Source: Escherichia coli (lineage in GTDB: Bacteria; Pseudomonadota; Gammaproteobacteria; Enterobacterales; Enterobacteriaceae). Taken from it: DNA of 64,000 nucleotides. The number at the start of each line of letters is the position of its first letter. Within the stretch, counting starts at the first letter, position 1. Shown here one piece after another: positions 1-64,000 of this stretch. The notes beneath the pieces were generated by a model, which saw only the letters and a program-made list of their open reading frames with translations, was not told the DNA's origin and did no database searches. The stretch lies in assembly GCF_965641715.1 (NCBI RefSeq), contig NZ_OZ282453.1, one strand, 5' to 3'. The translations under genes were made by a program, and so were the position numbers.

Positions 1-203
1 GCTATATGGAAGCAGAAGCCGCCCGGCTGGGCCTCGGATTGGCCTATGTTCCTGTTGAACTGGTCGCGGATGATTTAGAACACGGTAAGCTTATCAGGGT
101 GTTGCAGCGTTACAGCCTGCGAATGGAGGGATTGTTTCTCTATTACCCTCATCGCAACGTCTCCCCCGCTCTGCGGATGGTCATTGATACATTGAAAATC
201 TGA
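1..203 (+). CDS. LysR-family regulator, C-terminal fragment (gene begins upstream of window)
   Basis: ORF 6..203 reads like the C-terminal effector-binding end of a LysR-type regulator; no start in window. Confidence 0.4.
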   Translation, partial: YMEAEAARLGLGLAYVPVELVADDLEHGKLIRVLQRYSLRMEGLFLYYPHRNVSPALRMVIDTLKI

Positions 204-903
204 ACGTTAACAACGACCGACTCTTCACTGTGCAATATTGTGTCAGGTAGTCACTCTGCGTTCAATTCCAGGGGCCGCTTTGAGCGAGAAAGAGCGGACT
301 TATCTGTACAAGGGGACTATCCAGCAATGGAGATCACCCAAAAGAAAAAACTACCTGGCTCCCTCAACAACCTTCATCCGGGAATTTAGCCTCAATCAAC
401 ATTTTTATATCTGTCAGGTTACTTCATTATGAAAACCGATCAATATCGTTGTTTTTGTTGCAATAGTAGAATACGCGTATTTATTCCTCCATTTCTATTA
501 ATAACGGCCATAAACTGTTCATTTCACTGATATTTAAAATATGCATCCTTTTCAAGCTGTTCAGCGGCGTAAGAAAACGTATTAAATATGAATTCGACGA
601 TTTAACCATTTCTGTCTGATTGGTAATCATCTGTGATTAATGCTGGTCTATTGATTACGCCAGCATTAACCGCTTAGGGATGTATTCTTCCTGTTGATAT
701 ACAGCCTCGAAAAAGAGAGAAAATAAAACTGTGTCCAATATTACTTTACTACTCCAGACCGAAGCATCGGTAGAATTAGCAGAACGACTGGTACAGAAGG
801 TGGGTATAGCGTCATTTGTCAGGTATTCCATTGCCTGACAAATGACAATTTTGAGTCAATAGACGTGCTTCTTGATCATGTCTTAAAAATTATACCATGA
901 GCC

Positions 904-1182
904 TTATGAAGCATTATTTTTACTGACTGGTGTTAACTTTGCTATCATATAAACTCTGTTCTTAAAAAACGCGCCCAGAATTTTATATGATTTCCCTTGT
1001 TTTTCTGCCTGTAAAGAAATTTCTTTTTCAGTGCTGTTAATGGTTGAACCGACGGCAGTAATCGTTTTGGCGACGCTACTGAATGATAATAAAGACAGTG
1101 CAACCACAACAATTAAAGAACAGATAGTATTCACGCTAATTCTCCTGACAATTGAGAGGATGAGTTTTATATATAAAGGCAT
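904..1182 (-). CDS. small secreted DUF1471-like (YhcN/BhsA-type) protein; true start probably internal
   Basis: hydrophobic N-terminal segment then short mature domain typical of small enterobacterial periplasmic stress proteins; AT-rich. Confidence 0.3.
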   Translation of the reverse strand: MPLYIKLILSIVRRISVNTICSLIVVVALSLLSFSSVAKTITAVGSTINSTEKEISLQAEKQGKSYKILGAFFKNRVYMIAKLTPVSKNNAS

Positions 1183-1347
1183 TAAACATGAGTCATGTTT
1201 ACTTCCTGTGAAAATAATCTTTCTGTAATTAAACCCTCATCTCCTTCGGGGTGAGCAATACATAATGCATCTTGCTATGAAAAACACAGGGATATATAAA
1301 TCTTCCTTCTGACCTATTTAATAAAACGTGAATGTAAAAATTATTCT

Positions 1348-2085
1348 TCAGTTTGCAGATGCAGTGGGTCTGATGGTAATTTCGGTTGTATCAACGCTTT
1401 CGGGAGATTCAATAATATGCCTTACCGCACGGGCAATATCCGCAGGTTGAAGTGCAACAGAACGGTAGGCGTCCATTGCCTTCATGGTTTCCACATGGGT
1501 AATGGTTGAAGCCAGTTCACTTTCGACAACGCCAGGATTTACGCAGGTCACACGGATTTTCGAGCTTTCCTGCCGTAAGCCATCAGAAATAGCCCGTACT
1601 GCAAATTTGGATGCACAATAGACTGCGCCTGTGGGCACAACAGAAAGGGCACCAATAGAACCAAGATTGATTATCTGACCGGAACCCTGTGCTTCCATCA
1701 CCGGAAGTACAGCGCCAATTCCCCACAGTACACCTTTGATATTCACGTCAATAGTGAGCTCCCATTCATCCTGTTTTCCTGCTGCAAGCGGTGAAAGCGG
1801 CATAACGCCCGCATTATTGATAAGAACATCAACTCGCCCCCAGCTATCCAGCGCTACTTGCACGAAATCTGCCATGGACTGTCGGTCTGTGACATCCAAC
1901 TCCCGAGCTTTAGCAATTCCTCCTGCGCGGCAAATTTCGGTTGCAATGGCTTCGATACGCTCAACTCTGCGTGCTCCCAGTAAAGTCTTTGCACCTGTCG
2001 TTCCCAGCTCTCTGGCAATACCTTCCCCAATACCACTTGATGCGCCGGTGATTAATATGACCTTATCCATTACGTTCTCCTTCAA
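1348..2085 (-). CDS. short-chain dehydrogenase/reductase (SDR) family oxidoreductase; likely start at MDKVILITG (2070)
   Basis: TGASSGIG Rossmann motif, NNAG, catalytic Y-x3-K (YCASK). Confidence 0.85.
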   Translation of the reverse strand: MKENVMDKVILITGASSGIGEGIARELGTTGAKTLLGARRVERIEAIATEICRAGGIAKARELDVTDRQSMADFVQVALDSWGRVDVLINNAGVMPLSPLAAGKQDEWELTIDVNIKGVLWGIGAVLPVMEAQGSGQIINLGSIGALSVVPTGAVYCASKFAVRAISDGLRQESSKIRVTCVNPGVVESELASTITHVETMKAMDAYRSVALQPADIARAVRHIIESPESVDTTEITIRPTASAN

Positions 2086-2168
2086 ATGTGTTCGGAGAGA
2101 GAATAGAACTTTATGATTGGTTCCAGTATCCTGCTTTCAATGTACTCAGTGGTTAGCGGCATTAAACA

Positions 2169-3068
2169 ATGAAAATCGATCTTAATCTTTTACCCATTTT
2201 TATCGCGGTAGCAGAAGAAAGTAATTTTAGTAAAGCCGCCGCACGACTGGGCGTTACCCGTTCAGCGGTCAGTCAGGGAATAAGACGCCTTGAAGATGCA
2301 TTCGGGACAATGCTTGTAATGCGGACCACGCGCTCAGTTAATTTGACGGAAGCGGGAGAACGGCTGCATAAATCGTTGTCATTACCTTTATCCGGTATTG
2401 AGACAGCGTTCGAAGAGATGGTTTCTGATCATGTACCACGTGGACTTCTCAGAATCGCAGTGACGTCAATAGCTGAAGAATTTCTTTCAGGTCCGCTAAT
2501 CGCTTCGTTTGCAGCAGCCAATCCAGCCGTTACGCTTGATATTGTTGTCACGGATGAGGAATTCGATATCGTGGCCGCAGGTTACGATGCTGGCGTAAGG
2601 CTCGGAGAGGTCATTGAAAAAGACATGATTGCTGTGCCCCTTACCGGCAGTCAGCGTGAAATGGTCGTTGCCTCTCCCTCCTATCTCGCAGCCAACAGCA
2701 CACCTGTTCATCCGCGTGAACTTGTGAATCATAAGTGTATCGGCTGGCGTCAGTCCCCGGAGGTTGCGCCTTATCGCTGGCCATTTGAAGAAAACGGGAG
2801 AGCTTTCGACCTTGCGATTGAACCGCAGATTACGACTAATGATCTGCGTCTGATGTTGAGGCTGGCTCTTGCCGGCGGAGGAATAACAATTGCCACTCAG
2901 GAAACTTTCAGGCCGTATATTGAAAGCGGTAAGCTTGTATCTCTGCTTGATGACTTTCTTCCACAATTTCCGGGCTTCTATCTGTATTTCCCACAGCGTC
3001 GCAATATTGCACCAAAGCTCCGCGCCCTGATTGACCACGTCAAGGAATGGCGGCAGCAATTGGCTTAA
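2169..3068 (+). CDS. LysR-type transcriptional regulator
   Basis: N-terminal HTH (FSKAAARLGVTRSAVSQGIRRLE) and LysR substrate-binding domain; divergent from the SDR gene. Confidence 0.85.
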   Translation: MKIDLNLLPIFIAVAEESNFSKAAARLGVTRSAVSQGIRRLEDAFGTMLVMRTTRSVNLTEAGERLHKSLSLPLSGIETAFEEMVSDHVPRGLLRIAVTSIAEEFLSGPLIASFAAANPAVTLDIVVTDEEFDIVAAGYDAGVRLGEVIEKDMIAVPLTGSQREMVVASPSYLAANSTPVHPRELVNHKCIGWRQSPEVAPYRWPFEENGRAFDLAIEPQITTNDLRLMLRLALAGGGITIATQETFRPYIESGKLVSLLDDFLPQFPGFYLYFPQRRNIAPKLRALIDHVKEWRQQLA

Positions 3069-3193
3069 ATGTCTGCACCTGCATTGCCTGATGTCAGAAC
3101 AGTATTTTGATTAATTGCCAGGGTTACAATGGCATAAATACGGCACAGGAGGAAACGTGGTGTATTTAAATATGGGGTAACTACTTGATTTAA

Positions 3194-3211
3194 ATGGTGC
3201 CGATAATAGGA
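3194..3211. repeat. attR of P4-like satellite: 18-bp direct repeat (atggtgccgataatagga) of the thrW 3' end
   Basis: identical 18-mer at 14821..14838 inside the tRNA-Thr 3' end. Confidence 0.6.
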
Positions 3212-3391
3212 ATAAAATAAAACAATAACATACTGAAAAATATACAAAAAAGAAACACACCGTTAAGTAATGCCCCCGAAAATGCCCCCATAATAGATGC
3301 CGCAGTAAGTCGACTTGTCCCAAGGACTGGTAAGTAATGTCAATAGCGGGAACAAAGAGACATTACTTACCGAGAATGGAATCCATTTAGG

Positions 3392-4621
3392 TTATGCTGG
3401 CCAATCCCACTGCTGATAGGCAGAGAATAGGCGCGTGAGCTCAGCAGGCGCAAGAATATCAACAATATTAGCTCTGTAGCTATGCGATTTACCTAATGGA
3501 ACATTTTCGAAATGATTAGCTTGATAAGGATTAAAATCGTGAAGCTCACCTAATGTTGAGATATCGGTATTAATAGTTTTAAGCCAAGAAACAAGAATTA
3601 CTTTTGCCCCTGTTCTCTGTATGTAAGCTCTTGCCGATTCAAAACTATAGCCTCGAGTTGTTATATCATCTATAAGAAGTACTGTTTTACCAGGGCCTAA
3701 AGGTGGTTTTTTATAGGTAGTTCTAGGATTTCTGTGTGGCTGAGAATTAAGACAAATTGTATTAAGTTGATTGCAATGGTCAATTGCAACTCCCTCATTT
3801 CTTGCTTTTTGAGATTTTTTGGAAGTCGTATGCCTTAAAATAAGATCTGGGATATACGTCTTGCGAAAACATTTTCCAAATATTGAAATCGCTTCATCCA
3901 TGATATTATTCCCATATCCTTGCTTATGCCCTGGATAAACACTAACATAATTAATCATCTTATGAATGCCACTAAAATAGAGACTGGATATTAAGGCACT
4001 CGTCCAAAATTCAGGATGGCCTAATCCATGTTTAGCAGCAGCACGAGCATCTTCAGAGTAAAGAGTATACTCTTCCTTCATGGTGCTGAAAGGAGCAAGT
4101 GCATAGAAATTAAAATCACCATCGTGAATTTCATGACACCAAAGATGCTCTCTTAAACAGAAGGTATCTATAAATCTAGCAATATCTTTAGGGGTTGAAA
4201 ACTCGAAACCATAATCTGTTTTGTCTGCCCACCATGTAGCTCTTAAAAAGAGCAACTCACCATTAACTGCTGTTTGCATGTCGTTTATCGAAGCACCAAT
4301 GTACAAAGTTTCTGTACTTTCCCAACCCATCAAATCAAGGACATATTTTGTAGCATCCGCAGTTGGCTTCCCTGGAATGCTCTTATCTTTCGCTCGACAA
4401 AGATATTTAAATTCTCCCCAATGCTTTTGTAACACATCCTCTAAAGGGGTTCTTTCATCTCCGACAACCCAACCCCTGTTAGTGAATACAACAAACTCGA
4501 TCTTTTTAGTTCTGAAATATCTAATTAATTTATCTACCTCTGCAAAGATTTCGCTATCGATCTTTCCCTTAGGCACAAGAATATCTTCAACACTAAGAAT
4601 CACACCCTTAATTTTGCTCAT
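3392..4621 (-). CDS. satellite cargo: protein with N-terminal Rossmann-like (possibly degenerate HAD-like) domain and C-terminal type I phosphoribosyltransferase domain; ShosT-like candidate
   Basis: PRTase signature VLLIDDITTRG near C-terminus; N-terminal YIGASINDMQTAVNG resembles HAD motif IV; AT-rich; 10-nt gap to upstream gene. Confidence 0.55.
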   Translation of the reverse strand: MSKIKGVILSVEDILVPKGKIDSEIFAEVDKLIRYFRTKKIEFVVFTNRGWVVGDERTPLEDVLQKHWGEFKYLCRAKDKSIPGKPTADATKYVLDLMGWESTETLYIGASINDMQTAVNGELLFLRATWWADKTDYGFEFSTPKDIARFIDTFCLREHLWCHEIHDGDFNFYALAPFSTMKEEYTLYSEDARAAAKHGLGHPEFWTSALISSLYFSGIHKMINYVSVYPGHKQGYGNNIMDEAISIFGKCFRKTYIPDLILRHTTSKKSQKARNEGVAIDHCNQLNTICLNSQPHRNPRTTYKKPPLGPGKTVLLIDDITTRGYSFESARAYIQRTGAKVILVSWLKTINTDISTLGELHDFNPYQANHFENVPLGKSHSYRANIVDILAPAELTRLFSAYQQWDWPA

Positions 4622-4631
4622 TTCATCTTCC

Positions 4632-5696
4632 TTAGAGATCTAAGCTCTGCTGTATCGGCTGTGCTTTTAAATCATGATTATTATTCAAAATATAATTACT
4701 CATCTCATTCAATTCAAAAGGCATTAAAAAAGATAAAGAATTTCTATTTTCTTCAGCAAACTTCAATTCTGGTCTACTTTCATACGTAGTAGGAAGATAT
4801 GGACTCGCTATCTTTTTTGCATACTTAAAAGCATAATCAACAGTATGTGATGTTCCACTTTTAATATTCCATTCGACTGGTATTAGTGAATCACATAAAG
4901 CAGCCTGGATTCTGTTACGCCTTACAAAATTTTCTGCGCTATATGTTTGTTCAGGTAGATACTCGGTAACGATAGCCCCACCATTAGAAACTATTGCTCG
5001 ATATAACTCTTTAGAACCTTTCGGATACTCGACAAAAATCCCATTACCCAATACCGCAATAGTTGGAATGCCATATCTCAGCGATTCATAATGACAACAT
5101 TGATCTATTCCTGTCGCCAAACCACTGACTGTTGAAACATCTTTAGAATATAGAGAAGAAACAATCAGTTTTACTAGAAAAATACCATCATCCGTTGGCT
5201 TTCGTGTCCCCACAATTGCAACAGATTTCTTATTAAGAAGTTCATAATTACCATGAACAAAAATCCAAAATGGCGGATCGCTTATGTTCTTTAATGATTG
5301 AGGAAATGTAGCCTGATCATAAAAGGTGAGCACAATACCATTTTTATTGAGTTCACGAGCTCTCTCCAGTCCCTTAGACCAAAGGTCTTGTTGAAATGTT
5401 TCCCAAGATATATTTTTAGGCAAGGAAACTCTTAGATATCCTGCCAAGGCATCAGCTGTATTATCTTTTAATATATTCTTAAATCCAATTTTGGATTGAT
5501 AGATTTTGCGAAGCGTCCAGTAACCAACCCCCTTTAGACAAGTTAAGGCAAGAAACGCAATAATTTCATTTTTCCAAAACTCTCTAACTTCAGTGTAATC
5601 TTTATATTCCATTTTACGTTTGCCTTTTAGATTACAACCCGTACTCAACACAAAAAATTTAGAAAATTGTTGCCAAAAGCATATTATAAATAGCAT
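4632..5696 (-). CDS. satellite cargo: DprA/Smf-like (SLOG-type Rossmann) protein; ShosA-like candidate; probable start at MEYKDY (5612)
   Basis: DprA core motifs VAIVGTRKPT, GLATGID, TIAVLGNGI, YPKGSKELYRAI, FVRRNRIQAAL; AT-rich. Confidence 0.55.
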   Translation of the reverse strand: MLFIICFWQQFSKFFVLSTGCNLKGKRKMEYKDYTEVREFWKNEIIAFLALTCLKGVGYWTLRKIYQSKIGFKNILKDNTADALAGYLRVSLPKNISWETFQQDLWSKGLERARELNKNGIVLTFYDQATFPQSLKNISDPPFWIFVHGNYELLNKKSVAIVGTRKPTDDGIFLVKLIVSSLYSKDVSTVSGLATGIDQCCHYESLRYGIPTIAVLGNGIFVEYPKGSKELYRAIVSNGGAIVTEYLPEQTYSAENFVRRNRIQAALCDSLIPVEWNIKSGTSHTVDYAFKYAKKIASPYLPTTYESRPELKFAEENRNSLSFLMPFELNEMSNYILNNNHDLKAQPIQQSLDL

Positions 5697-5980
5697 CTTA
5701 CCGCAGATTTGTGAAGCAACAACATCCCTAGGAGAAACCTTAACCTAGCGGGACAACTTACTGACCAATCCTCAGCTAGCTCATTGAATTGCCCCCATAT
5801 CGCACAGCCCCGCACGCCTGCCCGCTTCGCTTAACAGACTGGTTTTCATGCACCTCATAAATCGTCTCAGAAGCCACCAAACAAGGGCTTTCTCGTCAAA
5901 AATGGTGCATAAGACTCATGCGTTTTCATGCGCCATAGACATGCACTCATGCGCTCTCAGGCCAGCCAGGGAAAAGGTGT

Positions 5981-6005
5981 TAAAAATCCCGGTACTCGAC
6001 CGGGA
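5981..6005 (-). terminator. Rho-independent terminator downstream of delta/ogr-like gene
   Basis: stem tcccggtactcgaccggga followed by U-run on the minus-strand transcript. Confidence 0.5.
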
Positions 6006-6027
6006 TTACGTAGGCGTTTTTTTCTAA

Positions 6028-6309
6028 TCAGACAGGAATCTGCTGACGGCTTGACAGTTTTGACGCGGAGCCATAGCGATTGAGCGTTTGCTGTTGTTTT
6101 ACCGGGGTTTGTGATTTGTCTGGTTCCTGTTCATTGCGCCGGGGTTTCATGATTATCTTATCCACACTCTCCAGTGCCGTAAATGTGCAGGAACATTCCA
6201 GATTCTGGCACTGATACCACGAGCGTTTAACTGACGGAGCTTCATAGGCTGCTGTTCTGGCGTGTGCAACTGTACCGCATTCCGGACATTTAAGTGCCAT
6301 TAATATCAC
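6028..6309 (-). CDS. Ogr/Delta-family zinc-finger late transcription activator
   Basis: CPECG...HARTA...YQCQNLECSCTF matches the Ogr/Delta C4 zinc-finger pattern. Confidence 0.8.
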   Translation of the reverse strand: MILMALKCPECGTVAHARTAAYEAPSVKRSWYQCQNLECSCTFTALESVDKIIMKPRRNEQEPDKSQTPVKQQQTLNRYGSASKLSSRQQIPV

Positions 6310-6857
6310 TCCTGTATATCGTTAATGTCATTCAGGCGTTGCTGAAAACGCAGATGTTGTGCCGGGGTGTAAGAGCCCTGGCAATCACGAATCATACTGG
6401 GGTCAGGCATCAAACCGGATTCATCCAGGATCTCACGATAATCCCCGGCAATTTCAGGCGGTGTTATTGCCAGCTGGCGAACCAGAGCACTGCGTAATAT
6501 ACGGGACGCAACGTCAACCCCTCCGCGCCCCTTCAGGAACGGAGCCAGTGCAGATGTCAGGGCTGCCCCATTCGCCTGCATAAAATTGCTGAGAGCGGCT
6601 TCTGTGCAGGCCTCCATCAGTAAATGCTGCGAGTAAATGCATTCGCGCGCAGCACAGTTAATTTGCCATTTCAGCACATCCAGACGTTCCCGCAGGAATT
6701 CGAGCTGTCGGGCATAATCTGCTGGTTTTTCTGTGGCAGCGAGGAGAGATGTTATCTGTTGTTCAACGGCTTTTCGGCTCTCACTATGTCTGGCCCACAG
6801 AATACGGGCATTCCGAAAACTGGTAAGTACCTGGTCAGGTGTGCCTCGGGCCGTCAT
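6306..6857 (-). CDS. psu: Psu-like (polarity suppression / capsid decoration) protein
   Basis: 183 aa, recalled similarity to P4 Psu (KWQ.N.AA, FMQ.NGAAL.SALAP, FTPAQ); translationally coupled to sid and delta. Confidence 0.55.
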   Translation of the reverse strand: MTARGTPDQVLTSFRNARILWARHSESRKAVEQQITSLLAATEKPADYARQLEFLRERLDVLKWQINCAARECIYSQHLLMEACTEAALSNFMQANGAALTSALAPFLKGRGGVDVASRILRSALVRQLAITPPEIAGDYREILDESGLMPDPSMIRDCQGSYTPAQHLRFQQRLNDINDIQE

Positions 6858-7597
6858 ACTGCTTTCTCCTTCTCAGCAAGTTCCTGACGAACCTTTATTT
6901 TATGCATAGCTGCTGGAGAGAGTTGATTACTGAAATCCAGACGCGCCGCATAATCCGGGGCAACTCCCGCCAGTTTAAACACCGGGTCCTGTTCAGGCAT
7001 CGCATCGTTAGCCAGAGCCGGTCTGGTGATATGTTTATGAATAAAGTCTTTCAGCACTGTGTCCGGGTCATTAACTGAATTCACCACACCCACAACGGCA
7101 CTGGCTTCCCGGCCCATTGTGGATTTAAGCAGGCTCAGCGTCTGAATAAGCGCTTTTCCATGCGACTGCATAAAATCCTCCCAGATTTGTTTTGCGCGAA
7201 TATCCACAAGAATGTTATGCGCGTGGATATACTTTCCGGCTAATTCCGCAGCTTTCTGCGGCAAAAGTGCATTTTCGCTTTCCTGAGCCGCCAGCAGCTC
7301 ATCAAAATCCTCAAGCGTTTCTCGTCCCAGCGCAATTTCCGTGCGCAGTTTTTTCATTTCCTTTGAGACCACGCCCTGACTTTCACGAAACAGCGTGCGC
7401 CACTCCTCATTCAGTGTATTCGTCGTGGATTCCATTTCAGCGCGACGCTGGCGGATTGTCGCAATATTATCCGCTGCCGCTTTCTGCTGACGACGTGCTT
7501 CAAGCCATGCGTTTCTGGCTGTGTTCATGGTTTCCAGTGCCCGCTGCGTTACAGCCGGAAAAGTGGAAAGGTTGTTATTCACTGCGGTGTTGTTCAT
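6854..7597 (-). CDS. sid: Sid-like capsid size-determination (external scaffold) protein
   Basis: 247 aa helical protein first in the late operon upstream of psu/delta, size and position as P4 Sid. Confidence 0.5.
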   Translation of the reverse strand: MNNTAVNNNLSTFPAVTQRALETMNTARNAWLEARRQQKAAADNIATIRQRRAEMESTTNTLNEEWRTLFRESQGVVSKEMKKLRTEIALGRETLEDFDELLAAQESENALLPQKAAELAGKYIHAHNILVDIRAKQIWEDFMQSHGKALIQTLSLLKSTMGREASAVVGVVNSVNDPDTVLKDFIHKHITRPALANDAMPEQDPVFKLAGVAPDYAARLDFSNQLSPAAMHKIKVRQELAEKEKAV

Positions 7598-7631
7598 GAC
7601 TTCTCCTGTCGGGTTGGTTCGTTACGTCAAT

Positions 7632-7687
7632 TGTGTCGTGGCTGACACAAGCACACTATCGGTGCTCAGTGTGTGGTGGCTGGCACA
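7632..7687 (-). promoter_or_regulatory. Two TGT-N12-ACA dyads (Ogr/Delta-type activator sites) upstream of sid
   Basis: TGT(7632-7634)-N12-ACA(7647-7649) and TGT(7670-7672)-N12-ACA(7685-7687), 35-90 bp upstream of sid start. Confidence 0.45.
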
Positions 7688-7775
7688 ACGGGCGCTTGCG
7701 GTTATTCAGACGTGGCTATGAAAGCCAGCCAGATAAAAATGCCCACTGTTTCAGTCTGCTTTATGTCCCTGATGC

Positions 7776-7964
7776 GGTGGAACAGGTGAAACATGTGTTA
7801 CAGCTTTGTTTTATAAATCATTTATATACACTGCACCGGTGGAACATCGCGGGTAACAAGGTGGAACAGCGGATTGGCTGGCGTTACATCTGTTCCACCT
7901 CACTATTTCAGAAGGTGGAACAGGTTCAGCCCCTGTAAAATACGGTTGTTCCACCTGTTTCACC
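7776..7964. repeat. Iteron cluster: 6 perfect GGTGGAACA/TGTTCCACC 9-mers plus 2 variants in both orientations (crr/ori-like)
   Basis: copies at 7776, 7838, 7860, 7891(inv), 7914, 7947(inv); variants at 7785 and 7956; directly downstream of primase gene. Confidence 0.55.
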
Positions 7965-7998
7965 TGTTACCCTTAATAAATAAGACTCACGCAAAGCC

Positions 7999-10671
7999 TT
8001 AACCCGGCACCTCGCTGTTGAAGACATAGAGCCTGCGGGGATTCATCTCTGGCGGGCGAATGGTTGTCTGGAGTTTGCCATCAGTGGAGGGCAGCAGGTA
8101 TCCACGATCTGCGCACAGACGCGCCACCTTGCGCGGGTCAAATCCCCTGCAGATTTCTTTCCAGCCGGACGGCATGACATAAAACGTAGTGACAGCTTCC
8201 GTGCCCTGCGCGGTACTGCCTTTCTCCACCCTGCGCCAGCCCACCATATTGGCGGGGCGGTTGCGCTCGTCATACCAGTCTGCAAAGCGGCTGTACTGAT
8301 TCGCGGTAAAGAAACTGCGAACCTGCTCCAGTGCGGCGATATCTTCCTGATTGGCGGTGTGCCCGCGCTCTTTCAGCCATGCGTTCAGGCAGACGCGGGT
8401 TGCCCGCAATGCTTCACCCTCAGGCCAGCCGGTGATACCCTGACGGGTTGCCAGTTCACCTGCCATCGCCACCAGTGCAAAGCGGTTCACAGCCCGGCCC
8501 ACCTGATTGCCTGCATCTTTCGGAGTCAGGGCGGCAGCATATTCCTTCATCAGCGATTTTGCCTGTGCCGTTAGTCCGTTAAGATCAGCGGTCAGTGCTT
8601 TCAGCCACTCCCGGAACGGCGAACCGTAGTAGCAGGACGTGGCCCATTCAAGATGCTCTGCCAGAGCCTTGCCGCTGTCGAAGCCGTGCAGCTCCTCAAA
8701 AACGCCAAACTTCCCGGAATCGCTGGGGATCTGGATCATCCTGACTTCCATCCCGGCAAAAGTACGCTCACCGGCCTTTGCCGCATGTTCGGTCAGAGAT
8801 AACTCGCCAGTTGAAAAGAACAACAGGCGCCACTGCTTACGGGTACGCAGTTCACCGTCCGTACCGGCACGACCCTTGCCCTGACCGTTTGCCAGCATGT
8901 AGGCGATATTGCCTGCCTCGCGTCCGTCAACTTCCCGGATCTCATCAAGCATCATGGCGGCATCGTTGCGGCGGCTGGCACATCCCTCCAGCGCGTTGCC
9001 GGTGGCCCGCCATGTCTGCCAGTAGTCAGGCCCGCCGCAGACGGAGGTTGCCGCTTTCATGGTGGTGGTCTTACCGTCTGTCGATTCCCCTTTGAGGTGG
9101 TAGCCGCCGCCGTCCATACCAACCAGCCGTAACAGTGGTGCAGCAAAGGCCAGGCTGACAGCAAATGCCACGCGGGAGTTGCCGGTACAGTAGCGGGATA
9201 CGTTCTCCCGCCATTCCTCTGTTGTGCCCGACACGCGGAAATCACGCCCCTGCACGGAAGTGGTCTGGAGAATGACACCCTCTGCACCTTCACCGCTGAC
9301 CTCATCCTGCAGGACGTAAACCTGACCATGCCAGCCAGTACGGCTGACGCAGGTCACGCGACGTTCCGGTTTACACAGTGAGATATATTCCATCAGGCGT
9401 GCGCGTGCCTCACCGGTGGTGCTGATATAAGACAGCCCGTTAACAAGCAGTACCCGGCGCAGTTCCTCACCACTGCCGCTCAGCATTTCCATCGGCATCG
9501 CCCAGCGGCGACGCTCACCCCACGTATCTTCCCATTCCAGCAGTCGTCCGAAGTTACCGCCATCGGCATCGCAGGTGATTGCCGTCACGCGCAGCGGGCT
9601 GCATATTTTGACGTTCTGGATCTCCGTCTCACCGTTGCGCTGTACCTGCTTTTCATACCAGAGATATTCCTGGGTAAGACGGAACCCGTGCGGCAGTTGC
9701 GTGCGGCCTTCCCCGCACAGTACCAGACCGTTGCGAAAGGCTTCACGGGCACGGGTAATACCGTGCTCCCGATGAAAGTCATTCCAGTCAGCCTTAATCT
9801 CTCCTGGTGGCAGCGTCATCCAGCCGCCAACAGCTTTTGCCGCCCGTTCAGCAAAGGCTCTGCCGGGATTCTCCCCCCCGTCCTGAAAATCGTTATCACC
9901 GGCGATGATAATTTTTACCTCAGGCCAGCGTGCCCGCAGCGACTGCGCCACATTGGGCAGGTTGCCCGCAGATATGGCAGCCACTACGCATCCGGCAGTG
10001 AGCTGGCTTACCGTCAGCGCCGTAGCGTAACCTTCGGTAATCACCACCTGTACCGGTGGTTCAGACGGTAACGGGCTGAGCGACACAAACGCGCCTTTCA
10101 TCGTGCTGCCGGGCAGTATGCTTTTTTCACCCGTCGGGGCGATAAGCTGTGCACCGGTCACGGCTCCGGTGTTGGTCGTGAGTGGTAACAGCAGGGAACC
10201 AGCAGGAAAATCCTTACCGCTGATATGCTGCACGCTTCCGGTCAGAGAGGCCGGGTATCCGGCGAACCCTTTTCCTGCCAGATAGGCACTTTCTCCCGTG
10301 TGGCTCTCTTTCATCAGCGTCGCCACGGTAAGGCTCATGTCGCGTTTAGGGGCTTTTTGTCTGGCAGGCTTAACAGGCAGTTCCTGCACATCCGGCACAT
10401 TAAGCACCTGCGCCACCTGCTGCGCAGCCTTTCTGACGTTGTAGCCGGTTACGAGCTTAACCAGATCCAGACCGTCACCATTGCCACACTGGCTGCAGAT
10501 CCACGTCCCGCGCCCGTCAAGGTCATCGAGGCGAAAACGATCCTTGCCCCCACATTTCGGGCAGGGACCGTGCCTGCCGTTTTCAGGTACATCAATACGC
10601 AGCATATGCAGAATAACGGGCCATTTCCCCCGCGCGGCGGCTGAAATCTGCGTAACCGTCTGTATTGTCAT
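7999..10671 (-). CDS. P4 alpha-like primase/helicase (zinc finger + toprim + D5-type NTPase)
   Basis: N-terminal CPKCGG...CSQCG, Walker A GESTDGKTT, 890 aa. Confidence 0.8.
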   Translation of the reverse strand: MTIQTVTQISAAARGKWPVILHMLRIDVPENGRHGPCPKCGGKDRFRLDDLDGRGTWICSQCGNGDGLDLVKLVTGYNVRKAAQQVAQVLNVPDVQELPVKPARQKAPKRDMSLTVATLMKESHTGESAYLAGKGFAGYPASLTGSVQHISGKDFPAGSLLLPLTTNTGAVTGAQLIAPTGEKSILPGSTMKGAFVSLSPLPSEPPVQVVITEGYATALTVSQLTAGCVVAAISAGNLPNVAQSLRARWPEVKIIIAGDNDFQDGGENPGRAFAERAAKAVGGWMTLPPGEIKADWNDFHREHGITRAREAFRNGLVLCGEGRTQLPHGFRLTQEYLWYEKQVQRNGETEIQNVKICSPLRVTAITCDADGGNFGRLLEWEDTWGERRRWAMPMEMLSGSGEELRRVLLVNGLSYISTTGEARARLMEYISLCKPERRVTCVSRTGWHGQVYVLQDEVSGEGAEGVILQTTSVQGRDFRVSGTTEEWRENVSRYCTGNSRVAFAVSLAFAAPLLRLVGMDGGGYHLKGESTDGKTTTMKAATSVCGGPDYWQTWRATGNALEGCASRRNDAAMMLDEIREVDGREAGNIAYMLANGQGKGRAGTDGELRTRKQWRLLFFSTGELSLTEHAAKAGERTFAGMEVRMIQIPSDSGKFGVFEELHGFDSGKALAEHLEWATSCYYGSPFREWLKALTADLNGLTAQAKSLMKEYAAALTPKDAGNQVGRAVNRFALVAMAGELATRQGITGWPEGEALRATRVCLNAWLKERGHTANQEDIAALEQVRSFFTANQYSRFADWYDERNRPANMVGWRRVEKGSTAQGTEAVTTFYVMPSGWKEICRGFDPRKVARLCADRGYLLPSTDGKLQTTIRPPEMNPRRLYVFNSEVPG

Positions 10672-11051
10672 ACTTCCCCCTGATACAACGTCACACCAGT
10701 ACTGCAGAAGTCATCAAAGGTCGCCGGAAGCGTGCGGTACATCTCCGCCATTACTTCACAGCCGCGCGCGGTCAGTACCGGCGGCGCGGTCAGCAGTGAC
10801 GGCTCCAGCATGTCAGTCAGCAGTGCCAGCGCGGCAGCGGCGCCCTGTGCTTCGCCGTACTCGTTAATCAGTGCGCACTCGATATGCAGCGCAATGGCCA
10901 TTTCAATACGCTCCACCGTCAGGCTGTGCGGACCATACTGATCACTGCCAGTTTCGTTCAGCATTTTCTGCCGCCATGCTGAAGCAATAGCCCGCCGGTA
11001 AAGCGCGGTTGTCATTTCTGCCGGGAAAATGGAAACCTGCGGCTGGTTCAT
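10668..11051 (-). CDS. hypothetical satellite protein
   Basis: ORF translationally coupled (4-nt overlap) to primase gene. Confidence 0.4.
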   Translation of the reverse strand: MNQPQVSIFPAEMTTALYRRAIASAWRQKMLNETGSDQYGPHSLTVERIEMAIALHIECALINEYGEAQGAAAALALLTDMLEPSLLTAPPVLTARGCEVMAEMYRTLPATFDDFCSTGVTLYQGEV

Positions 11052-11332
11052 CTGGCACCTCCTTCAATCAGTGCACAGCTGTGCGCAATATCCGTCAAAT
11101 CTGCCCGCAGGTACTCCATCAGCGCGGCGACACCATGCGCACAGCCAGCGTCCAGTGCTCCGGCCTGAGACGGGTATTCAGAAAAGAGAAGCTGGAGCAT
11201 GTCGCAGGCATTTCTTGCGCGGGTCAGCTTTCCGAAACTGTCCTCTGACAACCCATAGGCAAAAGCACCGGTATTGTGTTTTTCAGGCAAAGTGTGGCCC
11301 TGAGCACCGTTGTGCCCGTTTGAAATATTCAT
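11048..11332 (-). CDS. hypothetical satellite protein
   Basis: ORF coupled by 4-nt overlap to downstream gene. Confidence 0.35.
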   Translation of the reverse strand: MNISNGHNGAQGHTLPEKHNTGAFAYGLSEDSFGKLTRARNACDMLQLLFSEYPSQAGALDAGCAHGVAALMEYLRADLTDIAHSCALIEGGAR

Positions 11333-11363
11333 CGTGGATTACTCCGTTTTCAGCGGTATTTTG

Positions 11364-11724
11364 TCAGAGAAACTTTGAATAGTGACCGTCGTCAGGCTCA
11401 GCAGAACGCCGTATGCTACGCTCCCGCCAGCGGATAAATAGCACAGACGGATGCAGTGTCAGCGGGCCGGAACCACTACCGCCTGCAGGAGCTGGTGCAG
11501 GCTTAAAGAGCGGTACATCAAACAGGCGCGTATACCGCTGTTCAAACCATGCCAGAGGGCAGGAAGAAAGCTGGTTGTCGCTGTCATGACGTATCAGCAC
11601 TTCACAGCTGAATTCAGGATTAACCAGCGCCACAGAGGGCGAGGCTTCAATTAATCGGATAATCGTGACCGTCCAGCCACGTTCATGCTGCCAGCGTTCG
11701 CCGGGGTGCGGATAATTACGCATG
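11364..11724 (-). CDS. hypothetical satellite protein (start MRNYPHPG at 11724)
   Basis: start ATG overlaps stop of upstream small ORF (ATGCGTAA). Confidence 0.35.
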
Positions 11725-11892
11725 TTCACCTCCGCAGGGAATGCGCCCGGCAAAGCTCAGTACATAATCCGGGGCAAGTCTTCGCCGCGCTGACCGCTCG
11801 TTATCTGCGGTGATCCTTAACATCACAGGACGGGCATTGCGTTGACTGCGGTTGATCGCCGCAAATAACCAGGTACACTTCTGTTTAGCCAT
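11716..11892 (-). CDS. small protein, possibly host cell division inhibitor Icd-like (58 aa)
   Basis: hand-translated MAKQKCTWLFAAINRSQRNARPVMLRITADNERSARRRLAPDYVLSFAGRIPCGGEHA; below the 60-aa cutoff of the ORF track. Confidence 0.35.
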   Translation of the reverse strand: MAKQKCTWLFAAINRSQRNARPVMLRITADNERSARRRLAPDYVLSFAGRIPCGGEHA

Positions 11893-11983
11893 CTTCGTTA
11901 CCTCTTATAACGGTTGGTTAAATGCCCGATTTGTGTTCCCGCACAATCGGGCATTGCTTTTACAAGCGAACTATACTTACAAT

Positions 11984-12027
11984 GGTAATTACCATGTAGT
12001 CATCATATTCCAGGGTAATTACCATGT
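11984..12027. promoter_or_regulatory. Tandem operator-like repeats GGTAATTACCATGT (each containing palindrome GGTAATTACC), 30 bp apart
   Basis: copies at 11984-11997 and 12014-12027; second overlaps the ATG of the small + strand ORF. Confidence 0.45.
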
Positions 12028-12197
12028 CAACACCACAAGAGAAACGTTCCCCACCATTCCAAATGCGTCTTACCGACGATTTTAGGTTGCAACTCGAAAA
12101 AGAAATGCGCAAAGATGGAGATAGCGCGTTGGCAACTTGGATTAAAAGAATTTTACGTAAAGAACTACAATCACGCGGGATTGACCCTAAAGGTTAA
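12024..12197 (+). CDS. small ribbon-helix-helix-like DNA-binding protein (57 aa)
   Basis: hand-translated MSTPQEKRSPPFQMRLTDDFRLQLEKEMRKDGDSALATWIKRILRKELQSRGIDPKG; strand-helix-helix pattern; only + strand gene in the satellite. Confidence 0.4.
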   Translation: MSTPQEKRSPPFQMRLTDDFRLQLEKEMRKDGDSALATWIKRILRKELQSRGIDPKG

Positions 12198-12229
12198 TCA
12201 GTTAAATATTACTAACTATCAATTAAGGC

Positions 12230-12520
12230 TTAGGGAGTAGGTGATAATCTATTCCCTTTATTAATTGCTCTTGCCTTATTTCTCATCCCCTCAAACTGTT
12301 GACCTGAGTTTTCTTCAAACCCATCTCGCCACTTATAATAATCAGCAGCGCGCCATCGGGACATCCGACCTATTTTTATAGGTTTTGGAAAGCGATTCAG
12401 AGAAATCAATCGATAAATCCATTTGTCACTTAATAAACAATCGGAAGTAATAAACTTCATATCGATCAGAGAATCCATTGAAGGTCGTTGCAAAGTAGTA
12501 TTATCATGTTTAGATAACAT
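12230..12520 (-). CDS. alpA: AlpA-family phage transcriptional regulator
   Basis: KFITSDCLLSDKWIYRLISLNRFPKPIKIGRMSRWRAADYYKWRDGF matches AlpA-type HTH proteins. Confidence 0.7.
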   Translation of the reverse strand: MLSKHDNTTLQRPSMDSLIDMKFITSDCLLSDKWIYRLISLNRFPKPIKIGRMSRWRAADYYKWRDGFEENSGQQFEGMRNKARAINKGNRLSPTP

Positions 12521-12645
12521 TCATCATTCTCCGTTTATCTAAGTCTATTGGCTTCAACACGGAAAATTAAAACATAGGTTATAAATGAGAAAAATGTGAC
12601 TAATGAAAAAAATCCAAAATCATTAGTCACAATAATTGTTAACAT

Positions 12646-13470
12646 TTAGTTAAACTTAATGTTTTTCATGCAACTACGTAGCAAGCTAACAACAGTATCA
12701 TAGCTCAAAGGTGGTTCTCCGGTCTTAGGCCAGAACTCACTGGCATGTTGAAAAAGATAATCAGCTATCGCTGCTGGACTCTCTCTTCTTAGCCTCATAT
12801 CACGATGATAGAGCGAAATAATAGCCATGAGTATTTCAGTTCGAGGAACAGCATGTTTTTGTTTTTGCGCCTCAGATTGTGATTTATATTTATTGGCGTT
12901 TTTTATCCGTTTTTGTTCGCATAAGACTATATCAATGAATTTTTGAATCTGTACCTTTGTAATCCACAAAACCTCAAAAAGATAATAATTTTCTTTTTCA
13001 TCATAATTTACATAAAGAATTACCTTACAATTTATATTAGGCGTACCCGCCAGTAGAAAATGAATAGGCCAGGAATCCGGTTGCCCCTCATGCTTAACTA
13101 ACAGATCTTTATATTCATAATCAACAGCCCATAAACCGGATATAAAGCATCGAATAAAACCATTTTTATCAATTAAATTATTTTCATCAGGGATTCTTAT
13201 AGAGCTTAAGTCTGACAACATAATATTGCCATTTCTATCTCGTGGTAAATATTTCAGATTAGATAAGAACTCATCCAGTTGACCATCAATCTTCAAACCA
13301 CATGAAACATCATACTCATCATCATGGAATTCCATGCATAGCTCTACATCTCGTTCTCTGGCAAACCAGAGTATATCCTTTTCACTACAACCAATTTTTT
13401 CTGAAGCTTCATCCAACTGGTAGTAATCTCTGAGCAGAGAATCAGTATTATTAATTTTTAAAATATTCAT
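12646..13470 (-). CDS. hypothetical AT-rich protein of unknown function, translationally coupled to integrase
   Basis: 274 aa; ATGA start/stop overlap with int; low GC relative to flanks; no motif recognised. Confidence 0.4.
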   Translation of the reverse strand: MNILKINNTDSLLRDYYQLDEASEKIGCSEKDILWFARERDVELCMEFHDDEYDVSCGLKIDGQLDEFLSNLKYLPRDRNGNIMLSDLSSIRIPDENNLIDKNGFIRCFISGLWAVDYEYKDLLVKHEGQPDSWPIHFLLAGTPNINCKVILYVNYDEKENYYLFEVLWITKVQIQKFIDIVLCEQKRIKNANKYKSQSEAQKQKHAVPRTEILMAIISLYHRDMRLRRESPAAIADYLFQHASEFWPKTGEPPLSYDTVVSLLRSCMKNIKFN

Positions 13471-14726
13471 TTATGAGTACCAATTAGCTCAGATAAATAA
13501 TTAGCATACCATTGCATCATTTCTCTTCTCCCTTCGAGATATTGGGCATGGTTATAAATTCCACGAATAGAGTTTTTGTCCGAATGAGCAAGCTGGGTTT
13601 CAATCCAAGCGCTGTTAAATCCTTTCTCATGTAGAATTGTACTCATCGTATGCCTGAAACCATGTCCCGTAACACGCCCTGCATATCCAATACGTTTAAA
13701 CACCTGATTGATGCTTGCTTCACTCATAAATTTGCTAGGATCGTTGCGTCCAGGGAACATCAGCGGGTAGTTCCCAGTTAGTTCTTTCAAACTTTTGAGA
13801 TGGGATAATGCTTGTTTTGGTAACGGGACAATATGGCTCCTACGCATTTTCATACGTTCTTTTGGGATCTCCCACACCGCATTATCAAAATCCACCTCTC
13901 GCCACTCACCTGCTCGTAGTTCTCCAGTTCGTAGACCTGTCAGGATAAGTAAATGCGCCCCCAACAATACAATTGGACTTCCTGAATAAGAATTAAGGGC
14001 ATTAAAGAACTCCGGTAGTTCGTTGGCTTTGAGGAATGGATAGTGGACTGCTTCATGTCCTTGCATCGCACTGGCAAGATCCGGTGCCGGATTGTAGATT
14101 GCCCTACCCGTTACGATGGCATAGCGAAAAACTTCACCGCATCGCTGACGGACTTTCTTCGCTTTCTCCATAGCGCCTCGAGCTTCTATCAACCTCAGAA
14201 CTTCAAGCAGTTCAAGGGGCTGAATATCAGCTATAGGTCTGTGCCCAATATGCGGAAAAATGTCTTTCTCAAATGCCTCAATGATGTCGGAAGCATAGCC
14301 CTCAGACCATTTGGATGATTTCATTTTGTGCCACTCTAACGCCACTTCTCTGAATGGGTTAAGTGTCTCAATCGCTGCGTTTAAAGCCTGCTTTTTGGCT
14401 TTTTTGACTTCGCCGGGATCTTCACCTGCTGCGAGTAGTTTCTTTGCGTCTTCTCGTTTTTGTCTGGCATCAGCAAGTGTGACTGTTGGATAAACACCAA
14501 AGGACAATCGTTTCTCTTTACCAGCAAAACGGTATTTCATACGCCAGTAACGCGAGCCATTAGGTTCGACCTGAAGGTATAGGCCACCTCCATCAAACAG
14601 CTTATAGCTCTTCTCTTTTCCTTTCGCAGCTTCAACCTTGCGGGCATTCAGCATCATTGGGGGCACATTTCCTAGACCGAACAGAACATGCCCCTGATTG
14701 TGCCCCCAACCGCGTGTTGATTTCAA
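13467..14726 (-). CDS. int: P4-type tyrosine integrase (probable start at MLNARKV, 14654)
   Basis: KEKSYKLFDGGGLYLQVEPNGSRYWRMKYRFAGKEK N-terminus and C-terminal HGFRHT...Y catalytic region; adjacent to tRNA-Thr. Confidence 0.9.
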   Translation of the reverse strand: MKSTRGWGHNQGHVLFGLGNVPPMMLNARKVEAAKGKEKSYKLFDGGGLYLQVEPNGSRYWRMKYRFAGKEKRLSFGVYPTVTLADARQKREDAKKLLAAGEDPGEVKKAKKQALNAAIETLNPFREVALEWHKMKSSKWSEGYASDIIEAFEKDIFPHIGHRPIADIQPLELLEVLRLIEARGAMEKAKKVRQRCGEVFRYAIVTGRAIYNPAPDLASAMQGHEAVHYPFLKANELPEFFNALNSYSGSPIVLLGAHLLILTGLRTGELRAGEWREVDFDNAVWEIPKERMKMRRSHIVPLPKQALSHLKSLKELTGNYPLMFPGRNDPSKFMSEASINQVFKRIGYAGRVTGHGFRHTMSTILHEKGFNSAWIETQLAHSDKNSIRGIYNHAQYLEGRREMMQWYANYLSELIGTHK

Positions 14727-14820
14727 GAGACAAGGGTTGACCTCAAACGTATGAAAACAACGTAATATATATGTTTTTAAATGATTTTGTTGATGTGGGT
14801 TGACTTGGGAAAACTAGGTG

Positions 14821-14838
14821 ATGGTGCCGATAATAGGA
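14821..14838. repeat. attL core: 18 bp at thrW 3' end, repeated at 3194..3211
   Basis: exact 18-mer match. Confidence 0.6.
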
Positions 14839-14897
14839 GTCGAACCTACGACCTTCGCATTACGAATGCGCTGCTCTACCAACTGAGCTATATCGGC
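14822..14897 (-). tRNA. thrW: tRNA-Thr (anticodon CGU)
   Basis: reverse complement reads GCCGATATAGCTCAGTTGGTAGAGCAGCGCATTCGTAATGCGAAGGTCGTAGGTTCGACTCCTATTATCGGCACCA. Confidence 0.9.
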
Positions 14898-15011
14898 CCT
14901 GAAAGGACATGTTCACGAACGTGAATCACGGTGGACAAGGGTAAAACTAACCGGGCGATGCGTCAATGGCCTTGTGAATCAAATGGCTACTTTTGCATCA
15001 CCCGGTTTTAT

Positions 15012-16265
15012 TTACGCACGAATGGTGTAATCACCAATGCCGATCCACTTGTAAGTGGTCAGTGCTTCCAGCCCCATTGGGCCACGCGCGTGGAGTTTTT
15101 GTGTGCTTACCGCCACTTCCGCACCCAGTCCAAACTGGCCGCCGTCGGTAAAACGCGTAGAGGCGTTAACGTAAACAGCGGACGAATCCACTTCGTTAAC
15201 AAAACGCTGGGCGTTGCGCATATCGCGGGTCAGGATCGCATCGGAGTGTTGTGTGCCGTGTTCACGAATATGGGCGATGGCATCGTCAAGATCGCTGACG
15301 ATTTTGACGTTCAAATCTAATGACAGAAACTCATCGTCATACTCTTCGGCTTTAACCGCCACCACCTTCGCGGGGCCTGCCTGCAACTGTGTCAGCGCAG
15401 CTGCATCTGCGTGTACTGTCACGCCGCTTTCCGCCATTTGTTTGCTTAATGCGGGCAGGAAGCTATCGGCGATGTTTTTATTCACCAGCAACGTTTCTAC
15501 CGTATTACATGTGCTCGGACGCTGAGTTTTCGCGTTGACGATCACTTTTAATGCTTCAGCGATCTCTGCACTTTCATCAACGTAAATATGGCATACGCCT
15601 ATACCACCTGTGATCACCGGGATCGTCGACTGTTCGCGGCACAGTTTATGCAAACCAGCCCCGCCGCGCGGGATCAGCATGTCGATGTATTTATCCATAC
15701 GCAGCATTTCACTGACCAGCGCACGGTCAGGATTATCAATCGCCTGCACGGCACCCGCCGGTAAGCCACAGGATTTCAGGGCGTCCTGAATCACCGCCAC
15801 CGTTGCAGCGTTAGTGCGACAGGTTTCTTTGCCACCGCGCAGGATCACCGCGTTACCTGTTTTCAGGCACAGCGAAGCGACATCAACCGTCACGTTCGGG
15901 CGCGCTTCATAAATCACGCCAATAACCCCCAGCGGTACGCGACGACGCTCAAGACGCAGGCCGCTGTCCAGTACGCCGCCATCGATTACCTGCCCCACCG
16001 GATCGGCGAGGTTGCACACCTGGCGCACATCATCGGCAATGCCTTTCAGCCGTGCGGGCGTCAGTGCCAGACGGTCAAGCATCGCTTCGCTAAGGCCATT
16101 GGCACGCGCGTCAGCAACATCCTGGGCGTTAGCGTTGAGGATGATTTCGCTTTGTGCTTCCAGTTCATCGGCGATTTTTTCCAGCACGCGATTTTTTTCG
16201 CGGCTGGAGAGTTGCGCTAATTTATACGAGGCTTGCTTCGCGGCAATGCCCATTTGTTCCAGCAT
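15012..16265 (-). CDS. proA: gamma-glutamyl phosphate reductase
   Basis: full-length match to ProA. Confidence 0.95.
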
Positions 16266-16276
16266 CGGCCAGCTCC

Positions 16277-17380
16277 TTAACGGGTAATCATGTCATCACG
16301 GTGAACGGCAACCGGGCCGTATTCATATCCCAGTATTGCATCAATTTCTTGCGAGTGGTGTCCGGCAATACGGCGTAATGCATCGCTGTTGTAACGACTG
16401 ACGCCGTGGGCGATATCGCGACCTTCGAGGTTACAAATGCGGATGACTTCACCACGCGAGAAATTGCCAGTCACGCTTTTAATGCCTTTCGGCAACAGGG
16501 AGCTGCCGCGTTCAAGAATGGCGGCAGTTGCCCCTTCATCTACCGTGATTTCACCCGCCGGCGGCGCACCGAAAATCCAGCGTTTACGGTTTTCAAGCGG
16601 AGTCGCCTGGGCATGGAACAGCGTACCGACGGAAATGCCTTCCATCACATCACCAATGACGCCCGGCTTGCTGCCCGCGGCAATAATGGTGTCGATACCC
16701 GCACGGCAAGCCACGTCCGCGGCCTGCAATTTGGTACTCATGCCGCCAGTTCCGAGGCCTGAAACGCTGTCACCGGCAATCGCGCGCAGTGCGTCATCAA
16801 TGCCGTAAACATCTTTAATCAGTTCTGCCTGCGGATTGCTGCGCGGGTCAGCGGTATACAAACCTTTTTGATCGGTCAGCAGCAACAGTTTATCGGCACC
16901 CGCCAGAATCGCCGCCAGCGCAGAAAGGTTGTCGTTATCGCCGACTTTAATCTCTGCCGTAGCGACAGCATCGTTCTCATTGATTACCGGAACGATATTG
17001 TTATCGAGCAACGCACGCAGGGTGTCGCGGGCGTTCAGGAAGCGTTCACGGTCTTCCATATCAGCACGAGTCAGCAGCATTTGCCCGACGTGAATGCCAT
17101 AAATCGAAAACAGCTGTTCCCACAGTTGAATCAGTCGACTCTGCCCTACCGCCGCCAGCAGTTGTTTCGAGGCGATAGTCGCTGGCAGTTCCGGGTAACC
17201 CAGGTGCTCACGTCCGGCGGCGATCGCGCCCGACGTCACAATAACAATCCGATGCCCGGCGGCATGTAACTGCGCGCACTGGCGAACAAGTTCAACGATA
17301 TGGGCACGGTTCAGACGGCGCGATCCGCCTGTTAGCACACTGGTGCCGAGTTTTACCACCAGCGTCTGGCTGTCACTCAT
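16277..17380 (-). CDS. proB: glutamate 5-kinase
   Basis: [19 protein letters not shown] start; ORF track extends upstream spuriously. Confidence 0.95.
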
Positions 17381-17568
17381 GATTCTCTGCCATTCAATTT
17401 TAGGAAAAATGATATCAAACGAACGTTTTAGCAGGACTGTCGTCGGTTGCCAACCATCTGCGAGCAAAGCATGGTGTTTTGTTGCGCGGGATCAGCAAGC
17501 CTAGCGGCAGTTGTTTACGCTTTTATTACAGATTTAATAAATTACCACATTTTAAGAATATTATTAAT

Positions 17569-17588
17569 CTGTAATATATCTTTAACAA
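17569..17588 (+). promoter_or_regulatory. Pho box (PhoB binding site) of phoE promoter
   Basis: ctgtaatatatctttaacaa ~80-100 bp upstream of phoE start. Confidence 0.5.
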
Positions 17589-17667
17589 TCTCAGGTTAAA
17601 AACTTTCCTGTTTTCAACGGGACTCTCCCGCTGAATATTCGCGCGTTAATTAAAATCAGGAATGAAA

Positions 17668-18723
17668 ATGAAAAAGAGCACTCTGGCATTAGTGGTGATG
17701 GGCATTGTGGCATCTGCATCCGTACAGGCCGCAGAAATATATAACAAAGACGGTAATAAACTGGATGTCTATGGCAAAGTTAAAGCCATGCATTATATGA
17801 GTGATAACGACAGTAAAGATGGCGACCAGAGTTATATCCGTTTTGGTTTTAAAGGCGAAACACAAATTAACGATCAACTGACTGGTTATGGTCGTTGGGA
17901 AGCAGAGTTTGCCGGTAATAAAGCAGAGAGTGATACTGCACAGCAAAAAACGCGTCTCGCTTTTGCCGGGTTGAAATATAAAGATTTGGGTTCTTTCGAC
18001 TATGGCCGTAACCTGGGCGCGTTGTATGACGTGGAAGCCTGGACCGATATGTTCCCGGAATTTGGTGGCGACTCCTCGGCGCAGACCGACAACTTTATGA
18101 CCAAACGCGCCAGCGGTCTGGCGACGTATCGGAACACCGACTTCTTCGGCGTTATCGATGGCCTGAACTTAACCCTGCAATATCAAGGGAAAAACGAAAA
18201 CCGCGACGTTAAAAAGCAAAACGGCGATGGCTTCGGCACGTCATTGACATATGACTTTGGCGGCAGCGATTTCGCCATTAGTGGGGCCTATACCAACTCA
18301 GATCGCACCAACGAGCAGAACCTGCAAAGCCGTGGCACAGGCAAGCGTGCAGAAGCATGGGCTACAGGTCTGAAATACGATGCCAATAATATTTATCTGG
18401 CAACTTTTTATTCTGAAACACGCAAAATGACGCCAATAACTGGCGGCTTTGCCAATAAGACACAGAACTTTGAAGCGGTCGCTCAATACCAGTTTGACTT
18501 TGGTCTGCGTCCATCGCTGGGTTATGTCTTATCGAAAGGGAAAGATATTGAAGGTATCGGTGATGAAGATATGGTCAATTATATCGATGTCGGGGCTACA
18601 TATTATTTCAACAAAAATATGTCAGCGTTTGTTGATTATAAAATCAACCAACTGGATAGCGATAACAAATTGAATATTAATAATGATGATATTGTCGCGG
18701 TTGGCATGACCTATCAGTTTTAA
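17668..18723 (+). CDS. phoE: phosphate-starvation outer membrane porin
   Basis: signal peptide [22 protein letters not shown]-terminal VGMTYQF. Confidence 0.95.
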
Positions 18724-18731
18724 TGATTATT

Positions 18732-18758
18732 GCCGGATGTGATGCATCCGGCATATTT
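18732..18758. terminator. hairpin terminator between convergent phoE and crl
   Basis: gccggatg..catccggc stem followed by T-rich tract. Confidence 0.5.
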
Positions 18759-18761
18759 CAC

Positions 18762-19220
<459 letters not shown>

Positions 19221-20465
19221 TTAACACAAACGTTTTTCGATCCATTCTGTGATTTCCTGAAGACCTTTGTCAAAATTCCGATACACCGGGTTAAATGGGA
19301 TCTCTAATAATTTACCGTCAGCAGATGATGAGGTGATTAAGCGTGAGTCCTCTTCCGGGCTGAACGGATCGTTCTTCCAGTAGCCTGATAACATTGGCGT
19401 TGGGCAGCGACGTCCCAGCAATCCTTGCACTTTTAATGAATAGCGATTCAGCTCCACGCGCAACGCTTCGTCGGAAGCATCATGCATCCCCAAACGACTG
19501 GCCAGAACGTCAAGATACATTTCCGGCACCTGTTGCTGGCACTTAAAATCACTCAACAGGGTATGAACTACCGGACCAAGACAGGCAACCGCTTTCAGAC
19601 GCGGCGATTCAAGGTATGCCAGACGCACGGCAACGTTAGCGCCGAAACGGAAACCAAAGGCCGCGACGCGAGTGTGATCCACCCACGGTACGTTAGGCAG
19701 TGCCTTTAAGACGTGCTGATGCAACAGGCTGGAGTCCTGGGTGAGCTTCCATTTTGAAGAAAAGCCCACCGACGGCATATCAATAGTCAGCATCGCAATG
19801 CCGCGCGGCGCAAAATAACGTTCATACAGGCTGTAATAGTCCGTCTGCATCGCATCCAGACCACCACACATTAATACCGTCGGGAACGGGCCATCGCCTT
19901 TCGGCATATGCAAAAAGCCGGTGATGGGCGCACCGCCAGGTACGGTAAACTCCATCTGCCGCATCGTGCCCGGTAGACGCTGAGCGGCCTCTTCATAGGC
20001 GCGGTTTGACAAAGCCTGCGCTTGCTCGGCCAGGTCATCTCCTTTCAGATGAGGATAGGCGGCAATGTTGTACAACGTAGCCGCATGCAGCCAGTGACGA
20101 CCACTGAGTTGCGGATCTTCTTCCGCACAGGCTTTTTGTTGCCACACCATCGCCTGGGTGGCCCACTCATAAATCCAGTTGCCGCCACGGTAGCCAATCA
20201 CCGTATCGTATAAATCATCGTCGGTACGTTCGGCATCGCTCATCACAATACGTGCCTGGACGTCGAGGATTTCGCGTGGGTCAATGCCGCGCCAGATCCA
20301 CATCAGACGGTTAATCATGCGATACCAGTGAGGGATGGTTTTACCATCAAGGGCCGACTGCACAGGCGGTTGTGCGCCGTGATTAAAGCGGCGGACTAGC
20401 GTCGAGGTTTCAGGATGTTTAAAGCGGGGTTTGAACAGGGTTTCGCTCAGGTTTGCCTGTGTCAT
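19221..20465 (-). CDS. frsA: esterase FrsA
   Basis: 414 aa alpha/beta hydrolase matching FrsA. Confidence 0.9.
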
Positions 20466-20556
20466 GGATGCAGCCTCCAGAATACTTACTGGAAACTATT
20501 GTAACCTGCCTGAAGTTAAAAAGAACAACGCCCGGCAATGCCAGGCGTTGAAAAGA

Positions 20557-21015
20557 TTAGCGACCGGAGATTGGCGGGACGAATACGACGCCCATATCCC
20601 ACGGCTGTTCGATCCAGGTATCTTGCGGGATATCAACAACATAATCATCAACCAGCGGACGACCAGCCGGTTTTGCAAAGATGGTGACAAAGTGCGCTTT
20701 TGGATACATTTCACGAATCGCAACCGCAGTACCACCGGTATCCACCAGGTCATCAATAACGATGAAGCCTTCGCCATCGCCTTCTGCGCGTTTCAGCACT
20801 TTAAGCTCGCGCTGGTTGTCGTGATCGTAGCTGGAAATACAAACGGTATCGACATGACGAATACCCAGTTCACGCGCCAGTAACGCACCCGGTACCAGAC
20901 CGCCACGGCTTACGGCAATAATGCCTTTCCATTGTTCAGAAGGCATCAGTCGGCTTGCGAGTTTACGTGCATGGATCTGCAACATGTCCCAGGTGACGAT
21001 GTATTTTTCGCTCAT
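20557..21015 (-). CDS. gpt: xanthine-guanine phosphoribosyltransferase
   Basis: 152 aa, [13 protein letters not shown]ase motif. Confidence 0.95.
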
Positions 21016-21275
21016 GTGAAGTGTCCCAGCCTGTTTATCTACGGCTTAAAAAGTGTTCGAGGGGAAAATAGGTTGCGCGAGATTATAGAGATCTGGCGCA
21101 CTAAAAACCAGTATTTCACATGAGTCCGCGTCTTTTTACGCACTGCCTCTCCCTGACGCGGGATAAAGTGGTATTCTCAAACATATCTCGCAAGCATGTC
21201 TTGTGTTGACAACATTTTCTGCTAACCCTGTGACCTGCAATACTGTTTTGCGGGTGATCGACAAGGAGACTTAAC

Positions 21276-22733
21276 GTGTCTGAACTGTCTCAATTATCTC
21301 CACAGCCGCTGTGGGATATTTTTGCCAAAATCTGTTCTATTCCTCACCCGTCCTATCATGAAGAGCAACTCGCTGAATACATTGTTGGTTGGGCAAAAGA
21401 GAAAGGTTTCCATGTCGAACGCGATCAGGTAGGTAATATCCTGATTCGTAAACCTGCTACAGCAGGTATGGAAAATCGTAAACCGGTCGTCTTGCAGGCC
21501 CACCTCGATATGGTGCCGCAGAAAAATAACGACACCGTGCATGACTTCACGAAAGATCCTATCCAGCCTTATATTGATGGCGAATGGGTTAAAGCGCGCG
21601 GCACCACGCTGGGTGCGGATAACGGCATTGGTATGGCCTCTGCACTGGCGGTTCTGGCTGACGAAAACGTGGTTCACGGTCCGCTGGAAGTGCTGCTGAC
21701 TATGACCGAAGAAGCCGGTATGGACGGTGCTTTTGGCTTACAGAGCAACTGGTTGCAGGCTGATATTCTGATTAACACCGACTCCGAAGAAGAAGGTGAA
21801 ATCTACATGGGTTGCGCGGGGGGTATCGACTTCACCTCCAACCTGCATTTAGATCGTGAAGCGGTTCCAGCTAGTTTTGAAACCTTCAAGTTAACCTTAA
21901 AAGGTCTGAAAGGCGGTCACTCCGGCGGTGAAATCCACGTTGGCCTCGGTAATGCCAACAAACTGCTGGTGCGCTTCCTGGCGGGTCATGCAGAAGAACT
22001 GGACCTGCGTCTTATCGATTTCAACGGCGGCACACTGCGTAACGCCATCCCGCGTGAAGCCTTTGCGACCATTGCTGTCGCAGCTGATAAAGTCGACGCC
22101 CTGAAATCTCTGGTGAATACCTATCAGGAGATCCTGAAAAACGAGCTGGCAGAGAAAGAGAAAAATCTGGCCTTGTTGCTGGACTCTGTAGCGAACGATA
22201 AAGCTGCCCTGATTGCGAAATCTCGCGATACCTTTATTCGTCTGCTGAACGCCACCCCGAACGGTGTGATCCGCAATTCCGACGTGGCAAAAGGTGTGGT
22301 CGAAACCTCCCTGAACGTCGGTGTGGTGACCATGACTGACAATAACGTAGAAATTCACTGCCTGATCCGTTCTCTGATCGACAGCGGTAAAGACTACGTG
22401 GTGAGCATGCTGGATTCGCTGGGTAAACTGGCTGGCGCGAAAACCGAAGCGAAAGGCGCATATCCTGGCTGGCAGCCGGACGCTAATTCTCCGGTGATGC
22501 ATCTGGTACGTGAAACCTATCAGCGTCTGTTCAACAAAACGCCGAACATCCAGATTATCCACGCGGGCCTGGAATGTGGTCTGTTCAAAAAACCGTATCC
22601 GGAAATGGACATGGTTTCTATCGGGCCAACAATCACCGGTCCACACTCTCCGGATGAGCAAGTTCACATCGAAAGCGTAGGTCATTACTGGACACTGCTG
22701 ACTGAACTGCTGAAAGAAATTCCGGCGAAGTAA
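21276..22733 (+). CDS. pepD: cytosol non-specific dipeptidase (Xaa-His dipeptidase)
   Basis: 485 aa M20 peptidase, GTG start. Confidence 0.95.
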   Translation: MSELSQLSPQPLWDIFAKICSIPHPSYHEEQLAEYIVGWAKEKGFHVERDQVGNILIRKPATAGMENRKPVVLQAHLDMVPQKNNDTVHDFTKDPIQPYIDGEWVKARGTTLGADNGIGMASALAVLADENVVHGPLEVLLTMTEEAGMDGAFGLQSNWLQADILINTDSEEEGEIYMGCAGGIDFTSNLHLDREAVPASFETFKLTLKGLKGGHSGGEIHVGLGNANKLLVRFLAGHAEELDLRLIDFNGGTLRNAIPREAFATIAVAADKVDALKSLVNTYQEILKNELAEKEKNLALLLDSVANDKAALIAKSRDTFIRLLNATPNGVIRNSDVAKGVVETSLNVGVVTMTDNNVEIHCLIRSLIDSGKDYVVSMLDSLGKLAGAKTEAKGAYPGWQPDANSPVMHLVRETYQRLFNKTPNIQIIHAGLECGLFKKPYPEMDMVSIGPTITGPHSPDEQVHIESVGHYWTLLTELLKEIPAK

Positions 22734-22745
22734 TTATTTGATTTG

Positions 22746-22781
22746 CTGCCGGATGGCGTTTAATCGCCTTCCGGCAGTTTC
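22746..22781. terminator. hairpin terminator downstream of pepD
   Basis: ctgccggatggcg..cgccttccggcag imperfect palindrome then TTTC. Confidence 0.45.
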
Positions 22782-22789
22782 ATCCTTCA

Positions 22790-23158
22790 TTATCCTTCGA
22801 TAAATGCCATCCCTGTAAACGTTCGTCGCGGGTTGCCACGTTCAATCTGGTGATGGAACATTCGCCGCTGCGATTTCAGCGCCGCGCTATTTTCCTGTTG
22901 CTGTTGCTCCAGCTTCCAGGCAATCAGCAATCGCGCCAGCCGTTTGTTAGCATGCTGGCTGCGTTCTGACTGAACCTTCACGCTAATCCCGGTTGCCAGA
23001 TGCGTGGCGCGTACCGCCGAGTCGGTTTTATTGACATGTTGACCGCCCGGCCCCGACGAACGCAGCGTGTCAGGATAACGCCCGGCTTCGGTTTCCAGCA
23101 CCGTTACCGCGACGTCTTGTCGGGTAAAAACGACCAACAGAGAAGAACGCTGCGCCAA
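22790..23158 (-). pseudogene. prfH: peptide chain release factor homolog RF-H, 5'-truncated fragment
   Basis: GGQ motif [11 protein letters not shown] present but protein only 122 aa; upstream rtcB-like fragment in another frame. Confidence 0.7.
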
Positions 23159-23324
23159 TCGGGTAGCCGCGTCCGGGGTGTAAATCTGGCATCCCCACTA
23201 CGCGCTGCATGTTGGGTAAATTTGCCGTGGTGTGTAATTGTTGGATCGCTAAACTCTCGATCCACAGGTCATCAGATGCGATGGTAAATACCGCATCGGA
23301 TAAGGGACGAATATATTTGCCCAT
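23140..23324 (-). pseudogene. ykfJ: RtcB-like ligase N-terminal fragment (ykfJ-type remnant)
   Basis: [57 protein letters not shown] then frame lost; boundaries approximate. Confidence 0.5.
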
Positions 23325-23641
23325 GTACCATTCCATTTATACTCGTCATACTTCAAGTTGCATGTACTGCGACTGCGTTCGTTCACCCCAGTCACTTACT
23401 TATGTAAGCTCCTGGGGATTCACTCGCTTGTCGCCTTCCTGCAACTCGAATTATTTAGAGTATATAAATATAAAAATCAGGAAATGGCAGACGAATCCAG
23501 GGCAAGAAAAAAAGAATTAATCCTGGAAAGGTCTGCAAAGAGTCATTGATAAAGGATTTGTCATGATTTACCTCCTTGCAGTTTGTGGAATAAGAAAACG
23601 CGCACATACCAGGCGGGCGTTATTTTCATTGCAAGCTGGAT

Positions 23642-24094
23642 TTAATGTTGCGGTTTATATCGCATATAAAAATTAGTAAACCAAGCTCCACGGCATTCAA
23701 CGCGCTGCTGCTTAACTGTCTGAAAACCATAACGTTCAAAAAAGGGTTTTGCGGTTATGCTGGCGTCCACCGTAAGTTCGGATTCAGACTTAATCAAAGG
23801 TTTTAACAAAGCGCTGGCAACCCCACGGCGGGTGTATTCAGGGTCAACAAATAACATATCGATATAATGTTCAATGCGGGAAATAAAACCAACCGGTTGT
23901 GCATTAATGACTGCAACCCGCACTTGTGATTTCGCGAGTTTCTCCTTCCAGCGAGATTCGTCAATCTGCGCCCAGGCGGCAATTTGTTGTGGTGAATAAT
24001 GCTGACTGGCGGTCATCATAACCGCTCTAATGAAAATAGCGCATAGTTGCTGAAAATCGCCAGGCTGATAGTTTCTTATTTGTATGTTATTCAT
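23642..24094 (-). CDS. yafP: GNAT-family acetyltransferase
   Basis: MNNIQIRNYQPGDFQQLCAIF start matches YafP; ORF track adds spurious upstream codons. Confidence 0.85.
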   Translation of the reverse strand: MNNIQIRNYQPGDFQQLCAIFIRAVMMTASQHYSPQQIAAWAQIDESRWKEKLAKSQVRVAVINAQPVGFISRIEHYIDMLFVDPEYTRRGVASALLKPLIKSESELTVDASITAKPFFERYGFQTVKQQRVECRGAWFTNFYMRYKPQH

Positions 24095-24125
24095 AATGTA
24101 AGTTTTGTTTTGAATACCCGCATCC

Positions 24126-24419
24126 TTATTCCTTAAAGTCATTGAAATCATCATCCGTCATATCATTAAGATATTGTTCAGCGCGGCGTGTAATTTCCTC
24201 TAATCTTGCAGCACTTGGACGGAAGCGCGCCTTTATGGGCTTTTTCTCCTCTTGTTCAGCAAGCATGTCCATTAACGCTTCGAATGCGCTGGCACTTAAG
24301 AGATATCCTGCGGGGCGATTATTAGAAAGAACCGCAACCGGTTGATCAATAAAGTATTTAGCTGGGTTTTTACGTAACTCAGTAATATTGACCGATTTTT
24401 CAGCGAGAATTCGATGCAT
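24126..24419 (-). CDS. yafN: antitoxin YafN (Phd/YefM family)
   Basis: 97 aa match to YafN. Confidence 0.9.
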   Translation of the reverse strand: MHRILAEKSVNITELRKNPAKYFIDQPVAVLSNNRPAGYLLSASAFEALMDMLAEQEEKKPIKARFRPSAARLEEITRRAEQYLNDMTDDDFNDFKE

Positions 24420-24470
24420 ACAGTGATCCCCTCATAATAATGCACACTAGAATAGACATAATAGTATACA

Positions 24471-25526
24471 TCATAATCCCAGCACCAGTTGTCTTTCCAT
24501 TTGAGGGTCAAGCAACGTCACATGCAGCCCCACCAGTCGCACACCGCGCCCACCGCGGCGTTCATCCCAGGTTTTACGCGCGGTGGCGATTAGATCAGCT
24601 TTATTCAGCCGCGGCCAGACGTGCTCCTGGGTGGTTTGCTGAAAATCGTCGAACTTTAATTTCACCCCCTGGCGAGCAATCAGTAAATCAGGTTTTACCT
24701 TTGCCAGACGGCGTTCAAGTTCCGGATACAGCCGCTCGATAATCGCTTCACATTCAGACCAGTGATGAATATCTTCCGCCATCGTGCGTTCCACGCCGAC
24801 GGATTTTCGTAACCGTTCGCTGTTAACATCGCGCTCGTCAATCCCCTGACTACGCTCCCACAAAATGCGGCCAAATTTGCCAAAGCGTTTAAGCAGAATC
24901 ACCAGATCACACTTTTGTACATCACCGCAGGTCCGCAGCCCCATCGCTTCCAGTTTTGCCGCCGAGACTTTGCCGACGCCGGGGATTTTTGCCAGCGGTA
25001 AGGTTTGCAGAAATGCCGGAACTTCTGCCGGAGTAATCACAAACTGGCCGTTGGGTTTATTCATGTCGGAGGCGATTTTGGCGAGAAACTTTACTGGTGC
25101 CACGCCCGCAGACGCCGTCAGTTGCAGCTCGCTGAAAATCGTCTGGCGGATTTCCTGGGCGATGAGGGTCGCAGAACCGTGGCAATGGACGCTGTCGGTG
25201 ACATCGAGATAAGCCTCATCCAGTGACAACGGCTCAATGCGCGAGGTGTAGCGCGAGAAGATTTCACGGATATGATTTGAGGCTTCTTTGTAGGCGTCAA
25301 AGCGCCCCGGAAGCAAGGTGAGATGTGGGCATAATTTGAGCGCCATCCCTGTCGGCATAGCGCTGCGTACGCCAAATTTACGCGCGGGATAATTGGCGGT
25401 GCTGATCACCCCCCGACGTTCGCGGCTGCCGCCAATAGCAATAGGGATATCGCGCAGGGCGGGATTGTCGCGCATCTCCACTGCGGCGAAAAAGCAGTCC
25501 ATATCCACATGAATGATTTTACGCAT
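24471..25526 (-). CDS. dinB: DNA polymerase IV
   Basis: 351 aa Y-family polymerase. Confidence 0.95.
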
Positions 25527-25540
25527 TACTCACCTCTCAA

Positions 25541-25560
25541 CACTGGTAAAGTATACAGTG
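25541..25560 (-). promoter_or_regulatory. LexA (SOS) box upstream of dinB
   Basis: minus-strand cactgtatactttaccagtg = CTG-N10-CAG, 15-34 nt upstream of dinB ATG. Confidence 0.7.
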
Positions 25561-25596
25561 ATTTCAGGGTTTGAGAAATGCGTAAAGATTCAGCAT

Positions 25597-26300
25597 TTAG
25601 CGCGTTCGCTGCGAAAGCACCTGCTGCTTATCCAGCTTTTGCACCAGCGGCTGCACCACTTTATCCCCATGCTGACCAAAGTATTGATACAGCGTATCGG
25701 ACGCACTTTTGGTCAGCACCATAATCTCAATACGCCGATTGCCCGCGCTTTGCGGATTTTTGGCATCCAGCAGCATCTGGTCAGCCATTGCGCTTACCTG
25801 CATCACTTTATCTTCCGGCATTCCGGCCTCTTCCAGCACCCGACGAGCCGAAAGCGCGCGATCGCCCGAAAGGTTCCAGTTGTTGTAGATATTGTTTTTG
25901 TAGGCCATCGCATCGGTATGCCCGGTAATAATAATTTTGTTATCGAGCGAGTCGAACACTGGCGCGAGCTCCACCAGCAGCGTTTTAAAGAACGGCATAA
26001 TCTGCGCGCTGCCGCGTTCAAACATATTGCGGTTCTGGTCGTCTTTAATCAGCACGCGTAATCCCTGCGGGACAATCTCCATCTCCAGATTCGCTTCCAT
26101 ATGCGCATCACGGGCAATGGTGTTGATACTGGTTGCCAACTCGCCAAGCTCGGTGGCGGATTTCTTCTTCAGCAGCGCCGTTTTCTCATTCACATCACGC
26201 GCTTTTTTCTCCGTCTCTTCCGGCACCGCCACGGTGGCAGGTTTTGGCGGATGAGACGGGCTGATTTTATTTAACGGCGACAGCCCACCACCGTTAAAAA
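25597..26300 (-). pseudogene. lafU: lateral flagellar motor protein LafU (MotB-like) 3' fragment
   Basis: OmpA-like C-terminus with NRRIEIMVL; 5' end replaced at junction ~26300-26330; upper boundary approximate. Confidence 0.6.
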
Positions 26301-26326
26301 TCGACTGCCCGTGCAGCGCGGCGATA

Positions 26327-28066
26327 ATGCTTTCACGCTCGGATTTACTGACGCTGTTGACAATCAACTTTATCGTCGTCACCAAAGGGGCCGAGCGTAT
26401 TTCCGAGGTTTCTGCCCGCTTTACCCTGGACGCGATGCCCGGCAAACAGATGGCGATTGACGCTGACCTTAACGCCGGGTTGATCAACCAGGCGCAGGCG
26501 CAAACCCGGCGTAAAGATGTCGCCAGCGAGGCCGATTTCTACGGCGCGATGGACGGGGCGTCGAAGTTTGTGCGCGGGGATGCCATCGCCGGGATGATGA
26601 TTCTGGCGATCAACCTGATCGGTGGTGTCTGTATCGGGATCTTCAAATACAACCTGAGCGCTGACGCTGCCTTCCAGCAATATGTGCTGATGACCATCGG
26701 CGACGGGCTGGTGGCGCAGATCCCTTCCCTGCTGCTCTCCACCGCGGCGGCGATTATCGTCACCCGCGTCAGCGACAACGGCGATATCGCCCATGACGTA
26801 CGCCACCAACTGCTGGCAAGCCCGTCGGTGCTCTACACCGCTACCGGAATTATGTTTGTGCTGGCGGTAGTGCCGGGGATGCCCCACCTGCCGTTTTTGC
26901 TGTTCAGCGCCCTGCTTGGCTTTACCGGCTGGCGGATGAGCAAACGCCCGCAGGCGGCGGAGGCGGAAGAGAAAAGCCTCGAAACGCTGACCCGTACCAT
27001 CACCGAAACCAGCGAGCAACAGGTCAGTTGGGAGACTATTCCGCTGATCGAGCCTATCAGTTTAAGCCTCGGCTACAAGCTGGTGGCGCTGGTGGACAAA
27101 GCCCAGGGCAACCCGCTCACCCAGCGTATTCGCGGCGTGCGACAGGTGATATCCGACGGCAACGGCGTGCTGCTGCCGGAGATCCGCATTCGGGAAAACT
27201 TCCGCCTTAAGCCCAGTCAGTACGCTATTTTCATCAACGGCATTAAGGCCGATGAAGCAGATATTCCGGCGGATAAACTGATGGCCCTGCCCTCCAGCGA
27301 AACCTACGGCGAGATAGACGGCGTGCTGGGGAACGACCCGGCGTACGGGATGCCGGTGACCTGGATCCAGCCCGCGCAGAAGGCGAAGGCACTAAATATG
27401 GGGTATCAGGTGATCGACAGCGCCAGCGTGATTGCCACCCATGTGAATAAGATTGTACGCAGCTATATTCCTGATTTGTTTAACTATGACGACATCACAC
27501 AGTTGCATAACCGTTTGTCGTCGATGGCACCGCGCCTGGCGGAGGATTTAAGCGCGGCGCTGAATTACAGCCAGTTGCTGAAAGTGTACCGCACACTACT
27601 GACCGAAGGCGTTTCCCTGCGCGACATCGTCACCATCGCCACCGTGCTGGTCGCCAGTAGCGCGGTGACCAAAGATCACATTCTGCTGGCGGCCGATGTG
27701 CGCCTGGCGCTGCGGCGCAGCATTACTCATCCGTTCGTTCGCAAACAGGAGCTGACGGTGTATACGCTGAATAATGAGCTGGAAAATCTGCTCACCAACG
27801 TAGTGAATCAGGCGCAACAGGGCGGCAAAGTGATGCTCGACAGCGTGCCGGTCGACCCGAATATGCTCAACCAGTTCCAGAGCACGATGCCGCAGGTGAA
27901 GGAGCAGATGAAAGCGGCGGGGAAAGATCCGGTGCTGCTGGTGCCGCCGCAGTTGCGTCCTTTGCTGGCGCGCTATGCAAGGTTGTTTGCGCCGGGGCTG
28001 CATGTGCTGTCGTATAACGAAGTGCCGGACGAGCTGGAGTTGAAGATTATGGGGGCCTTGAGTTGA
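26327..28066 (+). pseudogene. lfhA: lateral flagellar export protein LfhA (FlhA-like), promoterless 5'-truncated fragment
   Basis: begins inside the FlhA motif FTLDAMPGKQMAIDADLNAGLI..FYGAMDGASKFVRGDAIAG; lacks N-terminal TM segments. Confidence 0.65.
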
Positions 28067-28096
28067 TTGAGGAGGCTATATAAGGGCCAGGACCGT

Positions 28097-28185
28097 CCCC
28101 TCGCCCCTTTGGGGAGAGGGTTAGGGTGAGGGGAAAGTGCGCGCTGAGCCCCTCACCCCGGCCCTCTCCCCAAAGGGGCGAGGGA
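28097..28185. repeat. REP-type imperfect palindrome (two ~36-bp inverted arms)
   Basis: ccctcgcccctttggggagagggttagggtgagggg ... cccctcaccccggccctctccccaaaggggcgaggg. Confidence 0.6.
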
Positions 28186-28227
28186 GAAAATCGTGTACGA
28201 CTTTAGCTTTTTCGCGGTATTGCCGTC

Positions 28228-28977
28228 CTACAAAATCGTCTCTTCCGTCAAAATCCGCCGCGCGCCTAAAAAATGATCCTGCCAGAAAGGTTCAGCTAAC
28301 CGACTTACCCGAATGGTTTCCCCGGTGCGCGGTGACTCAATAAACTGACCGTCGCCCAGATACACCCCCATATGGTCGGCAATCTCGCGGCTGTGGATAT
28401 GGAAAAACAGCAAATCTCCCCGGCGCAGGTCGTTATTCGCCACAATCGTTGCCCGATGGTAGTGATACATCTCATTAGCCGTACGCGGGAGCTTCGCCTC
28501 GAGGATCTTGTTGTAGGCATAAAAAACCAACCCGCTACAGTCAAAGCCTTTATCAGGCCGCGTGCCGCCCCAGACGTAAGGCTTGCCAAGCTGCTGCTCC
28601 AGGCGGTGAATCGCCACTTCGGTGATGTTATGCAGATGGTCGCTGCTTAAAAAGTGGTTATTTTCCGCCAGCGCCTGCCAGCGTCTGTCACTCGCCTTGA
28701 GCGGCGCAGGAAACCATTCTGGATGCTGTTTTATCTGTTCGCGGTTGTGCTGGCGCAGCGCCCTTCTGCTTTCGGCATTGCCTTCCACAATATAGCTGGC
28801 CTGCTTTTTCAGATGGGTTTGGTACTGTTTTAATAAACGCGCACGGTTTTGCATCCGCTGGCGGGCGGCGTAGCTGAAAGAGATATGTGATGTGGTGGCG
28901 CAGGCAAATGAAGAAAACGGCAAGCAAAGCAACAGTAATCCCGACAACACAAAAGAGGGAATCGACGGCAAAGACAT
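28228..28977 (-). CDS. yafL: NlpC/P60-family lipoprotein endopeptidase
   Basis: lipoprotein signal and C-terminal NlpC/P60 region (YVWGG...DCSGLV...H). Confidence 0.85.
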   Translation of the reverse strand: MSLPSIPSFVLSGLLLLCLPFSSFACATTSHISFSYAARQRMQNRARLLKQYQTHLKKQASYIVEGNAESRRALRQHNREQIKQHPEWFPAPLKASDRRWQALAENNHFLSSDHLHNITEVAIHRLEQQLGKPYVWGGTRPDKGFDCSGLVFYAYNKILEAKLPRTANEMYHYHRATIVANNDLRRGDLLFFHIHSREIADHMGVYLGDGQFIESPRTGETIRVSRLAEPFWQDHFLGARRILTEETIL

Positions 28978-29154
28978 TCTCAATAATGGCTGGTCATGCA
29001 TTGATGTTGCAGTGTATCCTGGCCCGTACCTGAACAAACTTAATAAACCATTATTATAAAATTAATAAATATATTTCAGTTTATTATGTAAAAACATCCG
29101 TTTATTAAATTACTCATGGATTGTCGCTGTTGCTCATTTGAGCTACAATTCAAG

Positions 29155-29170
29155 CTGAATAAATATACAG
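29155..29170 (+). promoter_or_regulatory. LexA (SOS) box upstream of dinJ
   Basis: CTGaataaatataCAG, 17 nt upstream of dinJ ATG. Confidence 0.6.
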
Positions 29171-29186
29171 CACAGGAGATACCCCA

Positions 29187-29447
29187 ATGGCTGCTAACGC
29201 GTTTGTTCGCGCCCGAATCGATGAAGATCTGAAGAATCAGGCGGCGGACGTACTGGCCGGGATGGGGCTGACCATCTCTGACCTGGTTCGCATAACCCTC
29301 ACAAAGGTCGCGCGTGAAAAGGCATTGCCGTTTGATTTACGCGAGCCTAATCAATTAACCATTCAATCAATCAAAAACAGCGAAGCTGGCGTTGATGTTC
29401 ATAAGGCCAAAGACGCCGATGATTTATTTGATAAATTAGGAATTTAA
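29187..29447 (+). CDS. dinJ: antitoxin DinJ (RelB family)
   Basis: 86 aa match to DinJ. Confidence 0.9.
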   Translation: MAANAFVRARIDEDLKNQAADVLAGMGLTISDLVRITLTKVAREKALPFDLREPNQLTIQSIKNSEAGVDVHKAKDADDLFDKLGI

Positions 29448-29449
29448 AT

Positions 29450-29730
29450 ATGATTCAAAGGGATATTGAATACTCGGACAATTTTCAAAGGATGTAAAAC
29501 TTGCACAAAAGCGTCATAAGGATATGAATAAATTGAAATATCTTATGACGCTTCTTATCAATAATACTTTACCGCTTCCAGCTGTTTATAAAGACCACCC
29601 GCTGCAAGGTTCATGGAAAGGTTATCGCGATGCTCATGTCGAACCGGACTGGCTCCTGATTTACAAACTTACCGATAAACTTTTACGATTTGAGAGAACT
29701 GGAACTCACGCGGCGCTCTTTGGGTAAAGC
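29450..29730 (+). pseudogene. yafQ: toxin YafQ, frameshifted near the 5' end
   Basis: ATG at 29450 gives MIQRDIEYSDNFQRM then TAA; the YafQ body (MNKLKYLMTLL...) continues from 29524 in a different frame. Confidence 0.65.
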
Positions 29731-29882
29731 CCGCTTCCGATGAAATTTGTAAACCCTGCGCCGACAGGCTTGCGTAAAACTCTTTTGGTGATAATGTGAG
29801 CCTTCCAAATCCAGACTATTCCGATTTGGGATCCATTTTGCCGTCCTGGCGTGTGTAACCGTTTTATCAAGGAATAAGCAGT

Positions 29883-30623
29883 ATGCGTAAAATCGCATTA
29901 ATTCTTGCGATGTTGTTGATCCCGTGCGTTTCGTTTGCCGGTTTGCTGGGCAGCAGTAGCTCGACCACGCCAGTGAGCAAAGAGTATAAGCAGCAGTTGA
30001 TGGGATCCCCTGTCTACATCCAGATCTTCAAGGAAGAACGTACGCTCGATCTCTACGTCAAAATGGGCGAGCAATATCAACTGCTCGACAGCTATAAAAT
30101 CTGTAAATATTCCGGCGGCTTAGGGCCAAAACAGCGTCAGGGCGATTTCAAAAGCCCGGAAGGGTTTTATAGCGTCCAGCGTAATCAGTTAAAACCAGAC
30201 AGCCGTTACTACAAAGCGATTAATATTGGTTTCCCCAATGCCTATGACCGTGCGCATGGTTATGAAGGGAAATACCTGATGATCCACGGCGATTGTGTTT
30301 CCATCGGCTGCTACGCGATGACCAATCAGGGCATTGACGAGATTTTCCAGTTCGTTACTGGCGCACTGGTATTTGGTCAGCCGAGCGTGCAAGTGAGCAT
30401 TTACCCGTTCCGCATGACCGACGCTAATATGAAGCGCCACAAATATTCCAACTTTAAGGACTTCTGGGAGCAACTGAAGCCGGGTTACGACTACTTTGAG
30501 CAAACCCGTAAGCCACCGACCGTTTCTGTGGTCAATGGTCGTTACGTGGTCAGCAAGCCGTTAAGCCACGAAGTTGTGCAACCACAGCTGGCATCAAACT
30601 ACACGCTCCCCGAGGCAAAATAA
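29883..30623 (+). CDS. yafK: L,D-transpeptidase-like periplasmic protein
   Basis: signal peptide plus YkuD-like domain. Confidence 0.85.
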
Positions 30624-31361
30624 GCGCCATTCGCCTGGCATAATTTTTTGCCAGGTTTCATTGCCCGTCAGCGGCTGTGTCGCAATCACCGTGACCACAT
30701 CATTCGGTGTGGTCTGCGAGCTGAAGTCGATTTCCACATCCTGATCCAGCAACGTTGCCACGCCAAACGGCGCGCGGCGGGTGATCCAGTGTAAATTAGT
30801 CGAGCAATACGCCATTACATAGCGCCCGTCCGAAAGCAGCATGTTGAAAACGCCCTTCGCCCGCAGTTCATCCGCCAGTGAGGCGATATATTTAAACACT
30901 GCCGCCATGTTGCCCGGCGTGCGCGGGTAACGCTGCGTTAATTTATGCAGCAGCCAGCAAAAGGCTTTTTCGCTGTCGGTTTCACCGACCGGGCGGAAGT
31001 TGCCGGTTTCCAGTGATTTGTAGCCCGTCAGTTGCCCGTTATGGGCATAAGTCCAGTTACGCCCCCATAACTCGCGGGTAAACGGGTGAGTATTTTCCAG
31101 CGCCACCTCGCCCCGATTAGCCTGGCGAATATGAGCCACCACCGAACAAGATTTTATCGGGTAGTCCTGGACCAGTTTGGCGATAGGTGAGTTAAAGCTG
31201 GGTTGCGGATCTTTAAATGTGCGACAGCCTTTACCTTCGTAAAAGGTAATGCCCCAGCCATCTTTATGTGGCCCGGTTCCACCACCACGCTGCACCAGAC
31301 CGGTGAAACTAAAGCAGATATCGGTAGGGACGTTGGCGCTCATCCCGAGCAATTCGCACAT
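30594..31361 (-). CDS. yafJ: class II glutamine amidotransferase
   Basis: [12 protein letters not shown] start with N-terminal catalytic Cys. Confidence 0.85.
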
Positions 31362-31384
31362 GGGTAACCTCCACAACAGCGGGA

Positions 31385-31565
31385 GCGCATGGCCCCCGGC
31401 GAAGATTGATTTAAGAATTTTCAGGTCGGATGCGGCGTGAACGCATTATTCGGCCTACGGTTCGCGTACAGATTTGTAGGCATGATAAGACGCGTCAGCG
31501 TCGCATCAGGCATCAGCGCACAAATGCCGGATGCGGCGTAAACGTCTTATCCGGCCTACGCCAGA
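31385..31565. repeat. REP/BIME cluster (about 3 REP units in alternating orientation)
   Basis: gccggatgcggcgtgaacgc..., gtaggcatgataagacgcgtcagcgtcgcatcaggcat, gccggatgcggcgtaaacgtcttatccggcctacg. Confidence 0.8.
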
Positions 31566-31566
31566 C

Positions 31567-32145
31567 TTACTTAACCATCTCTTTTTCAATCAACTGGATC
31601 AGGATATGGATCACTTTAATGTGAATCTCCTGAATGCGGTCGGCATAACCAAAGTGCGGTACGCGAATTTCGATATCCGCCGTGCCAGCCATTTTGCCGC
31701 CGTCTTTACCGGTCAGGGTGATCACTTTCATTCCCTTCTCACGCGCCGCTGCGATCGCTTTGATCACGTTTGCAGAGTTACCGGAGGTGGAGATCCCCAG
31801 CAGTACATCGCCTTCGCGACCTACCGCTTCAACGTAACGGGAGAAAATATCATTGAAACCGAAATCGTTACCGACGCATGAAATATGACTAACGTCAGAA
31901 ATAGCAATCGCCGGGTAGCCCGGACGGTTTTCACGGTAGCGACCGGTCAACTCTTCGGCAAAGTGCATAGCGTCGCAATGGGAACCGCCGTTGCCGCAGG
32001 AAAGCACTTTGCCACCGGCTTTAAAGCTGTCTGCTAACAGGACCGCCGCGCGCTGAATGGCGTGAATATTGGCGTCATCTTTTAAAAAGTTAGCCAGCGT
32101 TTCCGCCGCTTCGTTCAGTTCGTTACGAATAAGATCCTGGTACAT
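31567..32145 (-). CDS. gmhA: phosphoheptose isomerase
   Basis: [20 protein letters not shown] start, SIS domain. Confidence 0.95.
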
Positions 32146-32384
32146 GAGGATATCCTTCAGCATAAATGTAATAGACAAAATGCAGTGTACCGGATACCGC
32201 CAAAAGCGAGAAGTACGGGCAGGTGCTATGACCAGGACTTTTTGACCTGAAGTGCGGATAAAAACAGCAACAATGTGAGCTTTGTTGTAATTATATTGTA
32301 AACACATTGCTAAATGTTTTTACATCCACTACAACCATATCATCACAAGTGGTCAGACCTCCTACAAGTAAGGGGCTTTTCGTT

Positions 32385-34829
32385 ATGATGATTTTGAGTA
32401 TTCTCGCTACGGTTGTCCTGCTCGGCGCGTTGTTCTATCACCGCGTGAGCTTATTTATCAGCAGTCTGATTTTGCTCGCCTGGACAGCCGCCCTCGGCGT
32501 TGCTGGTCTGTGGTCGGCGTGGGTACTGGTGCCTCTGGCCATTATCCTCGTGCCATTTAACTTTGCGCCTATGCGTAAGTCGATGATTTCCGCGCCGGTA
32601 TTTCGCGGTTTCCGTAAGGTGATGCCGCCGATGTCGCGCACTGAGAAAGAAGCGATTGATGCGGGCACCACCTGGTGGGAGGGCGACTTGTTCCAGGGCA
32701 AGCCGGACTGGAAAAAGCTGCATAACTATCCGCAGCCGCGCCTGACGGCTGAAGAGCAAGCGTTTCTCGACGGCCCGGTAGAAGAAGCCTGCCGGATGGC
32801 GAATGATTTCCAGATCACCCATGAACTGGCGGATCTGCCGCCGGAGTTGTGGGCGTACCTTAAAGAGCATCGCTTCTTCGCGATGATTATCAAAAAAGAG
32901 TACGGCGGACTGGAGTTCTCAGCTTATGCCCAGTCTCGCGTGCTGCAAAAACTCTCCGGCGTGAGCGGGATCCTGGCGATTACCGTCGGCGTGCCGAACT
33001 CATTAGGCCCGGGCGAGCTGCTGCAACATTACGGCACTGACGAGCAGAAAGATCACTATCTGCCGCGTCTGGCGCGTGGTCAGGAAATCCCTTGCTTTGC
33101 ACTAACCAGCCCGGAAGCGGGTTCCGATGCGGGCGCGATTCCGGACACCGGGATTGTCTGCATGGGCGAATGGCAGGGCCAGCAGGTGCTGGGGATGCGT
33201 CTGACCTGGAACAAACGCTACATTACGCTGGCACCGATTGCGACCGTGCTGGGTCTGGCGTTTAAACTCTCCGACCCGGAAAAATTACTCGGCGGTGCAG
33301 AAGATTTAGGCATTACCTGTGCGCTGATCCCGACCACCACGCCGGGCGTGGAAATTGGTCGTCGCCACTTCCCGCTGAACGTACCGTTCCAGAACGGACC
33401 GACGCGCGGTAAAGATGTCTTCGTGCCGATCGATTACATCATCGGCGGGCCGAAAATGGCCGGGCAAGGCTGGCGGATGCTGGTGGAGTGCCTCTCGGTA
33501 GGCCGCGGCATCACACTGCCTTCCAACTCAACCGGCGGCGTGAAATCGGTAGCGCTGGCAACCGGCGCGTATGCTCACATTCGCCGTCAGTTCAAAATCT
33601 CTATCGGTAAGATGGAAGGGATTGAAGAGCCGCTGGCGCGTATTGCCGGGAACGCTTATGTAATGGATGCTGCGGCATCGCTGATTACCTACGGCATAAT
33701 GCTCGGCGAAAAACCTGCCGTGCTGTCGGCTATCGTTAAGTATCACTGTACCCACCGCGGGCAGCAGTCGATTATTGATGCGATGGATATTACCGGCGGT
33801 AAAGGCATTATGCTCGGGCAAAGCAACTTCCTGGCGCGAGCTTACCAGGGCGCACCGATTGCCATCACCGTTGAAGGGGCCAACATTTTGACCCGCAGCA
33901 TGATGATCTTCGGGCAGGGAGCGATTCGTTGCCATCCGTATGTGCTGGAAGAGATGGAAGCGGCGAAGAACAATGACGTCAACGCGTTCGATAAACTGTT
34001 GTTCAAACATATCGGTCACGTCGGTAGCAACAAAGTTCGCAGCTTCTGGCTGGGCCTGACGCGCGGTTTAACCAGCAGCACGCCAACCGGCGATGCCACT
34101 AAACGCTACTATCAGCACCTGAACCGCCTGAGCGCCAACCTCGCCCTGCTTTCTGATGTCTCGATGGCAGTGCTGGGCGGCAGCCTGAAACGTCGTGAGC
34201 GTATCTCGGCACGTCTGGGGGATATTTTAAGCCAGCTCTACCTCGCCTCCGCCGTTCTGAAACGTTATGACGACGAAGGCCGTAATGAAGCCGACCTGCC
34301 GCTGGTGCACTGGGGCGTACAGGATGCGCTGTATCAGGCAGAACAGGCGATGGACGATTTACTGCAAAACTTCCCGAACCGCGTGGTTGCCGGGCTGCTG
34401 AATGTGGTGATCTTCCCGACCGGACGTCATTATCTGGCACCGTCTGACAAGCTGGATCATAAGGTGGCGAAGATTTTACAAGTGCCGAACGCCACTCGCT
34501 CACGTATTGGTCGGGGTCAGTACCTGACGCCGAGCGAGCATAATCCGGTTGGTTTACTGGAAGAGGCGTTGGTGGATGTGATTGCCGCCGACCCGATTCA
34601 TCAGCGGATCTGTAAAGAGCTGGGTAAAAATCTGCCATTTACCCGTCTGGATGAACTGGCGCACAACGCGCTGGCGAAGGGGCTGATTGATAAAGATGAA
34701 GCCGCTATTCTGGTGAAAGCGGAAGAAAGCCGTCTGCGCAGTATTAACGTTGATGACTTTGATCCGGAAGAGCTGGCGACGAAGCCGGTAAAGTTGCCGG
34801 AGAAAGTGCGGAAAGTTGAAGCCGCGTAA
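32385..34829 (+). CDS. fadE: acyl-CoA dehydrogenase FadE
   Basis: [14 protein letters not shown] start; 814 aa. Confidence 0.95.
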
Positions 34830-34838
34830 TTGAATAAC

Positions 34839-34862
34839 GGAGCCGAAAGGCTCCGTTTCTTT
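34839..34862. terminator. bidirectional hairpin terminator between fadE and ivy
   Basis: ggagccgaaaggctcc followed by gtttcttt. Confidence 0.6.
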
Positions 34863-34871
34863 ATCCGCTAA

Positions 34872-35345
34872 TTATTTAAAATTAAAGCCATCCGGATGGT
34901 TTTCCAGGCTGCCGGTCAACGCCGCGAACAGCACCGTTTTACCATCAATCGAAAGCGCATCGTTCACATTCAGCCAGGTGAGTTTCTCTTGCGACGTTTT
35001 CTCATCAATAGTCGAGAACAGCCCCGTCATCTGATTAGATTTCTCGGACCACATCACAGCGATACGTTGCGAGCCACAGTCATGCGGTTTGCACGCGCTC
35101 ATCACCTGATACGTCTCATCTCCCAACGTTACGGTTTGTGCGGGAGTATAAGTACCGCCTTTCATCACCCATGCAGGTAGCTTATGCCCTTGCACCATCT
35201 GATTAAACGCAGCTTTGGTGGTTTCGCCCTTTGCCAGGCTGCTAATGGTTAAATCATCCTGCGCCATTGCACTGGTGGCGATGACCAGAGCGGCGACTGT
35301 CGTTATTGCCTTAAACATCATTCCTCCCGAGCTTATCCTGCCCAT
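34872..35345 (-). CDS. ivy: inhibitor of vertebrate lysozyme
   Basis: 157 aa with signal peptide and CKPHDCG loop. Confidence 0.9.
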   Translation of the reverse strand: MGRISSGGMMFKAITTVAALVIATSAMAQDDLTISSLAKGETTKAAFNQMVQGHKLPAWVMKGGTYTPAQTVTLGDETYQVMSACKPHDCGSQRIAVMWSEKSNQMTGLFSTIDEKTSQEKLTWLNVNDALSIDGKTVLFAALTGSLENHPDGFNFK

Positions 35346-35498
35346 GTTATTAACCTCCTAAAGCCTGGCGATAACACGATAATTTGCAAATCAGATATTT
35401 CCAATATCAGCATTTGTTATCAATTTATTCTGCGCTAAGGCAACTGCCTGATAAGGTGTTAAAGTTATAAAACCCTTCGCATAAAGGAGTTGTACACC

Positions 35499-36269
35499 GT
35501 GCCTGGTTTGAAGATTACGCTTTTGCAGCAACCACTGGTGTGGATGGATGGTCCTGCCAACCTGCGCCATTTTGATCGTCAACTGGAAGGTATTACCGGG
35601 CGCGATGTGATCGTTCTACCGGAGATGTTTACCAGCGGCTTTGCCATGGAAGCGGCAGCTTCGTCGCTAGCGCAAGATGACGTAGTGAACTGGATGACAG
35701 CTAAAGCGCAGCAGTGCAATGCGCTGATTGCAGGCAGTGTTGCATTACAAACGGAGTCTGGTTCTGTTAACCGCTTTTTGCTGGTTGAGCCGGGCGGCAC
35801 GGTACATTTTTATGATAAGCGTCATCTGTTCCGCATGGCAGATGAGCATCTACATTATAAACCGGGCAATGCGCGAGTGATTGTGGAATGGCGCGGCTGG
35901 CGTATTTTGCCGCTGGTGTGCTACGACTTACGTTTTCCTGTGTGGTCGCGCAATCTCAACGATTATGACCTCGCCCTGTACGTCGCCAACTGGCCTGCTC
36001 CGCGCTCTCTGCACTGGCAGGCATTGCTGACGGCCCGCGCGATTGAGAATCAGGCGTATGTGGCGGGATGCAATCGCGTCGGCAGCGATGGCAACGGCTG
36101 CCATTATCGCGGTGACAGCCGGGTGATTAATCCACAAGGCGAGATTATCGCTACTGCCGACGCGCATCAGGCAACGCGCATTGATGCGGAGCTGTCGATG
36201 GTGGCATTGCGGGAATATAGAGAAAAGTTTCCGGCATGGCGGGATGCGGATGAGTTTAGGTTGTGGTGA
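35499..36269 (+). CDS. yafV: nitrilase-superfamily omega-amidase
   Basis: GTG start [19 protein letters not shown]. Confidence 0.85.
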
Positions 36270-36289
36270 GTGGGTGTTGTGTTTAGGGC

Positions 36290-36480
36290 AGGGGAGAGTC
36301 GGGGAAGACTACGAAAGCCCGCTCTCCTGCGACCACTTTTATCATAGGAGTGTGGAAGTGCTTTACCATCAATCGCGATGACGTCTTTGTCATTTGATGA
36401 ATGGCAGTCACGCATCCAGTTAATAAAGCACTCGTGAAATTATACTGAACGGATACAAGACATAACTCTAATTATGGTGT
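36290..36480 (-). mobile_element. ISAs1-family (H-repeat) transposase fragment, copy B
   Basis: minus-strand [28 protein letters not shown]; homologous to 38230-38430. Confidence 0.6.
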
Positions 36481-36539
36481 CGTGAACAGGATTACCATTT
36501 TCAAAATTACAATATTATTTGCAGTAATTATGTTATTAA

Positions 36540-37052
36540 TCATTGTGATATTTCCATCTCTGTGATTAATACCGGATAAGCATTTAATTGCAGAGTTTGC
36601 ACGAAATTATCGCAGATAACTGGCAATAACAATAACCCATCAGCCCGCTGCTGTAATACCTCCATTCGTTCTACTGATTCAACATTAACAACCAAACCAA
36701 GGGCATTTAGCGATTTAAGGATCTCCAGATGTTCACTCATCCAGCGCAGAGAAAAAGGATCATCACCAATTATAAAAACAGGCCCCCAGCCGGTTAATAA
36801 CTGGCGTTTCATTACGGAACCAGGATGAAGTCGAGTACATATTACAGGAAATACCCCCTGTTGCGATGGTTCCGATGATGTGGATAATTCAGAAATATTT
36901 TCCATTGTTAGTGAAGAATTAACATGCATTAATAATGGTGAAACAACCTCACTTTCCTTGCTAGTAATGGCTGCACTAATCTGAAAGGAAAATAACAATA
37001 TTATTACGTATAAACTCATTTTTAACATAACACATTCAATCCGTTTATTCAT
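36540..37052 (-). CDS. hypothetical secreted protein (signal peptide), unknown function
   Basis: hydrophobic N-terminus LYVIILLFSFQISAA; AT-rich; between ISAs1 fragments. Confidence 0.4.
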   Translation of the reverse strand: MNKRIECVMLKMSLYVIILLFSFQISAAITSKESEVVSPLLMHVNSSLTMENISELSTSSEPSQQGVFPVICTRLHPGSVMKRQLLTGWGPVFIIGDDPFSLRWMSEHLEILKSLNALGLVVNVESVERMEVLQQRADGLLLLPVICDNFVQTLQLNAYPVLITEMEISQ

Positions 37053-37118
37053 GTTATAGAATAATGATGCTATAAATCATCATTAATGTTCAATTATTTA
37101 ATCACACAATTTAAAAAA

Positions 37119-37622
37119 TCATTGACCAATGTGAATTGGCAATGTACCACTCAAGTTAAAATCACTGAATATTTTATCAATTTCTCTTGCAGTTTCTATA
37201 TATTTAACCTCTTTCGTACTTGCATTATAAATAGCCCAAGCCTCGGGATGGGATGTTCCACCAAACCTTACAAAAAAACTTGATTTCATATTATTATATA
37301 AATTAACATCAGGAAAAGGATCTTCTCCAAAATTAGTAGTATTGAATAATGAAAGTTCGTATCGCTTAGAAAATTCTGTTGGTAGGATAGCTTCACTGCC
37401 ATCAATAGCATTCATCCAGAGTTTGTTACCATTATATTCCAACAATAATCTCTGTTTTGCATGTGTCTTATCTCGTTCTTTAACGACAGCGAATACCTTT
37501 TTAACAACTTGCTGTGCGGATGGTCCTATTGTATTACCAAAAGCTGGCAACCCGATTTTGCCATAAACACTCTCCTGAATGAAATAAATATCCGTTTTAT
37601 CGGCCTCGACAATATCTACCAT
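37119..37622 (-). CDS. hypothetical protein, unknown function (possible orphan immunity protein)
   Basis: AT-rich 167-aa ORF between ISAs1 fragments. Confidence 0.35.
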   Translation of the reverse strand: MVDIVEADKTDIYFIQESVYGKIGLPAFGNTIGPSAQQVVKKVFAVVKERDKTHAKQRLLLEYNGNKLWMNAIDGSEAILPTEFSKRYELSLFNTTNFGEDPFPDVNLYNNMKSSFFVRFGGTSHPEAWAIYNASTKEVKYIETAREIDKIFSDFNLSGTLPIHIGQ

Positions 37623-37850
37623 TTATCCCTCCAAACAAGACCTGACTCCAGGACAAGAGCATAGTGTGTAGTAAACACTTCATGCTCTTGCCCTGACCAT
37701 TGAAATAACAACTTTCGTTTGTTTACTGTACGCTGTCTAAATAGCTGCGTGGAATAAAGTTGCACTTTTTATCATCCCTTGCAGAACAAGATTACGAAAG
37801 CCCGCCCCCGCAAGGACTGACGCGAGGTAGTCTCTGTCCGCAGCTGCTTT

Positions 37851-38430
37851 TCACATCTTACATCTTGCCCCTGCCTTGATTATCTTATCTTTCGTTAAAA
37901 TATTAATAGCGATCTTCCGTATCCCTGAAAATAATTCTGCTGCATTTCCTCTTCTTATTTTGAAGTCGTCTTTATTCATTACCACGTCCAGATGCCAGTG
38001 CAATTTATTCTCCACTTGCCAGTGATTTCGGTTCGCTGTGGCGAACTTCTCTGCGGTTAAATCAGCAGAAATGCTATAATATCTGACCGTCATTTCGGGA
38101 TTTTTCTTTTGTTCTGCTATTATTGAGCGAAATGAGACTGCCATGCATAATTTCTTCAGCCCTTTCCATTCAAACGTAAAATCAATAAATTCATCAGAGA
38201 CATGCAAACAATATGAAGACGGGTTTTAATGACATAAATTGCTCCCTTGTGACGACTTTTATCATAAGAGTGCCGGAGCGTTTTTCCATCAATTGTAATG
38301 ACGTCTTTATCATCTGAAGAATGACAGTCACGCATCCAGTTAATAAAGCACTCATGAAATTTTTCAGGACTGATACAGGATACAACTCTGGCAATGATAT
38401 CGTGAACAGGAATACCATTTTCAAAATCAC
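37851..38430 (-). mobile_element. ISAs1-family (H-repeat) transposase remnant, copy A (internally deleted/frameshifted)
   Basis: C-terminal part intact (ORF 37851..38207); N-terminal part ([23 protein letters not shown]) in another frame at 38230-38430. Confidence 0.7.
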
Positions 38431-38772
38431 CATATCACTTCAAAAAATCGGGATGTGTTTCCCCAAATCCTCTATATCTTCCCAGCATTATGCACCAGAA
38501 ATAACGGCGCAAATAGTTAACAGATAGAATATCTGGCAATTTATGTTCCACTTTCCAGGCTTGCCTGTAATCGGGGATAATAGAAATATGTTCCATCAAT
38601 TTTTTAAGTTCCATTTTGCCCCCCTTAATTATGCAATGAGTATTTGATCATGTATAAGCAATGAAAAACAGCTTTAGGTAATAAGGAACACCTCAATTAT
38701 TGAACATAAAATGCGAATTATTTAGTACAAAAAAAGCAGCATTACGTGATTTTTCCCTGGGAGTACAGTGTG

Positions 38773-38824
38773 AAGTTTCCGGCATGGCGGGATGCGGATG
38801 GGTTTGAACTGGGGTGATTAGGCA
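38773..38824. repeat. Imperfect duplicate of the yafV 3' end (matches 36225..36276)
   Basis: 28-bp exact core aagtttccggcatggcgggatgcggatg plus diverged flank. Confidence 0.6.
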
Positions 38825-38871
38825 CTACATGTCTACATTTTCCCGGTCACCACCCCCTCAATCTTATGAAC

Positions 38872-40965
38872 TTAACCTCGGCTCACCGTTTTCGATTCCA
38901 TCCAATAAATGACCCGGTTGGATGTGGGCTGATCGCCAACAACTTTGCCATCTGCAGAGATTAGCTTCAGCTCTTTATTAGCCTCATCACCGAAGTAAAT
39001 CATGCGGTAGCGAAAATAACCGCCCCAGGGTTCGCGTCCACCCAGCGAACTTTGCATAAACCAGGCGCGGGAGTCGTGAACCTGGTCATCATAGAGAGCC
39101 AGTAATTCAGCGCAGGGCTGAGTACGCGTTCCCGTTCCCAGTGAATCAATAAAAAATTGTGGATAGAGTCCGTCTCCCATAGCCTTAATTTGCTGATATT
39201 CTTTTGCTTCATCATCGCCATTAATCAGATACACCGGATATTTAGGAATGACATCCACAAGAATCTGAATGGCTTTCTCCATGACGCTGCCGTTAATATC
39301 GCGCGTCCATCCTTTATAATCGCTCTGAAATTCTCGGGCTGCCTCTCGCAACTGATACTGAGCATTGGTTGGGTCAAGGATAGGAATGCCCTGATTACTT
39401 TCATCAAGTGTGCCATTCCCTTTCTGCTTGTTCGCCCGCTCTTTTTCAATATTTTCCATTTGTTCTTTACGCGCTTTAGCCTCTTTATCAAGTCCATCTT
39501 TATCCAGCTGTGGCGCCTTAATATAAAAAGGTTGCACAAGAAGGCTGTTATTCGCATAGCGACCGATACGCCAGGCGGTGATCCAGCCGATCTGATCGCT
39601 AATTGCGCTTTCAAGAACCTGGGCAAGTTGATAGGAGTGATAATCTTCCCTCGTATCAATCATTTCTTCTGTACCCTGCAAGGTGGTGTTCAGCAGCGTT
39701 TGTCGCCAGATGTTGAAGCGTTTTGTTAATGAATTAGCAATCGTAAATTCCTTTACGCTAGAAGGACTCATAATTCGCAGAGGCGACACACCTTTTATTA
39801 ATGGAGTAACAAATTTAGAATAAACAGCAAGTGGTGCTCCTGAATCAAATGCAGCAAGATACATATCATGCAGTGCTATCTGAGAAAGAATTTCGCCTGA
39901 GTCACCACAGGACTTCCCCTGATCGCGAACGGGATAGCCACCACCGACATCAGAGTGCATCCCCGGATAGATAATTTCCTCTGCATTTAAAGGATAATTT
40001 CCGTCTGGACGACGGATTGAATCCAGCGGAAAGCACAGCCGCTGCTCATGCGCGGCAACGAAGTGGCGGCAGCATTTAATCAGGCCGGGAAACTGCCTCT
40101 CATCAGGGAGTTGCTGAGTACTATCGGCCCATCCCATATGACCGGCAGCGCCCGGTAAAACATGCGCCGCCCCCACAGAAGCTACGGTATCCAGCAGCCC
40201 CAAAAACTCAATACTGACAGCTAACCCGGCCAGCATCACCTGTTGCTCCTGCGGGCAAGCTAACTGAGTCAACCAGTTAACAAAAGTTCGTGCTTCCGCT
40301 GCGCCACGGGAAAATCCGTAGATAAACAGCTTTACGTTTAGCAGGCGCGGACTGGCTTGCTCTAACAGTCCCTGTAATTTTTCCAGGTAGGGGTTAATCA
40401 CATTGCGACGATTCACTTCACCAGTCATAGGCCAGGGAGCGCGCATAAGAGGAATGTGCTCTTTTGCCACATTATCATCCAGTCGCTTATGGGAAGGGTC
40501 AATGGAATAGCTCAGGGCATCCACGAGGCGTAATAATGCCCAATTAATTCGATCTTCACCACCAGTAGCGAACTCCAGCCCGCTGTTGCTGTAATCCATT
40601 TCACCTATCTTGGGAAATGGTGTGCCTACACCCGGTATATAGTAGTTAAAATATCCCTGTTCTTCTGCGTTCTGATAGGTCGTATGAAACAGTTTGGCAA
40701 TATTGATTGGGTGTCCAGGAGTGTCATTATATTCATTATTATTTGTACCATCAAAAAACAGACTAATATGCAGACTTTGATTACACGTAAAGCCAATTCT
40801 AAATCCAGCCTGTTTACTACAGTTGGTTTTGTGCTCTTCTGTTTTATTGATTTGTTTTAGGTAGTTCGCGTTTACCTGCGCTTCAGATAATATTAATCGC
40901 CCATTTTCAGGAAACGCTGGGGGGGCATAACACGGAAAAGCCAGACCACTTATTTCGCTGGACAT
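38872..40965 (-). CDS. tle1: T6SS phospholipase effector, Tle1 family
   Basis: 697 aa; lipase motif GFSRGA (GxSxG); sits after adaptor gene in vgrG island. Confidence 0.7.
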   Translation of the reverse strand: MSSEISGLAFPCYAPPAFPENGRLILSEAQVNANYLKQINKTEEHKTNCSKQAGFRIGFTCNQSLHISLFFDGTNNNEYNDTPGHPINIAKLFHTTYQNAEEQGYFNYYIPGVGTPFPKIGEMDYSNSGLEFATGGEDRINWALLRLVDALSYSIDPSHKRLDDNVAKEHIPLMRAPWPMTGEVNRRNVINPYLEKLQGLLEQASPRLLNVKLFIYGFSRGAAEARTFVNWLTQLACPQEQQVMLAGLAVSIEFLGLLDTVASVGAAHVLPGAAGHMGWADSTQQLPDERQFPGLIKCCRHFVAAHEQRLCFPLDSIRRPDGNYPLNAEEIIYPGMHSDVGGGYPVRDQGKSCGDSGEILSQIALHDMYLAAFDSGAPLAVYSKFVTPLIKGVSPLRIMSPSSVKEFTIANSLTKRFNIWRQTLLNTTLQGTEEMIDTREDYHSYQLAQVLESAISDQIGWITAWRIGRYANNSLLVQPFYIKAPQLDKDGLDKEAKARKEQMENIEKERANKQKGNGTLDESNQGIPILDPTNAQYQLREAAREFQSDYKGWTRDINGSVMEKAIQILVDVIPKYPVYLINGDDEAKEYQQIKAMGDGLYPQFFIDSLGTGTRTQPCAELLALYDDQVHDSRAWFMQSSLGGREPWGGYFRYRMIYFGDEANKELKLISADGKVVGDQPTSNRVIYWMESKTVSRG

Positions 40966-41504
40966 GTTGCTGGTTCCTTCATCTCGCGGGGTTCTTTGAT
41001 GGGATAATTCGGTGTGCCATACTTCTGGCAGACGGTTGTCACTTTAATCTGATTACACGTTAGAAAATGAACGGTCAGGCCACAAAGCTCAGCATCGTAT
41101 TCCGGGATATCAACAATTGCGGTATGTTGAATGTAACTTTCTTTTAGTTTTTTCTCCCAGGCCTGATATTTATCCCAATCCTTATAGAGTGGTGGCGGAG
41201 GTACTGTATTTGGGGTAATTTCCCATTCAACCTGGGCTTTTAATCCAGAATGCCACTTATCTGGCAGCATAACGCAACAATATCCTCCACCGTCTCCGAA
41301 TGGACCAATATTTGGTCCGCCGTAACCATTGATGTGTATATAATTTATATCCTTATCCGTATGATTTATCCCATTAATATCCACAGCAGTGTAATCACCG
41401 CTATTTTTTGCCATTGAACAGCCTGATACTGCAAATAAAATCATTAGAGAATAACATTTGAAAATCGTTCTCATACTGATACTTTTCCTTATTTTGCTGG
41501 ACAT
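40950..41504 (-). CDS. lipoprotein, candidate Tle1 immunity protein
   Basis: lipobox LFAVSGC; overlaps tle1 start by 16 nt. Confidence 0.4.
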   Translation of the reverse strand: MSSKIRKSISMRTIFKCYSLMILFAVSGCSMAKNSGDYTAVDINGINHTDKDINYIHINGYGGPNIGPFGDGGGYCCVMLPDKWHSGLKAQVEWEITPNTVPPPPLYKDWDKYQAWEKKLKESYIQHTAIVDIPEYDAELCGLTVHFLTCNQIKVTTVCQKYGTPNYPIKEPREMKEPATCPAK

Positions 41505-41817
41505 GTTGCTGGTTCTTTTACTTTGAGAGATTTTAATTGATGGGTATTGTTTCTACGACAATAAAGTTTTGACAAAGAAGCAAATAAAATGCATATCTTT
41601 CGATTGTCACACATTGGAATATCGACAGAGCATTGATGATATTACGCAAAATATATTGCAGCCAAGTGAACTGACATTACGATCGAACACAAATGCAACA
41701 TGATGGATACTACCATTACATGTCGAGCTTGATTTTCCGTTTATTTCACGATTATCTCTTGATATTAACAGCTACGGACTTTTAAACAGATAAATCTCCC
41801 CGTACATCACCACAATA

Positions 41818-42588
41818 TTATCCTTCGAAGTCCCGCAAAGCTCCGAAATATTTCGCGTCATTGGCTCTGAAAGCAATATCAAGACAGTGGGCAAAATAGC
41901 TTTCCTGACTGAGTTCACTGACTGCTTTCTCCTTCATCAGGACTTCAGCGTCGCAGATACAGCCCATCAATCCCACCTGTACATCATCCACCCGATTCAT
42001 CTCCGGGTTGTCAGTAAGCCTGCGTTCTGGTGAAAAACTTCCTGATTTCCAGTTAATCTCACCATCACGGTCTAACCAGCTCCAGAACAACGCAATATCA
42101 GTAAATGTCGCCTGCTGCTCGTTAGTCAAAACATGTGTGAACAGTAAAGGGAACACCCGATTATCATAGTAACGCAGCAATCCGGTCTGTTCTTCCCACT
42201 GAACCTGTGACAATACCTGAAGATGCCGCCCCAGCAGGTCGAATGTAAGAGGGGATATCAACAAAGTAAGACGCGGCGTATCAGCAAATGACGCCATCAG
42301 TTGTGCCAGAAATTTGCGATGGCTACTGAGCGCAAAGTACAGGCGTAACACTACAGGGGAATACTCCATCGTCTCAGCTTCAGGCGTTCCTTCAAACAGG
42401 GCATACCAGTGAATGGCTGGCCACAGATGAAGTATCTCATTTTGCAAAGGTTGGTCGGTTCCAGCCTGGTCAACAAGCACATCTATGTAATCCAAACCAG
42501 CGGCAGAACAGAATGATTCAGCCTGCTTCAGCCAGATAATATATTTGTCTTGATCGGTAGCGCGTGGCGATACTGTTATCATCGTCAT
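41818..42588 (-). CDS. T6SS effector adaptor/chaperone (DUF4123-like)
   Basis: 256 aa; positioned between vgrG remnant and effector. Confidence 0.45.
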   Translation of the reverse strand: MTMITVSPRATDQDKYIIWLKQAESFCSAAGLDYIDVLVDQAGTDQPLQNEILHLWPAIHWYALFEGTPEAETMEYSPVVLRLYFALSSHRKFLAQLMASFADTPRLTLLISPLTFDLLGRHLQVLSQVQWEEQTGLLRYYDNRVFPLLFTHVLTNEQQATFTDIALFWSWLDRDGEINWKSGSFSPERRLTDNPEMNRVDDVQVGLMGCICDAEVLMKEKAVSELSQESYFAHCLDIAFRANDAKYFGALRDFEG

Positions 42589-42594
42589 TCTCCC

Positions 42595-43010
42595 TTATCC
42601 ACGAGGCGCAAAAGCGGCGGCGGCTTCCTGCGCCCTTTTCAGGCACTCCTTACACACCGATTTTTCTGGCGCTTCCTCACCCTCATCGTTGTTATCATTC
42701 TGATCGGACGATGCATTACTATCATTTTGCTCAGCCGCTAAACTTTTATCATCTGCCAGCGCTTTCAGAACCGCCGGTTGCAGCGTCGGCACCGGCGTTC
42801 CCGGACTACCGCCGCTATTGAGATTGATTTTCGGCCCGACGATGTCCACGCCCCCTGAATGGATGACCACAAACGAACCGCCCACCTTCAGGCTTATCCG
42901 GCTGCTGCTCTCCAGCACCACATCGCCCTCCACCTTTAACCACGCCACCGCAGTCAATGGCATCACCGGTTCTGGCGGTAGGTTTATCGTCGATAAAGGC
43001 GGAAGAGGTG
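42595..43010 (-). pseudogene. Chimeric PAAR 3' fragment fused to vgrG 3' fragment (recombination scar)
   Basis: PAAR motif SSAFIDDKPTARTGDAIDCGGVV in one frame, then vgrG C-terminus VLESSSRISLKVGGSFVVIHSGGVDIVGPKINLN in another; junction ~42940. Confidence 0.65.
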
Positions 43011-43082
43011 TTTCCGGCTCTTAAGAAATATTTACGCACATGCACCAGCATTACAGAAAATAAAACCTGCGATACATTTTAA

Positions 43083-43859
43083 TCAATAAGGTTGCTTTAC
43101 CAAGCTTCCATCGATATTGATGGAAAATTCATTAGACCTAATATGAACAGAATGTTGCTCATCATCTTTATCTAATATTTGATTAACAAAAAAAAACGTA
43201 TTTTTATCAAATTCATAATTATCACATCCCTCTCCACTAAATGATATAGCTCTAAAATCATATTCATTACATGAGTATCTTTTCATCAAAATAGAGAGGA
43301 ATGTTTCATTAATTGATTTTAATACAAACCATTTTCTCCTAACAAGTTTGTAGTTTAATGTTTTTATATGATAATTATTTAAACTGGGGAGAAATGAATG
43401 CATATCATTCAATTTTACATCAAAAGATATTTTTTTACCTGCCGTAATTTCCACCCATCGGCTCAAATTCAAATCAAGCTCAAAGGGACAAAAGCCTCCT
43501 AGATAGTCTAAGCTAATATTTCCTGATGTAATCAAGAATTCGTCATCACACAAAGCATCAAATACATCTCCATTTCCTTTTTGGAAGTTCTTTGGATAAT
43601 ATATTCTGGGGAGAAAATACGATTTAGTACTACTGTTATAAAAAGTTATAGTAGCTAAAATATTTTCAGCATGTGGCTTAACCACCAATTTAACAACAAC
43701 ATCATTTGTTAATTCATTACTTATATTTTCCTCTGGCGCTAAATTATGGCTAAGATAAATAATTGGTTTCCCATTGTCACTTCTTCGTTCAAAACCGAAT
43801 CTGTATTTTTTTACAAAAAGATTCTCATTATCTATTGCAATTGCAATAGATAATGGCAA
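43083..43859 (-). CDS. hypothetical protein, candidate immunity for upstream HExxH effector
   Basis: AT-rich 258-aa ORF directly downstream of putative effector; no signal peptide seen. Confidence 0.35.
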   Translation of the reverse strand: MPLSIAIAIDNENLFVKKYRFGFERRSDNGKPIIYLSHNLAPEENISNELTNDVVVKLVVKPHAENILATITFYNSSTKSYFLPRIYYPKNFQKGNGDVFDALCDDEFLITSGNISLDYLGGFCPFELDLNLSRWVEITAGKKISFDVKLNDMHSFLPSLNNYHIKTLNYKLVRRKWFVLKSINETFLSILMKRYSCNEYDFRAISFSGEGCDNYEFDKNTFFFVNQILDKDDEQHSVHIRSNEFSINIDGSLVKQPY

Positions 43860-43924
43860 AAAACAAAGAAAAAAAAACCATCAGTACAACATAATTTAGA
43901 TTATAGAAAGCCAACCTCTTCATC

Positions 43925-44728
43925 TTATTTCCCCGTCAACTCATCAAAACATTTTTCTATCTCTTTTATTTTATCCTCTACTTTTTTTGCTAACATATTC
44001 TCATCTTGAGCTTCAATATCTTCATCATTTAATTTTATATAAAAATATCTTTCAACATTATATGCATTCTCAAATAACTGATCTTTACGCAATGTAACCA
44101 GATCATTAGCCACTGAAACATGTTTCTCATAGCTAACTTCATCCTTATTACTTGTTGCGAACTTATTAATACCCGTATAATCCTGAGTCCACATACCACC
44201 TTTTTGATTGTCACCCCAATACCAAAATATATGGGACATTTCATGGCAAAGTGTACTTACATGAGAGTCTCTACCTGTAACCGACTGTTTTATACCATGT
44301 CTGTATTCAAAATGCGCTCCGATATTTACAATGTAAGGAGGATCAAGATGTGGACTAATAAAAGCAGCAAATTCATTGCAGTTCGTATAATCTTTATAGC
44401 TTTCGATCGTCAAACCATTTGCAATCGTCATTATTCGTCTGATGCCATCCATTATGAATAGTCTCGCTTGCATTCGTTTCCCAGTATCTTCCCCAACTTT
44501 TCTGATTTTTATAATGTCCTCGCCTTTAAGGCCAAAAACTTTAATAAAATCTCGTTGTTGTTCCCCCTCCCATGACATAATATCATCTGCTCTTTTCAAT
44601 AAAACCATTTTCTGTGCTTTACAAGCCTTACTCATCATTATTTTAAATTTATTTGTAATTTTTTGCGGTACTACACATACTTGCGACTCGGGTTGTGAAG
44701 TCCCACTAGTATTATTATTCCCTGCCAT
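43925..44728 (-). CDS. putative zincin-like (HExxH) metallopeptidase toxin, T6SS effector candidate
   Basis: HEMSH motif (LCHEMSHIFWYWG); start MAGNNNTSG overlaps vgrG stop; AT-rich; ORF track extension to 45103 is spurious. Confidence 0.45.
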   Translation of the reverse strand: MAGNNNTSGTSQPESQVCVVPQKITNKFKIMMSKACKAQKMVLLKRADDIMSWEGEQQRDFIKVFGLKGEDIIKIRKVGEDTGKRMQARLFIMDGIRRIMTIANGLTIESYKDYTNCNEFAAFISPHLDPPYIVNIGAHFEYRHGIKQSVTGRDSHVSTLCHEMSHIFWYWGDNQKGGMWTQDYTGINKFATSNKDEVSYEKHVSVANDLVTLRKDQLFENAYNVERYFYIKLNDEDIEAQDENMLAKKVEDKIKEIEKCFDELTGK

Positions 44729-47114
44729 AATGCCCCTCCGGCTCAATATAAAAAGCATCCGAAAATAACAATTGGACTTTAATTTCCTGTGCTGTATCTG
44801 TATAAAATATTTCTGTATATCCCTCTCTGTCTGTTTCACCACGCGTCTGTGTGCCATCCTCAAAAAAGGCAATATACTGCGTCTCTGAATACGGTATCCC
44901 GTCATCGTCCGTAAAATGGAACTGGAGGGTATATTTTTCAGGATCATCTTCATCGTCACCGCCATCACCTCCTCCGTCACTCCCTGCGGGATTGCCACTA
45001 TCCTCTCCGGAGTCATCACTGCCATCATCACTGCTCTCATCCTCCGGAGCCTCCAGCACCGCCGGCTGCATCGTCCCCACCGGTGTCCCCGCACTGCCCC
45101 CACCGTTCAGGTTTATCTTCGGCCCGGCAATATCCACTCCGCCCGGCTGAATGACGATAAACGAGCCACCCACCTTCAGGCTTATCCGGCTGCTGCTCTC
45201 CAGCACGATATCCCCGTCCACTTTTATCCCCAGCGCGCCACTCACCTTCTCCGCCAGGTCCCCCTTCACCTCCAGGCTGTGCTTCCCCTCCACCAGGCTG
45301 ATGTGGTTACCCGTCGTCTTATGCTCCTGCTTCCCTTTCACCGTCACCCTACGGTCATTTCTGACGTACAGACCGTCATCGTGACTCACGCTCACCGTCC
45401 GGTCATTTGTCACCTTCAGCGTCTGGTCGTTACGTACCGTTATGCTCCGGTCGTTCGCCACCGTGATACTCTGGTCGTGGCCTCCTTCTTTTCTGGTCCC
45501 GACCTCAACCGTCTGCCCCTTCACCACCGTTATCTTCTGGTCGTTACCAATGGTCTCCGTATGGTCATGTTTCACATCCGTTGTCCGGTCGTTGAGCACC
45601 TCCGTATCCATGTTCTTCTGCGCATGGATATACACCTGCTCATTACTGGTGGCGTCCTCAAAGCGCAACTCGTTAAATCCGCTTCCTTTATAGGTCTTCG
45701 ACCGTATCGTCATCTGCGTCTTCGTCCCCGGCAGGCTCCCCGGCGAACGGTTGTCCTCATGGTACGTCCGGCCCATGACCAGCGGCTGGTCCGGGTCTCC
45801 GTTCAGGAAGTCAACAATCACCTCCTGACCCACCCGCGGTATCGCCAGGTTACCAAACCCCGGCCCCGCCCACGCCTGTGATACCCGCACCCAGCATGAA
45901 CTCGCCTCCGTCATCCCGTGATAACGGTCCCAGTGGAACTTCACCCGTACCCGGCCATGTTCGTCGCAGAATATCTCCTCACCCTTCGGCCCGGTGACAA
46001 TGGCGCTCTGCGGCCCGTCCACCTTCGGTTTGCTTTGCAGCCGTGGACGCCACGTCCGGTCCGCCGGTATCACCTCTAACTGATTTCCCAGCGTGGTTCC
46101 TCTCCCCTGGCTGCCGTGCAGCGCCTGCGGCTGGCTTCCTGACAGTATGCTCTGTACCACCTGCCATTCACGGTTCAGCATCTTCTGCGGATGCCCCGTC
46201 AGCGTAAACCGCGTTCCCGGCCACAGCCTCGGCGAATTACTCTGCCCTGTGGCCTTTTCCGCATCACTGCGCAGGCTCTCCATCTGGTACAGCGTGAAAT
46301 CCTTGCCGTGCTGCTCATCCTTGAACCTTCCCGGATAATCAAATATCTCGTACTGCGCCAGCTGTCCGTTCAGGTTCTCACCCTGCTGCTCATACATCCC
46401 CGGCCAGTCCGGCACCTTAAACGTGTAATCCTGGCTCTGCACCGACGACGGGCGGACATGCGCCTCATAACGGAACATACTGAGACACTCCGTCTCCGCT
46501 CCTGCCGATGTGTCCGGGTTAAACGGAAGCTCTCCCGCCTGTGACAGCCCCGCCACATCGTCGCACAGCGTCAGCTTCTGCTCCGGACTGTCCGCCGCAA
46601 ACCGCTCAAAGAAGAAAATTCCTTCTTCCGCCCACAGCCGAGCCAGAAACGCCAGGTCGCTCTCCCCGTACTGGACACAGAACTCCCGCGCCGGATGGTC
46701 TTCATAAAACAGCGGAGTCCACTCCGTGACGCCGTTCTCGTTCAGTAACGTGGCCGATATCGTCCGGATATCCTGCTGCTGAAAAATACGAAAGTTCTGC
46801 CGCAGCCCGCACCGCCATAACGGCGGCTCAATACGCAGGTGATAACGCATCTGCCAGCCGTTGTTCTCCTGCATGCCAAAGCCCGCCACCACGCCGGTGA
46901 CATAACGCTGCGCCACCGCGCCCTGCCAGATGGCCAGCGTCGCCTTCTTCTCCAGCAGCATCTCCGCCGTCTGCATAAAAGAGTCGCTGGCAACATCCAC
47001 ACTCATCACAAACGGATAAGACTGGTTCTGGATTAACCTGAAATTCACCACTGCAAAGGTGTCCGGCTCCTGGCCGTCAATCTCCAGCGTAAAGCGCAGA
47101 CCGTTTAAGGACAT
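44715..47114 (-). CDS. vgrG: T6SS spike protein VgrG with acidic linker and C-terminal extension domain
   Basis: 799 aa; repeated octapeptide region; Asp/Gly-rich linker then ~70-aa C-terminal domain. Confidence 0.9.
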   Translation of the reverse strand: MSLNGLRFTLEIDGQEPDTFAVVNFRLIQNQSYPFVMSVDVASDSFMQTAEMLLEKKATLAIWQGAVAQRYVTGVVAGFGMQENNGWQMRYHLRIEPPLWRCGLRQNFRIFQQQDIRTISATLLNENGVTEWTPLFYEDHPAREFCVQYGESDLAFLARLWAEEGIFFFERFAADSPEQKLTLCDDVAGLSQAGELPFNPDTSAGAETECLSMFRYEAHVRPSSVQSQDYTFKVPDWPGMYEQQGENLNGQLAQYEIFDYPGRFKDEQHGKDFTLYQMESLRSDAEKATGQSNSPRLWPGTRFTLTGHPQKMLNREWQVVQSILSGSQPQALHGSQGRGTTLGNQLEVIPADRTWRPRLQSKPKVDGPQSAIVTGPKGEEIFCDEHGRVRVKFHWDRYHGMTEASSCWVRVSQAWAGPGFGNLAIPRVGQEVIVDFLNGDPDQPLVMGRTYHEDNRSPGSLPGTKTQMTIRSKTYKGSGFNELRFEDATSNEQVYIHAQKNMDTEVLNDRTTDVKHDHTETIGNDQKITVVKGQTVEVGTRKEGGHDQSITVANDRSITVRNDQTLKVTNDRTVSVSHDDGLYVRNDRRVTVKGKQEHKTTGNHISLVEGKHSLEVKGDLAEKVSGALGIKVDGDIVLESSSRISLKVGGSFIVIQPGGVDIAGPKINLNGGGSAGTPVGTMQPAVLEAPEDESSDDGSDDSGEDSGNPAGSDGGGDGGDDEDDPEKYTLQFHFTDDDGIPYSETQYIAFFEDGTQTRGETDREGYTEIFYTDTAQEIKVQLLFSDAFYIEPEGHYGRE
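45650..47114. repeat. ~1.5 kb direct repeat, vgrG 5' region copy 1
   Basis: near-identical to 51535..52995 (1 mismatch in the ~130 bp compared by eye); boundaries approximate. Confidence 0.7.
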
Positions 47115-47132
47115 AAATACCTCTCAGACATA

Positions 47133-47417
47133 TCAGCCTATATTTACCGTACCGCCACCAATGACCACACCACCACAGTCGATGGCATCACCGGTTCTGG
47201 CGGCGGGCAGGCCGTCAATAAAGACGGTTGAAGAACCTCTGGCGATTTTACGGGGATGAGGTGGATGCTTCGGTTTAGCATGCGGCGTCAGCGGATCTCC
47301 CTGGCGAGCAGCAGGTAATCCATCAATAAATACCGTGGATGAAGCCGCAATGATGACTGTCTCACGGTAGCCATCATGCTGAGTACCTTTGTCGTTTAAT
47401 CTGGCAGCTAAAGGCAT
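47133..47417 (-). CDS. PAAR-domain protein
   Basis: two PAAR motifs (STVFIDGLPAARQGD / STVFIDGLPAARTGDAIDCGG). Confidence 0.8.
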   Translation of the reverse strand: MPLAARLNDKGTQHDGYRETVIIAASSTVFIDGLPAARQGDPLTPHAKPKHPPHPRKIARGSSTVFIDGLPAARTGDAIDCGGVVIGGGTVNIG

Positions 47418-47527
47418 AATTCCTCCTGTTCAGAATATCAGCGACAAAAAATTTAAAAAACGGTAAGGTGCTTAACTCAGCAATAATCACCTTACCGGAC
47501 ATCCTGATTTGTAGCCCAACAGGTTAA

Positions 47528-48538
47528 TCAAGTAACAGGGATAAACTGACCATCAATCAGCGAAAATACCGGAGCGTAATACCCCATACGCTCTTCACCA
47601 CTTTCATCTGTAAAACGGTAAGTCAGTGGGGAATACGTTGGCATTGATTTATTATATAATTGCACCATACGCCCATTATTCATAACCCGGACGGCATAAT
47701 CGTTCCACCTGATAGGCAGTATTTTGGCTTTTCCACCCTCAAGGTTATCTTTCGGAAAGTGGGAGAGTAATATGTCATCCTCAGAGTCACCGGTTGTGGC
47801 TGACCATGCCTTCAGCGCCTCTGTGTTATATAACTTAAGACGTGCTCTGTCCCCGCTGTTAATAATTGTTGCCATTTCGGTATAGGTGGCTTTTAACTTC
47901 CGTAGCTGCTCGTCGCTTCCGGTATAGGGGGTTGCCCGCGTCCAGGCCCATTCAGGAAGCCCCGTCACCGTGACTTTTTGTGTAAACTGATACACCTTCA
48001 TCCCTTTCGGAAAATAGGTTTCATCAAAATAATCTGGATCTATAAATCCTGGCTCCGCCTGCTCTGCCAGGATCTCTTTCCTGATAACGGGATGCACGCT
48101 GTCTGACCGGGCTTCAGGTATGCCCTGCTGGTTGATGGTCACTTTTATCGAAGAAAGCAGGGTTTCTTCCTGTTTAATAAAACGAACCAAATCCAGGCTG
48201 CACCCTGCTTTTTGGAAAAAACGCCCCCGTTCTTCCGTACTGGCAGGCTTGTCAGAAAACCATCCTAACGCCCCGATTTCCAGACTGATTTCATTTTCTC
48301 CATTCGCCATCAGCATCATGGCATTGGTGCTGGATATGGCCCCGGTGGAATCACCATTCTCTCGCCATGCGTTCATTCGGTTACTGAAGCCGAGGACACC
48401 GTTGGTTTTGATGGCACAATATGATTCCTCAATATTAAACTTACTGCGGATTTTTTGTGGATTTTCACCCGAGTACAATCCTGCTCCCATAATACCTCCT
48501 GACAGTAAAATAACCGATATTAAATGTTTTACCTTCAT
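47528..48538 (-). CDS. secreted protein of unknown function, candidate periplasmic immunity protein
   Basis: N-terminal signal peptide; follows putative effector. Confidence 0.4.
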   Translation of the reverse strand: MKVKHLISVILLSGGIMGAGLYSGENPQKIRSKFNIEESYCAIKTNGVLGFSNRMNAWRENGDSTGAISSTNAMMLMANGENEISLEIGALGWFSDKPASTEERGRFFQKAGCSLDLVRFIKQEETLLSSIKVTINQQGIPEARSDSVHPVIRKEILAEQAEPGFIDPDYFDETYFPKGMKVYQFTQKVTVTGLPEWAWTRATPYTGSDEQLRKLKATYTEMATIINSGDRARLKLYNTEALKAWSATTGDSEDDILLSHFPKDNLEGGKAKILPIRWNDYAVRVMNNGRMVQLYNKSMPTYSPLTYRFTDESGEERMGYYAPVFSLIDGQFIPVT

Positions 48539-48604
48539 AATTATTTTCTCTTAAAAGGAAAAGACTCTCATTATATTGAGTGATTTTAATTGCTGTAATA
48601 TCAC

Positions 48605-50176
48605 TTAATAATCCATGCCTATTGTCCACGTTGTCACTGGCTTCGGCGGTATTACTTTTTTCTCTACCGTGCGTTCTTTACCGTATAAATTAACCCGCAA
48701 TGGTGAATCTTTTATCTCCATAGGATCACATAACTGCCACTCAACGGTATCTTTCTTCTCGGGTTTCTCACTCTTTTCTTTCCCCTTTCCCTTCCCTTTA
48801 CTTTCACCATAAGATACATCCGCCTTAAATTCGAACTTTCCTTTAATGCCGTCATGAAATAATGCCAGGTCCAGTCCGTCATCATGTGAATCGAATCCAA
48901 AGCCAGCTTTCGCCTCTATAGAAGCGGTCGCTTCTGCGGTCAGTTGTACAACAAAAACATTCGCCTCAAACGTCGCACTCACCACACCTTTTAAACCGAG
49001 CTTGATGTTACTTTCCTTTACATTAAACTCCCATTTTTTATCCTTTTCAGCGTATACTGCGCCAAGATCAAGATTAATCTCCGCTGAAATCTCGATATAG
49101 CATTCAACACTGGCTCCGTTTTTACGGAGATATTCACGACATCTGTTGACCAATGACTCGACTTTACAGTATGCACATATAAATGAAATAATATCGAATC
49201 TGAACGACGCTTCAAAAAATGGGGCACCAAACAAACCATAAAAATGACAGGGGCCATCCTGGATATCGGTATATTGATAGGCATACGATATACCCAGTTT
49301 AACGGGTTCTATTTTTGCACTGAACAATGCATATTTGCGCGTACCATTATTATTGTCAGGATCTGGCGCAAAATATTTATTGACATTCTTGACCAGAGAG
49401 TCAATTCTTCCTATCTGTTCCAGTTGCTTTGTTTGTCGAAGTTTTTTTATCTCTTTTTCATATTCACTTGTGTGTTCAACATTAGCTATTTTTACGCCAA
49501 AATCGACAGTCAGGGAAGTCTTGTTTATCCACTCAAACTCAGCAGTGGTATTTGTCCAGCCGCTACGGAGTTTATTTTTATCCCTGGGCTTGGTGTTCTC
49601 CATTGCGTCCCTGGCTTTTATTCTTTCGTCACGCCGCTCTTTTACTGTTCGCGTCTGTTTTGATGACGAAATCTCATAGCTGAACCCTGTAGTAAACCTA
49701 ATTTCCATTGTAGGATAAACATCAATTTCAACATAATTGCCACATTCGTAACAACTGTCAATTCTGACTGAATAATGGGCAGGTTCATAATGATTCTTAA
49801 GTGGAGAGGATATTGCCCCCAAATAATCCCATGGTACGCGAAATGTACCCATAGCAATTATTTCACCTTCAGACAAGTTATCATCCAAAGTGACCTTATT
49901 AGGTATTCCGAAAGGTTGCAGTATCTTATGATTATTTTCTGATTCTTCCTCTAACCATGCCTCATGTGTTCCACTTTTATCGCACTGGTAGGTAATGGTA
50001 ATTATACCATCACATCCGGAACCATCATCCAGTAGCTTAAAACGCGCCACTCCTTCTTTTGACCAGAAATGTTTCTCGCCGGCCTCTGGAAAATCACTAA
50101 TAACATCAAAAATACATGGATCAGGTATGCCGCATTCCACACAGGGCTTTCCGGCTGTCGAAGATGGAGATGTCAT
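48605..50176 (-). CDS. large protein of unknown function, candidate T6SS effector
   Basis: 523 aa, follows DUF4123-like adaptor; Cys-rich N-terminus (CVECG..DPC), Lys/Gly-rich C-terminal tract; AT-rich. Confidence 0.4.
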   Translation of the reverse strand: MTSPSSTAGKPCVECGIPDPCIFDVISDFPEAGEKHFWSKEGVARFKLLDDGSGCDGIITITYQCDKSGTHEAWLEEESENNHKILQPFGIPNKVTLDDNLSEGEIIAMGTFRVPWDYLGAISSPLKNHYEPAHYSVRIDSCYECGNYVEIDVYPTMEIRFTTGFSYEISSSKQTRTVKERRDERIKARDAMENTKPRDKNKLRSGWTNTTAEFEWINKTSLTVDFGVKIANVEHTSEYEKEIKKLRQTKQLEQIGRIDSLVKNVNKYFAPDPDNNNGTRKYALFSAKIEPVKLGISYAYQYTDIQDGPCHFYGLFGAPFFEASFRFDIISFICAYCKVESLVNRCREYLRKNGASVECYIEISAEINLDLGAVYAEKDKKWEFNVKESNIKLGLKGVVSATFEANVFVVQLTAEATASIEAKAGFGFDSHDDGLDLALFHDGIKGKFEFKADVSYGESKGKGKGKEKSEKPEKKDTVEWQLCDPMEIKDSPLRVNLYGKERTVEKKVIPPKPVTTWTIGMDY

Positions 50177-50197
50177 ATAATCTATCCGTTTGTCTTT

Positions 50198-51040
50198 TTA
50201 TTGCGGGATAAATCCCAGTTCCTGTTGTGCAAGTTCATGTACCCGAATATGTCCCGGGTATGACTGATTGCTGAGTTGTTCATACCAGTCATCCGGAATA
50301 TATCTGAGATCGATTATATTTTTTTTCAGTAATATAAGCGTCATTGTTCTGACGGAACGATCATCTGCTATATTTAATGACTGGCAAAAAGAGAAATAAT
50401 CTTCTGCCAGAATTCGGGATGATTCAGCTTTTGATAAATCATCCCATCCGTCTTTATCTACATTTTCTTCGATAAATGCAGATAATATATCAAGATAATT
50501 ATCCCGTGCCTTTCGTTCCAGTTGGCTATATTGTCTGTAACTCAGCGTCAGTTGTGATGGCCGTTCTGCCCTTATATTCATAGTTTCTGCGGGACGGACG
50601 GAAGAAAAATTATCCTCACGACATTCTTCACCATAGCGGGTACTTAGCTGTCTGACGGGGCTGATAAAAGAAAGAAGCTGGCGGGGGGTCAGAACTTCCG
50701 CTAATACCCATATATTCCGGGGATCATAAAATCGCATGAGAACAGGTTTCTCCTGTTCGGGGATCATAACCCACAGATAACGTCTGAAGTGTTGCTGTAG
50801 CTCACGTATGGATGACTCAGAAGTAAGATATATTCCCCACGGCGACGCCTTATCACTCAGCCATGCTTCAACTTCCGGAACAACCTCCACGAGATAAGGG
50901 GCCAGCGCGACCAGATCCGGTTGTATGGGTTCTGCATACAGACAACAGTGCGGGGGATTCACCTCGTTCAGAAAATCCAGCAATCCTTCCTCCACAGCGC
51001 CATCCACAATGGCGTACTGCACGGGTGCCGTTTCCATCAC
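50198..51040 (-). CDS. T6SS effector adaptor/chaperone (DUF4123-like)
   Basis: N-terminal YAIVDGA; overlaps vgrG2 stop. Confidence 0.5.
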   Translation of the reverse strand: MMETAPVQYAIVDGAVEEGLLDFLNEVNPPHCCLYAEPIQPDLVALAPYLVEVVPEVEAWLSDKASPWGIYLTSESSIRELQQHFRRYLWVMIPEQEKPVLMRFYDPRNIWVLAEVLTPRQLLSFISPVRQLSTRYGEECREDNFSSVRPAETMNIRAERPSQLTLSYRQYSQLERKARDNYLDILSAFIEENVDKDGWDDLSKAESSRILAEDYFSFCQSLNIADDRSVRTMTLILLKKNIIDLRYIPDDWYEQLSNQSYPGHIRVHELAQQELGFIPQ

Positions 51041-52995
51041 TTATCCTCCTTCGGACAATGCGACACGAACATCGAACCACTTCCGGCTGCGGCTTTCAGG
51101 ATCACCGGGCGCATCGGCAGGATCACATCCCCCGGACTGCCCCCGCCGTTAAGATTGATTTTCGCGCCCTTAATATCCACGCCGCCGGAATGGATCACCA
51201 CAAATGAACCGCCCACCCGCAGACTGATTTTGCTGTCGCTCTGTAAAACAATATCGCCCTGTACGCTGATACCCAGCGCGCCGCTTATTTTCTGTGCCAG
51301 ATCGCCTTTCACCTCCAGTCCCTGATTGCCCTCTGTCAGGCTGACGTGGTCTTTGGTGGTTTTATGGTCCTGTTTACCTTCAACCGTCACTTTCCGGTCA
51401 TTTGCCACCACCAGGGATTCATCATGCCCGATGCTGACCGTCCGGTCATAGTTGACCCGCTTATCCTTGCTGTTCAGCACAACGACCTGCATATTTTTCT
51501 GTGCGTGCAGATAAATTTCTTCCTTGTCCGTGGCGTCCTCAAACCGCAGTTCGTTAAATCCGCTTCCTTTATAGGTCTTTGACCGTATCGTCATCTGCGT
51601 CTTCGTCCCCGGCAGACTCCCCGGCGAACGGTTGTCCTCATGGTATGTCCGGCCCATGATTATCGGCTGGTCCGGGTCTCCGTTCAGGAAGTCAACAATC
51701 ACCTCCTGACCCACCCGCGGTATCGCCAGGTTACCGAACCCCGGCCCCGCCCACGCCTGCGATACCCGCACCCAGCATGAACTCGCCTCCGTCATCCCGT
51801 GATAACGGTCCCAGTGGAACTTCACCCGTACCCGGCCATGTTCGTCGCAGAATATCTCCTCACCCTTCGGCCCGGTCACAATGGCACTCTGCGGCCCGTC
51901 CACCTTCGGTTTGCTTTGCAGCCGTGGACGCCACGTCCGGTCTGCCGGTATCACCTCTAACTGATTTCCCAGCGTGGTTCCCCTCCCCTGGCTGCCGTGC
52001 AGCGCCTGCGGCTGGCTTCCTGACAGTATGCTCTGTACCACCTGCCATTCACGGTTCAGCATCTTCTGCGGATGCCCCGTCAGCGTAAACCGCGTTCCCG
52101 GCCACAGCCTCGGCGAATTACTCTGCCCTGTGGCCTTTTCCGCATCACTGCGCAGGCTCTCCATCTGGTACAGCGTGAAATCCTTGCCGTGCTGCTCATC
52201 CTTGAACCTTCCCGGATAATCAAATATCTCATACTGCGCCAGCTGTCCGTTCAGGTTCTCACCCTGCTGCTCATACATCCCCGGCCAGTCCGGCACCTTA
52301 AACGTGTAATCCTGGCTCTGCACCGACGACGGGCGGACATACGCCTCATAACGGAACATACTGACACACTCTGTCTCCGCTCCTGCCGATGTGTCCGGGT
52401 TAAACGGAAGCTCTCCCGCCTGTGACAGCCCCGCCACATCGTCGCACAGCGTCAGCTTCTGCTCCGGACTGTCCGCCGCAAACCGCTCAAAGAAGAAAAT
52501 TCCCTCCTCCGCCCACAGCCGCGCCAGAAACGCCAGGTCCGACTCCCCGTACTGCACACAGAACTCCCGCGCCGGATGGTCCTCATAAAACAGCGGCGTC
52601 CACTCCGTGACGCCGTTCTCGTTCAGTAACGTGGCCGATATCGTCCGGATATCCTGCTGCTGGAAGATACGGAAGTTCTGCCGCAGCCCGCACCGCCATA
52701 ACGGCGGCTCAATACGCAGGTGATAACGCATCTGCCAGCCATTGTTCTCCTGCATACCAAAACCCGCCACCACGCCGGTGACATAACGCTGCGCCACCGC
52801 GCCCTGCCAGATGGTCAGCGTCGCCTTCTTCTCCAGCAGCATCTCCGCCGTCTGCATAAAAGAGTCGCTGGCAACATCCACACTCATCACAAACGGATAT
52901 GACTGGTTCTGGATTAACCTGAAATTCACCACTGCAAAGGTGTCCGGCTCCTGGCCGTCAATCTCCAGCGTAAAGCGCAGACCGTTTAAGGACAT
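51037..52995 (-). CDS. vgrG: T6SS spike protein VgrG (short form, no C-terminal extension)
   Basis: 652 aa; N-terminal region near-identical to the 799-aa vgrG. Confidence 0.9.
   Translation of the reverse strand: MSLNGLRFTLEIDGQEPDTFAVVNFRLIQNQSYPFVMSVDVASDSFMQTAEMLLEKKATLTIWQGAVAQRYVTGVVAGFGMQENNGWQMRYHLRIEPPLWRCGLRQNFRIFQQQDIRTISATLLNENGVTEWTPLFYEDHPAREFCVQYGESDLAFLARLWAEEGIFFFERFAADSPEQKLTLCDDVAGLSQAGELPFNPDTSAGAETECVSMFRYEAYVRPSSVQSQDYTFKVPDWPGMYEQQGENLNGQLAQYEIFDYPGRFKDEQHGKDFTLYQMESLRSDAEKATGQSNSPRLWPGTRFTLTGHPQKMLNREWQVVQSILSGSQPQALHGSQGRGTTLGNQLEVIPADRTWRPRLQSKPKVDGPQSAIVTGPKGEEIFCDEHGRVRVKFHWDRYHGMTEASSCWVRVSQAWAGPGFGNLAIPRVGQEVIVDFLNGDPDQPIIMGRTYHEDNRSPGSLPGTKTQMTIRSKTYKGSGFNELRFEDATDKEEIYLHAQKNMQVVVLNSKDKRVNYDRTVSIGHDESLVVANDRKVTVEGKQDHKTTKDHVSLTEGNQGLEVKGDLAQKISGALGISVQGDIVLQSDSKISLRVGGSFVVIHSGGVDIKGAKINLNGGGSPGDVILPMRPVILKAAAGSGSMFVSHCPKEDK
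51535..52995. repeat. ~1.5 kb direct repeat, vgrG 5' region copy 2
   Basis: near-identical to 45650..47114. Confidence 0.7.
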
Positions 52996-53169
52996 AATGA
53001 CCTCCCTGATTTATTCACGGACCAAATGATTCTCACCATGCAGCAAAGGGTGCCAGTGCAGCGTTACACTCATCTTTACATTTTCAGGTACGCTACCGCC
53101 CGGGTTTCCGGCATCCGCCATCTCCCTCATGAAAGCGTAACTCCTTACTGACACTCATTTTTTACACGT

Positions 53170-53204
53170 ACAAAAACAACATCCTGCACGAAGGCAGGAT
53201 GTTG
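53170..53204 (-). terminator. Rho-independent terminator downstream of hcp
   Basis: stem caacatcctgc/gcaggatgttg followed by UUUUUG on minus-strand transcript. Confidence 0.6.
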
Positions 53205-53215
53205 TTGACTCAGAT

Positions 53216-53734
53216 TTATGCTTCCAGCGGTGCACGCCAGTCATCGGCACCAGAAGTACCGGATTTGATGTGCTCCCACTCAACCTTACGGTATGCCAGT
53301 GATACTGCGAGCAATTGCGTAAACTCACGCTGTGCAGGGTCCTGGCAGTGCGGCATGTGCAGGTTCATGTCCACAATCGTCGCGTCAGTAAGACGTGTGG
53401 TGAAGTAGTGCTCCTGCTTGCCTTCAACTGAAGTACGCCACCAGTGCAGCTCCACTTTCGGCAGCATTTCACCGGAGGCCAGCGCGTTGTACAGCAGCGG
53501 AACGGCTTTGTTCAGCGCCACGGTGAAAATGAACGGTTTGTGCGCGCGCTGCCCGGAAGGTTGACCAGACTGTGGATCGGTTGGAACAGTAACGTTATGC
53601 AGAAACTCCTGCACCAGCATTTCATCTTCGTGTCCCTGCACGTAGATATTGCCGACAGAATCTGCGGTGAAAGCACCGGCAGTGATGTTCCCCTGGGTCT
53701 GACCTGTAATTGAAATGTAACATGGGGTTGGCAT
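53216..53734 (-). CDS. hcp: T6SS tube protein Hcp (TssD)
   Basis: 172 aa MPTPCYISITGQTQGNITAG; good RBS. Confidence 0.9.
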   Translation of the reverse strand: MPTPCYISITGQTQGNITAGAFTADSVGNIYVQGHEDEMLVQEFLHNVTVPTDPQSGQPSGQRAHKPFIFTVALNKAVPLLYNALASGEMLPKVELHWWRTSVEGKQEHYFTTRLTDATIVDMNLHMPHCQDPAQREFTQLLAVSLAYRKVEWEHIKSGTSGADDWRAPLEA

Positions 53735-54437
53735 TTATGAACTCCTTGTGAAATTATCAACTGCTGTTTTACGAACAACCCGTCGTTAATCCCCGACGGG
53801 TTAGAGTGTGATGCGGCTCACATCAGGAACCACACCCTTTTCTTTATTCGAGTTACAGGCACACGTAATTAGCACCTACTGAAAAACTCTTTTATGGTGT
53901 TTAAATATATTTTTAGTCAATTTCAGAACACGGTCACATAAGCTAAAAATATATCAACTTCAACAGCAGAATTATCCATAACGTATCTTCCCCCCCCATA
54001 AAAATCCACAGCCGCGTCAAAAACAAATTATTACGACACTTACTCCGCCATCGTTCCAGCACGCAATTAAGACATTCCTTAAAGGAATTTCTTATGATGT
54101 ATTGCCAGCAATTAATTAATTGATAAAACCATACATAAAACTTATTAATCAATTTAATAAATGCATATAAATCAATATATTATGGTATTTTATTAACCGT
54201 AAAATCATATTCATCAAGTCTATAAATACCAAAATTTATTTCACTATAATATATTAGCAAGGAAGAATACATCTCTTTCTAAAATATAAATAGTTCTTTT
54301 AATATTTTATTTCATGAGTAGAATACTGATCACAACAGAAGGAAGGTTACATTATCTAACTGCCACTGAAACGGTATCTTCGGTATTTTTATGCAGTACG
54401 AAAATGCTGTGCTCATGGCCTGAACGGGAACATTTTT

Positions 54438-54941
54438 ATGAGCAAAATGAACAACAATGGCGGCAGTGTCGCGCCGAAAGAAAGAATCAGCGTTCGGTAT
54501 ACACCAAAAGTTGATGGGGTGGCTGCTGATATCGAATTGCCGCTGAATTTATTGATCACCGGCAATCTGAAAGGGAAACCAGATAACACGCCGTTGGACG
54601 AGCGAACTGCCATTGCTATCAACCGCTATAACCTCAACGCAGTCATTTCAGAAGCTGACATTGAACGGGAGTTTGTTGTTCCGGCTGAACTCAGTGACGC
54701 TCCCAATGAGCAAATGTACGTCAACCTGAAAGTCAAATCTATGGATGACCTTTCTCCGGACCATATTGCCAGCCAGGTACCAGAAATAAAACGTCTTCTC
54801 GAATTGCGTGAAGCTCTGGTCGCACTTAAGTCTCCACTAGGCAATATTCCGGCCTTCCGCGCACAACTTCAGGCGCTACTGGAAAACGAAGACAGCCGCG
54901 AGCAGCTGATCCATGAACTGGGTATCGCCGTTCAGAAATAA
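54438..54941 (+). CDS. tssB: T6SS sheath small subunit TssB
   Basis: 167 aa, first gene of structural operon. Confidence 0.85.
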   Translation: MSKMNNNGGSVAPKERISVRYTPKVDGVAADIELPLNLLITGNLKGKPDNTPLDERTAIAINRYNLNAVISEADIEREFVVPAELSDAPNEQMYVNLKVKSMDDLSPDHIASQVPEIKRLLELREALVALKSPLGNIPAFRAQLQALLENEDSREQLIHELGIAVQK

Positions 54942-54963
54942 TTTTCACAGAAGGATTTTCAGT

Positions 54964-56448
54964 ATGTCAGTAAAGGAAGATATTGCTCCCGTCAGCGCGT
55001 CGCAAACCGCCGCGCCCCCATCTCTGCTTGATGAAATCATGGCGCAAACCCGCGTCCAGCCTAAATCAGAAAGCTACGATATCACCCGCCAGGGCGTGAG
55101 CGCCTTTATTGCCGCCATGTTACAGGGCGACAGTAGCGCTGAACCTATCAATATCCTGGCCGTTGACGCCATGATTGCTGATATTGATGCCCGAACCAGC
55201 AGGCAGATGGATGCCATTATTCATGCCCCGGAGTTTCAGGAACTGGAATCCCTGCTGCGCTCGCTGAAGCTGCTGGTTGAACGCGCGGATACACGGGAAA
55301 ACATCAAGGTCCATTTCCTGAATGTCACTCAGGAAGAACTGCTGGATGATTTCGAATTTGCACCTGAAATCACGCAGTCTGCATATTACAAGCATGTATA
55401 TTCAAGCGGTTACGGACAATTTGGCGGTGAGCCAGTGGCGGCGGTAATCGGCAACTTTGCCTTTAAGAACACCACGCCGGATATGAAGTTGCTGAAATAT
55501 ATCAGCCAGGTCAGTGCGATGGCGCACAGCCCGTTCCTCTCATCAGTATCATCCGAATTTTTCGGTCTGGACTCATGGACAGAGTTACCGGGGATTAAAG
55601 AACCAGGAGCCATCTTTGAAGGCCCGGCCTATTCCCGCTGGCGTGCCTTGCGTGAATCAGAAGATTCACGCTACCTGGGGCTGACCGCCCCCCGGTTCCT
55701 GCTGCGTCACCCTTACTCGCCGGATGAGAACCCAGCCAGGACCTTCCGTTACCATGAAGACGTCAGCCAGAGTCACGAGTCTTATTTGTGGGGGAACACC
55801 TCGTTTTTACTAGCTGCGAACCTGGCTGAAAGTTTTGCTAAATATCGCTGGTGTCCCAATATCATTGGCCCTTCCAGCGGCGGCGCAGTCAAAGACCTCC
55901 CGGTGCATCTGTATGAATCCATGGGGCAAATGCAGGCAAAAATTCCGACTGAAGTGTTGATCACTGACCGGAGAGAGTATGAGCTGGCGGAAGAAGGCTT
56001 TATCACACTGACCATGCGTAAAGGGTCTGATAATGCGTGCTTTTTCTCGGCCAACTCGGTGCAGAAACCCAAAACATTCCCCAAAACCCCCGAAGGCAAG
56101 GCTGCGGAGACCAACTATAAACTCGGCACCCAGCTACCATACTTATTTGTTATCAGTAGGTTAGCGCATTACATCAAGGTAATTCAGCGCGAACAGCTTG
56201 GCTCATGGAAAGAACGCAGTGACCTGGAGCGCGAGCTGAACACCTGGATTCGCCAGTATGTGGCCGACCAGGAGAATCCGCCTGCCGAAGTCCGCAGCCA
56301 CCGGCCATTACGTCAGGCGAAGATCGAGGTACTTGATGTGGATGGTGAGCCAGGCTGGTACCAGGTCGCGATTTCTGTCAGACCGCATTTTAAATACATG
56401 GGTGCCAGTTTCGACCTGAGCTTGGTCGGACGACTGGATAAGGAATAA
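54964..56448 (+). CDS. tssC: T6SS sheath large subunit TssC
   Basis: 494 aa from MSVKEDIAPV. Confidence 0.9.
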   Translation: MSVKEDIAPVSASQTAAPPSLLDEIMAQTRVQPKSESYDITRQGVSAFIAAMLQGDSSAEPINILAVDAMIADIDARTSRQMDAIIHAPEFQELESLLRSLKLLVERADTRENIKVHFLNVTQEELLDDFEFAPEITQSAYYKHVYSSGYGQFGGEPVAAVIGNFAFKNTTPDMKLLKYISQVSAMAHSPFLSSVSSEFFGLDSWTELPGIKEPGAIFEGPAYSRWRALRESEDSRYLGLTAPRFLLRHPYSPDENPARTFRYHEDVSQSHESYLWGNTSFLLAANLAESFAKYRWCPNIIGPSSGGAVKDLPVHLYESMGQMQAKIPTEVLITDRREYELAEEGFITLTMRKGSDNACFFSANSVQKPKTFPKTPEGKAAETNYKLGTQLPYLFVISRLAHYIKVIQREQLGSWKERSDLERELNTWIRQYVADQENPPAEVRSHRPLRQAKIEVLDVDGEPGWYQVAISVRPHFKYMGASFDLSLVGRLDKE

Positions 56449-56452
56449 TCAG

Positions 56453-56878
56453 ATGCAAAGACGGGATTCAGGGCCAACCAGCAGTCTTTTTGAACGTATC
56501 CGTGAGGCGGCCAACCCACCTTCATACCAGAATCCAAAAGAAGCACTGATACGTTCCATCAGACGTAACCTGCGACAGGTCCTGAATACCCGCTCCGGCA
56601 GTTGTTATGGCTCACCAGAGCTGGGGATTACTGATTTAAATGATGAATCGCTGGCCTCCAGCGATTTCAGACGAGAAATCCGTAAGTCCATTAGCCAGTG
56701 CATTTTACATTACGAACCTCGTATTACCGATGTTGTTGTTACGGCTGCGGCACCGGATGAATACGCCCCTGTGGAACTACGTTTTCATATTGTGGCTACG
56801 GTCGATGTCAGCGAAACCAGGGGAGTGTTTGAATTTGACATTTTGCTGGACAATCATCAACGCTATTGTGTGGAGTGA
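56453..56878 (+). CDS. tssE: T6SS baseplate protein TssE (gp25-like)
   Basis: 141 aa, position after tssC. Confidence 0.8.
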   Translation: MQRRDSGPTSSLFERIREAANPPSYQNPKEALIRSIRRNLRQVLNTRSGSCYGSPELGITDLNDESLASSDFRREIRKSISQCILHYEPRITDVVVTAAAPDEYAPVELRFHIVATVDVSETRGVFEFDILLDNHQRYCVE

Positions 56879-58725
56879 TCTCTGTGGCTTTTGAAGAACG
56901 TTACTACCGCGAAGAGCTGGATTATCTTCGCCAGCTTGGCAAACTGCTGGCGCAGGAAAAACCACATCTGGCCCACTTTCTGGCCGAGAAAGAGGGTGAT
57001 CCGGACGTGGAGCGTCTGATGGAAGCCTTTGCCTTTATGTCCGGTAGCCTGCGTCAGAAACTTGAGGACGAATTCCCCGAATTCACCCATGGGCTAATCC
57101 GTATGCTGTGGGCAAACTATTTACGCCCAGTTCCGGCCATGACGGTTATTGCCTATGAACCCAAAACCGATCAGTTAAAAGTCCCTGTTCAAGTCTGCCG
57201 TAATGAACTGATCAGAAGCCGCTCAGAAAAGTCCGCCCTGGCTGCTCAGAAGGTGCTGTCTGACAATCATGATAAAATCGTTTCTTCCGTAGCCTGTCAT
57301 TTCACGCTGGCGCGCGATATCTGGCTGCAACCACTGCGCATTCTCGACACCCGCAACGCCAGCAGCCTGAAAGAAGGCATCATAGATATCAGTTTTACCG
57401 CAGATAACAATGTCTCCCCCGCCATGCTTGACCTGAACAAAATAACGTTCTGGCTGGGTAATGAAGACGATTATACCCGACACCAGCTTTATCTGTGGTT
57501 TTGCGAATGCCTGATGGATGCGGAACTGATTGCCGGAGAGTACCGCCTGCCGCTGCCGGATCTGTGGCTGGAGGCCGCCGGGTTTGAAAACCAGGACGCC
57601 CTGCTGCCGTGGCCGAAAAATGTCCACAGCGGCTATCGGGTACTCCAGGAATATTTCTGCTATCCCGAAGCCTTCTTCTTTTTTCATCTGCGCGATGTTG
57701 CGCCGCTACCAGACGATTTCCCGGTCAGCGCGTTTACGCTGCGCCTGCACTTTAACCGCCCGTTACCTGCCGACATCAAGCTGCGTCAGGACTCAATGCG
57801 TCTGCACTGTACGCCAGCCATTAACCTGTTTACGCATTATGCGGAACCCGTCAGGCCTGATGGACGGATAGCGGAATACCCGCTGCGCGCCAGCCACCGG
57901 CATCCCGACGCTTATGACATTTTTCAGATAAGCACAGTCACCAGCAAAGTCAAAGTTTCAGGTACTGAATCCAACCCTGGCAGCCAGGCGCGTGTCTGGC
58001 CCGAATTTGAAAGTTTCCAGCACCAGATGGAGTACAGCCGCCAGCGGGAAGTCGTCTACTGGCATCACCGGACTAAAACATCCCTGTTTCACCGCGGGCT
58101 TGAACATAGTATCGCCTTTGTCCATGCGGACGGCAGCATTCCGGACAGCTCACGGTTTAATGATGATGTGATCACCACGTCATTAATCTGTACCAACCGT
58201 ATGATCCCTGCTCGGCTGCATATCGGCGATATCTGCGTGGCCGTCAACAAAAACCCGGCGGTGGCCTCATTTCATAATGTCACACGCCCAACGCAGCCGC
58301 TCTGGCCAGTCACGGACGGCGACATGCACTGGTCGCTGATTTCCGCGATGAACCTGAACTACCTCTCCCTGCTGGACAGGGAGACACTGATCCAGATCCT
58401 GCGGACCTTCGACCTGCCAGGCGCTCACCATCCGCAGCGGGCCAGACTGTCGCGCCAGAAACTGGATGCCATAGAAAAACTCGAAACCAAACCTGTTGAC
58501 AGGTTGTTTAAAGGCGTGCCGGTTCGCGGGCTGGCGACCACGCTGTGGATACGTCCCGATCCATTTATCTGCGAAGGTGAAATTTATCTTCTTGGTACAG
58601 TGCTCTCGCACTTTTTTGCTCTCTACGCCAGCATCAATTCGTACCACTGTCTGAAAATTATCAACACGGAAAGTCAGGAGGCCTGGGAATGGCAGGAGAA
58701 AATGGGTCAGCACGCCCTTATATAG
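56866..58725 (+). CDS. tssF: T6SS baseplate protein TssF
   Basis: 619 aa; start may be an internal GTG. Confidence 0.8.
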   Translation: MCGVISVAFEERYYREELDYLRQLGKLLAQEKPHLAHFLAEKEGDPDVERLMEAFAFMSGSLRQKLEDEFPEFTHGLIRMLWANYLRPVPAMTVIAYEPKTDQLKVPVQVCRNELIRSRSEKSALAAQKVLSDNHDKIVSSVACHFTLARDIWLQPLRILDTRNASSLKEGIIDISFTADNNVSPAMLDLNKITFWLGNEDDYTRHQLYLWFCECLMDAELIAGEYRLPLPDLWLEAAGFENQDALLPWPKNVHSGYRVLQEYFCYPEAFFFFHLRDVAPLPDDFPVSAFTLRLHFNRPLPADIKLRQDSMRLHCTPAINLFTHYAEPVRPDGRIAEYPLRASHRHPDAYDIFQISTVTSKVKVSGTESNPGSQARVWPEFESFQHQMEYSRQREVVYWHHRTKTSLFHRGLEHSIAFVHADGSIPDSSRFNDDVITTSLICTNRMIPARLHIGDICVAVNKNPAVASFHNVTRPTQPLWPVTDGDMHWSLISAMNLNYLSLLDRETLIQILRTFDLPGAHHPQRARLSRQKLDAIEKLETKPVDRLFKGVPVRGLATTLWIRPDPFICEGEIYLLGTVLSHFFALYASINSYHCLKIINTESQEAWEWQEKMGQHALI

Positions 58726-59738
58726 CGGTAAAACCGCCGTTATCGGCGGATGTGCGCAACTGCAATTTCTATGTGCTGATGGAGGCGCTGTACCGTCGGT
58801 ATGGCGCTCCGGGCCAGGATATTTCCCTGCGTACCGAGCCAGCCCAAGAGATCGTGCGTTTCAGCTCTGACGCCAATATCGGTTTTCCGGGTACGGACCT
58901 GAGTGTGCTTTCCCGTAGCCAGAACGGACAGTATGTACTGCAAACCCGTTTCCTGGGCTTTTCCGGCAGCCAGTCGCCGCTACCGGGCTATTATCTGGAT
59001 CAGATGGCGCAGGAGTCCGCACAGAACGAAGACGGCCTGAAAGAATTTCTCGATCTGTTCAGCCACCGCTGGACGCAGTTTGCCTACCATGCCTGGCGCA
59101 AATACCGCTACTACATCTGCTTTCGTAACGGCGGTAATGACACCTTTTCACAGCGCATGTACGCACTGGTCGGACTGGGTAATCAGAGCGTGCGTGACAG
59201 GCTTGCCATTAACCACAGCAAAATGCTGGCCTACGCCGGAATTCTGGCGACACCTGGCCGCGCGCCGGAGGTTATCTGTAATCTGGTGTCGCACTGTTTC
59301 GATTTGCCGGATGTCACCATTGAACGCTGGCAACTGCGTAAAGTCGCCATTGATCCGGCACACCAGAACCGGCTGGGTGTACGTAATCCGAAAGGAAAAA
59401 CGGCTGGACATATTCCGGGACGCTCCATACTCGGCGTTAATTTTACCCTCGGCGCACGGGTACCGGATCGCAGCGGAAAATTCCTGTTGCAGATTGGCGG
59501 CCTGTCGCGGGAGCGTTATCTCTCATTTTTACCCGATGGCGAAAATCACCTGCCTCTGACCATGTTCCTTTCCTTTATTCTGCGCGACCAGTTTGCCTGG
59601 GATTTACGGCTGTGCCTGGCACCACAGCAGGCTAAAGGGATGCGCCTTGGCGATCCGGCCAGCTCCCGCCTCGGCAGAACCAGCTTTATTGGTCAGCCGA
59701 AAGTACCGCCCGCCATCACCATCCGAATCAGGGAATAA
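58689..59738 (+). CDS. tssG: T6SS baseplate protein TssG
   Basis: 349 aa, overlaps tssF end. Confidence 0.8.
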   Translation: MAGENGSARPYIAVKPPLSADVRNCNFYVLMEALYRRYGAPGQDISLRTEPAQEIVRFSSDANIGFPGTDLSVLSRSQNGQYVLQTRFLGFSGSQSPLPGYYLDQMAQESAQNEDGLKEFLDLFSHRWTQFAYHAWRKYRYYICFRNGGNDTFSQRMYALVGLGNQSVRDRLAINHSKMLAYAGILATPGRAPEVICNLVSHCFDLPDVTIERWQLRKVAIDPAHQNRLGVRNPKGKTAGHIPGRSILGVNFTLGARVPDRSGKFLLQIGGLSRERYLSFLPDGENHLPLTMFLSFILRDQFAWDLRLCLAPQQAKGMRLGDPASSRLGRTSFIGQPKVPPAITIRIRE

Positions 59739-59742
59739 TTCT

Positions 59743-61035
59743 ATGGAACCACTTATGGCTGAGGAAAAACAGCAATCCCGCCAGGCCTCACTGACTTTAC
59801 AGGTGATGAATGGCAACGAACTGGAAAGCGGACGCGCCGCAAAATGCCTGTTCAGCGAAAACGGCGGTGATATTGGTCATACGCCGGAATGTCACTGGCA
59901 GGTACAGGATCGGGCGGGAAGCATTGCTGCGCGTGCCTGTACCGTTATCCGGCACGACGGAGCCTATTGCCTGCGGTGCCTGACGCCGGGACTGATGATT
60001 AATCTGGCCCCGGTTTCTTCCGATGCGCTCATCCGCCTGCGCCAAGGGGATGAGATCCAGCTCGGTGCACTGGCGTTGAAAGCGTTTCTGCATGACGGCG
60101 CGGCTGTCACCTACGACGAGCGGATGGCAACCCCGGAAACGATTGTGATGAACCGCGACAGTCTGGCGGACACCCTGCTGACCACCGAGGGACAACCGTC
60201 CTATCCGGGAATGCCGTTCCAGCATCAGCTTGCCCCCACGGTGGCGCACGGTTTTTCCAGCGATCCGCTCCAGGCACTCCAGACGGAAAGCCTGATGGTG
60301 GCAGATGATCCGATCGCACCACGCGTTTCCCGGCCCGTCGCCCCCGCCTCCGAACTGACAGGTGCAAACGGGATCAATACGCCGTTTATGGATCTGCCGC
60401 CCGGCAATGCCCGTTATGAGGACGACGATGAATTTTCTGCCATGGCGCAGTACCACCTGGCCGTGACCCCGCTGCTGCGCGGTATGGAGTGCCCGCTGAC
60501 GCTGCACGATTCTCAGGATGCGGATGAGTTTCTCGAAGAGGCCGGACGGGCGTTGCAGTCTGCCATTAAGGGATTGCTGAGCCTGCAACAACAACAGAAC
60601 AGCCTGTCGGATAAACATCTGCGTCCACTGGAAGACAACCCGCTTCGCCTTGATATGGACTACGCCACTGCGCTGAACGTCATGTTCGCTGAGGGTAAAA
60701 GTCCGGTACATCTCGCAGCACCCGCGGCCATCGGCGAAAGCCTGCGCAACATCCGGCATCATGAAGAGGCTAACCGGGCGGCGATTGTGGAAGCGTTGCG
60801 TGTCATGCTGGAGGCCTTCTCGCCGGGCAACCTGATGCGCCGCTTTGCGCAATACCGCCGCAGCCATGAACTGCGCCAGAAAATGGACGACGCCTGGGCA
60901 TGGCAGATGTACAGCAACTATTACGATGAGCTGGCCTCCAGCCGACAGCAAGGATTTGAAATGCTGTTCAATGAAGTTTATGCCCAGGTCTATGACCGGG
61001 TGCTGCGAGAAAAACAGCGGGAGCCGGAAGCATGA
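59743..61035 (+). CDS. tagH: FHA-domain T6SS-associated protein (TagH/Fha)
   Basis: start MEPLMAEEK; FHA-like N-terminal region; ORF track adds upstream codons. Confidence 0.7.
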   Translation: MEPLMAEEKQQSRQASLTLQVMNGNELESGRAAKCLFSENGGDIGHTPECHWQVQDRAGSIAARACTVIRHDGAYCLRCLTPGLMINLAPVSSDALIRLRQGDEIQLGALALKAFLHDGAAVTYDERMATPETIVMNRDSLADTLLTTEGQPSYPGMPFQHQLAPTVAHGFSSDPLQALQTESLMVADDPIAPRVSRPVAPASELTGANGINTPFMDLPPGNARYEDDDEFSAMAQYHLAVTPLLRGMECPLTLHDSQDADEFLEEAGRALQSAIKGLLSLQQQQNSLSDKHLRPLEDNPLRLDMDYATALNVMFAEGKSPVHLAAPAAIGESLRNIRHHEEANRAAIVEALRVMLEAFSPGNLMRRFAQYRRSHELRQKMDDAWAWQMYSNYYDELASSRQQGFEMLFNEVYAQVYDRVLREKQREPEA

Positions 61036-61556
61036 ACGGCAAAGCGTTTCTGGCCTGCGTTCTGATGAGCGTCGTATTAACTGGCTGTGAAACAGCGAAA
61101 AAAATCAGCCAGGTGATCCGCAATCCGGATATTCAGGTCGGAAAGCTGATGGATCAGTCAACCGAGCTAACCGTCACGCTGCTGACCGAGCCGGACAGCA
61201 ACCTGACGGCGGACGGCGAAGCTGCGCCGGTGGATGTCCAACTGGTTTACCTGAGCGACGACTCCAAATTCCAGGCCGCCGACTACGACCAGGTTGCCAC
61301 CACCGCGCTGCCCGACGTGCTGGGGAAAAACTATATCGATCATCAGGACTTCAACCTGTTGCCGGACACCGTAAAAACACTGCCGCCGATCAAGCTGGAT
61401 GAGAAAACCAGTTATATCGGTGTCATTGCCTATTTTTCAGACGACCAGGCCACAGAATGGAAACAAATTGAGCCGGTAGAAAGTATCGGCCACCACTATC
61501 GCCTGCTGGTGCACATCCGCGCCAGTGCGATTGAGATGAAAAAAGAGGAAAACTGA
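61032..61556 (+). CDS. tssJ: T6SS outer-membrane lipoprotein TssJ
   Basis: lipobox VLTGC. Confidence 0.8.
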   Translation: MNGKAFLACVLMSVVLTGCETAKKISQVIRNPDIQVGKLMDQSTELTVTLLTEPDSNLTADGEAAPVDVQLVYLSDDSKFQAADYDQVATTALPDVLGKNYIDHQDFNLLPDTVKTLPPIKLDEKTSYIGVIAYFSDDQATEWKQIEPVESIGHHYRLLVHIRASAIEMKKEEN

Positions 61557-61558
61557 CG

Positions 61559-62905
61559 ATGGCAACAATGAAAAACAAGGTGATCTGGCAGGAAGGGCTG
61601 TTTGCCCTGCCGCAGCATTTTCAGCAACAGCAGCGTCACTGCGAGTACCTGCTGACCCGTCGTCTGGATGCACTGGGTGATTTTTTCTGGGGCTTTACGG
61701 AACTCTCCATCAATACCGAACTGCTTGCTCAGGGCAAAATTATGATTGACCGTGCGGCGGGCTGCATGCCTGACGGCACCGTATTCAGTATTCCCGACCA
61801 GGATCTGCTGCCGGAACCTTTCCAGCCGGGAACCCTTTCATCGAAAGAGAGCCACAGTATTTATCTGGCGCTGCCGGTGATAAGCGACGTGATCAATGAA
61901 ATCCAGGGGTTGCACAGCGCCGGTCAGGGTACGGAGCGTTACCGCCTCACCCATACCCGCGTCCGTGATTTTCACACTGACGAAGGCGACGAACAGCCAG
62001 TCGGTCTGGGACAGTTGATCCCCAGGATAGTCAGCGGCGCAGATGATCTCAGCGCGATGGTGACTCTCCCCCTGTGCCGTATCCTCAATAAAAATGCCAC
62101 CGGCGCGCTGGTGCTGGACAACACCTTTATTCCCACCATTCAGGCCGTCCGTGTCAGCGGGTTGCTCGGGGCATTCTCCGGCGAGGTGCAGGGACTGCTT
62201 GCCACCCGCGCCGCTGACCTGGCCGGGCGCATTGGTTCGCCTGAACAGAGCGGGATCGCCGATGTAGCCGAATTTATGATGTTGCAGATGCTTAACCGCC
62301 ATCAAATGCAGTTCACGCATCGTTCCCAACTGCACACGCTGCATCCGGAAGCCTTCTACCGGGATCTGGTGGGGCTGCTGGGAGAACTGATGACCTTTAC
62401 CGAAGGTAATCGCCTGCCCTGCACCGTGGAGCCATATAATCACAGGGATCTTACCGCGACCTTCACCAGAACCGTGATCCCGGAACTGCGGCGCGCGCTC
62501 AATACCGTACTGGTGCCGCGTGCGCAGAATCTGCCGCTGTTCTTTTCAGAGGGGACCTGGATCGCCACCATCAACGATCCCACACTGTTGCAGTCCTGCA
62601 AGCTGGTACTGGCAGTGCGCGCCAGGATGCCCTACGACCAGGTACAACGCCAGTTCATCCAGCAGTCGAAAGTGGCCGCTACCGACAAAATCCGCAGCGT
62701 GGTCAGCGTGCAGGTGCCGGGTATTCCGCTGCACACGCTTACCGCTGCGCCGCGTCAGTTGCCCTGGCATGAAGGTTATGTTTACTTCGAACTGGAAAAA
62801 GGCACCCCAGCCTGGCAGGACGTGATAAAAGCGGGCGCGCTGGCGCTGCATATCTCCGGCACCTTCCCCGATCTGAACCTTCAGCTCTGGGCGATAAGGG
62901 GATAA
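61559..62905 (+). CDS. tssK: T6SS baseplate protein TssK
   Basis: 448 aa, N-terminus VIWQEGLFALPQHFQQQ. Confidence 0.85.
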   Translation: MATMKNKVIWQEGLFALPQHFQQQQRHCEYLLTRRLDALGDFFWGFTELSINTELLAQGKIMIDRAAGCMPDGTVFSIPDQDLLPEPFQPGTLSSKESHSIYLALPVISDVINEIQGLHSAGQGTERYRLTHTRVRDFHTDEGDEQPVGLGQLIPRIVSGADDLSAMVTLPLCRILNKNATGALVLDNTFIPTIQAVRVSGLLGAFSGEVQGLLATRAADLAGRIGSPEQSGIADVAEFMMLQMLNRHQMQFTHRSQLHTLHPEAFYRDLVGLLGELMTFTEGNRLPCTVEPYNHRDLTATFTRTVIPELRRALNTVLVPRAQNLPLFFSEGTWIATINDPTLLQSCKLVLAVRARMPYDQVQRQFIQQSKVAATDKIRSVVSVQVPGIPLHTLTAAPRQLPWHEGYVYFELEKGTPAWQDVIKAGALALHISGTFPDLNLQLWAIRG

Positions 62906-62909
62906 GTGA

Positions 62910-63683
62910 ATGAGCGATATCAGCGATATGGGTGAACCGTCGGTTTTTCCCATGGAGCCGGAGAGCGGAACATCAGGACGTCAGTACCGTCTCGCCCTTC
63001 GCGGCAACAGCCTGAACCCAATGATTGACGCCGCCACGCCGTTGCTCGGCATGGTGATGCGTCTGTCCACCATGAACAGCCAGGCCATGCCAGAACATCT
63101 GTTTGCCCAGGTGGTAACCGATGTCCAGGCCGTAGAACAACTACTCCAGGAACAGGGATACGAACCGGGCGTCATTGTTTCGTTCCGCTACATTCTCTGC
63201 ACGTTTATTGACGAAGCGGCGCTGGGCAACGGCTGGTCCAACAAAAACGAATGGATCAAACAGTCGCTGCTGGTTCATTTTCATAACGAAGCCTGGGGCG
63301 GCGAGAAAGTGTTTATCCTGCTCGAACGCCTTATCCGGGAGCCGATACGTTACCAGGATCTGCTGGAATTTTTATACCTTTGTTTTTCGCTCGGCTTTCG
63401 CGGGCGCTACAAGGTTGCCATTCAGCAACAGGATGAATTTGAGCGGATCTACCAGCGCCTGCACCATGCCCTGCACAAACTGCGCGGCGATGCGCCATTT
63501 CCGCTGCTTCACCAGAAGAACAACATACAGGGTGGGCGTTATCAGTTAATCCGGCGGCTGACCATCAGGCATGTAATGTGCGGAGGTCTTGTTGTGCTGG
63601 CCGTATTTTATCTGTTTTATCTGCTGCGTCTGGACAGCCAGACACAGGATATTCTGCATCAGCTCAATAAATTACTCCGATAA
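62910..63683 (+). CDS. tssL: T6SS membrane protein TssL (DotU family)
   Basis: 257 aa with C-terminal TM segment. Confidence 0.8.
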   Translation: MSDISDMGEPSVFPMEPESGTSGRQYRLALRGNSLNPMIDAATPLLGMVMRLSTMNSQAMPEHLFAQVVTDVQAVEQLLQEQGYEPGVIVSFRYILCTFIDEAALGNGWSNKNEWIKQSLLVHFHNEAWGGEKVFILLERLIREPIRYQDLLEFLYLCFSLGFRGRYKVAIQQQDEFERIYQRLHHALHKLRGDAPFPLLHQKNNIQGGRYQLIRRLTIRHVMCGGLVVLAVFYLFYLLRLDSQTQDILHQLNKLLR

Positions 63684-63692
63684 GGACATCTT

Positions 63693-64000
63693 ATGATCCA
63701 GATTGATTTAGCCACGCTGGTAAAGCGGCTTAACCCCTTTGCAAAACAGGCGCTGGAAATGGCTGCCTCGGAGTGTATGAGCCAGCAGGCCAGTGAGATC
63801 ACCGTTGCCCATGTGCTGTTACAGATGCTGGCAATCCCGCGCAACGACGTAAGGGTGATTGCCGAACGCACAGGCATCAGTGCGGAGGATTTACGCCAGG
63901 CGCTGACCGTGGAGAGTTATCCCGGCGGACGTTCCGCCGATGGCTATCCCAGCTTCTCCCCGATGCTGGTCGAATGGCTCAAGGAGTCATGGCTGCTGGC
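63693..64000 (+). CDS. clpV: T6SS ATPase ClpV (TssH), N-terminal fragment; continues past window
   Basis: hand-translated MIQIDLATLVKRLNPFAKQALEMAASECMSQQASEITVAHVLLQML (Clp N-domain). Confidence 0.7.
   Translation, partial: MIQIDLATLVKRLNPFAKQALEMAASECMSQQASEITVAHVLLQMLAIPRNDVRVIAERTGISAEDLRQALTVESYPGGRSADGYPSFSPMLVEWLKESWLL

What the first reader, a model, noticed from the sequence alone, without database searches (positions are those of the whole stretch)
3194..14838. Complete-looking ~11.6 kb P4-type satellite at thrW, replacing the larger prophage that K-12 carries at this tRNA
Exact 18-bp direct repeats (3194-3211 and 14821-14838) bracket int, alpA, alpha-like primase/helicase, iterons, sid, psu and delta, all on the minus strand. 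Length and gene content match a P4-like satellite. No P2/P4-type cos 19-mer was seen, so packaging competence is uncertain.
Basis: partly seen in the sequence, partly recalled or inferred. Interest (0 to 1): 0.55.

Follow-up and report, generated by a model that had tools for sequence, protein, structure and literature searches.

The report
P4-like phage satellite at thrW
This is an intact-looking 11.6-kb P4-family phage satellite inserted in the thrW tRNA gene and carrying a known anti-phage toxin-antitoxin system (ShosTA); it is a common, already well-described kind of element in E. coli, so it is real but ordinary.

Summary
An exact 18-bp repeat (3194-3211 and 14821-14838) brackets the element. 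The right copy is the 3' end of tRNA-Thr(CGT). The reconstructed empty site is contiguous in 948 of 5,426 complete E. coli genomes, so the repeats are the true junctions.

Inside are int, an AlpA-type regulator, a primase-helicase, eight iterons, sid, psu and delta.

Three corrections:
- A cos site exists at about 5800-5960. It is homologous to P4 and P2-family cos regions, but its cohesive-end segment is divergent, so the canonical 19-mer search finds nothing.
- The replicase matches P4 alpha only in its N-terminal primase third. The rest is a DUF927 helicase.
- The left 2.6 kb, between attL and cos, is a ShosTA defence cassette in the known cos-adjacent P4 hotspot.

The element has no detectable epsilon and no P4-type CI/C4 RNA. 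A small divergent ORF and palindromic operators overlie the early promoter instead.

The same architecture occurs in about 335 E. coli genomes, and the whole element in 8. The excised circle would be 11,627 bp, against 11,624 bp for P4.

Verdict: a new member of a thoroughly catalogued family. Interest is low.

The parts
3194..3211 (.). attL: left copy of the 18-bp direct repeat (att core)
   Evidence: Exact repeat, 0 expected by chance. Left flank plus one copy plus thrW is contiguous in 948 genomes.
3270..3288 (+). Candidate integrase arm-type sites: tandem ATGCCCC, 12 nt apart
   Evidence: 5 of the window's 15 RTGCCCC hits lie within 160 bp of the att junctions. The motif is also present inside attL of MS1665 despite its different cargo. 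P4 has tandem 12-bp arm repeats. This is an inference.
3392..4621 (-). shosT: phosphoribosyltransferase toxin of the ShosTA defence system (cargo)
   Evidence: PADLOC ShosT E 3e-94. PDB 8zvb 'ShosT' E 2e-88. GC content 33-40%.
4632..5696 (-). shosA: DprA-like antitoxin (cargo). PGAP start gives 4632-5612.
   Evidence: PADLOC ShosA E 3e-90. PDB 9vzo 'DprA-like antitoxin protein ShosA' E 1.6e-71.
5800..5960 (-). cos region. The putative cohesive-end segment GGCGTGCGGGGCTGTGCGA (minus strand) is 5800-5818. The GCATG repeats and TGCATGAAAACC box lie upstream, toward delta.
   Evidence: Local alignment to P4 cos scores 46, against 22.5 +/- 2.8 for shuffles. It aligns with the cos-proximal regions of the P2-family phages RE-2010 and MLG42. 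It is conserved in 855 E. coli genomes. The cleavage positions are inferred, not shown.
6028..6309 (-). delta: Ogr/Delta zinc-finger late-gene activator, a single unit
   Evidence: PHROG 603, the same family as P4 delta. 45% identical to P4 delta over the zinc finger. PGAP 'ogr/Delta-like zinc finger'.
6306..6857 (-). psu: polarity suppression and capsid decoration protein
   Evidence: PHROG 6366 E 2e-69, the same family as P4 Psu. 29% identical to P4 Psu.
6854..7597 (-). sid: capsid size determination protein
   Evidence: PHROG 6165 E 7e-93, the same family as P4 Sid. 24% identical to P4 Sid. The Sakai ortholog is annotated 'phage capsid size determining protein'.
7632..7687 (-). Psid-type late promoter region with two TGT-N12-ACA dyads (7632-7649 and 7670-7687)
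   Evidence: The two dyads are 38 nt apart, and the proximal centre is 43.5 nt before the sid ATG. P4 has two dyads 37 nt apart, 44.5 nt before its sid ATG. About 0.09 dyads are expected by chance in 400 bp.
7776..7964 (.). Iteron cluster, the probable origin of replication
   Evidence: 8 copies of TGTTYCACC in 190 bp, in both orientations, against 0.88 expected per 64 kb. P4's ori type-1 repeat is CTGTTCACC.
7999..10671 (-). Replicase: Zn-ribbon primase, Toprim and DUF927 helicase (890 aa)
   Evidence: Pfam Zn_Ribbon_Prim, Toprim_3 and DUF927. Residues 6-316 are 38% identical to P4 alpha, and the remainder shows no similarity. PHROG 1139, against 2249 for P4 alpha.
10668..11051 (-). DUF5375 protein, homolog of P4 orf106 (which I recall is cnr)
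   Evidence: 40% identical to P4 orf106. PHROG 5991 for both.
11048..11332 (-). 94-aa ORF of unknown function
   Evidence: PHROG 14861, unknown function. No Pfam match.
11364..11723 (-). 119-aa ORF of unknown function, in the position P4 uses for epsilon
   Evidence: PHROG 30862, unknown function. No significant Pfam match. No BLAST hit to P4 epsilon.
11716..11892 (-). Icd-like small protein
   Evidence: NCBIfam phage_ICD_like, 84 bits against a cut-off of 25. 54% identical to the C-terminal part of the ORF annotated 'cI' in P4.
11921..11958 (-). Stable hairpin in the leader upstream of icd
   Evidence: Fold z-score -3.85 for 11885-12000. The same weak Rfam artefact appears at the same place in relative L010. 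Function unknown.
11982..12030 (-). Early promoter (TTGACA-17-TATGAT) overlapped by two ATGGTAATTACCAT palindromes, the putative operators
   Evidence: Best promoter match in the element, 11 of 12 positions. Repeats D12 and I9.
12024..12197 (+). 57-aa divergent ORF, a candidate ribbon-helix-helix repressor
   Evidence: Annotated as a CDS in RefSeq relatives. The AF2 model has a disordered N-terminus plus two helices. There is no Pfam, PDB or Foldseek support. Relative L010 has a YlcI/YnfO-family ORF in the same position. This is an inference.
12230..12520 (-). AlpA-family regulator or excisionase
   Evidence: PGAP 'AlpA family phage regulatory protein'. PHROG 66 and 2790 'excisionase and transcriptional regulator'. 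Weak match to P4 orf88.
12646..13470 (-). 274-aa protein of unknown function. It overlaps the int stop codon by 4 nt and lies in a low-GC block.
13467..14657 (-). int: tyrosine integrase of the P4 type
   Evidence: 43% identical to P4 Int over 410 aa. NCBIfam PRK09692 and PHROG 1. The PGAP start gives 396 aa.
14660..14706 (.). Candidate integrase arm-type sites (RTGCCCC at 14660 on the minus strand, and at 14688 and 14700 on the plus strand)
   Evidence: The tandem pair is 12 nt apart, as at attL. This is an inference.
14821..14838 (.). attR: right copy of the 18-bp repeat, the 3' end of thrW
14822..14897 (-). thrW, tRNA-Thr(CGT), left intact by the insertion
   Evidence: ARAGORN. Rfam tRNA 71.8 bits.

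Best explanation
This is an integrated P4-like phage satellite. Its excised circle would be 11,627 bp.

Integration: a P4-type tyrosine integrase inserted it into the 3' end of thrW. This duplicated 18 bp and left the tRNA intact.

Early genes: they run in one direction from a strong promoter at about 12030. That promoter is overlapped by two palindromes, which are probably bound by the small divergent 57-aa protein (inferred). The early operon encodes an Icd-like protein, two unknown small proteins, a DUF5375 (P4 orf106-like) protein and a primase/DUF927-helicase. The replicase presumably starts replication at the iteron cluster just downstream (inferred).

Helper exploitation: when a P2-family helper expresses late genes, Ogr or the satellite's own Delta should activate the sid-psu-delta operon through the two TGT-N12-ACA dyads. 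Sid would then shrink the helper capsid and Psu would decorate it. The helper terminase would cut and package the satellite at its cos site. These steps are inferred from homology with P4.

Cargo: between cos and attL the element carries ShosTA. This is a characterised toxin-antitoxin abortive-infection system that protects the host, and so the satellite, from other phages.
For: - Junctions: the 18-bp repeat is exact, overlaps the tRNA 3' end, and the empty site is contiguous in 948 of 5,426 genomes.
- Hijacking genes: Sid, Psu and Delta fall in the same PHROG families as P4's proteins.
- Int, the primase domain and orf106 are homologous to P4's.
- Iterons are P4's motif plus one base.
- Two dyads have the same geometry as in P4 Psid.
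- The cos region is homologous to P4 and P2-family cos regions.
- Size is 11,627 bp against 11,624 bp for P4.
- Cargo occupies exactly attL to cos and is swapped in relatives that have the same core. This matches the published cos-adjacent hotspot (PMC9122126).
- ShosT and ShosA match PADLOC models and solved structures. The mechanism is described in PMC11961720.
- The same element, 99.9% identical, sits in two different flank haplotypes, which suggests recent mobility.
- Sakai Sp2, annotated 'P4-like phage', shares the cos-delta-psu-sid module at about 91-92%.
Against: - No excision, replication or packaging was observed. Everything functional is inferred from homology.
- The cohesive-end segment differs from every helper examined. 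It has GGCGTGCGGGG, one base shorter than GGCGTGGCGGGG, and its right half diverges even from sister satellites.
- No epsilon homolog was found, and no P4-type CI/C4 RNA, so helper derepression and immunity cannot work as in P4.
- No matching helper was identified. An exact 22-mer scan of viral contigs found nothing. No P2-like prophage is annotated in the 49 kb to the right of the element in a near-identical genome, which matches the window only as far as about 38.8 kb.
- The repressor role of the 57-aa ORF has no family or fold support.
Confidence: 0.85

Rival explanations
1. It is a P4-like satellite by descent but is now immobile, a domesticated defence island. It stays at thrW because ShosTA is useful, and it can no longer be induced or packaged.
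For: - The cohesive-end segment is atypical and its right half is unlike that of sister satellites.
- It has no epsilon and no CI RNA.
- Only 8-9 genomes carry this exact version.
- A clearly degraded derivative exists in SW070917, where ShosTA plus delta-psu-sid is fused to lambdoid prophage fragments.
- A 2026 preprint reports defence genes persisting in defective P4 elements.
Against: - Every ORF is full length compared with relatives, and both att copies are exact.
- The one-base-shorter cos core is a trait of the whole lineage, shared by MS1665 and Sakai Sp2, not a private lesion.
- The size is within 3 bp of P4.
- The same element lies in two flank haplotypes.
- The architecture without epsilon or CI RNA recurs in about 335 genomes and at another tRNA, which argues that it is a working design.
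Confidence: 0.2
2. It is not a P4-family satellite. It is instead a PICI-type or other integrative island (int, AlpA, primase) that merely acquired a sid-psu-delta-cos module by recombination and depends on a different helper type.
For: - The int - alpA - divergent small regulator - primase layout on one strand resembles Gram-negative PICIs. By its authors' own account, SatelliteFinder classifies a typical P4-like satellite as a Type C PICI.
- The replicase has a DUF927 helicase, not the C-terminal part of P4 alpha.
- The modules are clearly exchangeable.
Against: - Int, the primase domain, the DUF5375/orf106 protein and the Icd-like ORF are all homologous to P4's own, and the iterons are P4's motif plus one base. 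So the replication and regulation block is also of P4 ancestry.
- The cos is of the P2/P4 type.
- No PICI packaging or capsid genes were found. PHROG and NCBIfam gave none.
Confidence: 0.05

Closest known systems
Satellite phage P4 (NC_001609)
   Same: - A tyrosine integrase targeting a tRNA 3' end, 43% identical.
- Sid, Psu and Delta in the same PHROG families.
- The N-terminal primase domain (38% identical), the DUF5375/orf106 protein and the Icd-like ORF.
- An iteron motif and two Delta/Ogr dyads upstream of sid.
- A cos region with the same conserved boxes, and a cos-adjacent cargo slot.
- Genome size of 11,627 against 11,624 bp.
   Different: - No DNA similarity at blastn level.
- All core genes are on one strand, ordered int-alpA...primase-sid-psu-delta-cos-cargo. 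P4's order is int-cargo-cos-psu-delta-sid and, divergently, vis...alpha.
- Delta has one zinc-finger unit, not two.
- The replicase carries a DUF927 helicase and an unrelated C-terminus.
- No epsilon, orf151, gop, beta or cII.
- No C4/CI RNA, isrK or c4-a1b1 elements, although Rfam finds all three in P4 itself.
- Inserted at thrW. The relative L010 shows the tRNA-Leu site that I recall is P4's (leuX, from memory).
- The cohesive-end sequence differs.
Prophage Sp2 of E. coli O157:H7 Sakai (annotated 'P4-like phage'), next to the same yagP flank
   Same: - It shares the cos-delta-psu-sid module at about 91-92% DNA identity, in the same sid-psu-delta order.
- It has the same chromosomal flank, an intact yagP.
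   Different: - Sp2 keeps the canonical P4 layout, with a 777-aa alpha-type primase.
- It has a different int end and cargo, a pseudogenised AAA ATPase.
- It is 12.9 kb long and sits in tandem with Sp1.
P4-like satellites with a cos-adjacent defence hotspot (Rousset et al. 2022, PMC9122126; Moura de Sousa & Rocha 2021/2023, PMC8628076 and PMC10085698)
   Same: - The variable cargo lies exactly between cos and att/int.
- Relatives with 98.6% identical cores carry other systems, for example an S8 peptidase with an AAA ATPase.
- A DprA + PRTase system of this type was validated against T7 and lambda.
   Different: - The validated DprA + PRTase system came from a P2-like phage hotspot, not from a P4-like one.
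- The core-gene order differs from the 'psu-delta-sid, alpA, epsilon, alpha' order described as typical.
- Epsilon was not detected, so the element would score as Type B.
ShosTA toxin-antitoxin defence system (Pu et al. 2025, PMC11961720; NAR 2026, PMC12961424)
   Same: A two-gene operon with a DprA-like ShosA upstream of the PRTase ShosT. Both give strong matches to PADLOC models and to the crystallised proteins.
   Different: It is a sequence-divergent ortholog (about 300 and 244 bits). Its activity and trigger were not tested here.

Membership tests
P4-like satellite family (seven-component definition of Moura de Sousa & Rocha) | Integrase | tested here: met
   43% identical to P4 Int over 410 aa. 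NCBIfam and PHROG integrase matches.
P4-like satellite family (seven-component definition of Moura de Sousa & Rocha) | Psu | tested here: met
   PHROG 6366 E 2e-69, the same family as P4 Psu.
P4-like satellite family (seven-component definition of Moura de Sousa & Rocha) | Delta | tested here: met
   PHROG 603, the same family as P4 delta. 45% identical over the zinc finger.
P4-like satellite family (seven-component definition of Moura de Sousa & Rocha) | Sid | tested here: met
   PHROG 6165 E 7e-93, the same family as P4 Sid.
P4-like satellite family (seven-component definition of Moura de Sousa & Rocha) | AlpA-type regulator | tested here: met
   PGAP names the identical protein 'AlpA family phage regulatory protein'. 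PHROG 66 and 2790. The similarity to P4 orf88 is weak.
P4-like satellite family (seven-component definition of Moura de Sousa & Rocha) | Alpha (primase/replicase) | tested here: inconclusive
   The N-terminal primase domain is homologous (38% over 320 aa). The helicase and C-terminus are DUF927-type with no similarity to alpha. Whether the authors' alpha profile would score it was not tested.
P4-like satellite family (seven-component definition of Moura de Sousa & Rocha) | Epsilon (Ash, helper derepression) | tested here: not met
   No BLASTP hit to P4 epsilon. No Pfam domain in the 119-aa or 94-aa ORFs. Their PHROG families differ from epsilon's PHROG 10016. The family definition tolerates one missing component (Type B).
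P4-like satellite family (functional hallmarks) | P2-family cos site next to the cargo hotspot | tested here: met
   Alignment score 46 against 22.5 +/- 2.8 for shuffles. Shared boxes with P2-family phage cos-proximal regions. The cargo boundary lies at cos. Cleavage itself cannot be tested here.
P4-like satellite family (functional hallmarks) | Helper-dependent packaging into small capsids | not testable with these tools
   This needs helper infection, electron microscopy and transduction assays.
P4 sensu stricto regulatory design | RNA-based immunity (CI RNA of Rfam family C4, with isrK and c4-a1b1 elements) | tested here: not met
   Rfam finds C4 (74.9 bits), isrK and c4-a1b1 in P4. It finds none in the window element or in relative L010 at E <= 1.
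ShosTA defence system | ShosT phosphoribosyltransferase toxin | tested here: met
   PADLOC ShosT E 3e-94, full length. PDB ShosT E 2e-88.
ShosTA defence system | Adjacent DprA-like ShosA antitoxin in the same operon | tested here: met
   PADLOC ShosA E 3e-90. PDB ShosA E 1.6e-71. An 11-bp gap separates the genes, which are on the same strand.
ShosTA defence system | Toxicity, neutralisation and phage resistance | not testable with these tools
   Experimental.
PICI (phage-inducible chromosomal island) | PICI-specific packaging or capsid-redirection genes, and a non-P2 helper | tested here: not met
   No such families appeared in the PHROG or NCBIfam scans of the main ORFs. The hijacking module is Sid/Psu/Delta with a P2-type cos.

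The most novel reading that the evidence does not exclude
This element represents a distinct sub-lineage of P4-like satellites. It is present in about 6% of complete E. coli genomes, at thrW, tRNA-Leu and probably other sites. The sub-lineage has replaced P4's regulatory logic. A small protein repressor with palindromic operators stands in for the CI RNA. There is no epsilon, so helper sensing or derepression would be done by the uncharacterised 119-aa, 94-aa or 274-aa proteins, or not at all. The replicase is a DUF927 helicase that nevertheless uses near-P4 iterons.
Probability: 0.35. Interest if true: 0.4.

Novelty: new member of a known kind. Interest (0 to 1): 0.2.

Why it matters
It matters little beyond good annotation. 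P4-like satellites occur in roughly a quarter to a third of E. coli and enterobacterial genomes. Their cos-adjacent defence hotspot and rapid cargo swapping are published, and ShosTA is characterised both structurally and mechanistically.

The element is a clean textbook example, because att, arm-type sites, cos, ori, late promoter and cargo boundaries can all be read at base resolution.

Its modest value is as a representative of a common sub-architecture that lacks P4's epsilon and CI RNA and has a DUF927 helicase. That could be used to ask how such satellites sense and exploit their helpers.

Tried and rejected
- The canonical P2/P4 cos 19-mer, searched with up to 3 mismatches, gave 0 hits. 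The 19-mer itself is correct, since P4 starts with it. cos was found only by aligning the spacer.
- Megablast and blastn of the element against 50,697 phage records found no P4 similarity at DNA level.
- An exact 22-mer of the putative cohesive end, scanned against viral contigs, gave 0 hits. No helper with the same end was identified.
- The Rfam search for the C4/CI RNA found nothing. The only non-tRNA hit is a sub-threshold 'symR' match, which reflects a leader hairpin.
- Three GTAAGTAATG copies inside attL were considered as arm sites and rejected. They are absent from MS1665, which has the same int, so they are cargo-specific.
- 57-aa ORF: Pfam, PDB sequence search and Foldseek were all uninformative.
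- The TGT-N12-ACA count across the window is at chance level (16 found, 14.4 expected). Only the position and pairing upstream of sid carry information.
- RTGCCCC is likewise not enriched across the window. Only its clustering at the att junctions is informative.

Full report
**Observation**

The 18-mer ATGGTGCCGATAATAGGA occurs exactly twice in the 64-kb window, at 3194-3211 and 14821-14838. No occurrence is expected by chance. The right copy overlaps the 3' end of tRNA-Thr(CGT) at 14822-14897 on the minus strand. The flanks are a LysR-family gene (yagP) on the left and proA-proB-phoE on the right.

I built the predicted empty site from the left flank, one repeat copy and the rest of thrW. 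K-12 carries the 34.3-kb cryptic prophage CP4-6 at the same tRNA and the same yagP flank. Since most genomes lack a contiguous site, thrW is a busy integration hotspot.

**Gene content**

Reading from attR leftward on the minus strand, the element contains:
- a tyrosine integrase, 43% identical to P4 Int;
- a 274-aa unknown protein;
- an AlpA-family regulator;
- a divergent 57-aa ORF, the only plus-strand gene;
- an Icd-like ORF;
- 119-aa and 94-aa unknown ORFs;
- a DUF5375 protein, 40% identical to P4 orf106;
- an 890-aa replicase;
- Sid, Psu and Delta;
- a 330-bp spacer;
- ShosA and ShosT;
- attL.

This rests. Sid, Psu and Delta fall in PHROGs 6165, 6366 and 603, the families that P4's own Sid, Psu and Delta fall in. 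At DNA level nothing resembles P4, so this is a distant relative of P4.

**cos**

The canonical 19-mer GGCGAGGCGGGGAAAGCAC, which is how the P4 record begins, is absent even with three mismatches allowed.

The delta-to-shosA spacer, read on the minus strand, nevertheless aligns with the left side of P4 cos. The score is 46, against 22.5 +/- 2.8 for shuffles with a maximum of 34. A blastn search with this spacer returned weak hits, and the top-listed ones are P2-family phages (Fels-2, RE-2010, SopEPhi, a Yersinia phage and Klebsiella P2-likes). In the two phages I inspected, the match lies between gpA/dinI and the portal and terminase genes, which is the cos-proximal region.

The multiple alignment shows shared GCATG repeats, TGCATGAAAACC and AAGCGGGCA. 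The window then has GGCGTGCGGGGCTGTGCGA where RE-2010 has GGCGTGGCGGGGATACGAG and P4 has GGCGAGGCGGGGAAAGCAC. I place the putative cohesive-end segment at 5800-5818.

Sister satellites MS1665 and Sakai Sp2 share the one-base-shorter core GGCGTG(C/G)GGGG, so this is a lineage trait and not a private lesion. The window diverges from them in the right half. The cos-delta segment occurs in 855 of 5,426 genomes.

**Cargo**

ShosT and ShosA match PADLOC models (E 3e-94 and 3e-90) and the crystallised ShosT and ShosA (E 2e-88 and 1.6e-71). The block has low GC content, 33-40%.

Relative MS1665 matches the window at 2730-3211 and again from 5802 onward at 98.6%. In between, it has an S8 peptidase and an AAA ATPase. 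The swappable cargo is therefore exactly the stretch from attL to cos. This is the published cos-adjacent P4 hotspot, and a DprA + PRTase pair of this type was shown to protect against T7 and lambda (PMC9122126). The mechanism of ShosTA is described in PMC11961720.

This exact cassette is rare, found in 9 of 5,426 genomes. One of the nine is a degraded remnant fused to lambdoid prophage fragments.

**Replication**

The replicase has Zn_Ribbon_Prim, Toprim_3 and DUF927 domains. Only residues 6-316 are homologous to P4 alpha, at 38% identity. The helicase and C-terminus show no similarity, and the PHROG families differ, 1139 against 2249.

Between the replicase gene and sid there are eight copies of TGTTYCACC in 190 bp, against 0.88 expected in the whole window. 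P4's ori type-1 repeat is CTGTTCACC, which is the same motif minus one base. It is unexplained why near-identical iterons go with an apparently unrelated C-terminal domain.

**Late control**

Two TGT-N12-ACA dyads, at 7632-7649 and 7670-7687, lie upstream of sid. They are 38 nt apart, and the proximal centre is 43.5 nt before the ATG. P4 has two dyads 37 nt apart and 44.5 nt before its sid ATG.

From memory of the P4 literature (Julien and Calendar), Delta/Ogr binds such dyads centred at -55 and -18 of Psid. The window-wide count of the pattern is at chance level, so only the pairing and the position carry information.

**Early control and immunity**

The best promoter match in the element (11 of 12 positions) fires leftward from 12030 to 12002. 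It is overlapped by two ATGGTAATTACCAT palindromes.

The divergent 57-aa ORF starts inside this region. Its AF2 model is a disordered N-terminus followed by two helices. That is compatible with a ribbon-helix-helix protein but is not proven.

Rfam detects C4 (74.9 bits), isrK and c4-a1b1 in P4 itself. It detects none of them in the window element or in a sister element at tRNA-Leu. No epsilon homolog was found by BLASTP, Pfam or PHROG. Immunity and helper derepression therefore cannot work as they do in P4.

**Integration details**

RTGCCCC occurs as tandem pairs 12 nt apart, about 60-90 bp inside attL and 115-160 bp inside attR, with one further inverted copy. These are 5 of the window's 15 copies. 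The attL pair is also present in MS1665 despite its different cargo. P4's annotated attP arm repeats are also tandem 12-mers on both sides of the core. I take these to be candidate arm-type sites, which is an inference.

**Population context**

- The whole element is found at 99.7-99.9% identity in 8 genomes.
- The primase-to-274-aa block is in 60 genomes, and the primase-to-icd block in 335.
- A sister element with the same layout but another integrase sits at tRNA-Leu.
- The window has the Sakai-type intact yagP flank, while strain LR-64-2, whose element is 99.9% identical, has the truncated yagP/paoD flank. This suggests recent mobility or flank recombination.
- Sakai Sp2, annotated 'P4-like phage', shares cos-delta-psu-sid at about 91-92% identity but has the canonical P4 layout and a 777-aa primase.
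- The excised circle would be 11,627 bp, against 11,624 bp for P4. MS1665's would be 12,826 bp.

**The 274-aa protein**

**Verdict**

The finding is real and correctly interpreted. It is an intact-looking P4-family satellite at thrW, with a cos site after all and a ShosTA defence cargo. Against the family definition (int, psu, delta, sid, alpA, epsilon, alpha) it meets five components clearly. Alpha is met only in part, and epsilon was not detected, so it would count as Type B. This kind of element, its hotspot and its cargo are all well described, so novelty is low. The only modestly interesting aspect is the recurrent sub-architecture without epsilon or CI RNA and with a DUF927 helicase.

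Noticed in passing
window 7776-7964 and 7999-8874: The iterons (TGTTYCACC) are P4's type-1 ori repeat plus one base. Yet the replicase region that corresponds to P4 alpha's helicase and C-terminal part shows no detectable similarity to alpha. From memory, alpha's C-terminal domain is the part that binds the iterons.
   Followed up: partly
L008 (E. coli SW070917, NZ_CM129862.1) 11001-21600: At thrW this strain has the identical ShosTA cassette with delta-psu-sid, fused directly to lambdoid prophage genes (ymfL, Cro/CI, a LexA-family repressor and another integrase). This is a recombinant or degraded derivative that keeps the defence cargo.
   Followed up: partly
L010 (E. coli 126096, NZ_CP158338.1) 3500-13150: A sister satellite has the same one-strand layout and a 98% identical primase-to-icd block. 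It carries a different integrase, sits at tRNA-Leu, has an AAA-ATPase cargo, and has a YlcI/YnfO-family small ORF where the window has the 57-aa ORF. The modules swap at the icd leader, about window 11920-11950.
   Followed up: partly
window 12646-13470: A 274-aa protein family restricted to Enterobacterales has no annotation anywhere. The gene overlaps the int stop codon by 4 nt and lies in a 33%-GC block. It could be a second accessory slot or a recombination or regulatory factor.
   Followed up: partly
window 1-3193 compared with L001 and L007: The window has an intact 299-aa yagP (LysR-family) flank like O157 Sakai (98.1% identity). K-12, B and LR-64-2 have yagP truncated and abutting paoD. 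Both haplotypes occur with empty and with occupied thrW sites.
   Followed up: partly
thrW locus across 5,426 E. coli genomes: Only 948 genomes have the flank and thrW contiguous. The remaining roughly 80% therefore probably carry some insertion, or have a rearranged flank, at this tRNA.
   Followed up: no
window 11885-12000 (minus strand): A stable hairpin at 11921-11958 in the icd leader is conserved in the sister element. It causes a sub-threshold Rfam 'symR' hit on the opposite strand. The sequence GCAATGCCCG recurs at 11831-11846 inside icd, which loosely recalls antisense target repeats. No known RNA family matches.
   Followed up: partly
window 46540-46557 and 52421-52438: The identical 18-mer TGTGACAGCCCCGCCACA occurs twice, 5.9 kb apart. 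It was seen by accident in the dyad scan and probably belongs to a longer repeat.
   Followed up: no
window about 36300-64000: From about 36.3 kb the window stops being collinear with strain LR-64-2, the top-listed annotated genome carrying the same element. That genome has IS elements, an RHS fragment and type VI secretion remnants at this position.
   Followed up: no
NCTC11121 and NCTC9966 copies of the element (hits H4 and H5): Two culture-collection strains carry the same element interrupted by an IS3-family insertion in the cargo region.
   Followed up: no

What the first reader, a model, noticed from the sequence alone, without database searches (positions are those of the whole stretch)
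3392..5696. Two-gene cargo in the satellite hotspot: DprA-like protein plus HAD-like/PRTase protein (Shosha-type candidate defence system)
Between the delta/psu late genes and the att site of the P4-type satellite lie two co-directional AT-rich genes 10 nt apart. The upstream one has a DprA/Smf core (GLATGID, TIAVLGNGI, FVRRNRIQAAL). The downstream one ends in a type I phosphoribosyltransferase signature (VLLIDDITTRG) and has an N-terminal Rossmann-like domain whose YIGASINDMQTAVNG resembles HAD motif IV, while the usual DxD nucleophile motif looks degenerate. A PRTase toxin paired with a DprA-like partner is the architecture described for ShosTA/Shosha, and this position is the variable defence hotspot of P4-like satellites. 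The N-terminal domain and the gene order are not something I can confirm as canonical, so this may be a variant.
Basis: partly seen in the sequence, partly recalled or inferred. Interest (0 to 1): 0.85.

Follow-up and report, generated by a model that had tools for sequence, protein, structure and literature searches.

The report
ShosTA defence pair in P4-like satellite
The two genes are an ordinary, intact copy of the already described ShosTA toxin-antitoxin anti-phage system, carried as the only cargo in the known variable defence slot of a P4-like phage satellite in E. coli.

Summary
Two co-directional minus-strand genes lie 10 nt apart, at 36.5% GC against 55% in the satellite core. They sit between the satellite's delta gene and its distal att repeat. 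The interpretation also holds. PADLOC models give ShosA E=3e-90 and ShosT E=3e-94 over their full length. Both proteins match the solved ShosA and ShosT crystal structures (E=2e-71 and 2e-88).

- The characterised ShosT has the same N-terminal HAD-like hydrolase (pyrophosphatase) domain followed by a PRTase domain.
- The characterised locus has the same order, shosA then shosT.

The residues shown by mutagenesis to matter most are kept: ShosT D331/D332, R285, K280 and H240, and ShosA R139, R234 and K200.

This copy is diverged from the tested E. coli APEC O1/KTE181 pair (38% identity for ShosT, 46% for ShosA). It belongs to a clade spread through Gammaproteobacteria. Near-identical pairs occupy the same delta-proximal slot in Klebsiella and Salmonella satellites.

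One correction: shosA most likely starts at 5612 (326 aa), not 5696.

Verdict: a known system in a known hotspot, detectable with standard tools. Function in this copy is inferred, not tested. Interest is low.

The parts
4632..5612 (-). shosA: DprA-like antitoxin, 326 aa, with an N-terminal SAM-like domain and a DprA Rossmann domain. The open frame extends upstream to 5696, but that extension is probably not translated.
   Evidence: PADLOC ShosA PDLC03961 E=3.3e-90. Pfam PF02481 5e-58. PDB ShosA 9vzo/8zva E=2e-71, aligned over residues 40-319 of the long ORF. 46% identical to the characterised ShosA. PGAP start in the identical RefSeq gene WP_001567470.1. The upstream extension is not conserved in Salmonella.
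3392..4621 (-). shosT: toxin, 409 aa. The N-terminal HAD-like hydrolase/pyrophosphatase domain ends at about residue 155 and the C-terminal non-canonical PRTase domain starts at about residue 156. This boundary is inferred from the alignment to the reference boundary at 164/165. The PRPP loop is VLLIDDITTRG, with D318/D319.
   Evidence: PADLOC ShosT PDLC03012 E=3.1e-94, residues 4-408 on profile positions 6-426 of 427. PDB ShosT 8zvb E=2e-88. Pfam Hydrolase 2.2e-5 and Pribosyltran 0.015. 38% identical to the characterised ShosT. Functional residues mapped.
4622..4631 (-). 10-nt shosA-shosT spacer carrying a Shine-Dalgarno-like AAGGAAGA before the shosT ATG; consistent with one operon.
   Evidence: Sequence TAAGGAAGATGAAATG read directly. 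The same 10-nt spacing is seen in the Klebsiella and Salmonella loci L003-L005.
5613..5793 (-). Cargo-specific upstream region, the presumed native promoter/leader of shosAT. No convincing sigma-70 consensus was found.
   Evidence: Only 9 E. coli genomes share it, whereas 5794-5900 is shared by 832. The promoter scan is no better than shuffles. It is partly conserved with the Klebsiella copy.
5794..6027 (-). Conserved satellite backbone between delta and the cargo. It probably contains the cos region, next to which the P4 hotspot is described as lying.
   Evidence: Window 5794-5900 matches 832 of 5426 E. coli genomes at 90-98%. The P2/P4 cos 19-mer was not found within 3 mismatches, so 'cos' is inferred only from Rousset 2022 (PMC9122126).
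3194..3211 (+). Distal att repeat (the satellite end next to the cargo).
   Evidence: Exact 18-bp repeat of 14821-14838; 0 expected by chance.
14821..14897 (-). tRNA-Thr(CGT) at 14822-14897, whose 3' end carries the proximal att repeat (14821-14838).
   Evidence: ARAGORN; repeat search.
6028..14726 (-). P4-like satellite core: delta/Ogr 6028-6309, psu 6306-6857, sid-like 6854-7597, alpha primase 7999-10671, DUF5375 gene 10668-11051, AlpA 12230-12520, unknown 274-aa gene 12646-13470, integrase 13467-14726.
   Evidence: PHROG hits. RefSeq annotation of the identical element in strain LR-64-2.

Best explanation
This is a ShosTA type IV toxin-antitoxin abortive-infection system, carried as the sole cargo of the delta/cos-proximal variable slot of an 11.6-kb P4-like satellite integrated at tRNA-Thr.

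The mechanism below is taken from the characterised E. coli APEC O1/KTE181 homologue and is inferred, not shown, for this copy.
1. ShosT binds PRPP in its PRTase domain and transfers phosphoribosyl to an acceptor that is still unknown. Its fused HAD-like pyrophosphatase domain removes the PPi product.
2. This disturbs purine metabolism and leads to DNA damage or duplications, filamentation and death.
3. ShosA does not bind ShosT. It is a dimeric ssDNA-binding DprA-like protein that recruits RecA and recombination functions to repair the damage, which keeps cells alive.
4. On infection ShosA activity is lost, and pre-made ShosT kills the cell before phage release. ShosA is unstable, so phage shut-off of host transcription (T7 Gp0.7) depletes it. 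Phage ssDNA or replication intermediates may also titrate it away from RecA.

Shown here: family membership, domain architecture, gene order, conservation of the key residues, and genomic position. Inferred: toxicity, neutralisation, phage protection and the trigger.
For: - PADLOC gives full-length ShosA (3.3e-90) and ShosT (3.1e-94) matches.
- Solved ShosT and ShosA chains match at 2e-88 and 2e-71.
- The characterised pair is identical to the adjacent genes of phage 10W, in the order shosA then shosT, the same as here.
- ShosT residues whose mutation abolishes or reduces toxicity are kept: D331/D332 map to D318/D319, R285 to R274, K280 to K269 and H240 to H232. The phosphate contacts N53 and K92 map to N48 and K85. 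All except R274 are invariant in a 19-sequence family alignment (mutant data from PMC11961720 and PMC12961424).
- ShosA residues R139 and R234, essential for ssDNA binding, map to R137 and R232. The RecA contact K200 aligns to K198 by reading off the alignment. This K is in the conserved YPK motif.
- The mechanistic literature was read. Defence against T7 and lambda was shown for the P2-hotspot DprA+PRTase pair (PMC9122126).
- The same clade, at 96% and 85% identity, sits directly after Ogr/Delta in Klebsiella and Salmonella satellites.
- In 2 of the 9 E. coli genomes carrying this allele, IS3 splits shosT while shosA stays intact. That is what one expects for a costly toxin.
Against: - No experiment exists for this allele. 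It is only 38% (ShosT) and 46% (ShosA) identical to the tested pair.
- Some reference residues differ. The ShosT phosphate contact R56 is W51 here, although W is the family consensus and R56A only marginally reduced toxicity.
- The ShosA dimer-interface residues L181/F182 are R179/Y180 here. R261 is D259, but R261E was tolerated in the reference. The RecA contact R206 aligns to Y204 by reading off the alignment.
- The ShosA C-terminal tail, which confers instability in the reference, is not conserved in sequence. The transcription shut-off trigger therefore cannot be transferred with confidence.
- No clear promoter or terminator was detected.
- The two published mechanisms disagree in part on the trigger.
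Confidence: 0.9

Rival explanations
1. The pair acts mainly as an addiction (post-segregational killing) module that stabilises the satellite in the chromosome, with little or no anti-phage role.
For: It is a toxin-antitoxin pair by homology, with an antitoxin that is unstable in the reference. It sits on a mobile element. No phage data exist for this allele.
Against: Homologues were shown to defend against T7, lambda and SECphi phages in three studies. The slot it occupies is the satellite's documented anti-phage hotspot. An integrated satellite needs no plasmid-type addiction. The two roles are not mutually exclusive.
Confidence: 0.07
2. The genes are a housekeeping or accessory DprA/Smf for DNA uptake plus a metabolic phosphoribosyltransferase/HAD phosphatase, not a defence system.
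For: RefSeq names them 'DNA-processing protein DprA' and 'phosphoribosyltransferase'. There are weak NCBIfam matches to APRT, OPRT and phosphoglycolate phosphatase.
Against: The DprA equivalog models score below their cut-offs: TIGR00732 162 against 191, and PRK10736 131 against 495. The APRT model scores 17 against 224. The ShosA and ShosT models fit far better. The genes are AT-rich foreign cargo present in 9 of 5426 E. coli genomes.
Confidence: 0.01
3. It is a PsyrTA/RqlHI-type system, or a retron-type PRTase effector module, rather than ShosTA.
For: The PADLOC PsyrA model matches the DprA core (1.8e-24). PsyrT matches the PRPP loop only (E=0.043).
Against: The PsyrT match covers 36 residues of a 689-position model, and no helicase domain is present. 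No reverse transcriptase or other ORF lies in the 3212-5793 cargo. The ShosA and ShosT models score 216 and 304 bits higher.
Confidence: 0.01

Closest known systems
ShosTA of E. coli APEC O1 / KTE181, the P2-like prophage hotspot system. It is 'DprA+PRTase', plasmid pFR105, in Rousset 2022, and was studied structurally by Pu 2025 and Yang 2026 (PDB 8zva-8zvd, 9vzo, 9w2p, 9w2q).
   Same: - Two genes in the order shosA then shosT.
- ShosA has SAM and DprA domains.
- ShosT has a HAD-like pyrophosphatase domain and a non-canonical PRTase domain.
- PRPP-binding and ssDNA-binding residues are conserved.
- It is carried next to the cos site in a variable slot of a P2/P4-family element.
   Different: - Identity is only 38% (ShosT) and 46% (ShosA).
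- It is carried by a P4-like satellite rather than by the P2-like helper phage.
- R56 is W51, and the ShosA dimer-interface residues L181/F182 are R179/Y180.
- The C-terminal tail is diverged.
- ShosT is 15 residues shorter.
Gammaproteobacterial ShosT clade that includes Shewanella homologues. From my own knowledge, ShosTA was first named by Kimelman 2012 for a Shewanella pair.
   Same: ShosT here is 53-56% identical to Shewanella, Vibrio, Photobacterium and Proteus proteins of 409-417 aa. The consensus TNRxW and the LIDD/VVDD PRPP loop are the same.
   Different: The host and the mobile-element context differ. I did not verify which Shewanella protein is the original ShosT.
PsyrTA / RqlHI
   Same: It has a DprA-like antitoxin and a toxin with a PRTase motif. 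It is also a TA system with a proven defence role.
   Different: PsyrT is a large protein matched by a 689-position model; only its PRPP loop matches here. There is no HAD-like domain relationship.
DprA/Smf of natural transformation
   Same: The Rossmann DprA fold, the ssDNA-binding arginines and the RecA partnership are shared.
   Different: It scores below the DprA equivalog cut-offs. It is paired with a toxin and sits on a satellite.

Membership tests
ShosTA | The toxin matches the ShosT profile over its full length. | tested here: met
   PDLC03012 E=3.1e-94, residues 4-408 on profile positions 6-426 of 427. PDB ShosT E=2e-88 over residues 4-408.
ShosTA | ShosT has two domains: an N-terminal HAD-like hydrolase/pyrophosphatase and a C-terminal PRTase. 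| tested here: met
   Pfam Hydrolase matches residues 24-119 (2.2e-5) and Pribosyltran matches 293-342. The alignment to the crystal-structure sequence is colinear across both domains.
ShosTA | The PRPP-binding and catalytic residues needed for toxicity (D331/D332, R285, K280, H240) are present. | tested here: met
   They map to D318/D319, R274, K269 and H232. D318, D319, K269 and H232 are invariant in the family alignment.
ShosTA | The antitoxin is a DprA-like protein matching the ShosA profile, with a SAM-like N-terminal domain. | tested here: met
   PDLC03961 E=3.3e-90. PF02481 5e-58. PDB ShosA E=2e-71, aligned from chain residue 12, so the match covers the SAM domain.
ShosTA | The ShosA ssDNA-binding arginines R139 and R234, essential for neutralisation, are present. 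| tested here: met
   They map to R137 and R232. R261, dispensable in the reference, is D259 here.
ShosTA | The ShosA dimer interface (L181/F182) and RecA contacts (K200, R206) are present. | tested here: inconclusive
   L181/F182 map to R179/Y180. K200 aligns to K198, and R206 to Y204 with an adjacent R; both were read off the alignment. The interfaces could have co-varied, and the RecA interface in the paper is an AlphaFold 3 model.
ShosTA | The two genes are adjacent and co-directional, with shosA upstream of shosT. | tested here: met
   The spacer is 10 nt and both genes are on the same strand. The reference locus in phage 10W has the same order, as do the Klebsiella and Salmonella loci.
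ShosTA | ShosT is toxic, and ShosA neutralises it without binding it (type IV TA). | not testable with these tools
   The only indirect hint is that IS3 disrupts shosT, with shosA intact, in NCTC11121 and NCTC9966.
ShosTA | The pair confers phage resistance by abortive infection. | not testable with these tools
   This has been shown only for the 38%/46%-identical homologue.
P4-like satellite defence hotspot (Rousset 2022) | A P4-like backbone is present: integrase, alpha primase, sid/psu/delta and att repeats at a tRNA. | tested here: met
   PHROG hits. tRNA-Thr and an exact 18-bp att repeat 11.6 kb apart.
P4-like satellite defence hotspot (Rousset 2022) | The cargo lies in the variable region between the late genes/cos and the att end, and differs between otherwise similar satellites. 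| tested here: met
   Window 5794-5900 is shared with 832 E. coli genomes, but 3300-5793 with only 9. The cargo GC is 0.365 against 0.555 for the core. The cos sequence itself was not identified.
PsyrTA | There is a full-length match to the large PsyrT toxin. | tested here: not met
   PsyrT gives E=0.043 over residues 309-344 only.
DprA (housekeeping, TIGR00732 / PRK10736) | The score is above the NCBIfam equivalog cut-off. | tested here: not met
   The scores are 162.1 against a cut-off of 191.15, and 130.6 against 495.

The most novel reading that the evidence does not exclude
This 38%/46%-identical ShosTA clade recurs as satellite cargo in E. coli, Klebsiella and Salmonella. It might differ functionally from the characterised P2-borne ShosTA. 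For example, it could have a different trigger or phage range, because the ShosA C-terminal tail, the dimer interface and one RecA-contact residue have diverged. It could also be tuned to spare or to exploit the P2-type helper that the satellite depends on. Nothing in the data requires this.
Probability: 0.15. Interest if true: 0.4.

Novelty: already known. Interest (0 to 1): 0.12.

Why it matters
It matters little beyond annotation. RefSeq labels these two genes generically ('DNA-processing protein DprA' and 'phosphoribosyltransferase'), and they can be relabelled shosA and shosT. The locus adds one more example of helper phages (P2 hotspot) and their satellites (P4 hotspot) carrying the same kind of defence system in diverged versions. 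The diverged allele could be useful for comparison, to learn which ShosA and ShosT features are essential. Examples are R56 against the family-consensus W, and the variable ShosA tail proposed to set antitoxin instability.

Tried and rejected
- The canonical P2/P4 cos 19-mer (GGCGAGGCGGGGAAAGCAC) was not found within 3 mismatches. The 'cos-adjacent' placement therefore rests on the conserved backbone segment and on the literature.
- The sigma-70 promoter and intrinsic-terminator scan of 3150-6100 was no better than shuffles: 9 sites against 9.2 expected, and 0 terminators. No promoter is claimed.
- I searched the Rousset 2022 supplements for this exact pair and found nothing. The P4 table is truncated in the held copy, so absence is uninformative. 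The 2026 preprint on P2/P4 hotspots does not mention ShosTA in its main text.
- The housekeeping DprA/metabolic PRTase reading was considered and rejected on curated cut-offs.
- PsyrTA and retron-effector readings were considered and rejected.
- I did not run structure prediction, because the sequence match to solved ShosT and ShosA structures (E about 1e-88 and 1e-71) already answers the domain question.
- PADLOC, PHROG and Pfam searches of the 274-aa gene next to the integrase found nothing.
Full report
**1. What is there**

Two ORFs lie on the minus strand: 5696..4632 (354 aa) and 4621..3392 (409 aa), 10 nt apart. The pair is AT-rich: GC is 0.365, against 0.555 for the neighbouring satellite core and 0.492 for the window. 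A Shine-Dalgarno-like AAGGAAGA precedes the downstream ATG.

The upstream ORF probably starts at the internal ATG at 5612, giving 326 aa. Three observations support this:
- RefSeq/PGAP calls the identical gene from that codon.
- The experimentally studied ShosA starts at the equivalent position.
- The DNA upstream of that ATG is unrelated in the Salmonella copy, whereas the sequence from about 25 nt before the ATG onward is conserved.

**2. Surroundings**

The window is E. coli chromosome. PHROG profiles identify a P4-like satellite on the minus strand (RefSeq annotation of the identical element):

| Gene | Coordinates |
|---|---|
| integrase | 13467-14726 |
| AlpA | 12230-12520 |
| alpha primase | 7999-10671 |
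| Sid-like | 6854-7597 |
| Psu | 6306-6857 |
| Ogr/Delta | 6028-6309 |

The only tRNA in the window is tRNA-Thr(CGT) at 14822-14897. Its 3' end, ATGGTGCCGATAATAGGA (14821-14838), is repeated exactly once, at 3194-3211, with 0 copies expected by chance. The element therefore spans about 3194-14838, or 11.6 kb. The two genes are the only ORFs of any length between delta and the distal att repeat.

Window 5794-5900 is shared at 90-98% with 832 of 5426 complete E. coli genomes. The stretch 3300-5793 is shared with only 9. The pair is therefore variable cargo attached to a conserved backbone. This matches the P4 hotspot described as lying next to cos (PMC9122126). I could not find the canonical cos 19-mer, so cos adjacency is inferred.

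**3. Identity of the proteins**

- PADLOC-DB gives ShosA (PDLC03961, E=3.3e-90) for the upstream protein and ShosT (PDLC03012, E=3.1e-94, residues 4-408 on 6-426 of 427 profile positions) for the downstream one.
- Pfam gives DNA_processg_A at 5e-58 for the upstream protein.
- For the downstream protein Pfam gives HAD-type Hydrolase at 2.2e-5 (residues 24-119) and a weak Pribosyltran match over the PRPP loop.
- Both proteins match solved structures deposited as ShosT (8zvb/c/d, 9w2p, 9w2q; E=2e-88) and ShosA (9vzo, 8zva; E=2e-71).
- The housekeeping alternatives fail their curated cut-offs. DprA TIGR00732 scores 162 against 191, PRK10736 scores 131 against 495, and APRT scores 17 against 224.
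- PsyrT matches only 36 residues.

**4.

[quoted passage not shown] That domain resembles type III (HAD-family) inorganic pyrophosphatases and has measured PPase activity. The C-terminal PRTase domain covers residues 165-424 (PMC11961720; confirmed in PMC12961424).

The crystallised ShosT is 100% identical to a gene of the P2-like Escherichia phage 10W. There the DprA-like gene (129-1178) directly precedes shosT (1180-2454). This is the same order as in the window. It is the 'DprA + PRTase' system from the P2 hotspot of E. coli APEC O1, which protected against T7 and lambda (PMC9122126).

The degenerate DxD motif is a family trait. In a 19-sequence alignment the corresponding positions are S10 (invariant) and D13 (nearly invariant).

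**5. How similar it is, and whether it is intact**

The window proteins are 38% (ShosT, 161/421) and 46% (ShosA, 129/280 local; 134/320 global) identical to the characterised pair.

ShosT residues with experimental support map as follows. Of the conserved ones, all except R274 are invariant across the family.

| Reference residue | Window residue | Note |
|---|---|---|
| D331/D332 | D318/D319 | conserved |
| R285 | R274 | conserved |
| K280 | K269 | conserved |
| H240 | H232 | conserved |
| Y196 | Y188 | conserved |
| Q296 | Q285 | conserved |
| N53 | N48 | conserved |
| K92 | K85 | conserved |
| R56 | W51 | W is the family consensus (TNRxW); R56A barely affected toxicity |

ShosA residues map as follows (phenotypes). 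The K198 and Y204 assignments were read off the alignment by offset rather than output by the script.

| Reference residue | Role | Window residue |
|---|---|---|
| R139, R234 | essential ssDNA-binding arginines | R137, R232 (kept) |
| K200 | RecA contact | K198 (kept) |
| R261 | dispensable in the reference | D259 |
| L181/F182 | dimer interface | R179/Y180 |
| R206 | RecA contact | Y204 |

The C-terminal tail shows no clear similarity.

Both reading frames are intact. The proteins look functional, but the details of dimerisation, RecA contact and antitoxin instability cannot be transferred with confidence.

**6. Distribution**

There are 349 homologues at E<=1e-10. They include identical E. 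coli proteins, a Klebsiella cluster at 96% identity (317 member sequences), and Salmonella at 85%. Cronobacter, Yersinia and Serratia are at 77-84%, Pseudomonas and Halomonas-type proteins at 65-69%, and Shewanella, Vibrio, Photobacterium and Proteus at 53-56%.

In Klebsiella (L003, L004) and Salmonella (L005, L006) the pair has the same 326-aa plus 409-aa layout and the same 10-nt spacer. It sits directly after an Ogr/Delta gene, which itself follows a primase. These satellites carry a P2-capsid-like gene and Phage_ASH rather than sid/psu. The same cargo has therefore moved between satellite subfamilies.

In two of the nine E. coli genomes with this allele (NCTC11121 and NCTC9966), an IS3 splits shosT and leaves shosA intact. 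That is compatible with a costly toxin. It may represent a single event.

**7. Mechanism (from the literature; inferred for this copy)**

- ShosT binds PRPP; its acceptor substrate is unknown. It is toxic through its PRTase site, and the PPase domain assists. The result is a disturbance of purine metabolism, DNA duplications, filamentation and death.
- ShosA does not bind ShosT. It binds ssDNA, dimerises and binds RecA, and it promotes recombination that counteracts the damage.
- Two triggers are proposed. One is T7 Gp0.7-mediated transcription shut-off combined with an unstable ShosA. The other is ssDNA or replication intermediates that disrupt the ShosA-RecA interaction. The second fits the escape mutations found in SSB and primase-helicase genes.

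**8. Verdict**

Both the observation and the interpretation are right. The suspected 'variant' features are the norm for the family. This is a known system in a known hotspot, and standard tools would label it. No part of its function was tested for this allele. Interest is low (0.12).

The most novel reading still open is a functional difference in trigger, phage range or helper compatibility for this diverged satellite-borne clade. I put that at about 15%.

Noticed in passing
window 12646-13470 (-): An AT-rich (about 33% GC) 274-aa gene overlaps the integrase stop codon, between int and alpA. It has no Pfam, PHROG or PADLOC match. A 26%-identical 265-aa homologue (E=3e-26) sits at the same position next to the integrase in the Klebsiella satellite L003 (906-1703). 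It looks like a fast-evolving, syntenic satellite gene of unknown function, possibly a second variable or accessory slot.
   Followed up: partly
L008 (NZ_LR134220.1, strain NCTC11121) 1593-4083; the same in NCTC9966 (H6): An IS3 element is inserted in shosT, splitting it into 62-aa and 347-aa pieces, while shosA is intact. This looks like natural inactivation of the toxin gene. The two strains may share one event.
   Followed up: partly
L003/L004 (Klebsiella) and L005/L006 (Salmonella), about 1-11230: The same ShosTA clade (96% and 85% identity) is carried after Ogr/Delta by satellites that encode a P2-capsid-like protein (PF05125) and Phage_ASH instead of sid/psu. This points to cargo exchange between different P4-family satellite backbones. 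In L005 and L006 the primase gene is split into fragments, and in L006 shosA is called at 305 aa instead of 326.
   Followed up: no
window 1-3193, compared with L001 13431-13769 and L008 1-1015: The chromosomal flank next to the satellite's distal att differs between strains that carry the identical satellite. The window has an intact LysR gene (2169-3068), an SDR oxidoreductase (1348-2085) and a 92-aa predicted secreted protein of unidentified family (904-1182). LR-64-2 has a truncated LysR after paoD. NCTC11121 has CP4-6-type genes (yafW/ykfI). This suggests rearrangements or tandem islands at thrW.
   Followed up: no
window 5613-5696 (-): The shosA reading frame stays open for 28 codons upstream of the likely start (MLFIICFWQQFSKFFVLSTGCNLKGKRK). 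This part is conserved in Klebsiella DNA but not in Salmonella, and it is absent from the characterised ShosA. It is probably leader or promoter DNA, not coding sequence.
   Followed up: yes
window about 20000-64000: The rest of the window is ordinary E. coli chromosome: frsA, pepD, dinB, lateral-flagella remnants including an flhA fragment, fadE and a gene for a Tle1-like phospholipase effector domain. From about 45.6 kb there is a type VI secretion cluster (tssC, tssF, tssK, tssI/vgrG). The first 3.6 kb of the 42-64 kb chunk (42001-45648) had no match in the best three records.
   Followed up: no

What the first reader, a model, noticed from the sequence alone, without database searches (positions are those of the whole stretch)
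7632..7687. Two TGT-N12-ACA dyads upstream of sid: predicted Delta/Ogr-activated late promoter
P2/P4 late promoters are activated through a TGT-N12-ACA element centred near -55. The second dyad here, centred ~81 bp upstream of the sid ATG, fits that geometry; the first is closer to the start and may be a second site or coincidental.
Basis: partly seen in the sequence, partly recalled or inferred. Interest (0 to 1): 0.35.

Follow-up and report, generated by a model that had tools for sequence, protein, structure and literature searches.

The report
P4-type sid late promoter, two sites
The two small DNA palindromes are real and sit exactly where the classic satellite phage P4 has them in front of its capsid-shrinking gene sid, so this is an ordinary copy of a known helper-activated "late" promoter in a P4-like satellite integrated in an E. 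coli chromosome.

Summary
Observation confirmed. Exact TGT-N12-ACA dyads lie at 7632-7649 and 7670-7687, upstream of a minus-strand sid-psu-delta operon (sid ATG at 7597). The motif alone is not rare in the window (16 found, 14.4 expected). Its placement is what matters. The dyad centres are 43.5 and 81.5 bp from the sid ATG, the same distances as the two dyads upstream of sid in phage P4.

All 19 other sid loci I fetched, from Enterobacter, Pantoea, Citrobacter, Mixta, Kosakonia, Serratia and metagenomes, also carry two exact dyads. They lie 38 bp apart (39 in one locus). TGT and ACA are invariant while the 12-bp interiors drift.

An invariant CACAAT follows the proximal dyad, there is no -35 element, and an A lies 7 bp downstream. 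This predicts a start near 7623, which puts the dyads at about -55.5 and -17.5.

The operon encodes its own activator, a 93-aa single-domain Ogr/Delta zinc-finger protein.

The "first" dyad is not coincidental: it is the conserved promoter-proximal second site. Activator dependence and the start site remain inferred, not measured. This is a new member of a known kind and of low interest.

The parts
7670..7687 (-). Distal TGT-N12-ACA dyad (minus-strand reading TGTGCCAGCCACCACACA). Centre 7678.5, which is 81.5 bp upstream of the sid ATG and about -55.5 from the predicted start. Inferred activating Ogr/Delta site.
   Evidence: In the 38-column block anchored on the distal dyad, TGT and ACA are the only invariant columns across 15 non-redundant lineages. 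The offset matches the P4 dyad at 9493-9510.
7632..7649 (-). Proximal TGT-N12-ACA dyad (minus-strand reading TGTGTCAGCCACGACACA, inside a perfect 7-bp inverted repeat TTGTGTC/GACACAA). Centre 7640.5, which is 43.5 bp from the ATG and about -17.5 from the predicted start. It overlaps the -10 element.
   Evidence: Present in 21 of 21 loci, 38 bp downstream of the distal dyad (39 in one). Arm symmetry extends to positions 4-6 in 8-10 of 15 lineages. The offset matches the P4 dyad at 9531-9548.
7630..7635 (-). Predicted -10 hexamer CACAAT (4 of 6 matches to TATAAT, with A at position 2 and T at position 6).
   Evidence: CACAATT is invariant in all 15 lineages including P4. No acceptable -35 lies 16-18 bp upstream (TAGTGT, 2 of 6; read). 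The sigma-70 scan finds no promoter in the sid-alpha gap.
7623..7623 (-). Predicted transcription start (A), 7 nt downstream of the -10 hexamer, giving a 26-nt leader.
   Evidence: Inference from the -10 position and from the -55 geometry of annotated P2 late promoters. Not measured.
7603..7607 (-). Shine-Dalgarno AGGAG, 5 nt before the sid ATG.
   Evidence: Sequence. Conserved as AGGA/GGAG in the relatives.
6854..7597 (-). sid orthologue (247 aa), first gene of the late operon.
6306..6857 (-). psu orthologue (183 aa). Its start overlaps the sid stop.
   Evidence: Pfam Psu E 3e-44. BLASTP to P4 Psu E 2e-15.
6028..6309 (-). delta (93 aa): a single-domain Ogr/Delta zinc-finger activator with C8-X2-C11-X22-C34-X4-C39. 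It is the last gene of the operon, so the promoter would drive its own activator.
   Evidence: Pfam Ogr_Delta E 7e-16. It aligns to both halves of the 166-aa P4 Delta and to P2 Ogr (45% over 55 aa).
5980..6007 (-). Intrinsic terminator after delta: a 9-bp G+C-rich stem, 5-nt loop and U-run. It marks the end of the transcription unit.
   Evidence: RNA fold -13.8 kcal/mol, z -2.29.

Best explanation
The interval 7598-7700 is the orthologue of the phage P4 late promoter Psid, in a P4-like satellite integrated at tRNA-Thr(CGT) next to proA. On its own the promoter is weak, with a -10-like CACAAT and no -35. An Ogr/Delta-family zinc-finger activator binds the distal TGT-N12-ACA dyad centred near -55 and recruits RNA polymerase through the alpha subunit. 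The activator is either the satellite's own 93-aa Delta or the Ogr of an infecting or induced P2-like helper. Transcription would start near 7623, run through sid, psu and delta, and end at the terminator at 5980-6007. Because delta is in the operon, activation would reinforce itself. The proximal dyad centred near -17.5 overlaps the core promoter. It is a second, conserved site of the same type, most likely also bound by the activator, and its role (fine-tuning or auto-limitation) is unresolved. Shown here: the motifs, their geometry, their conservation, the gene content and the presence of the activator gene. Inferred: the start site, activator binding, the alpha-subunit contact and the role of the second site.
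For: (1) There are exact dyads at 7632-7649 and 7670-7687. (2) P4 has two dyads at 9493-9510 and 9531-9548, centred 81.5 and 43.5 bp from sid ATG 9583, the same distances as in the window. (3) All 21 sid upstream regions carry two exact dyads. These are the window, P4, 12 loci from a species-representative genome scan and 7 contigs encoding divergent Sid proteins, with Sid identity to the window of 23-89%. The start-to-start spacing is 38 bp in 20 and 39 bp in one. (4) In alignments of 15 non-redundant lineages, the distal block's only invariant columns are TGT and ACA. In the proximal block, TGT and CACAATT are invariant. In close relatives the substitutions fall in the N12 interiors. (5) No sigma-70-like promoter is detected in the gap, which fits activator dependence. 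(6) The activator gene is present: Ogr_Delta zinc finger, homologous to P4 Delta and P2 Ogr. (7) The P2 RefSeq record annotates activator sites centred 55-58 bp upstream of the annotated late starts. PMC3152322 states that Ogr binds inverted repeats centred at about -55 and needs the RNA polymerase alpha subunit. PMC3931495 gives TGT-N12-ACA as the P2 late promoter consensus. (8) A terminator follows delta.
Against: No transcription start, expression or binding data exist for this element, and none could be obtained here. The predicted start rests on a 4-of-6 -10 hexamer and on analogy. The -55.5 figure is partly circular, because P4's own start is not annotated in either GenBank record and I recall it only from the older literature. 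The ACA half of the proximal dyad lies inside the -10 hexamer, so part of its invariance may reflect the core promoter rather than activator binding. The primase gene lies directly upstream in the same orientation, and no terminator is predicted between it and sid. Read-through could therefore contribute activator-independent sid expression. No P2-like helper is present in the window.
Confidence: 0.85

Rival explanations
1. Only the distal dyad is an activator site. The proximal 'dyad' is conserved because it is the core promoter (the -10 CACAAT plus spacer contacts), and its match to TGT-N12-ACA says nothing about Delta binding.
For: The ACA half (7632-7634) lies inside the invariant CACAATT that I read as the -10 element. 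The four P2 late promoters, which work with one upstream site, have no exact TGT-N12-ACA near -18.
Against: The TGT half at about -26 to -24 is invariant in 21 of 21 loci, although no sigma-70 element is expected there. The symmetry often extends beyond 3 bp: TGTGCC/GGCACA in many lineages and TTGTGTC/GACACAA in the window. This shows a matched change in both arms, as expected for a symmetric binder. The fixed 38-bp spacing to the distal site holds across lineages. From memory, P4 Delta footprints a second site at -18 in Psid (Julien & Calendar 1995; paper not held).
Confidence: 0.2
2. The dyads are chance matches to a short degenerate motif and have no function.
For: The motif has only 6 specified bases and occurs at the chance rate in the window (16 found, 14.4 expected). 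Matches inside coding sequence, such as 6271-6288 and 10358-10375, look accidental.
Against: Two exact matches occur at the same offsets in 21 of 21 sid promoters from 15 lineages whose N12 interiors and flanks have diverged. Only 3 other matches occur in the roughly 8,000 remaining positions of those upstream regions.
Confidence: 0.01
3. The dyads are sites for a host regulator such as CRP (TGTGA-N6-TCACA), not for Ogr/Delta.
For: In the window both sites begin TGTG and end CACA, which resembles CRP half-sites.
Against: The spacing is wrong. CRP cores are TGT-N10-ACA and these are N12 in every locus. Positions 4-5 are not conserved as GA across the family (TGTCT, TGTAT, TGTTC, TGTCC). The element encodes a protein of the family known to read TGT-N12-ACA.
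Confidence: 0.03
4. The palindromes act as RNA or DNA hairpins, for example an attenuator or terminator for read-through from the upstream primase gene.
For: The primase gene is co-oriented with sid, and no terminator is predicted between them. The window's proximal site could form a 7-bp stem.
Against: The folding energy of 7625-7692 is no better than that of shuffles (z -0.98). In most lineages only 3-6 bp are complementary around a loop of 6-12 nt, and no U-run follows. In P4-type relatives the left-arm genes called next to sid (AlpA) face away from it, yet the dyads are retained.
Confidence: 0.02

Closest known systems
Phage P4 late promoter Psid (NC_001609, dyads 9493-9510 and 9531-9548, upstream of sid at 9583)
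   Same: Two exact TGT-N12-ACA dyads 38 bp apart, centred 81.5 and 43.5 bp from the sid ATG. CACAAT directly follows the proximal dyad. The replication-origin iterons lie immediately upstream, and the promoter drives sid, psu and delta.
   Different: The gene order is sid-psu-delta, not sid-delta-psu. Delta is a 93-aa single domain rather than the 166-aa tandem-domain protein. The window's two dyads are near-identical to each other (16/18), while P4's differ. The upstream neighbour is a co-oriented DUF927-type primase gene, whereas in P4 the left operon is divergent from sid. Outside the conserved islands the sequences are not alignable by BLASTN.
Phage P2 late promoters PP, PO, PV, PF (Ogr-dependent)
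   Same: An upstream element of partial dyad symmetry beginning TTGT, centred 55-58 bp upstream of the annotated start. No -35 element. An activator of the same zinc-finger family (PMC3931495, PMC3152322).
   Different: The P2 sites in the RefSeq record are degenerate, and none is an exact TGT-N12-ACA. No second dyad lies near -18. They drive structural and lysis operons of the helper, not satellite hijack genes.
Sid promoters of other P4-like satellites (loci L002-L020)
   Same: The same two-dyad, 38-bp architecture, -10 motif and leader length. The closest (L002-L005, L009, L020, and E. coli H28/H29) share the whole primase-iteron-promoter arrangement.
   Different: More distant members (L014-L019) have the P4 arrangement, with AlpA divergent from sid. 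The three whose primase gene lies within the locus (L015, L016, L019) have the D5_N/Pox_D5 type. The distal-site interiors differ widely.

Membership tests
Ogr/Delta-dependent late promoter of P2/P4-type elements | Element of dyad symmetry with consensus TGT-N12-ACA upstream of the promoter | tested here: met
   There are exact matches at 7670-7687 and 7632-7649. The consensus is as stated in PMC3931495.
Ogr/Delta-dependent late promoter of P2/P4-type elements | [quoted passage not shown] | tested here: inconclusive
   No start is measured. With the conserved CACAAT as -10 and a start at 7623, the centre is -55.5. The distance to the sid ATG equals that in P4. The geometry is consistent but rests on a predicted start.
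Ogr/Delta-dependent late promoter of P2/P4-type elements | Weak core promoter: a recognisable -10 and no -35 consensus | tested here: met
   CACAAT matches 4 of 6. The best hexamer 17 bp upstream is TAGTGT, 2 of 6. The sigma-70 scan finds nothing in 7598-7998.
Ogr/Delta-dependent late promoter of P2/P4-type elements | A cognate activator with the C-X2-C-X22-C-X4-C zinc finger, encoded by the element or its helper | tested here: met
   The 93-aa ORF at 6028-6309 matches Pfam Ogr_Delta at E 7e-16. The cysteine spacing was read from the translation. It is homologous to P4 Delta and P2 Ogr.
Ogr/Delta-dependent late promoter of P2/P4-type elements | Transcription depends on the activator and on the RNA polymerase alpha C-terminal domain (blocked by rpoA109) | not testable with these tools
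   This needs reporter, footprint or in vitro transcription experiments.
P4 Psid specifically (orthology) | Located directly upstream of sid as the first gene of the sid/psu/delta operon, downstream of the origin iterons | tested here: met
P4 Psid specifically (orthology) | A second dyad, promoter-proximal (about -18), 38 bp from the first | tested here: met
   The centres are 38 bp apart in the window, in P4 and in 18 of the 19 other loci. That Delta binds the P4 proximal site is recalled from Julien & Calendar 1995 and was not verified here.
P4-like satellite (context of the promoter) | Core genes: integrase, alpA, primase (alpha), sid, psu, delta, and a cos site | tested here: inconclusive
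   Integrase, a sub-threshold AlpA-like match (20.6 bits against a cut-off of 21), sid, psu and delta are present. The primase shares only its N-terminal 310 aa with P4 alpha, and the rest is DUF927. No epsilon-type (Phage_ASH) ORF turned up among the ORFs scanned. No match to the P2/P4 19-nt cos end with up to 3 mismatches.
CRP-binding site | TGTGA-N6-TCACA (TGT and ACA separated by 10 bp) | tested here: not met
   The separation is 12 bp in all 21 loci, and positions 4-5 are not conserved.

The most novel reading that the evidence does not exclude
The promoter-proximal dyad (about -17.5) is a universal, strongly constrained feature of sid promoters in P4-like satellites. It is kept at a fixed 38-bp distance from the -55 site whether Delta is a single-domain 90-96-aa protein or the tandem-domain P4 protein, and it has no exact counterpart in the helper P2's late promoters. 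It could therefore be a satellite-specific control device, for example Delta occupying the core promoter to cap its own positive feedback, or to distinguish the satellite's activator from the helper's. It would then be more than a redundant second site.
Probability: 0.3. Interest if true: 0.35.

Novelty: new member of a known kind. Interest (0 to 1): 0.15.

Why it matters
It matters mainly for annotation. It marks the switch through which a helper phage, or the satellite's own Delta, would turn on capsid hijacking (sid, psu) in a P4-like satellite found at 90% identity or more in 332 of 5,426 complete E. coli genomes. This satellite also carries a Shosta anti-phage system. The comparison adds one small general point. 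The two-site, 38-bp architecture of Psid is conserved across all sampled P4-like lineages, so it can serve as a sequence signature for locating late promoters in these satellites.

Tried and rejected
BLASTN (distant mode) and TBLASTN of the region and of Sid against the phage collection found nothing, although P4 is in that collection. The divergence is too great, so P4 was fetched by accession instead.

Neither P4 GenBank record annotates Psid or its start.

The original papers were not held: Julien & Calendar 1995/1996, Van Bokkelen et al. 1991, Christie & Calendar 2016 and Christie & Dokland 2012. Full-text searches for Psid, the sid promoter and the -18 site found nothing relevant. The -18 footprint and the P4 start are therefore cited from memory only.

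A search for a second late promoter (a PLL equivalent) in the satellite's other non-coding gaps found no exact dyad and only unconvincing 1-mismatch hits.

The RNA-hairpin reading was tested by folding and rejected. The CRP reading was rejected on spacing.

TGT-N12-ACA is also the PpsR/CrtJ site of purple bacteria, which is irrelevant in an enterobacterial satellite.

A search for the P2/P4 cohesive-end 19-mer found nothing. A TBLASTX run of P4 against the window was spoiled because the query file held many loci. Only its P2 part is used.

Full report
**What is in the sequence**

The window between about 3.4 and 14.9 kb is a P4-like satellite. It is integrated at a tRNA-Thr(CGT) gene (14822-14897) next to proA and proB. 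All its genes are on the minus strand:
- An integrase (13467-14726).
- A sub-threshold AlpA-like gene (12230-12520; 20.6 bits against a cut-off of 21).
- A DUF5375 gene (10668-11051).
- An 890-aa primase (7999-10671).
- Three overlapping genes at 6854-7597, 6306-6857 and 6028-6309.

The first of these three is a Sid orthologue. It matches phrog_6165 at E 7e-93 over its full length and P4 Sid by BLASTP at E 7e-13. The second is Psu (Pfam E 3e-44; P4 Psu E 2e-15).

The third is a 93-aa Ogr/Delta zinc-finger protein (Pfam E 7e-16). Its translation shows C8-X2-C11-X22-C34-X4-C39. It aligns to each half of the 166-aa P4 Delta and to P2 Ogr.

The order sid-psu-delta, rather than P4's sid-delta-psu, is the commonest variant among P4-like satellites, seen in about 20% (PMC8628076).

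**The observation**

Exact TGT-N12-ACA matches lie at 7632-7649 and 7670-7687.

The bare motif is not enriched. The window has 16 matches against 14.4 +/- 3.9 expected, so the motif count carries no weight by itself. However, these are the only exact matches in the satellite's non-coding DNA. The two 18-mers are also 16/18 identical direct repeats 38 bp apart.

**Comparison with P4**

P4 (NC_001609) has only five exact matches in its genome. Two of them, 9493-9510 and 9531-9548, lie just upstream of sid (ATG 9583). Their centres are 81.5 and 43.5 bp from the ATG, the same distances as in the window.

The regions are too diverged for BLASTN. From the distal dyad to the ATG they align without gaps, and the conserved islands are the dyad half-sites and CACAATT.

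**Comparison across the family**

I collected 19 further sid loci. Twelve came from a scan of one genome per species with a Sid alignment. Seven came from contigs encoding divergent Sid proteins. Sid identity to the window runs from 89% down to about 40%, and is 23% for P4.

Every one of the 21 upstream regions has two exact TGT-N12-ACA dyads. The spacing is 38 bp in 20 loci and 39 bp in one. The centres lie 41.5-45.5 and 79.5-83.5 bp from the ATG. Only three other matches occur anywhere in the 400 bp upstream of these genes. Two of those three look like origin iterons.

I then took 15 non-redundant lineages and anchored them on the dyads.
- In the 38-column distal block, the only invariant columns are T, G, T and A, C, A.
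- In the proximal block, the invariant columns are TGT, one C in the interior, CACAATT and one G in the leader.

Among close relatives, including two E. coli copies at 93-95% identity, substitutions fall in the N12 interiors and spare the half-sites.

This is the footprint pattern of a protein-binding dyad. The region does not fold better than shuffled sequence as RNA (z -0.98).

**Promoter geometry**

The invariant CACAAT (7635-7630) is a 4-of-6 -10 hexamer with the critical A2 and T6. No usable -35 lies upstream: the best hexamer is TAGTGT, 2 of 6. The sigma-70 scan finds no promoter in the sid-primase gap.

A start at the A of 7623 gives a 26-nt leader with an AGGAG ribosome-binding site. 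It places the dyads at about -55.5 and -17.5.

The P2 RefSeq record annotates its late transcription starts and activator-binding sites. The site centres lie 55-58 bp upstream of the starts. PMC3152322 states that Ogr binds inverted repeats centred at about -55 and acts through the RNA polymerase alpha subunit. PMC3931495 gives TGT-N12-ACA as the consensus.

A strong terminator follows delta at 5980-6007, which closes the transcription unit.

**Mechanism**

The best reading is that this is the orthologue of P4 Psid. Ogr, from an incoming or induced P2-like helper, or the satellite's own Delta binds the -55 dyad. It recruits RNA polymerase to a promoter that lacks a -35 element and switches on sid, psu and delta. 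Delta then feeds back positively.

The steps shown here are the sequence elements, their geometry, their conservation and the gene content. The start site, the binding and the alpha-subunit contact are inferred by homology.

**The second dyad**

It is present in all 21 loci, and its symmetry often extends to 6-7 bp. Many lineages have TGTGCC/GGCACA and the window has TTGTGTC/GACACAA, which is a matched change in both arms.

From memory, Julien & Calendar (J Bacteriol 1995) footprinted P4 Delta on a second site centred at -18 in Psid. I could not retrieve that paper.

One caveat applies. The ACA half lies inside the -10 hexamer, so part of the conservation may be core-promoter constraint. I give about 0.2 to the reading that the proximal element is core promoter only.

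The two-site layout is kept in elements with a single-domain Delta of 90-96 aa. It is therefore not a peculiarity of P4's tandem-domain protein.

**Differences from P4**

The primase shares only its N-terminal Zn-ribbon/Toprim part with P4 alpha (38% over 320 aa). The rest is DUF927 rather than D5_N/Pox_D5.

The primase gene lies directly upstream of sid in the same orientation. It is separated from sid only by about ten GGTGGAACA iterons (7776-7965) and no predicted terminator. Read-through into sid is therefore possible.

No PLL-like second late promoter was found. No P2-like helper is in the window, since the only P2 homology is ogr to delta.

**Verdict**

The undecided dyad resolves to a conserved second site. 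This is a new member of a well-known kind of promoter and is of low interest.

The one modestly new point is the family-wide conservation of the -17.5 site at a fixed 38-bp spacing. That makes its function worth a simple mutational test.

Noticed in passing
window 3392-5696 (minus strand): Two low-G+C ORFs downstream of delta are a Shosta anti-phage system: ShosT (409 aa, PADLOC E 3e-94) and ShosA (354 aa, DprA-like, E 3e-90). They sit in the position of the known P4 defence hotspot.
   Followed up: partly
window 7776-7965: About ten copies of GGTGGAACA/TGTTCCACC in both orientations flank an A+T-rich core (about 7800-7830). They resemble P4 ori type 1 repeats (GGTGAACA) with one extra base. 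As in P4, the origin-like iterons lie directly upstream of the sid promoter.
   Followed up: partly
window 7999-10671: The primase is chimeric relative to P4 alpha. The N-terminal 310 aa (Zn ribbon plus Toprim) are 38% identical, and the remainder is DUF927 instead of D5_N/Pox_D5. The gene is co-oriented with sid, and no terminator is predicted in between, so read-through into the late operon is possible.
   Followed up: partly
window 7704-7717: A third, partial copy of the dyad's central GTGGCT motif (ATTCAGACGTGGCT) lies 36 bp beyond the distal dyad but lacks TGT and ACA. The corresponding region in relatives holds a conserved CTGGCTnGCCAG palindrome, which in P4-type loci is followed by a T-run just before the distal dyad.
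   Followed up: partly
window 5800-5840 and whole window: No match to the P2/P4 19-nt cohesive end (GGCGAGGCGGGGAAAGCAC) with up to 3 mismatches. A G-rich stretch (GGCAGGCGTGCGGGGCTGTGCG) lies between delta and the Shosta genes, where cos would be expected. The helper and cos specificity of this satellite may differ from P2/P4.
   Followed up: partly
window 46440-46680 and 52320-52560: Two near-identical stretches of at least 240 bp lie about 5.9 kb apart. Each contains the same TGT-N12-ACA hit (TGTGACAGCCCCGCCACA). Their nature was not examined, and they are unrelated to the satellite.
   Followed up: no
window 6271-6288: A TGT-N12-ACA match lies inside the delta coding sequence, where it overlaps the zinc-finger cysteine codons. 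It is most likely coincidental.
   Followed up: no
L021 (P2, NC_001895) 3057-3087, 10239-10266, 17555-17583: None of P2's own annotated late activator sites is an exact TGT-N12-ACA. They read TGT-N12-CCA or TGT-N11-ACA, so the strict pattern under-detects helper late promoters while matching the satellite promoters perfectly.
   Followed up: partly
L020 4968-6747; L019 4580-5389: In L020, the same sid-psu-delta module is followed directly by P2-type tail genes (Phage_TAC_7, gpE, tape measure). In L019, a third Psu-family ORF (269 aa) follows delta.
   Followed up: no

What the first reader, a model, noticed from the sequence alone, without database searches (positions are those of the whole stretch)
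7776..7964. Dense iteron cluster (GGTGGAACA) between the primase gene and sid
Six perfect 9-mers plus two one-base variants in both orientations within 190 bp, immediately 3' of the alpha-like primase/helicase gene. P4 has short iterons bound by alpha at its origin and cis replication region, so this is a candidate replication control site.
Basis: partly seen in the sequence, partly recalled or inferred. Interest (0 to 1): 0.45.

Follow-up and report, generated by a model that had tools for sequence, protein, structure and literature searches.

The report
Replication origin of a P4-like satellite
The repeated 9-base motif is real and is most likely the replication origin of a P4-like satellite prophage in E. 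coli, built like the origins of staphylococcal and Gram-negative phage-inducible islands; it is a useful annotation but not a new kind of system.

Summary
GGTGGAACA occurs six times exactly, plus two GGTGAAACA variants, at 7776-7964. Only one other exact copy lies in the 64 kb, where 0.43 are expected by chance.

The cluster starts 26 nt after the stop of an 890-aa primase-helicase gene and ends about 180 nt before a sid homologue. It lies inside a P4-like satellite prophage at tRNA-Thr.

The protein is a hybrid. Its first 320 residues resemble the P4 alpha primase domain. The rest is a DUF927 helicase with a C-terminal winged-helix region, like SaPIbov1 Rep and SCCmec Cch.

The iterons flank a 40-bp AT-rich stretch (about 20% GC). 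There is no second cluster in the element.

Across 42 related loci from seven genera and metagenomes, the same layout follows the gene. The iteron sequence changes in concert by lineage, giving at least seven classes. Within the E. coli-type class, iteron bases vary far less than spacer bases (p = 9e-6).

Best reading (confidence 0.8): this is the satellite's single origin, bound by the C-terminal domain of its own initiator-helicase, SaPI/PICI-style, not P4's bipartite ori plus crr. Binding and replication remain untested.

Novelty: new member of a known kind.

The parts
7776..7972 (-). The whole iteron array, proposed as ori. Read on the gene (-) strand the order is: 3 direct copies, 1 inverted, 2 direct, 3 inverted, the AT-rich stretch, then 2 inverted.
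   Evidence: The same positions and orientations recur in Escherichia, Pantoea, Yersinia, Xenorhabdus and Proteus relatives.
7947..7972 (-). Three contiguous direct copies on the gene strand: GGGTAACA (degenerate), GGTGAAACA (7956-7964) and GGTGGAACA (7947-7955). The first begins 26 nt after the primase stop.
7914..7922 (+). Exact iteron GGTGGAACA, inverted relative to the gene strand.
7882..7899 (-). Exact iteron (7891-7899) followed by a degenerate copy GATGTAACG (7882-7890). In relative L004 the second copy is GGTGGAACG.
7838..7868 (+). Exact iterons at 7860-7868 and 7838-7846, with a degenerate GGGTAACA at 7851-7858 between them.
7789..7829 (.). AT-rich stretch, lowest 40-nt GC 0.20-0.225. 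Proposed DNA-unwinding element.
7776..7793 (+). Two contiguous iterons on the far side of the AT-rich stretch: GGTGGAACA and GGTGAAACA.
7999..10671 (-). Gene for the 890-aa primase-helicase-initiator. Domains: Zn_Ribbon_Prim (residues 32-68), Toprim_3 (209-304), DUF927 (330-612), then a C-terminal helical region plus winged helix (640-890).
8002..8241 (-). Coding region for residues 811-890, the predicted winged helix-turn-helix: beta-hairpin 811-832, helices 834-840 and 846-855, wing strands 869-871 and 879-884. Proposed iteron reader.
   Evidence: inference
7724..7739 (-). Conserved box TTTTTATCTGGCTGGC, 37 nt beyond the last iteron. It is present in nearly all lineages, in two related circular plasmids and next to the P4 ori. 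Its function is unknown.
7632..7687 (-). Two TGT-N12-ACA boxes (7670-7687 and 7632-7649) resembling the Delta/Ogr sites of P4 Psid. Probable late promoter of sid; not part of the origin.
   Evidence: The spacing and the ACAATT end match P4 9495-9542.
6854..7597 (-). sid homologue, the gene downstream of the array.

Best explanation
The array at 7776-7972 is the single vegetative replication origin of a P4-like satellite prophage. The 890-aa protein encoded just upstream combines primase, hexameric helicase and initiator functions. Its C-terminal winged-helix domain is proposed to read the 9-bp iterons. Protein assemblies on the two iteron sets would then melt the roughly 40-bp AT-rich stretch between them. 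The helicase would load itself there, and the N-terminal Zn-ribbon/Toprim domain would prime DNA synthesis. This is the rep-ori layout of SaPIs and Gram-negative PICIs, here joined to a P4-type primase domain and placed just upstream of the sid late promoter. What is shown: the motif, its enrichment, its position, its conservation, its lineage-specific concerted change, and the fold of the protein. What is inferred: binding, melting, loading and priming.
Against: No binding or replication data exist for this protein or site. No single residue separates the iteron classes. The excess of substitutions in the winged helix at iteron switches is only suggestive: 5 of 31-40 differences against 0 of 32-33 in same-class Xenorhabdus pairs, but 11 of 95 in another same-class pair. 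Primases 97% identical (L015 and L017) have different iterons, so another factor could contribute to recognition. A small fast-evolving gene upstream also diverges in those pairs. The iterons directly flanking the AT-rich stretch all point the same way, whereas SaPI descriptions stress opposed sets. No natural small plasmid carrying this exact allele was found.
Confidence: 0.8

Rival explanations
1. It is an accessory cis-acting replication or copy-control element like P4 crr, or like handcuffing iterons, and the true origin lies elsewhere in the element.
For: P4 crr sits in the equivalent place, directly 3' of alpha, and holds the same kind of iterons as the P4 ori. Iteron arrays in plasmids also titrate initiators.
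Against: No second iteron cluster exists in the 12-kb element or in the flanks of 41 of 42 related loci. The cluster itself contains the AT-rich stretch expected of an origin. The initiator belongs to the SaPI Rep/Cch family, whose origin lies directly 3' of the gene (PMC9371898).
Confidence: 0.07
2. It is an origin, but the iterons are read by something other than the C-terminal winged helix. Candidates are the Zn-ribbon of the primase domain or a small co-evolving protein encoded upstream.
For: Near-identical primases have different iterons. Many of their differences lie in residues 1-205. The small gene just upstream diverges about 29% between L015 and L017.
Against: The fold and family precedent point to the C-terminal domain (PMC9371898). 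The upstream small protein shows no DNA-binding signature and sits where a P4 epsilon-like anti-repressor would be, which also evolves fast. It is not conserved across all lineages that have iterons.
Confidence: 0.08
3. It is an operator array that controls the sid late promoter or read-through from the primase operon, bound by Delta/Ogr, the AlpA-like regulator or another regulator.
For: It lies about 90 nt upstream of two Delta/Ogr-type boxes. In P4 the ori also abuts Psid.
Against: The iterons do not form TGT-N12-ACA sites. The array tracks the primase gene, not the downstream gene, which differs among lineages. The iteron sequence changes with the primase lineage. No terminator was found.
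Confidence: 0.04
4. It is a chance or selfish short repeat with no function.
For: None beyond the lack of experimental data.
Against: The shuffle test, purifying selection on the iteron bases, and a conserved layout with concerted sequence change across genera.
Confidence: 0.01

Closest known systems
SaPI replication module (SaPIbov1 Rep and its ori; Ubeda et al. 2007, as summarised in PMC9371898 and PMC7581432)
   Same: The initiator-helicase has the same DUF927/MCM-like core and the same C-terminal fold. The origin lies immediately 3' of the gene. It consists of 6-12 short iterons in both orientations around a central AT-rich region. Iteron sequence is allele-specific.
   Different: The host is Gram-negative and the element is P4-like (sid, psu, delta). 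The primase is fused and is P4 alpha-type Zn-ribbon/Toprim. The iterons are 9 bp, often in contiguous 9-bp tandems, rather than 5-6 bp. The iterons next to the AT-rich stretch share one orientation.
Gram-negative PICI origin (EcCICFT073 pri-rep-ori, PMC6092414)
   Same: It is in E. coli. The ori lies directly after the replication gene, with contiguous 9-bp iterons (CTGTCTACC), an AT-rich stretch and inverted sets. It was shown experimentally to support plasmid maintenance.
   Different: Its Pri-Rep (584 aa) is not detectably related to this protein. The element is a lambda-type cos PICI, not a sid/psu/delta satellite.
Phage P4 ori and crr with alpha protein
   Same: The element type and the primase domain are shared (38% identity over 320 aa). 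The iteron is similar: GGTGAACA(G) in P4 against GGTGGAACA(G) here. P4 crr lies directly 3' of alpha, and the P4 ori lies about 170 nt upstream of sid with two Delta boxes in between. A CTGGCnnGCC-type box follows both origins.
   Different: P4 needs two separate clusters about 4.5 kb apart; this element has one. The P4 octamer is absent from the cluster. The P4 alpha helicase and C-terminal origin-binding domain are not homologous to this protein. There is no DNA similarity apart from int.
SCCmec Cch helicase (5dgk)
   Same: DUF927 helicase with a C-terminal HTH (Pfam HTH_56). The fold matches.
   Different: No comparable iteron origin has been defined for Cch. Cch has no fused primase.

Membership tests
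SaPI/PICI-type rep-ori module | The origin lies immediately 3' of the initiator-helicase gene. | tested here: met
   The first (degenerate) iteron starts 26 nt after the stop, and the array ends 222 nt after it. The same holds in 42 related loci.
SaPI/PICI-type rep-ori module | About 6-12 short iterons, present in both orientations. | tested here: met
   Six exact copies, two near-exact and three degenerate, on both strands.
SaPI/PICI-type rep-ori module | An AT-rich region with iterons on both sides. | tested here: met
   GC is 0.20-0.225 at 7789-7829. Two iterons lie on one side and six or more on the other.
SaPI/PICI-type rep-ori module | The initiator is a helicase of the Rep family with a C-terminal winged-helix DNA-binding domain. 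| tested here: met
SaPI/PICI-type rep-ori module | The iteron sequence is specific to the Rep allele. | tested here: inconclusive
   Seven iteron classes follow primase lineages. Mapping of specificity to the winged helix is only suggestive.
SaPI/PICI-type rep-ori module | Rep binds the iterons, and rep plus ori drive autonomous replication. | not testable with these tools
   This needs a gel-shift and a plasmid replication assay. The only indirect support is two circular plasmids with distant homologues and the same layout.
P4 alpha/ori/crr replication system | Type-1 octamer iteron GGTGAACA / TGTTCACC. | tested here: not met
   The window holds one copy, at 11723 and outside the cluster, which is chance level. 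The cluster uses a 9-mer with one extra base.
P4 alpha/ori/crr replication system | Two separate cis elements (ori and crr), both carrying iterons. | tested here: not met
   The element has a single cluster.
P4 alpha/ori/crr replication system | Alpha-type helicase and C-terminal origin-binding domain. | tested here: not met
   BLASTP similarity stops at residue 316. hhalign of the C-terminal profile against the alpha C-terminus gives probability 0.8%.
P4 alpha/ori/crr replication system | Alpha-type Zn-ribbon/Toprim primase domain. | tested here: met
   38% identity over 320 aa, E 3e-48. Pfam Zn_Ribbon_Prim and Toprim_3.
P4-like satellite (element level) | int, alpA-like gene, primase, sid, psu and delta in one roughly 10-kb island at a tRNA gene. 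| tested here: met
   However, no P2/P4 cos and no C4/CI RNA was detected.

The most novel reading that the evidence does not exclude
The family has diversified into at least seven orthogonal replicon specificities. All 8-12 iterons change in concert, accompanied by only a handful of substitutions in the recognition helix and wing of the C-terminal winged helix (residues ~846-887). The array layout stays fixed. This would let several satellites share a cell without cross-firing. Two Pantoea strains do carry two elements of different classes. Separately, a conserved box TTTTnTCTGGCnGGC lies 30-50 nt beyond the last iteron and is shared with the P4 ori, although the DNA-binding domains are unrelated. 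It may mark the priming or loading site used by the shared Zn-ribbon/Toprim primase domain.
Probability: 0.3. Interest if true: 0.55.

Novelty: new member of a known kind. Interest (0 to 1): 0.38.

Why it matters
This element type is in about 6% of complete E. coli genomes (325 of 5,426), yet its origin carries no annotated feature in the one RefSeq record examined. Placing the origin shows that many P4-like satellites do not replicate the P4 way. They use a compact SaPI/PICI-type rep-ori cassette fused to a P4-type primase domain, so replication modules have been exchanged between satellite families. The natural series of iteron classes, including primase pairs about 97% identical with different iterons, is a ready system for mapping how a winged-helix initiator changes DNA specificity. 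It also offers a starting point for building orthogonal mini-replicons. These are useful but incremental points; the kind of system is well known.

Tried and rejected
- DNA similarity: blastn of the region against 50,697 phage records found nothing. blastn of the whole of P4 against the element found only the 5' end of int. The P4 comparison therefore rests on layout, not DNA homology.
- Terminator: none was predicted in 7450-8100. The weak stem after the stop codon is no better than shuffled sequence (z -0.09).
- Single-stranded fold: the array folds strongly as ssDNA (z -6.3), but that follows trivially from inverted iterons.
- Delta/Ogr sites: the iterons do not form TGT-N12-ACA. The two true boxes lie downstream at 7632-7687, and such boxes are at chance frequency window-wide (16 against 15.6 expected).
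- Other checks: Rfam finds only the tRNA-Thr. No P2/P4 cos within 3 mismatches.
- Specificity residues: no alignment column separates the classes. The winged-helix enrichment is suggestive only.
- P4 alpha origin-binding domain: no relation by profile comparison, and it is absent from the top fold matches.
- Literature search for the iteron strings returned only primer sequences. Ziegelin 1993 is not held.
- Natural plasmids with this allele: one hit is a 655-kb record and another is a 7-kb linear 'plasmid 118' contig. Neither is informative.
- The CTGGCnGGC box as a marker of the P4-type primase domain: not universal. It is absent from the K. aerogenes plasmid, whose protein has that domain.

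Full report
**1. The observation**

Exact GGTGGAACA lies at 7776, 7838, 7860 and 7914 on the + strand and at 7891 and 7947 on the - strand. GGTGAAACA lies at 7785 (+) and 7956 (-).

The 64-kb window holds seven exact copies, against 0.43 +/- 0.70 in dinucleotide-preserving shuffles. No shuffle reached seven. Six of the seven fall within 189 bp. A degenerate pattern (GKKGDAACA) finds no other cluster. Three weaker copies extend the array to 7972: GGGTAACA at 7965-7972 and 7851-7858, and GATGTAACG at 7882-7890.

**2. Context**

The window is E. coli chromosome. The region matches 325 of 5,426 complete E. coli genomes at 90% identity or better.

It lies inside a roughly 12-kb island next to tRNA-Thr and proA. 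All the island's genes named below are on the - strand:
- integrase;
- an AlpA-like HTH gene;
- an Icd-like gene;
- DUF5375, which is P4 ORF106;
- an 890-aa 'TOPRIM and DUF927' protein (7999-10671);
- the iteron array;
- a Sid homologue (6854-7597; 24% identity to P4 Sid, E 7e-13);
- Psu;
- an Ogr/Delta-like protein;
- a ShosTA defence pair.

**3. The protein next door is a hybrid**

Only residues 1-316 resemble P4 alpha (38% identity, E 3e-48). BLASTP finds no significant similarity beyond that. Pfam finds Zn_Ribbon_Prim, Toprim_3 and DUF927.

The DUF927 core matches the SaPIbov1 Rep initiator-helicase (8tch) and SCCmec Cch (5dgk) by sequence.

Pfam HTH_56, the 'Cch helix turn helix domain', hits 5-9 of the 51 homologues. 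A profile comparison with the P4 alpha C-terminus finds nothing.

**4. Anatomy of the array**

Read on the gene strand, the order is:
- three contiguous direct copies, starting 26 nt after the stop;
- one inverted copy;
- two direct copies;
- three inverted copies;
- a roughly 40-bp AT-rich stretch (7789-7829, GC 0.20-0.225);
- two contiguous inverted copies.

Tandem copies abut at 9-bp spacing. No terminator is predicted between the primase gene and sid.

About 90 nt beyond the array lie two TGT-N12-ACA boxes (7670-7687 and 7632-7649). Their spacing and their ACAATT end mirror the two Delta sites of P4 Psid. They are the probable sid promoter and are distinct from the iterons.

**5. Comparative evidence**

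This is the strongest line of evidence. Searching one genome per species and IMG/VR with the protein gave 50 loci with 38-99% identical proteins. They come from Escherichia, Citrobacter, Enterobacter, Pantoea, Yersinia, Xenorhabdus, Proteus, Morganella and two metagenome bins.

Of the 43 loci where the primase gene could be called, 42 have an iteron array within 25-300 nt of the stop; the Buttiauxella locus L024 has none. Across those 42 loci there are 277 exact class 8-mers in that 310-nt zone and 8 in the remaining 335 kb. Six of those 8 belong to one locus with a duplicated origin.

The positions and orientations of the copies are nearly superposable between genera. The sequence, however, changes in concert by lineage:
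- GGTGGAACA, the window's class;
- GGTGTAACA;
- C/G-TGGTAACA;
- GGGTAACA;
- TGGGAACA;
- GGGGAACC;
- GGCGTTACA.

The array follows the primase gene whatever comes next, sid or an ogr/delta-like gene.

Within the window's class (15 distinct sequences), 4 of 72 iteron columns vary against 38 of 117 spacer columns (Fisher p 9e-6).

In Xenorhabdus, two elements share 93% nucleotide identity across the primase gene and about 90% beyond the array. Inside the array identity drops to 50-60%, and the elements carry different iterons.

More distant DUF927 proteins (about 33% identity) show the same grammar. Two are on circular plasmids, of 12 kb in E. coli and 22 kb in K. pneumoniae. Each has three contiguous GTTGGTTCA copies, an AT-rich stretch and then inverted copies. 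Other plasmids have other iterons.

**6. Which part of the protein reads the iterons?**

No alignment column separates the classes. Three independent class switches between close relatives all include substitutions at 846, 850, 861, 866, 867, 870, 878, 883 or 887. In the model these are the second helix of the HTH (846-855) and the wing strands.

In Xenorhabdus, pairs of different class have 5 of 31-40 differences in residues 834-887. Same-class pairs of equal divergence have 0 of 32-33. But another same-class pair has 11 of 95.

I treat this as suggestive only. A small fast-evolving gene upstream also diverges in the switch pairs. It sits where a P4 epsilon-like anti-repressor would be, which could explain its divergence without any link to the origin.

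**7. Mechanism proposed**

The array is the satellite's origin. The C-terminal winged helices of the hexameric initiator-helicase bind the iterons on both sides of the AT-rich stretch. The stretch melts, the helicase loads itself, and the fused Toprim domain primes.

This is the published model for SaPI Reps: 6-12 iterons immediately downstream of rep, a central AT-rich region, a winged-helix domain in the C-terminal domain, and ATP-independent binding and melting (PMC9371898, PMC7581432). It is also the organisation reported, and functionally tested, for Gram-negative PICIs (PMC6092414).

I fetched the EcCICFT073 origin. It has contiguous CTGTCTACC 9-mers right after a Pri-Rep that is not homologous to this protein.

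Every step after 'the sites exist, are conserved and co-vary with the protein lineage' is inference.

**8. Comparison with P4**

In P4, crr lies directly 3' of alpha. The ori, with GGTGAACA repeats at 9310-9413, lies about 170 nt upstream of sid, about 4.7 kb from crr.

In this element the primase operon and the sid operon are co-linear, so one intergenic region occupies both positions, and it holds the only cluster. The P4 octamer itself is absent from the cluster. The bipartite requirement, the alpha-type helicase and the alpha origin-binding domain are all not met.

I therefore file the site under the SaPI/PICI-type rep-ori module rather than the P4 alpha/ori/crr system, although the element as a whole is P4-like.

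**9. Rivals**

- A crr-like accessory site with the origin elsewhere. There is no other cluster, and the AT-rich stretch is inside this one.
- Recognition by another domain or protein. This remains possible.
- A promoter operator array. The array tracks the primase gene, not the downstream gene.
- Chance repeats. These are excluded by the shuffle test, the selection test and the comparative layout.

**10. Verdict**

It needs correcting on the protein family and on the role, which is probably the origin itself. It is a new, previously unannotated member of a well-known kind of origin.

Interest is moderate to low. The most interesting by-products are the natural series of iteron specificities and an unexplained conserved box shared with the P4 ori.

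Noticed in passing
window 7724-7739 (- strand); also P4 (L002) 9464 (+) and 8733 (-); L055 6680; L057: A conserved box TTTTnTCTGGCnGGC lies 30-50 nt beyond the last iteron in nearly all lineages, whatever the iteron class or the downstream gene. It also lies next to the P4 ori and near P4 P_LE. It is absent from some distant relatives (L056, L058, L059). Its function is unknown; it could be a priming or loading site, or a regulator site.
   Followed up: partly
window 3392-5696 (- strand): The satellite's cargo after delta is a ShosTA defence system: ShosA, DprA-like, at 4632-5696 and ShosT, a phosphoribosyltransferase, at 3392-4621. PADLOC E-values are about 1e-90.
   Followed up: partly
window 3000-15000: The element has sid, psu and delta. 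No P2/P4-type cos lies within 3 mismatches, and there is no Rfam C4/CI antisense RNA. Only the 5' end of int is DNA-similar to P4. Its packaging site and its immunity system are therefore unidentified.
   Followed up: partly
window 7632-7687: Two TGT-N12-ACA boxes lie 38 bp apart just upstream of sid, ending in ACAATT as in P4 Psid. They are the likely Delta/Ogr-activated late promoter.
   Followed up: partly
L037 (IMG/VR), 743-904 nt after the primase stop: This locus carries a second complete iteron set, a tandem duplication of the origin region.
   Followed up: no
L005 and L012 (Pantoea stewartii CCUG 26359); L007 and L014 (Pantoea sp. AS-PWVM4): Two strains each carry two elements of this family with different iteron classes (A+B and B+C). 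This is compatible with selection for non-cross-reacting replicons. Against that, some E. coli genomes hold two copies of the same class.
   Followed up: no
L053 6250-6490; P4 9310-9413; window 7776-7972: The iterons of three unrelated DNA-binding domains share the shape CTGT-n(2-3)-ACC: EcCICFT073 CTGTCTACC, P4 CTGTTCACC and the window CTGTTCCACC. Whether this is coincidence, convergence or retained origin DNA is undetermined.
   Followed up: no
L015-L018, 600-2200 (upstream of the primase): The Xenorhabdus and Proteus elements with this primase encode proteins of about 335 aa and about 175 aa upstream that the E. coli element lacks. They have an ogr/delta-like gene, not sid, after the origin. 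They are a different satellite architecture sharing the same replicon.
   Followed up: no
window 11048-11332 (- strand): A 94-aa protein (phrog_14861, unknown function) two genes upstream of the primase evolves much faster than its neighbours: about 60% identity where the primase is 90%. It may be an epsilon-like anti-repressor.
   Followed up: no
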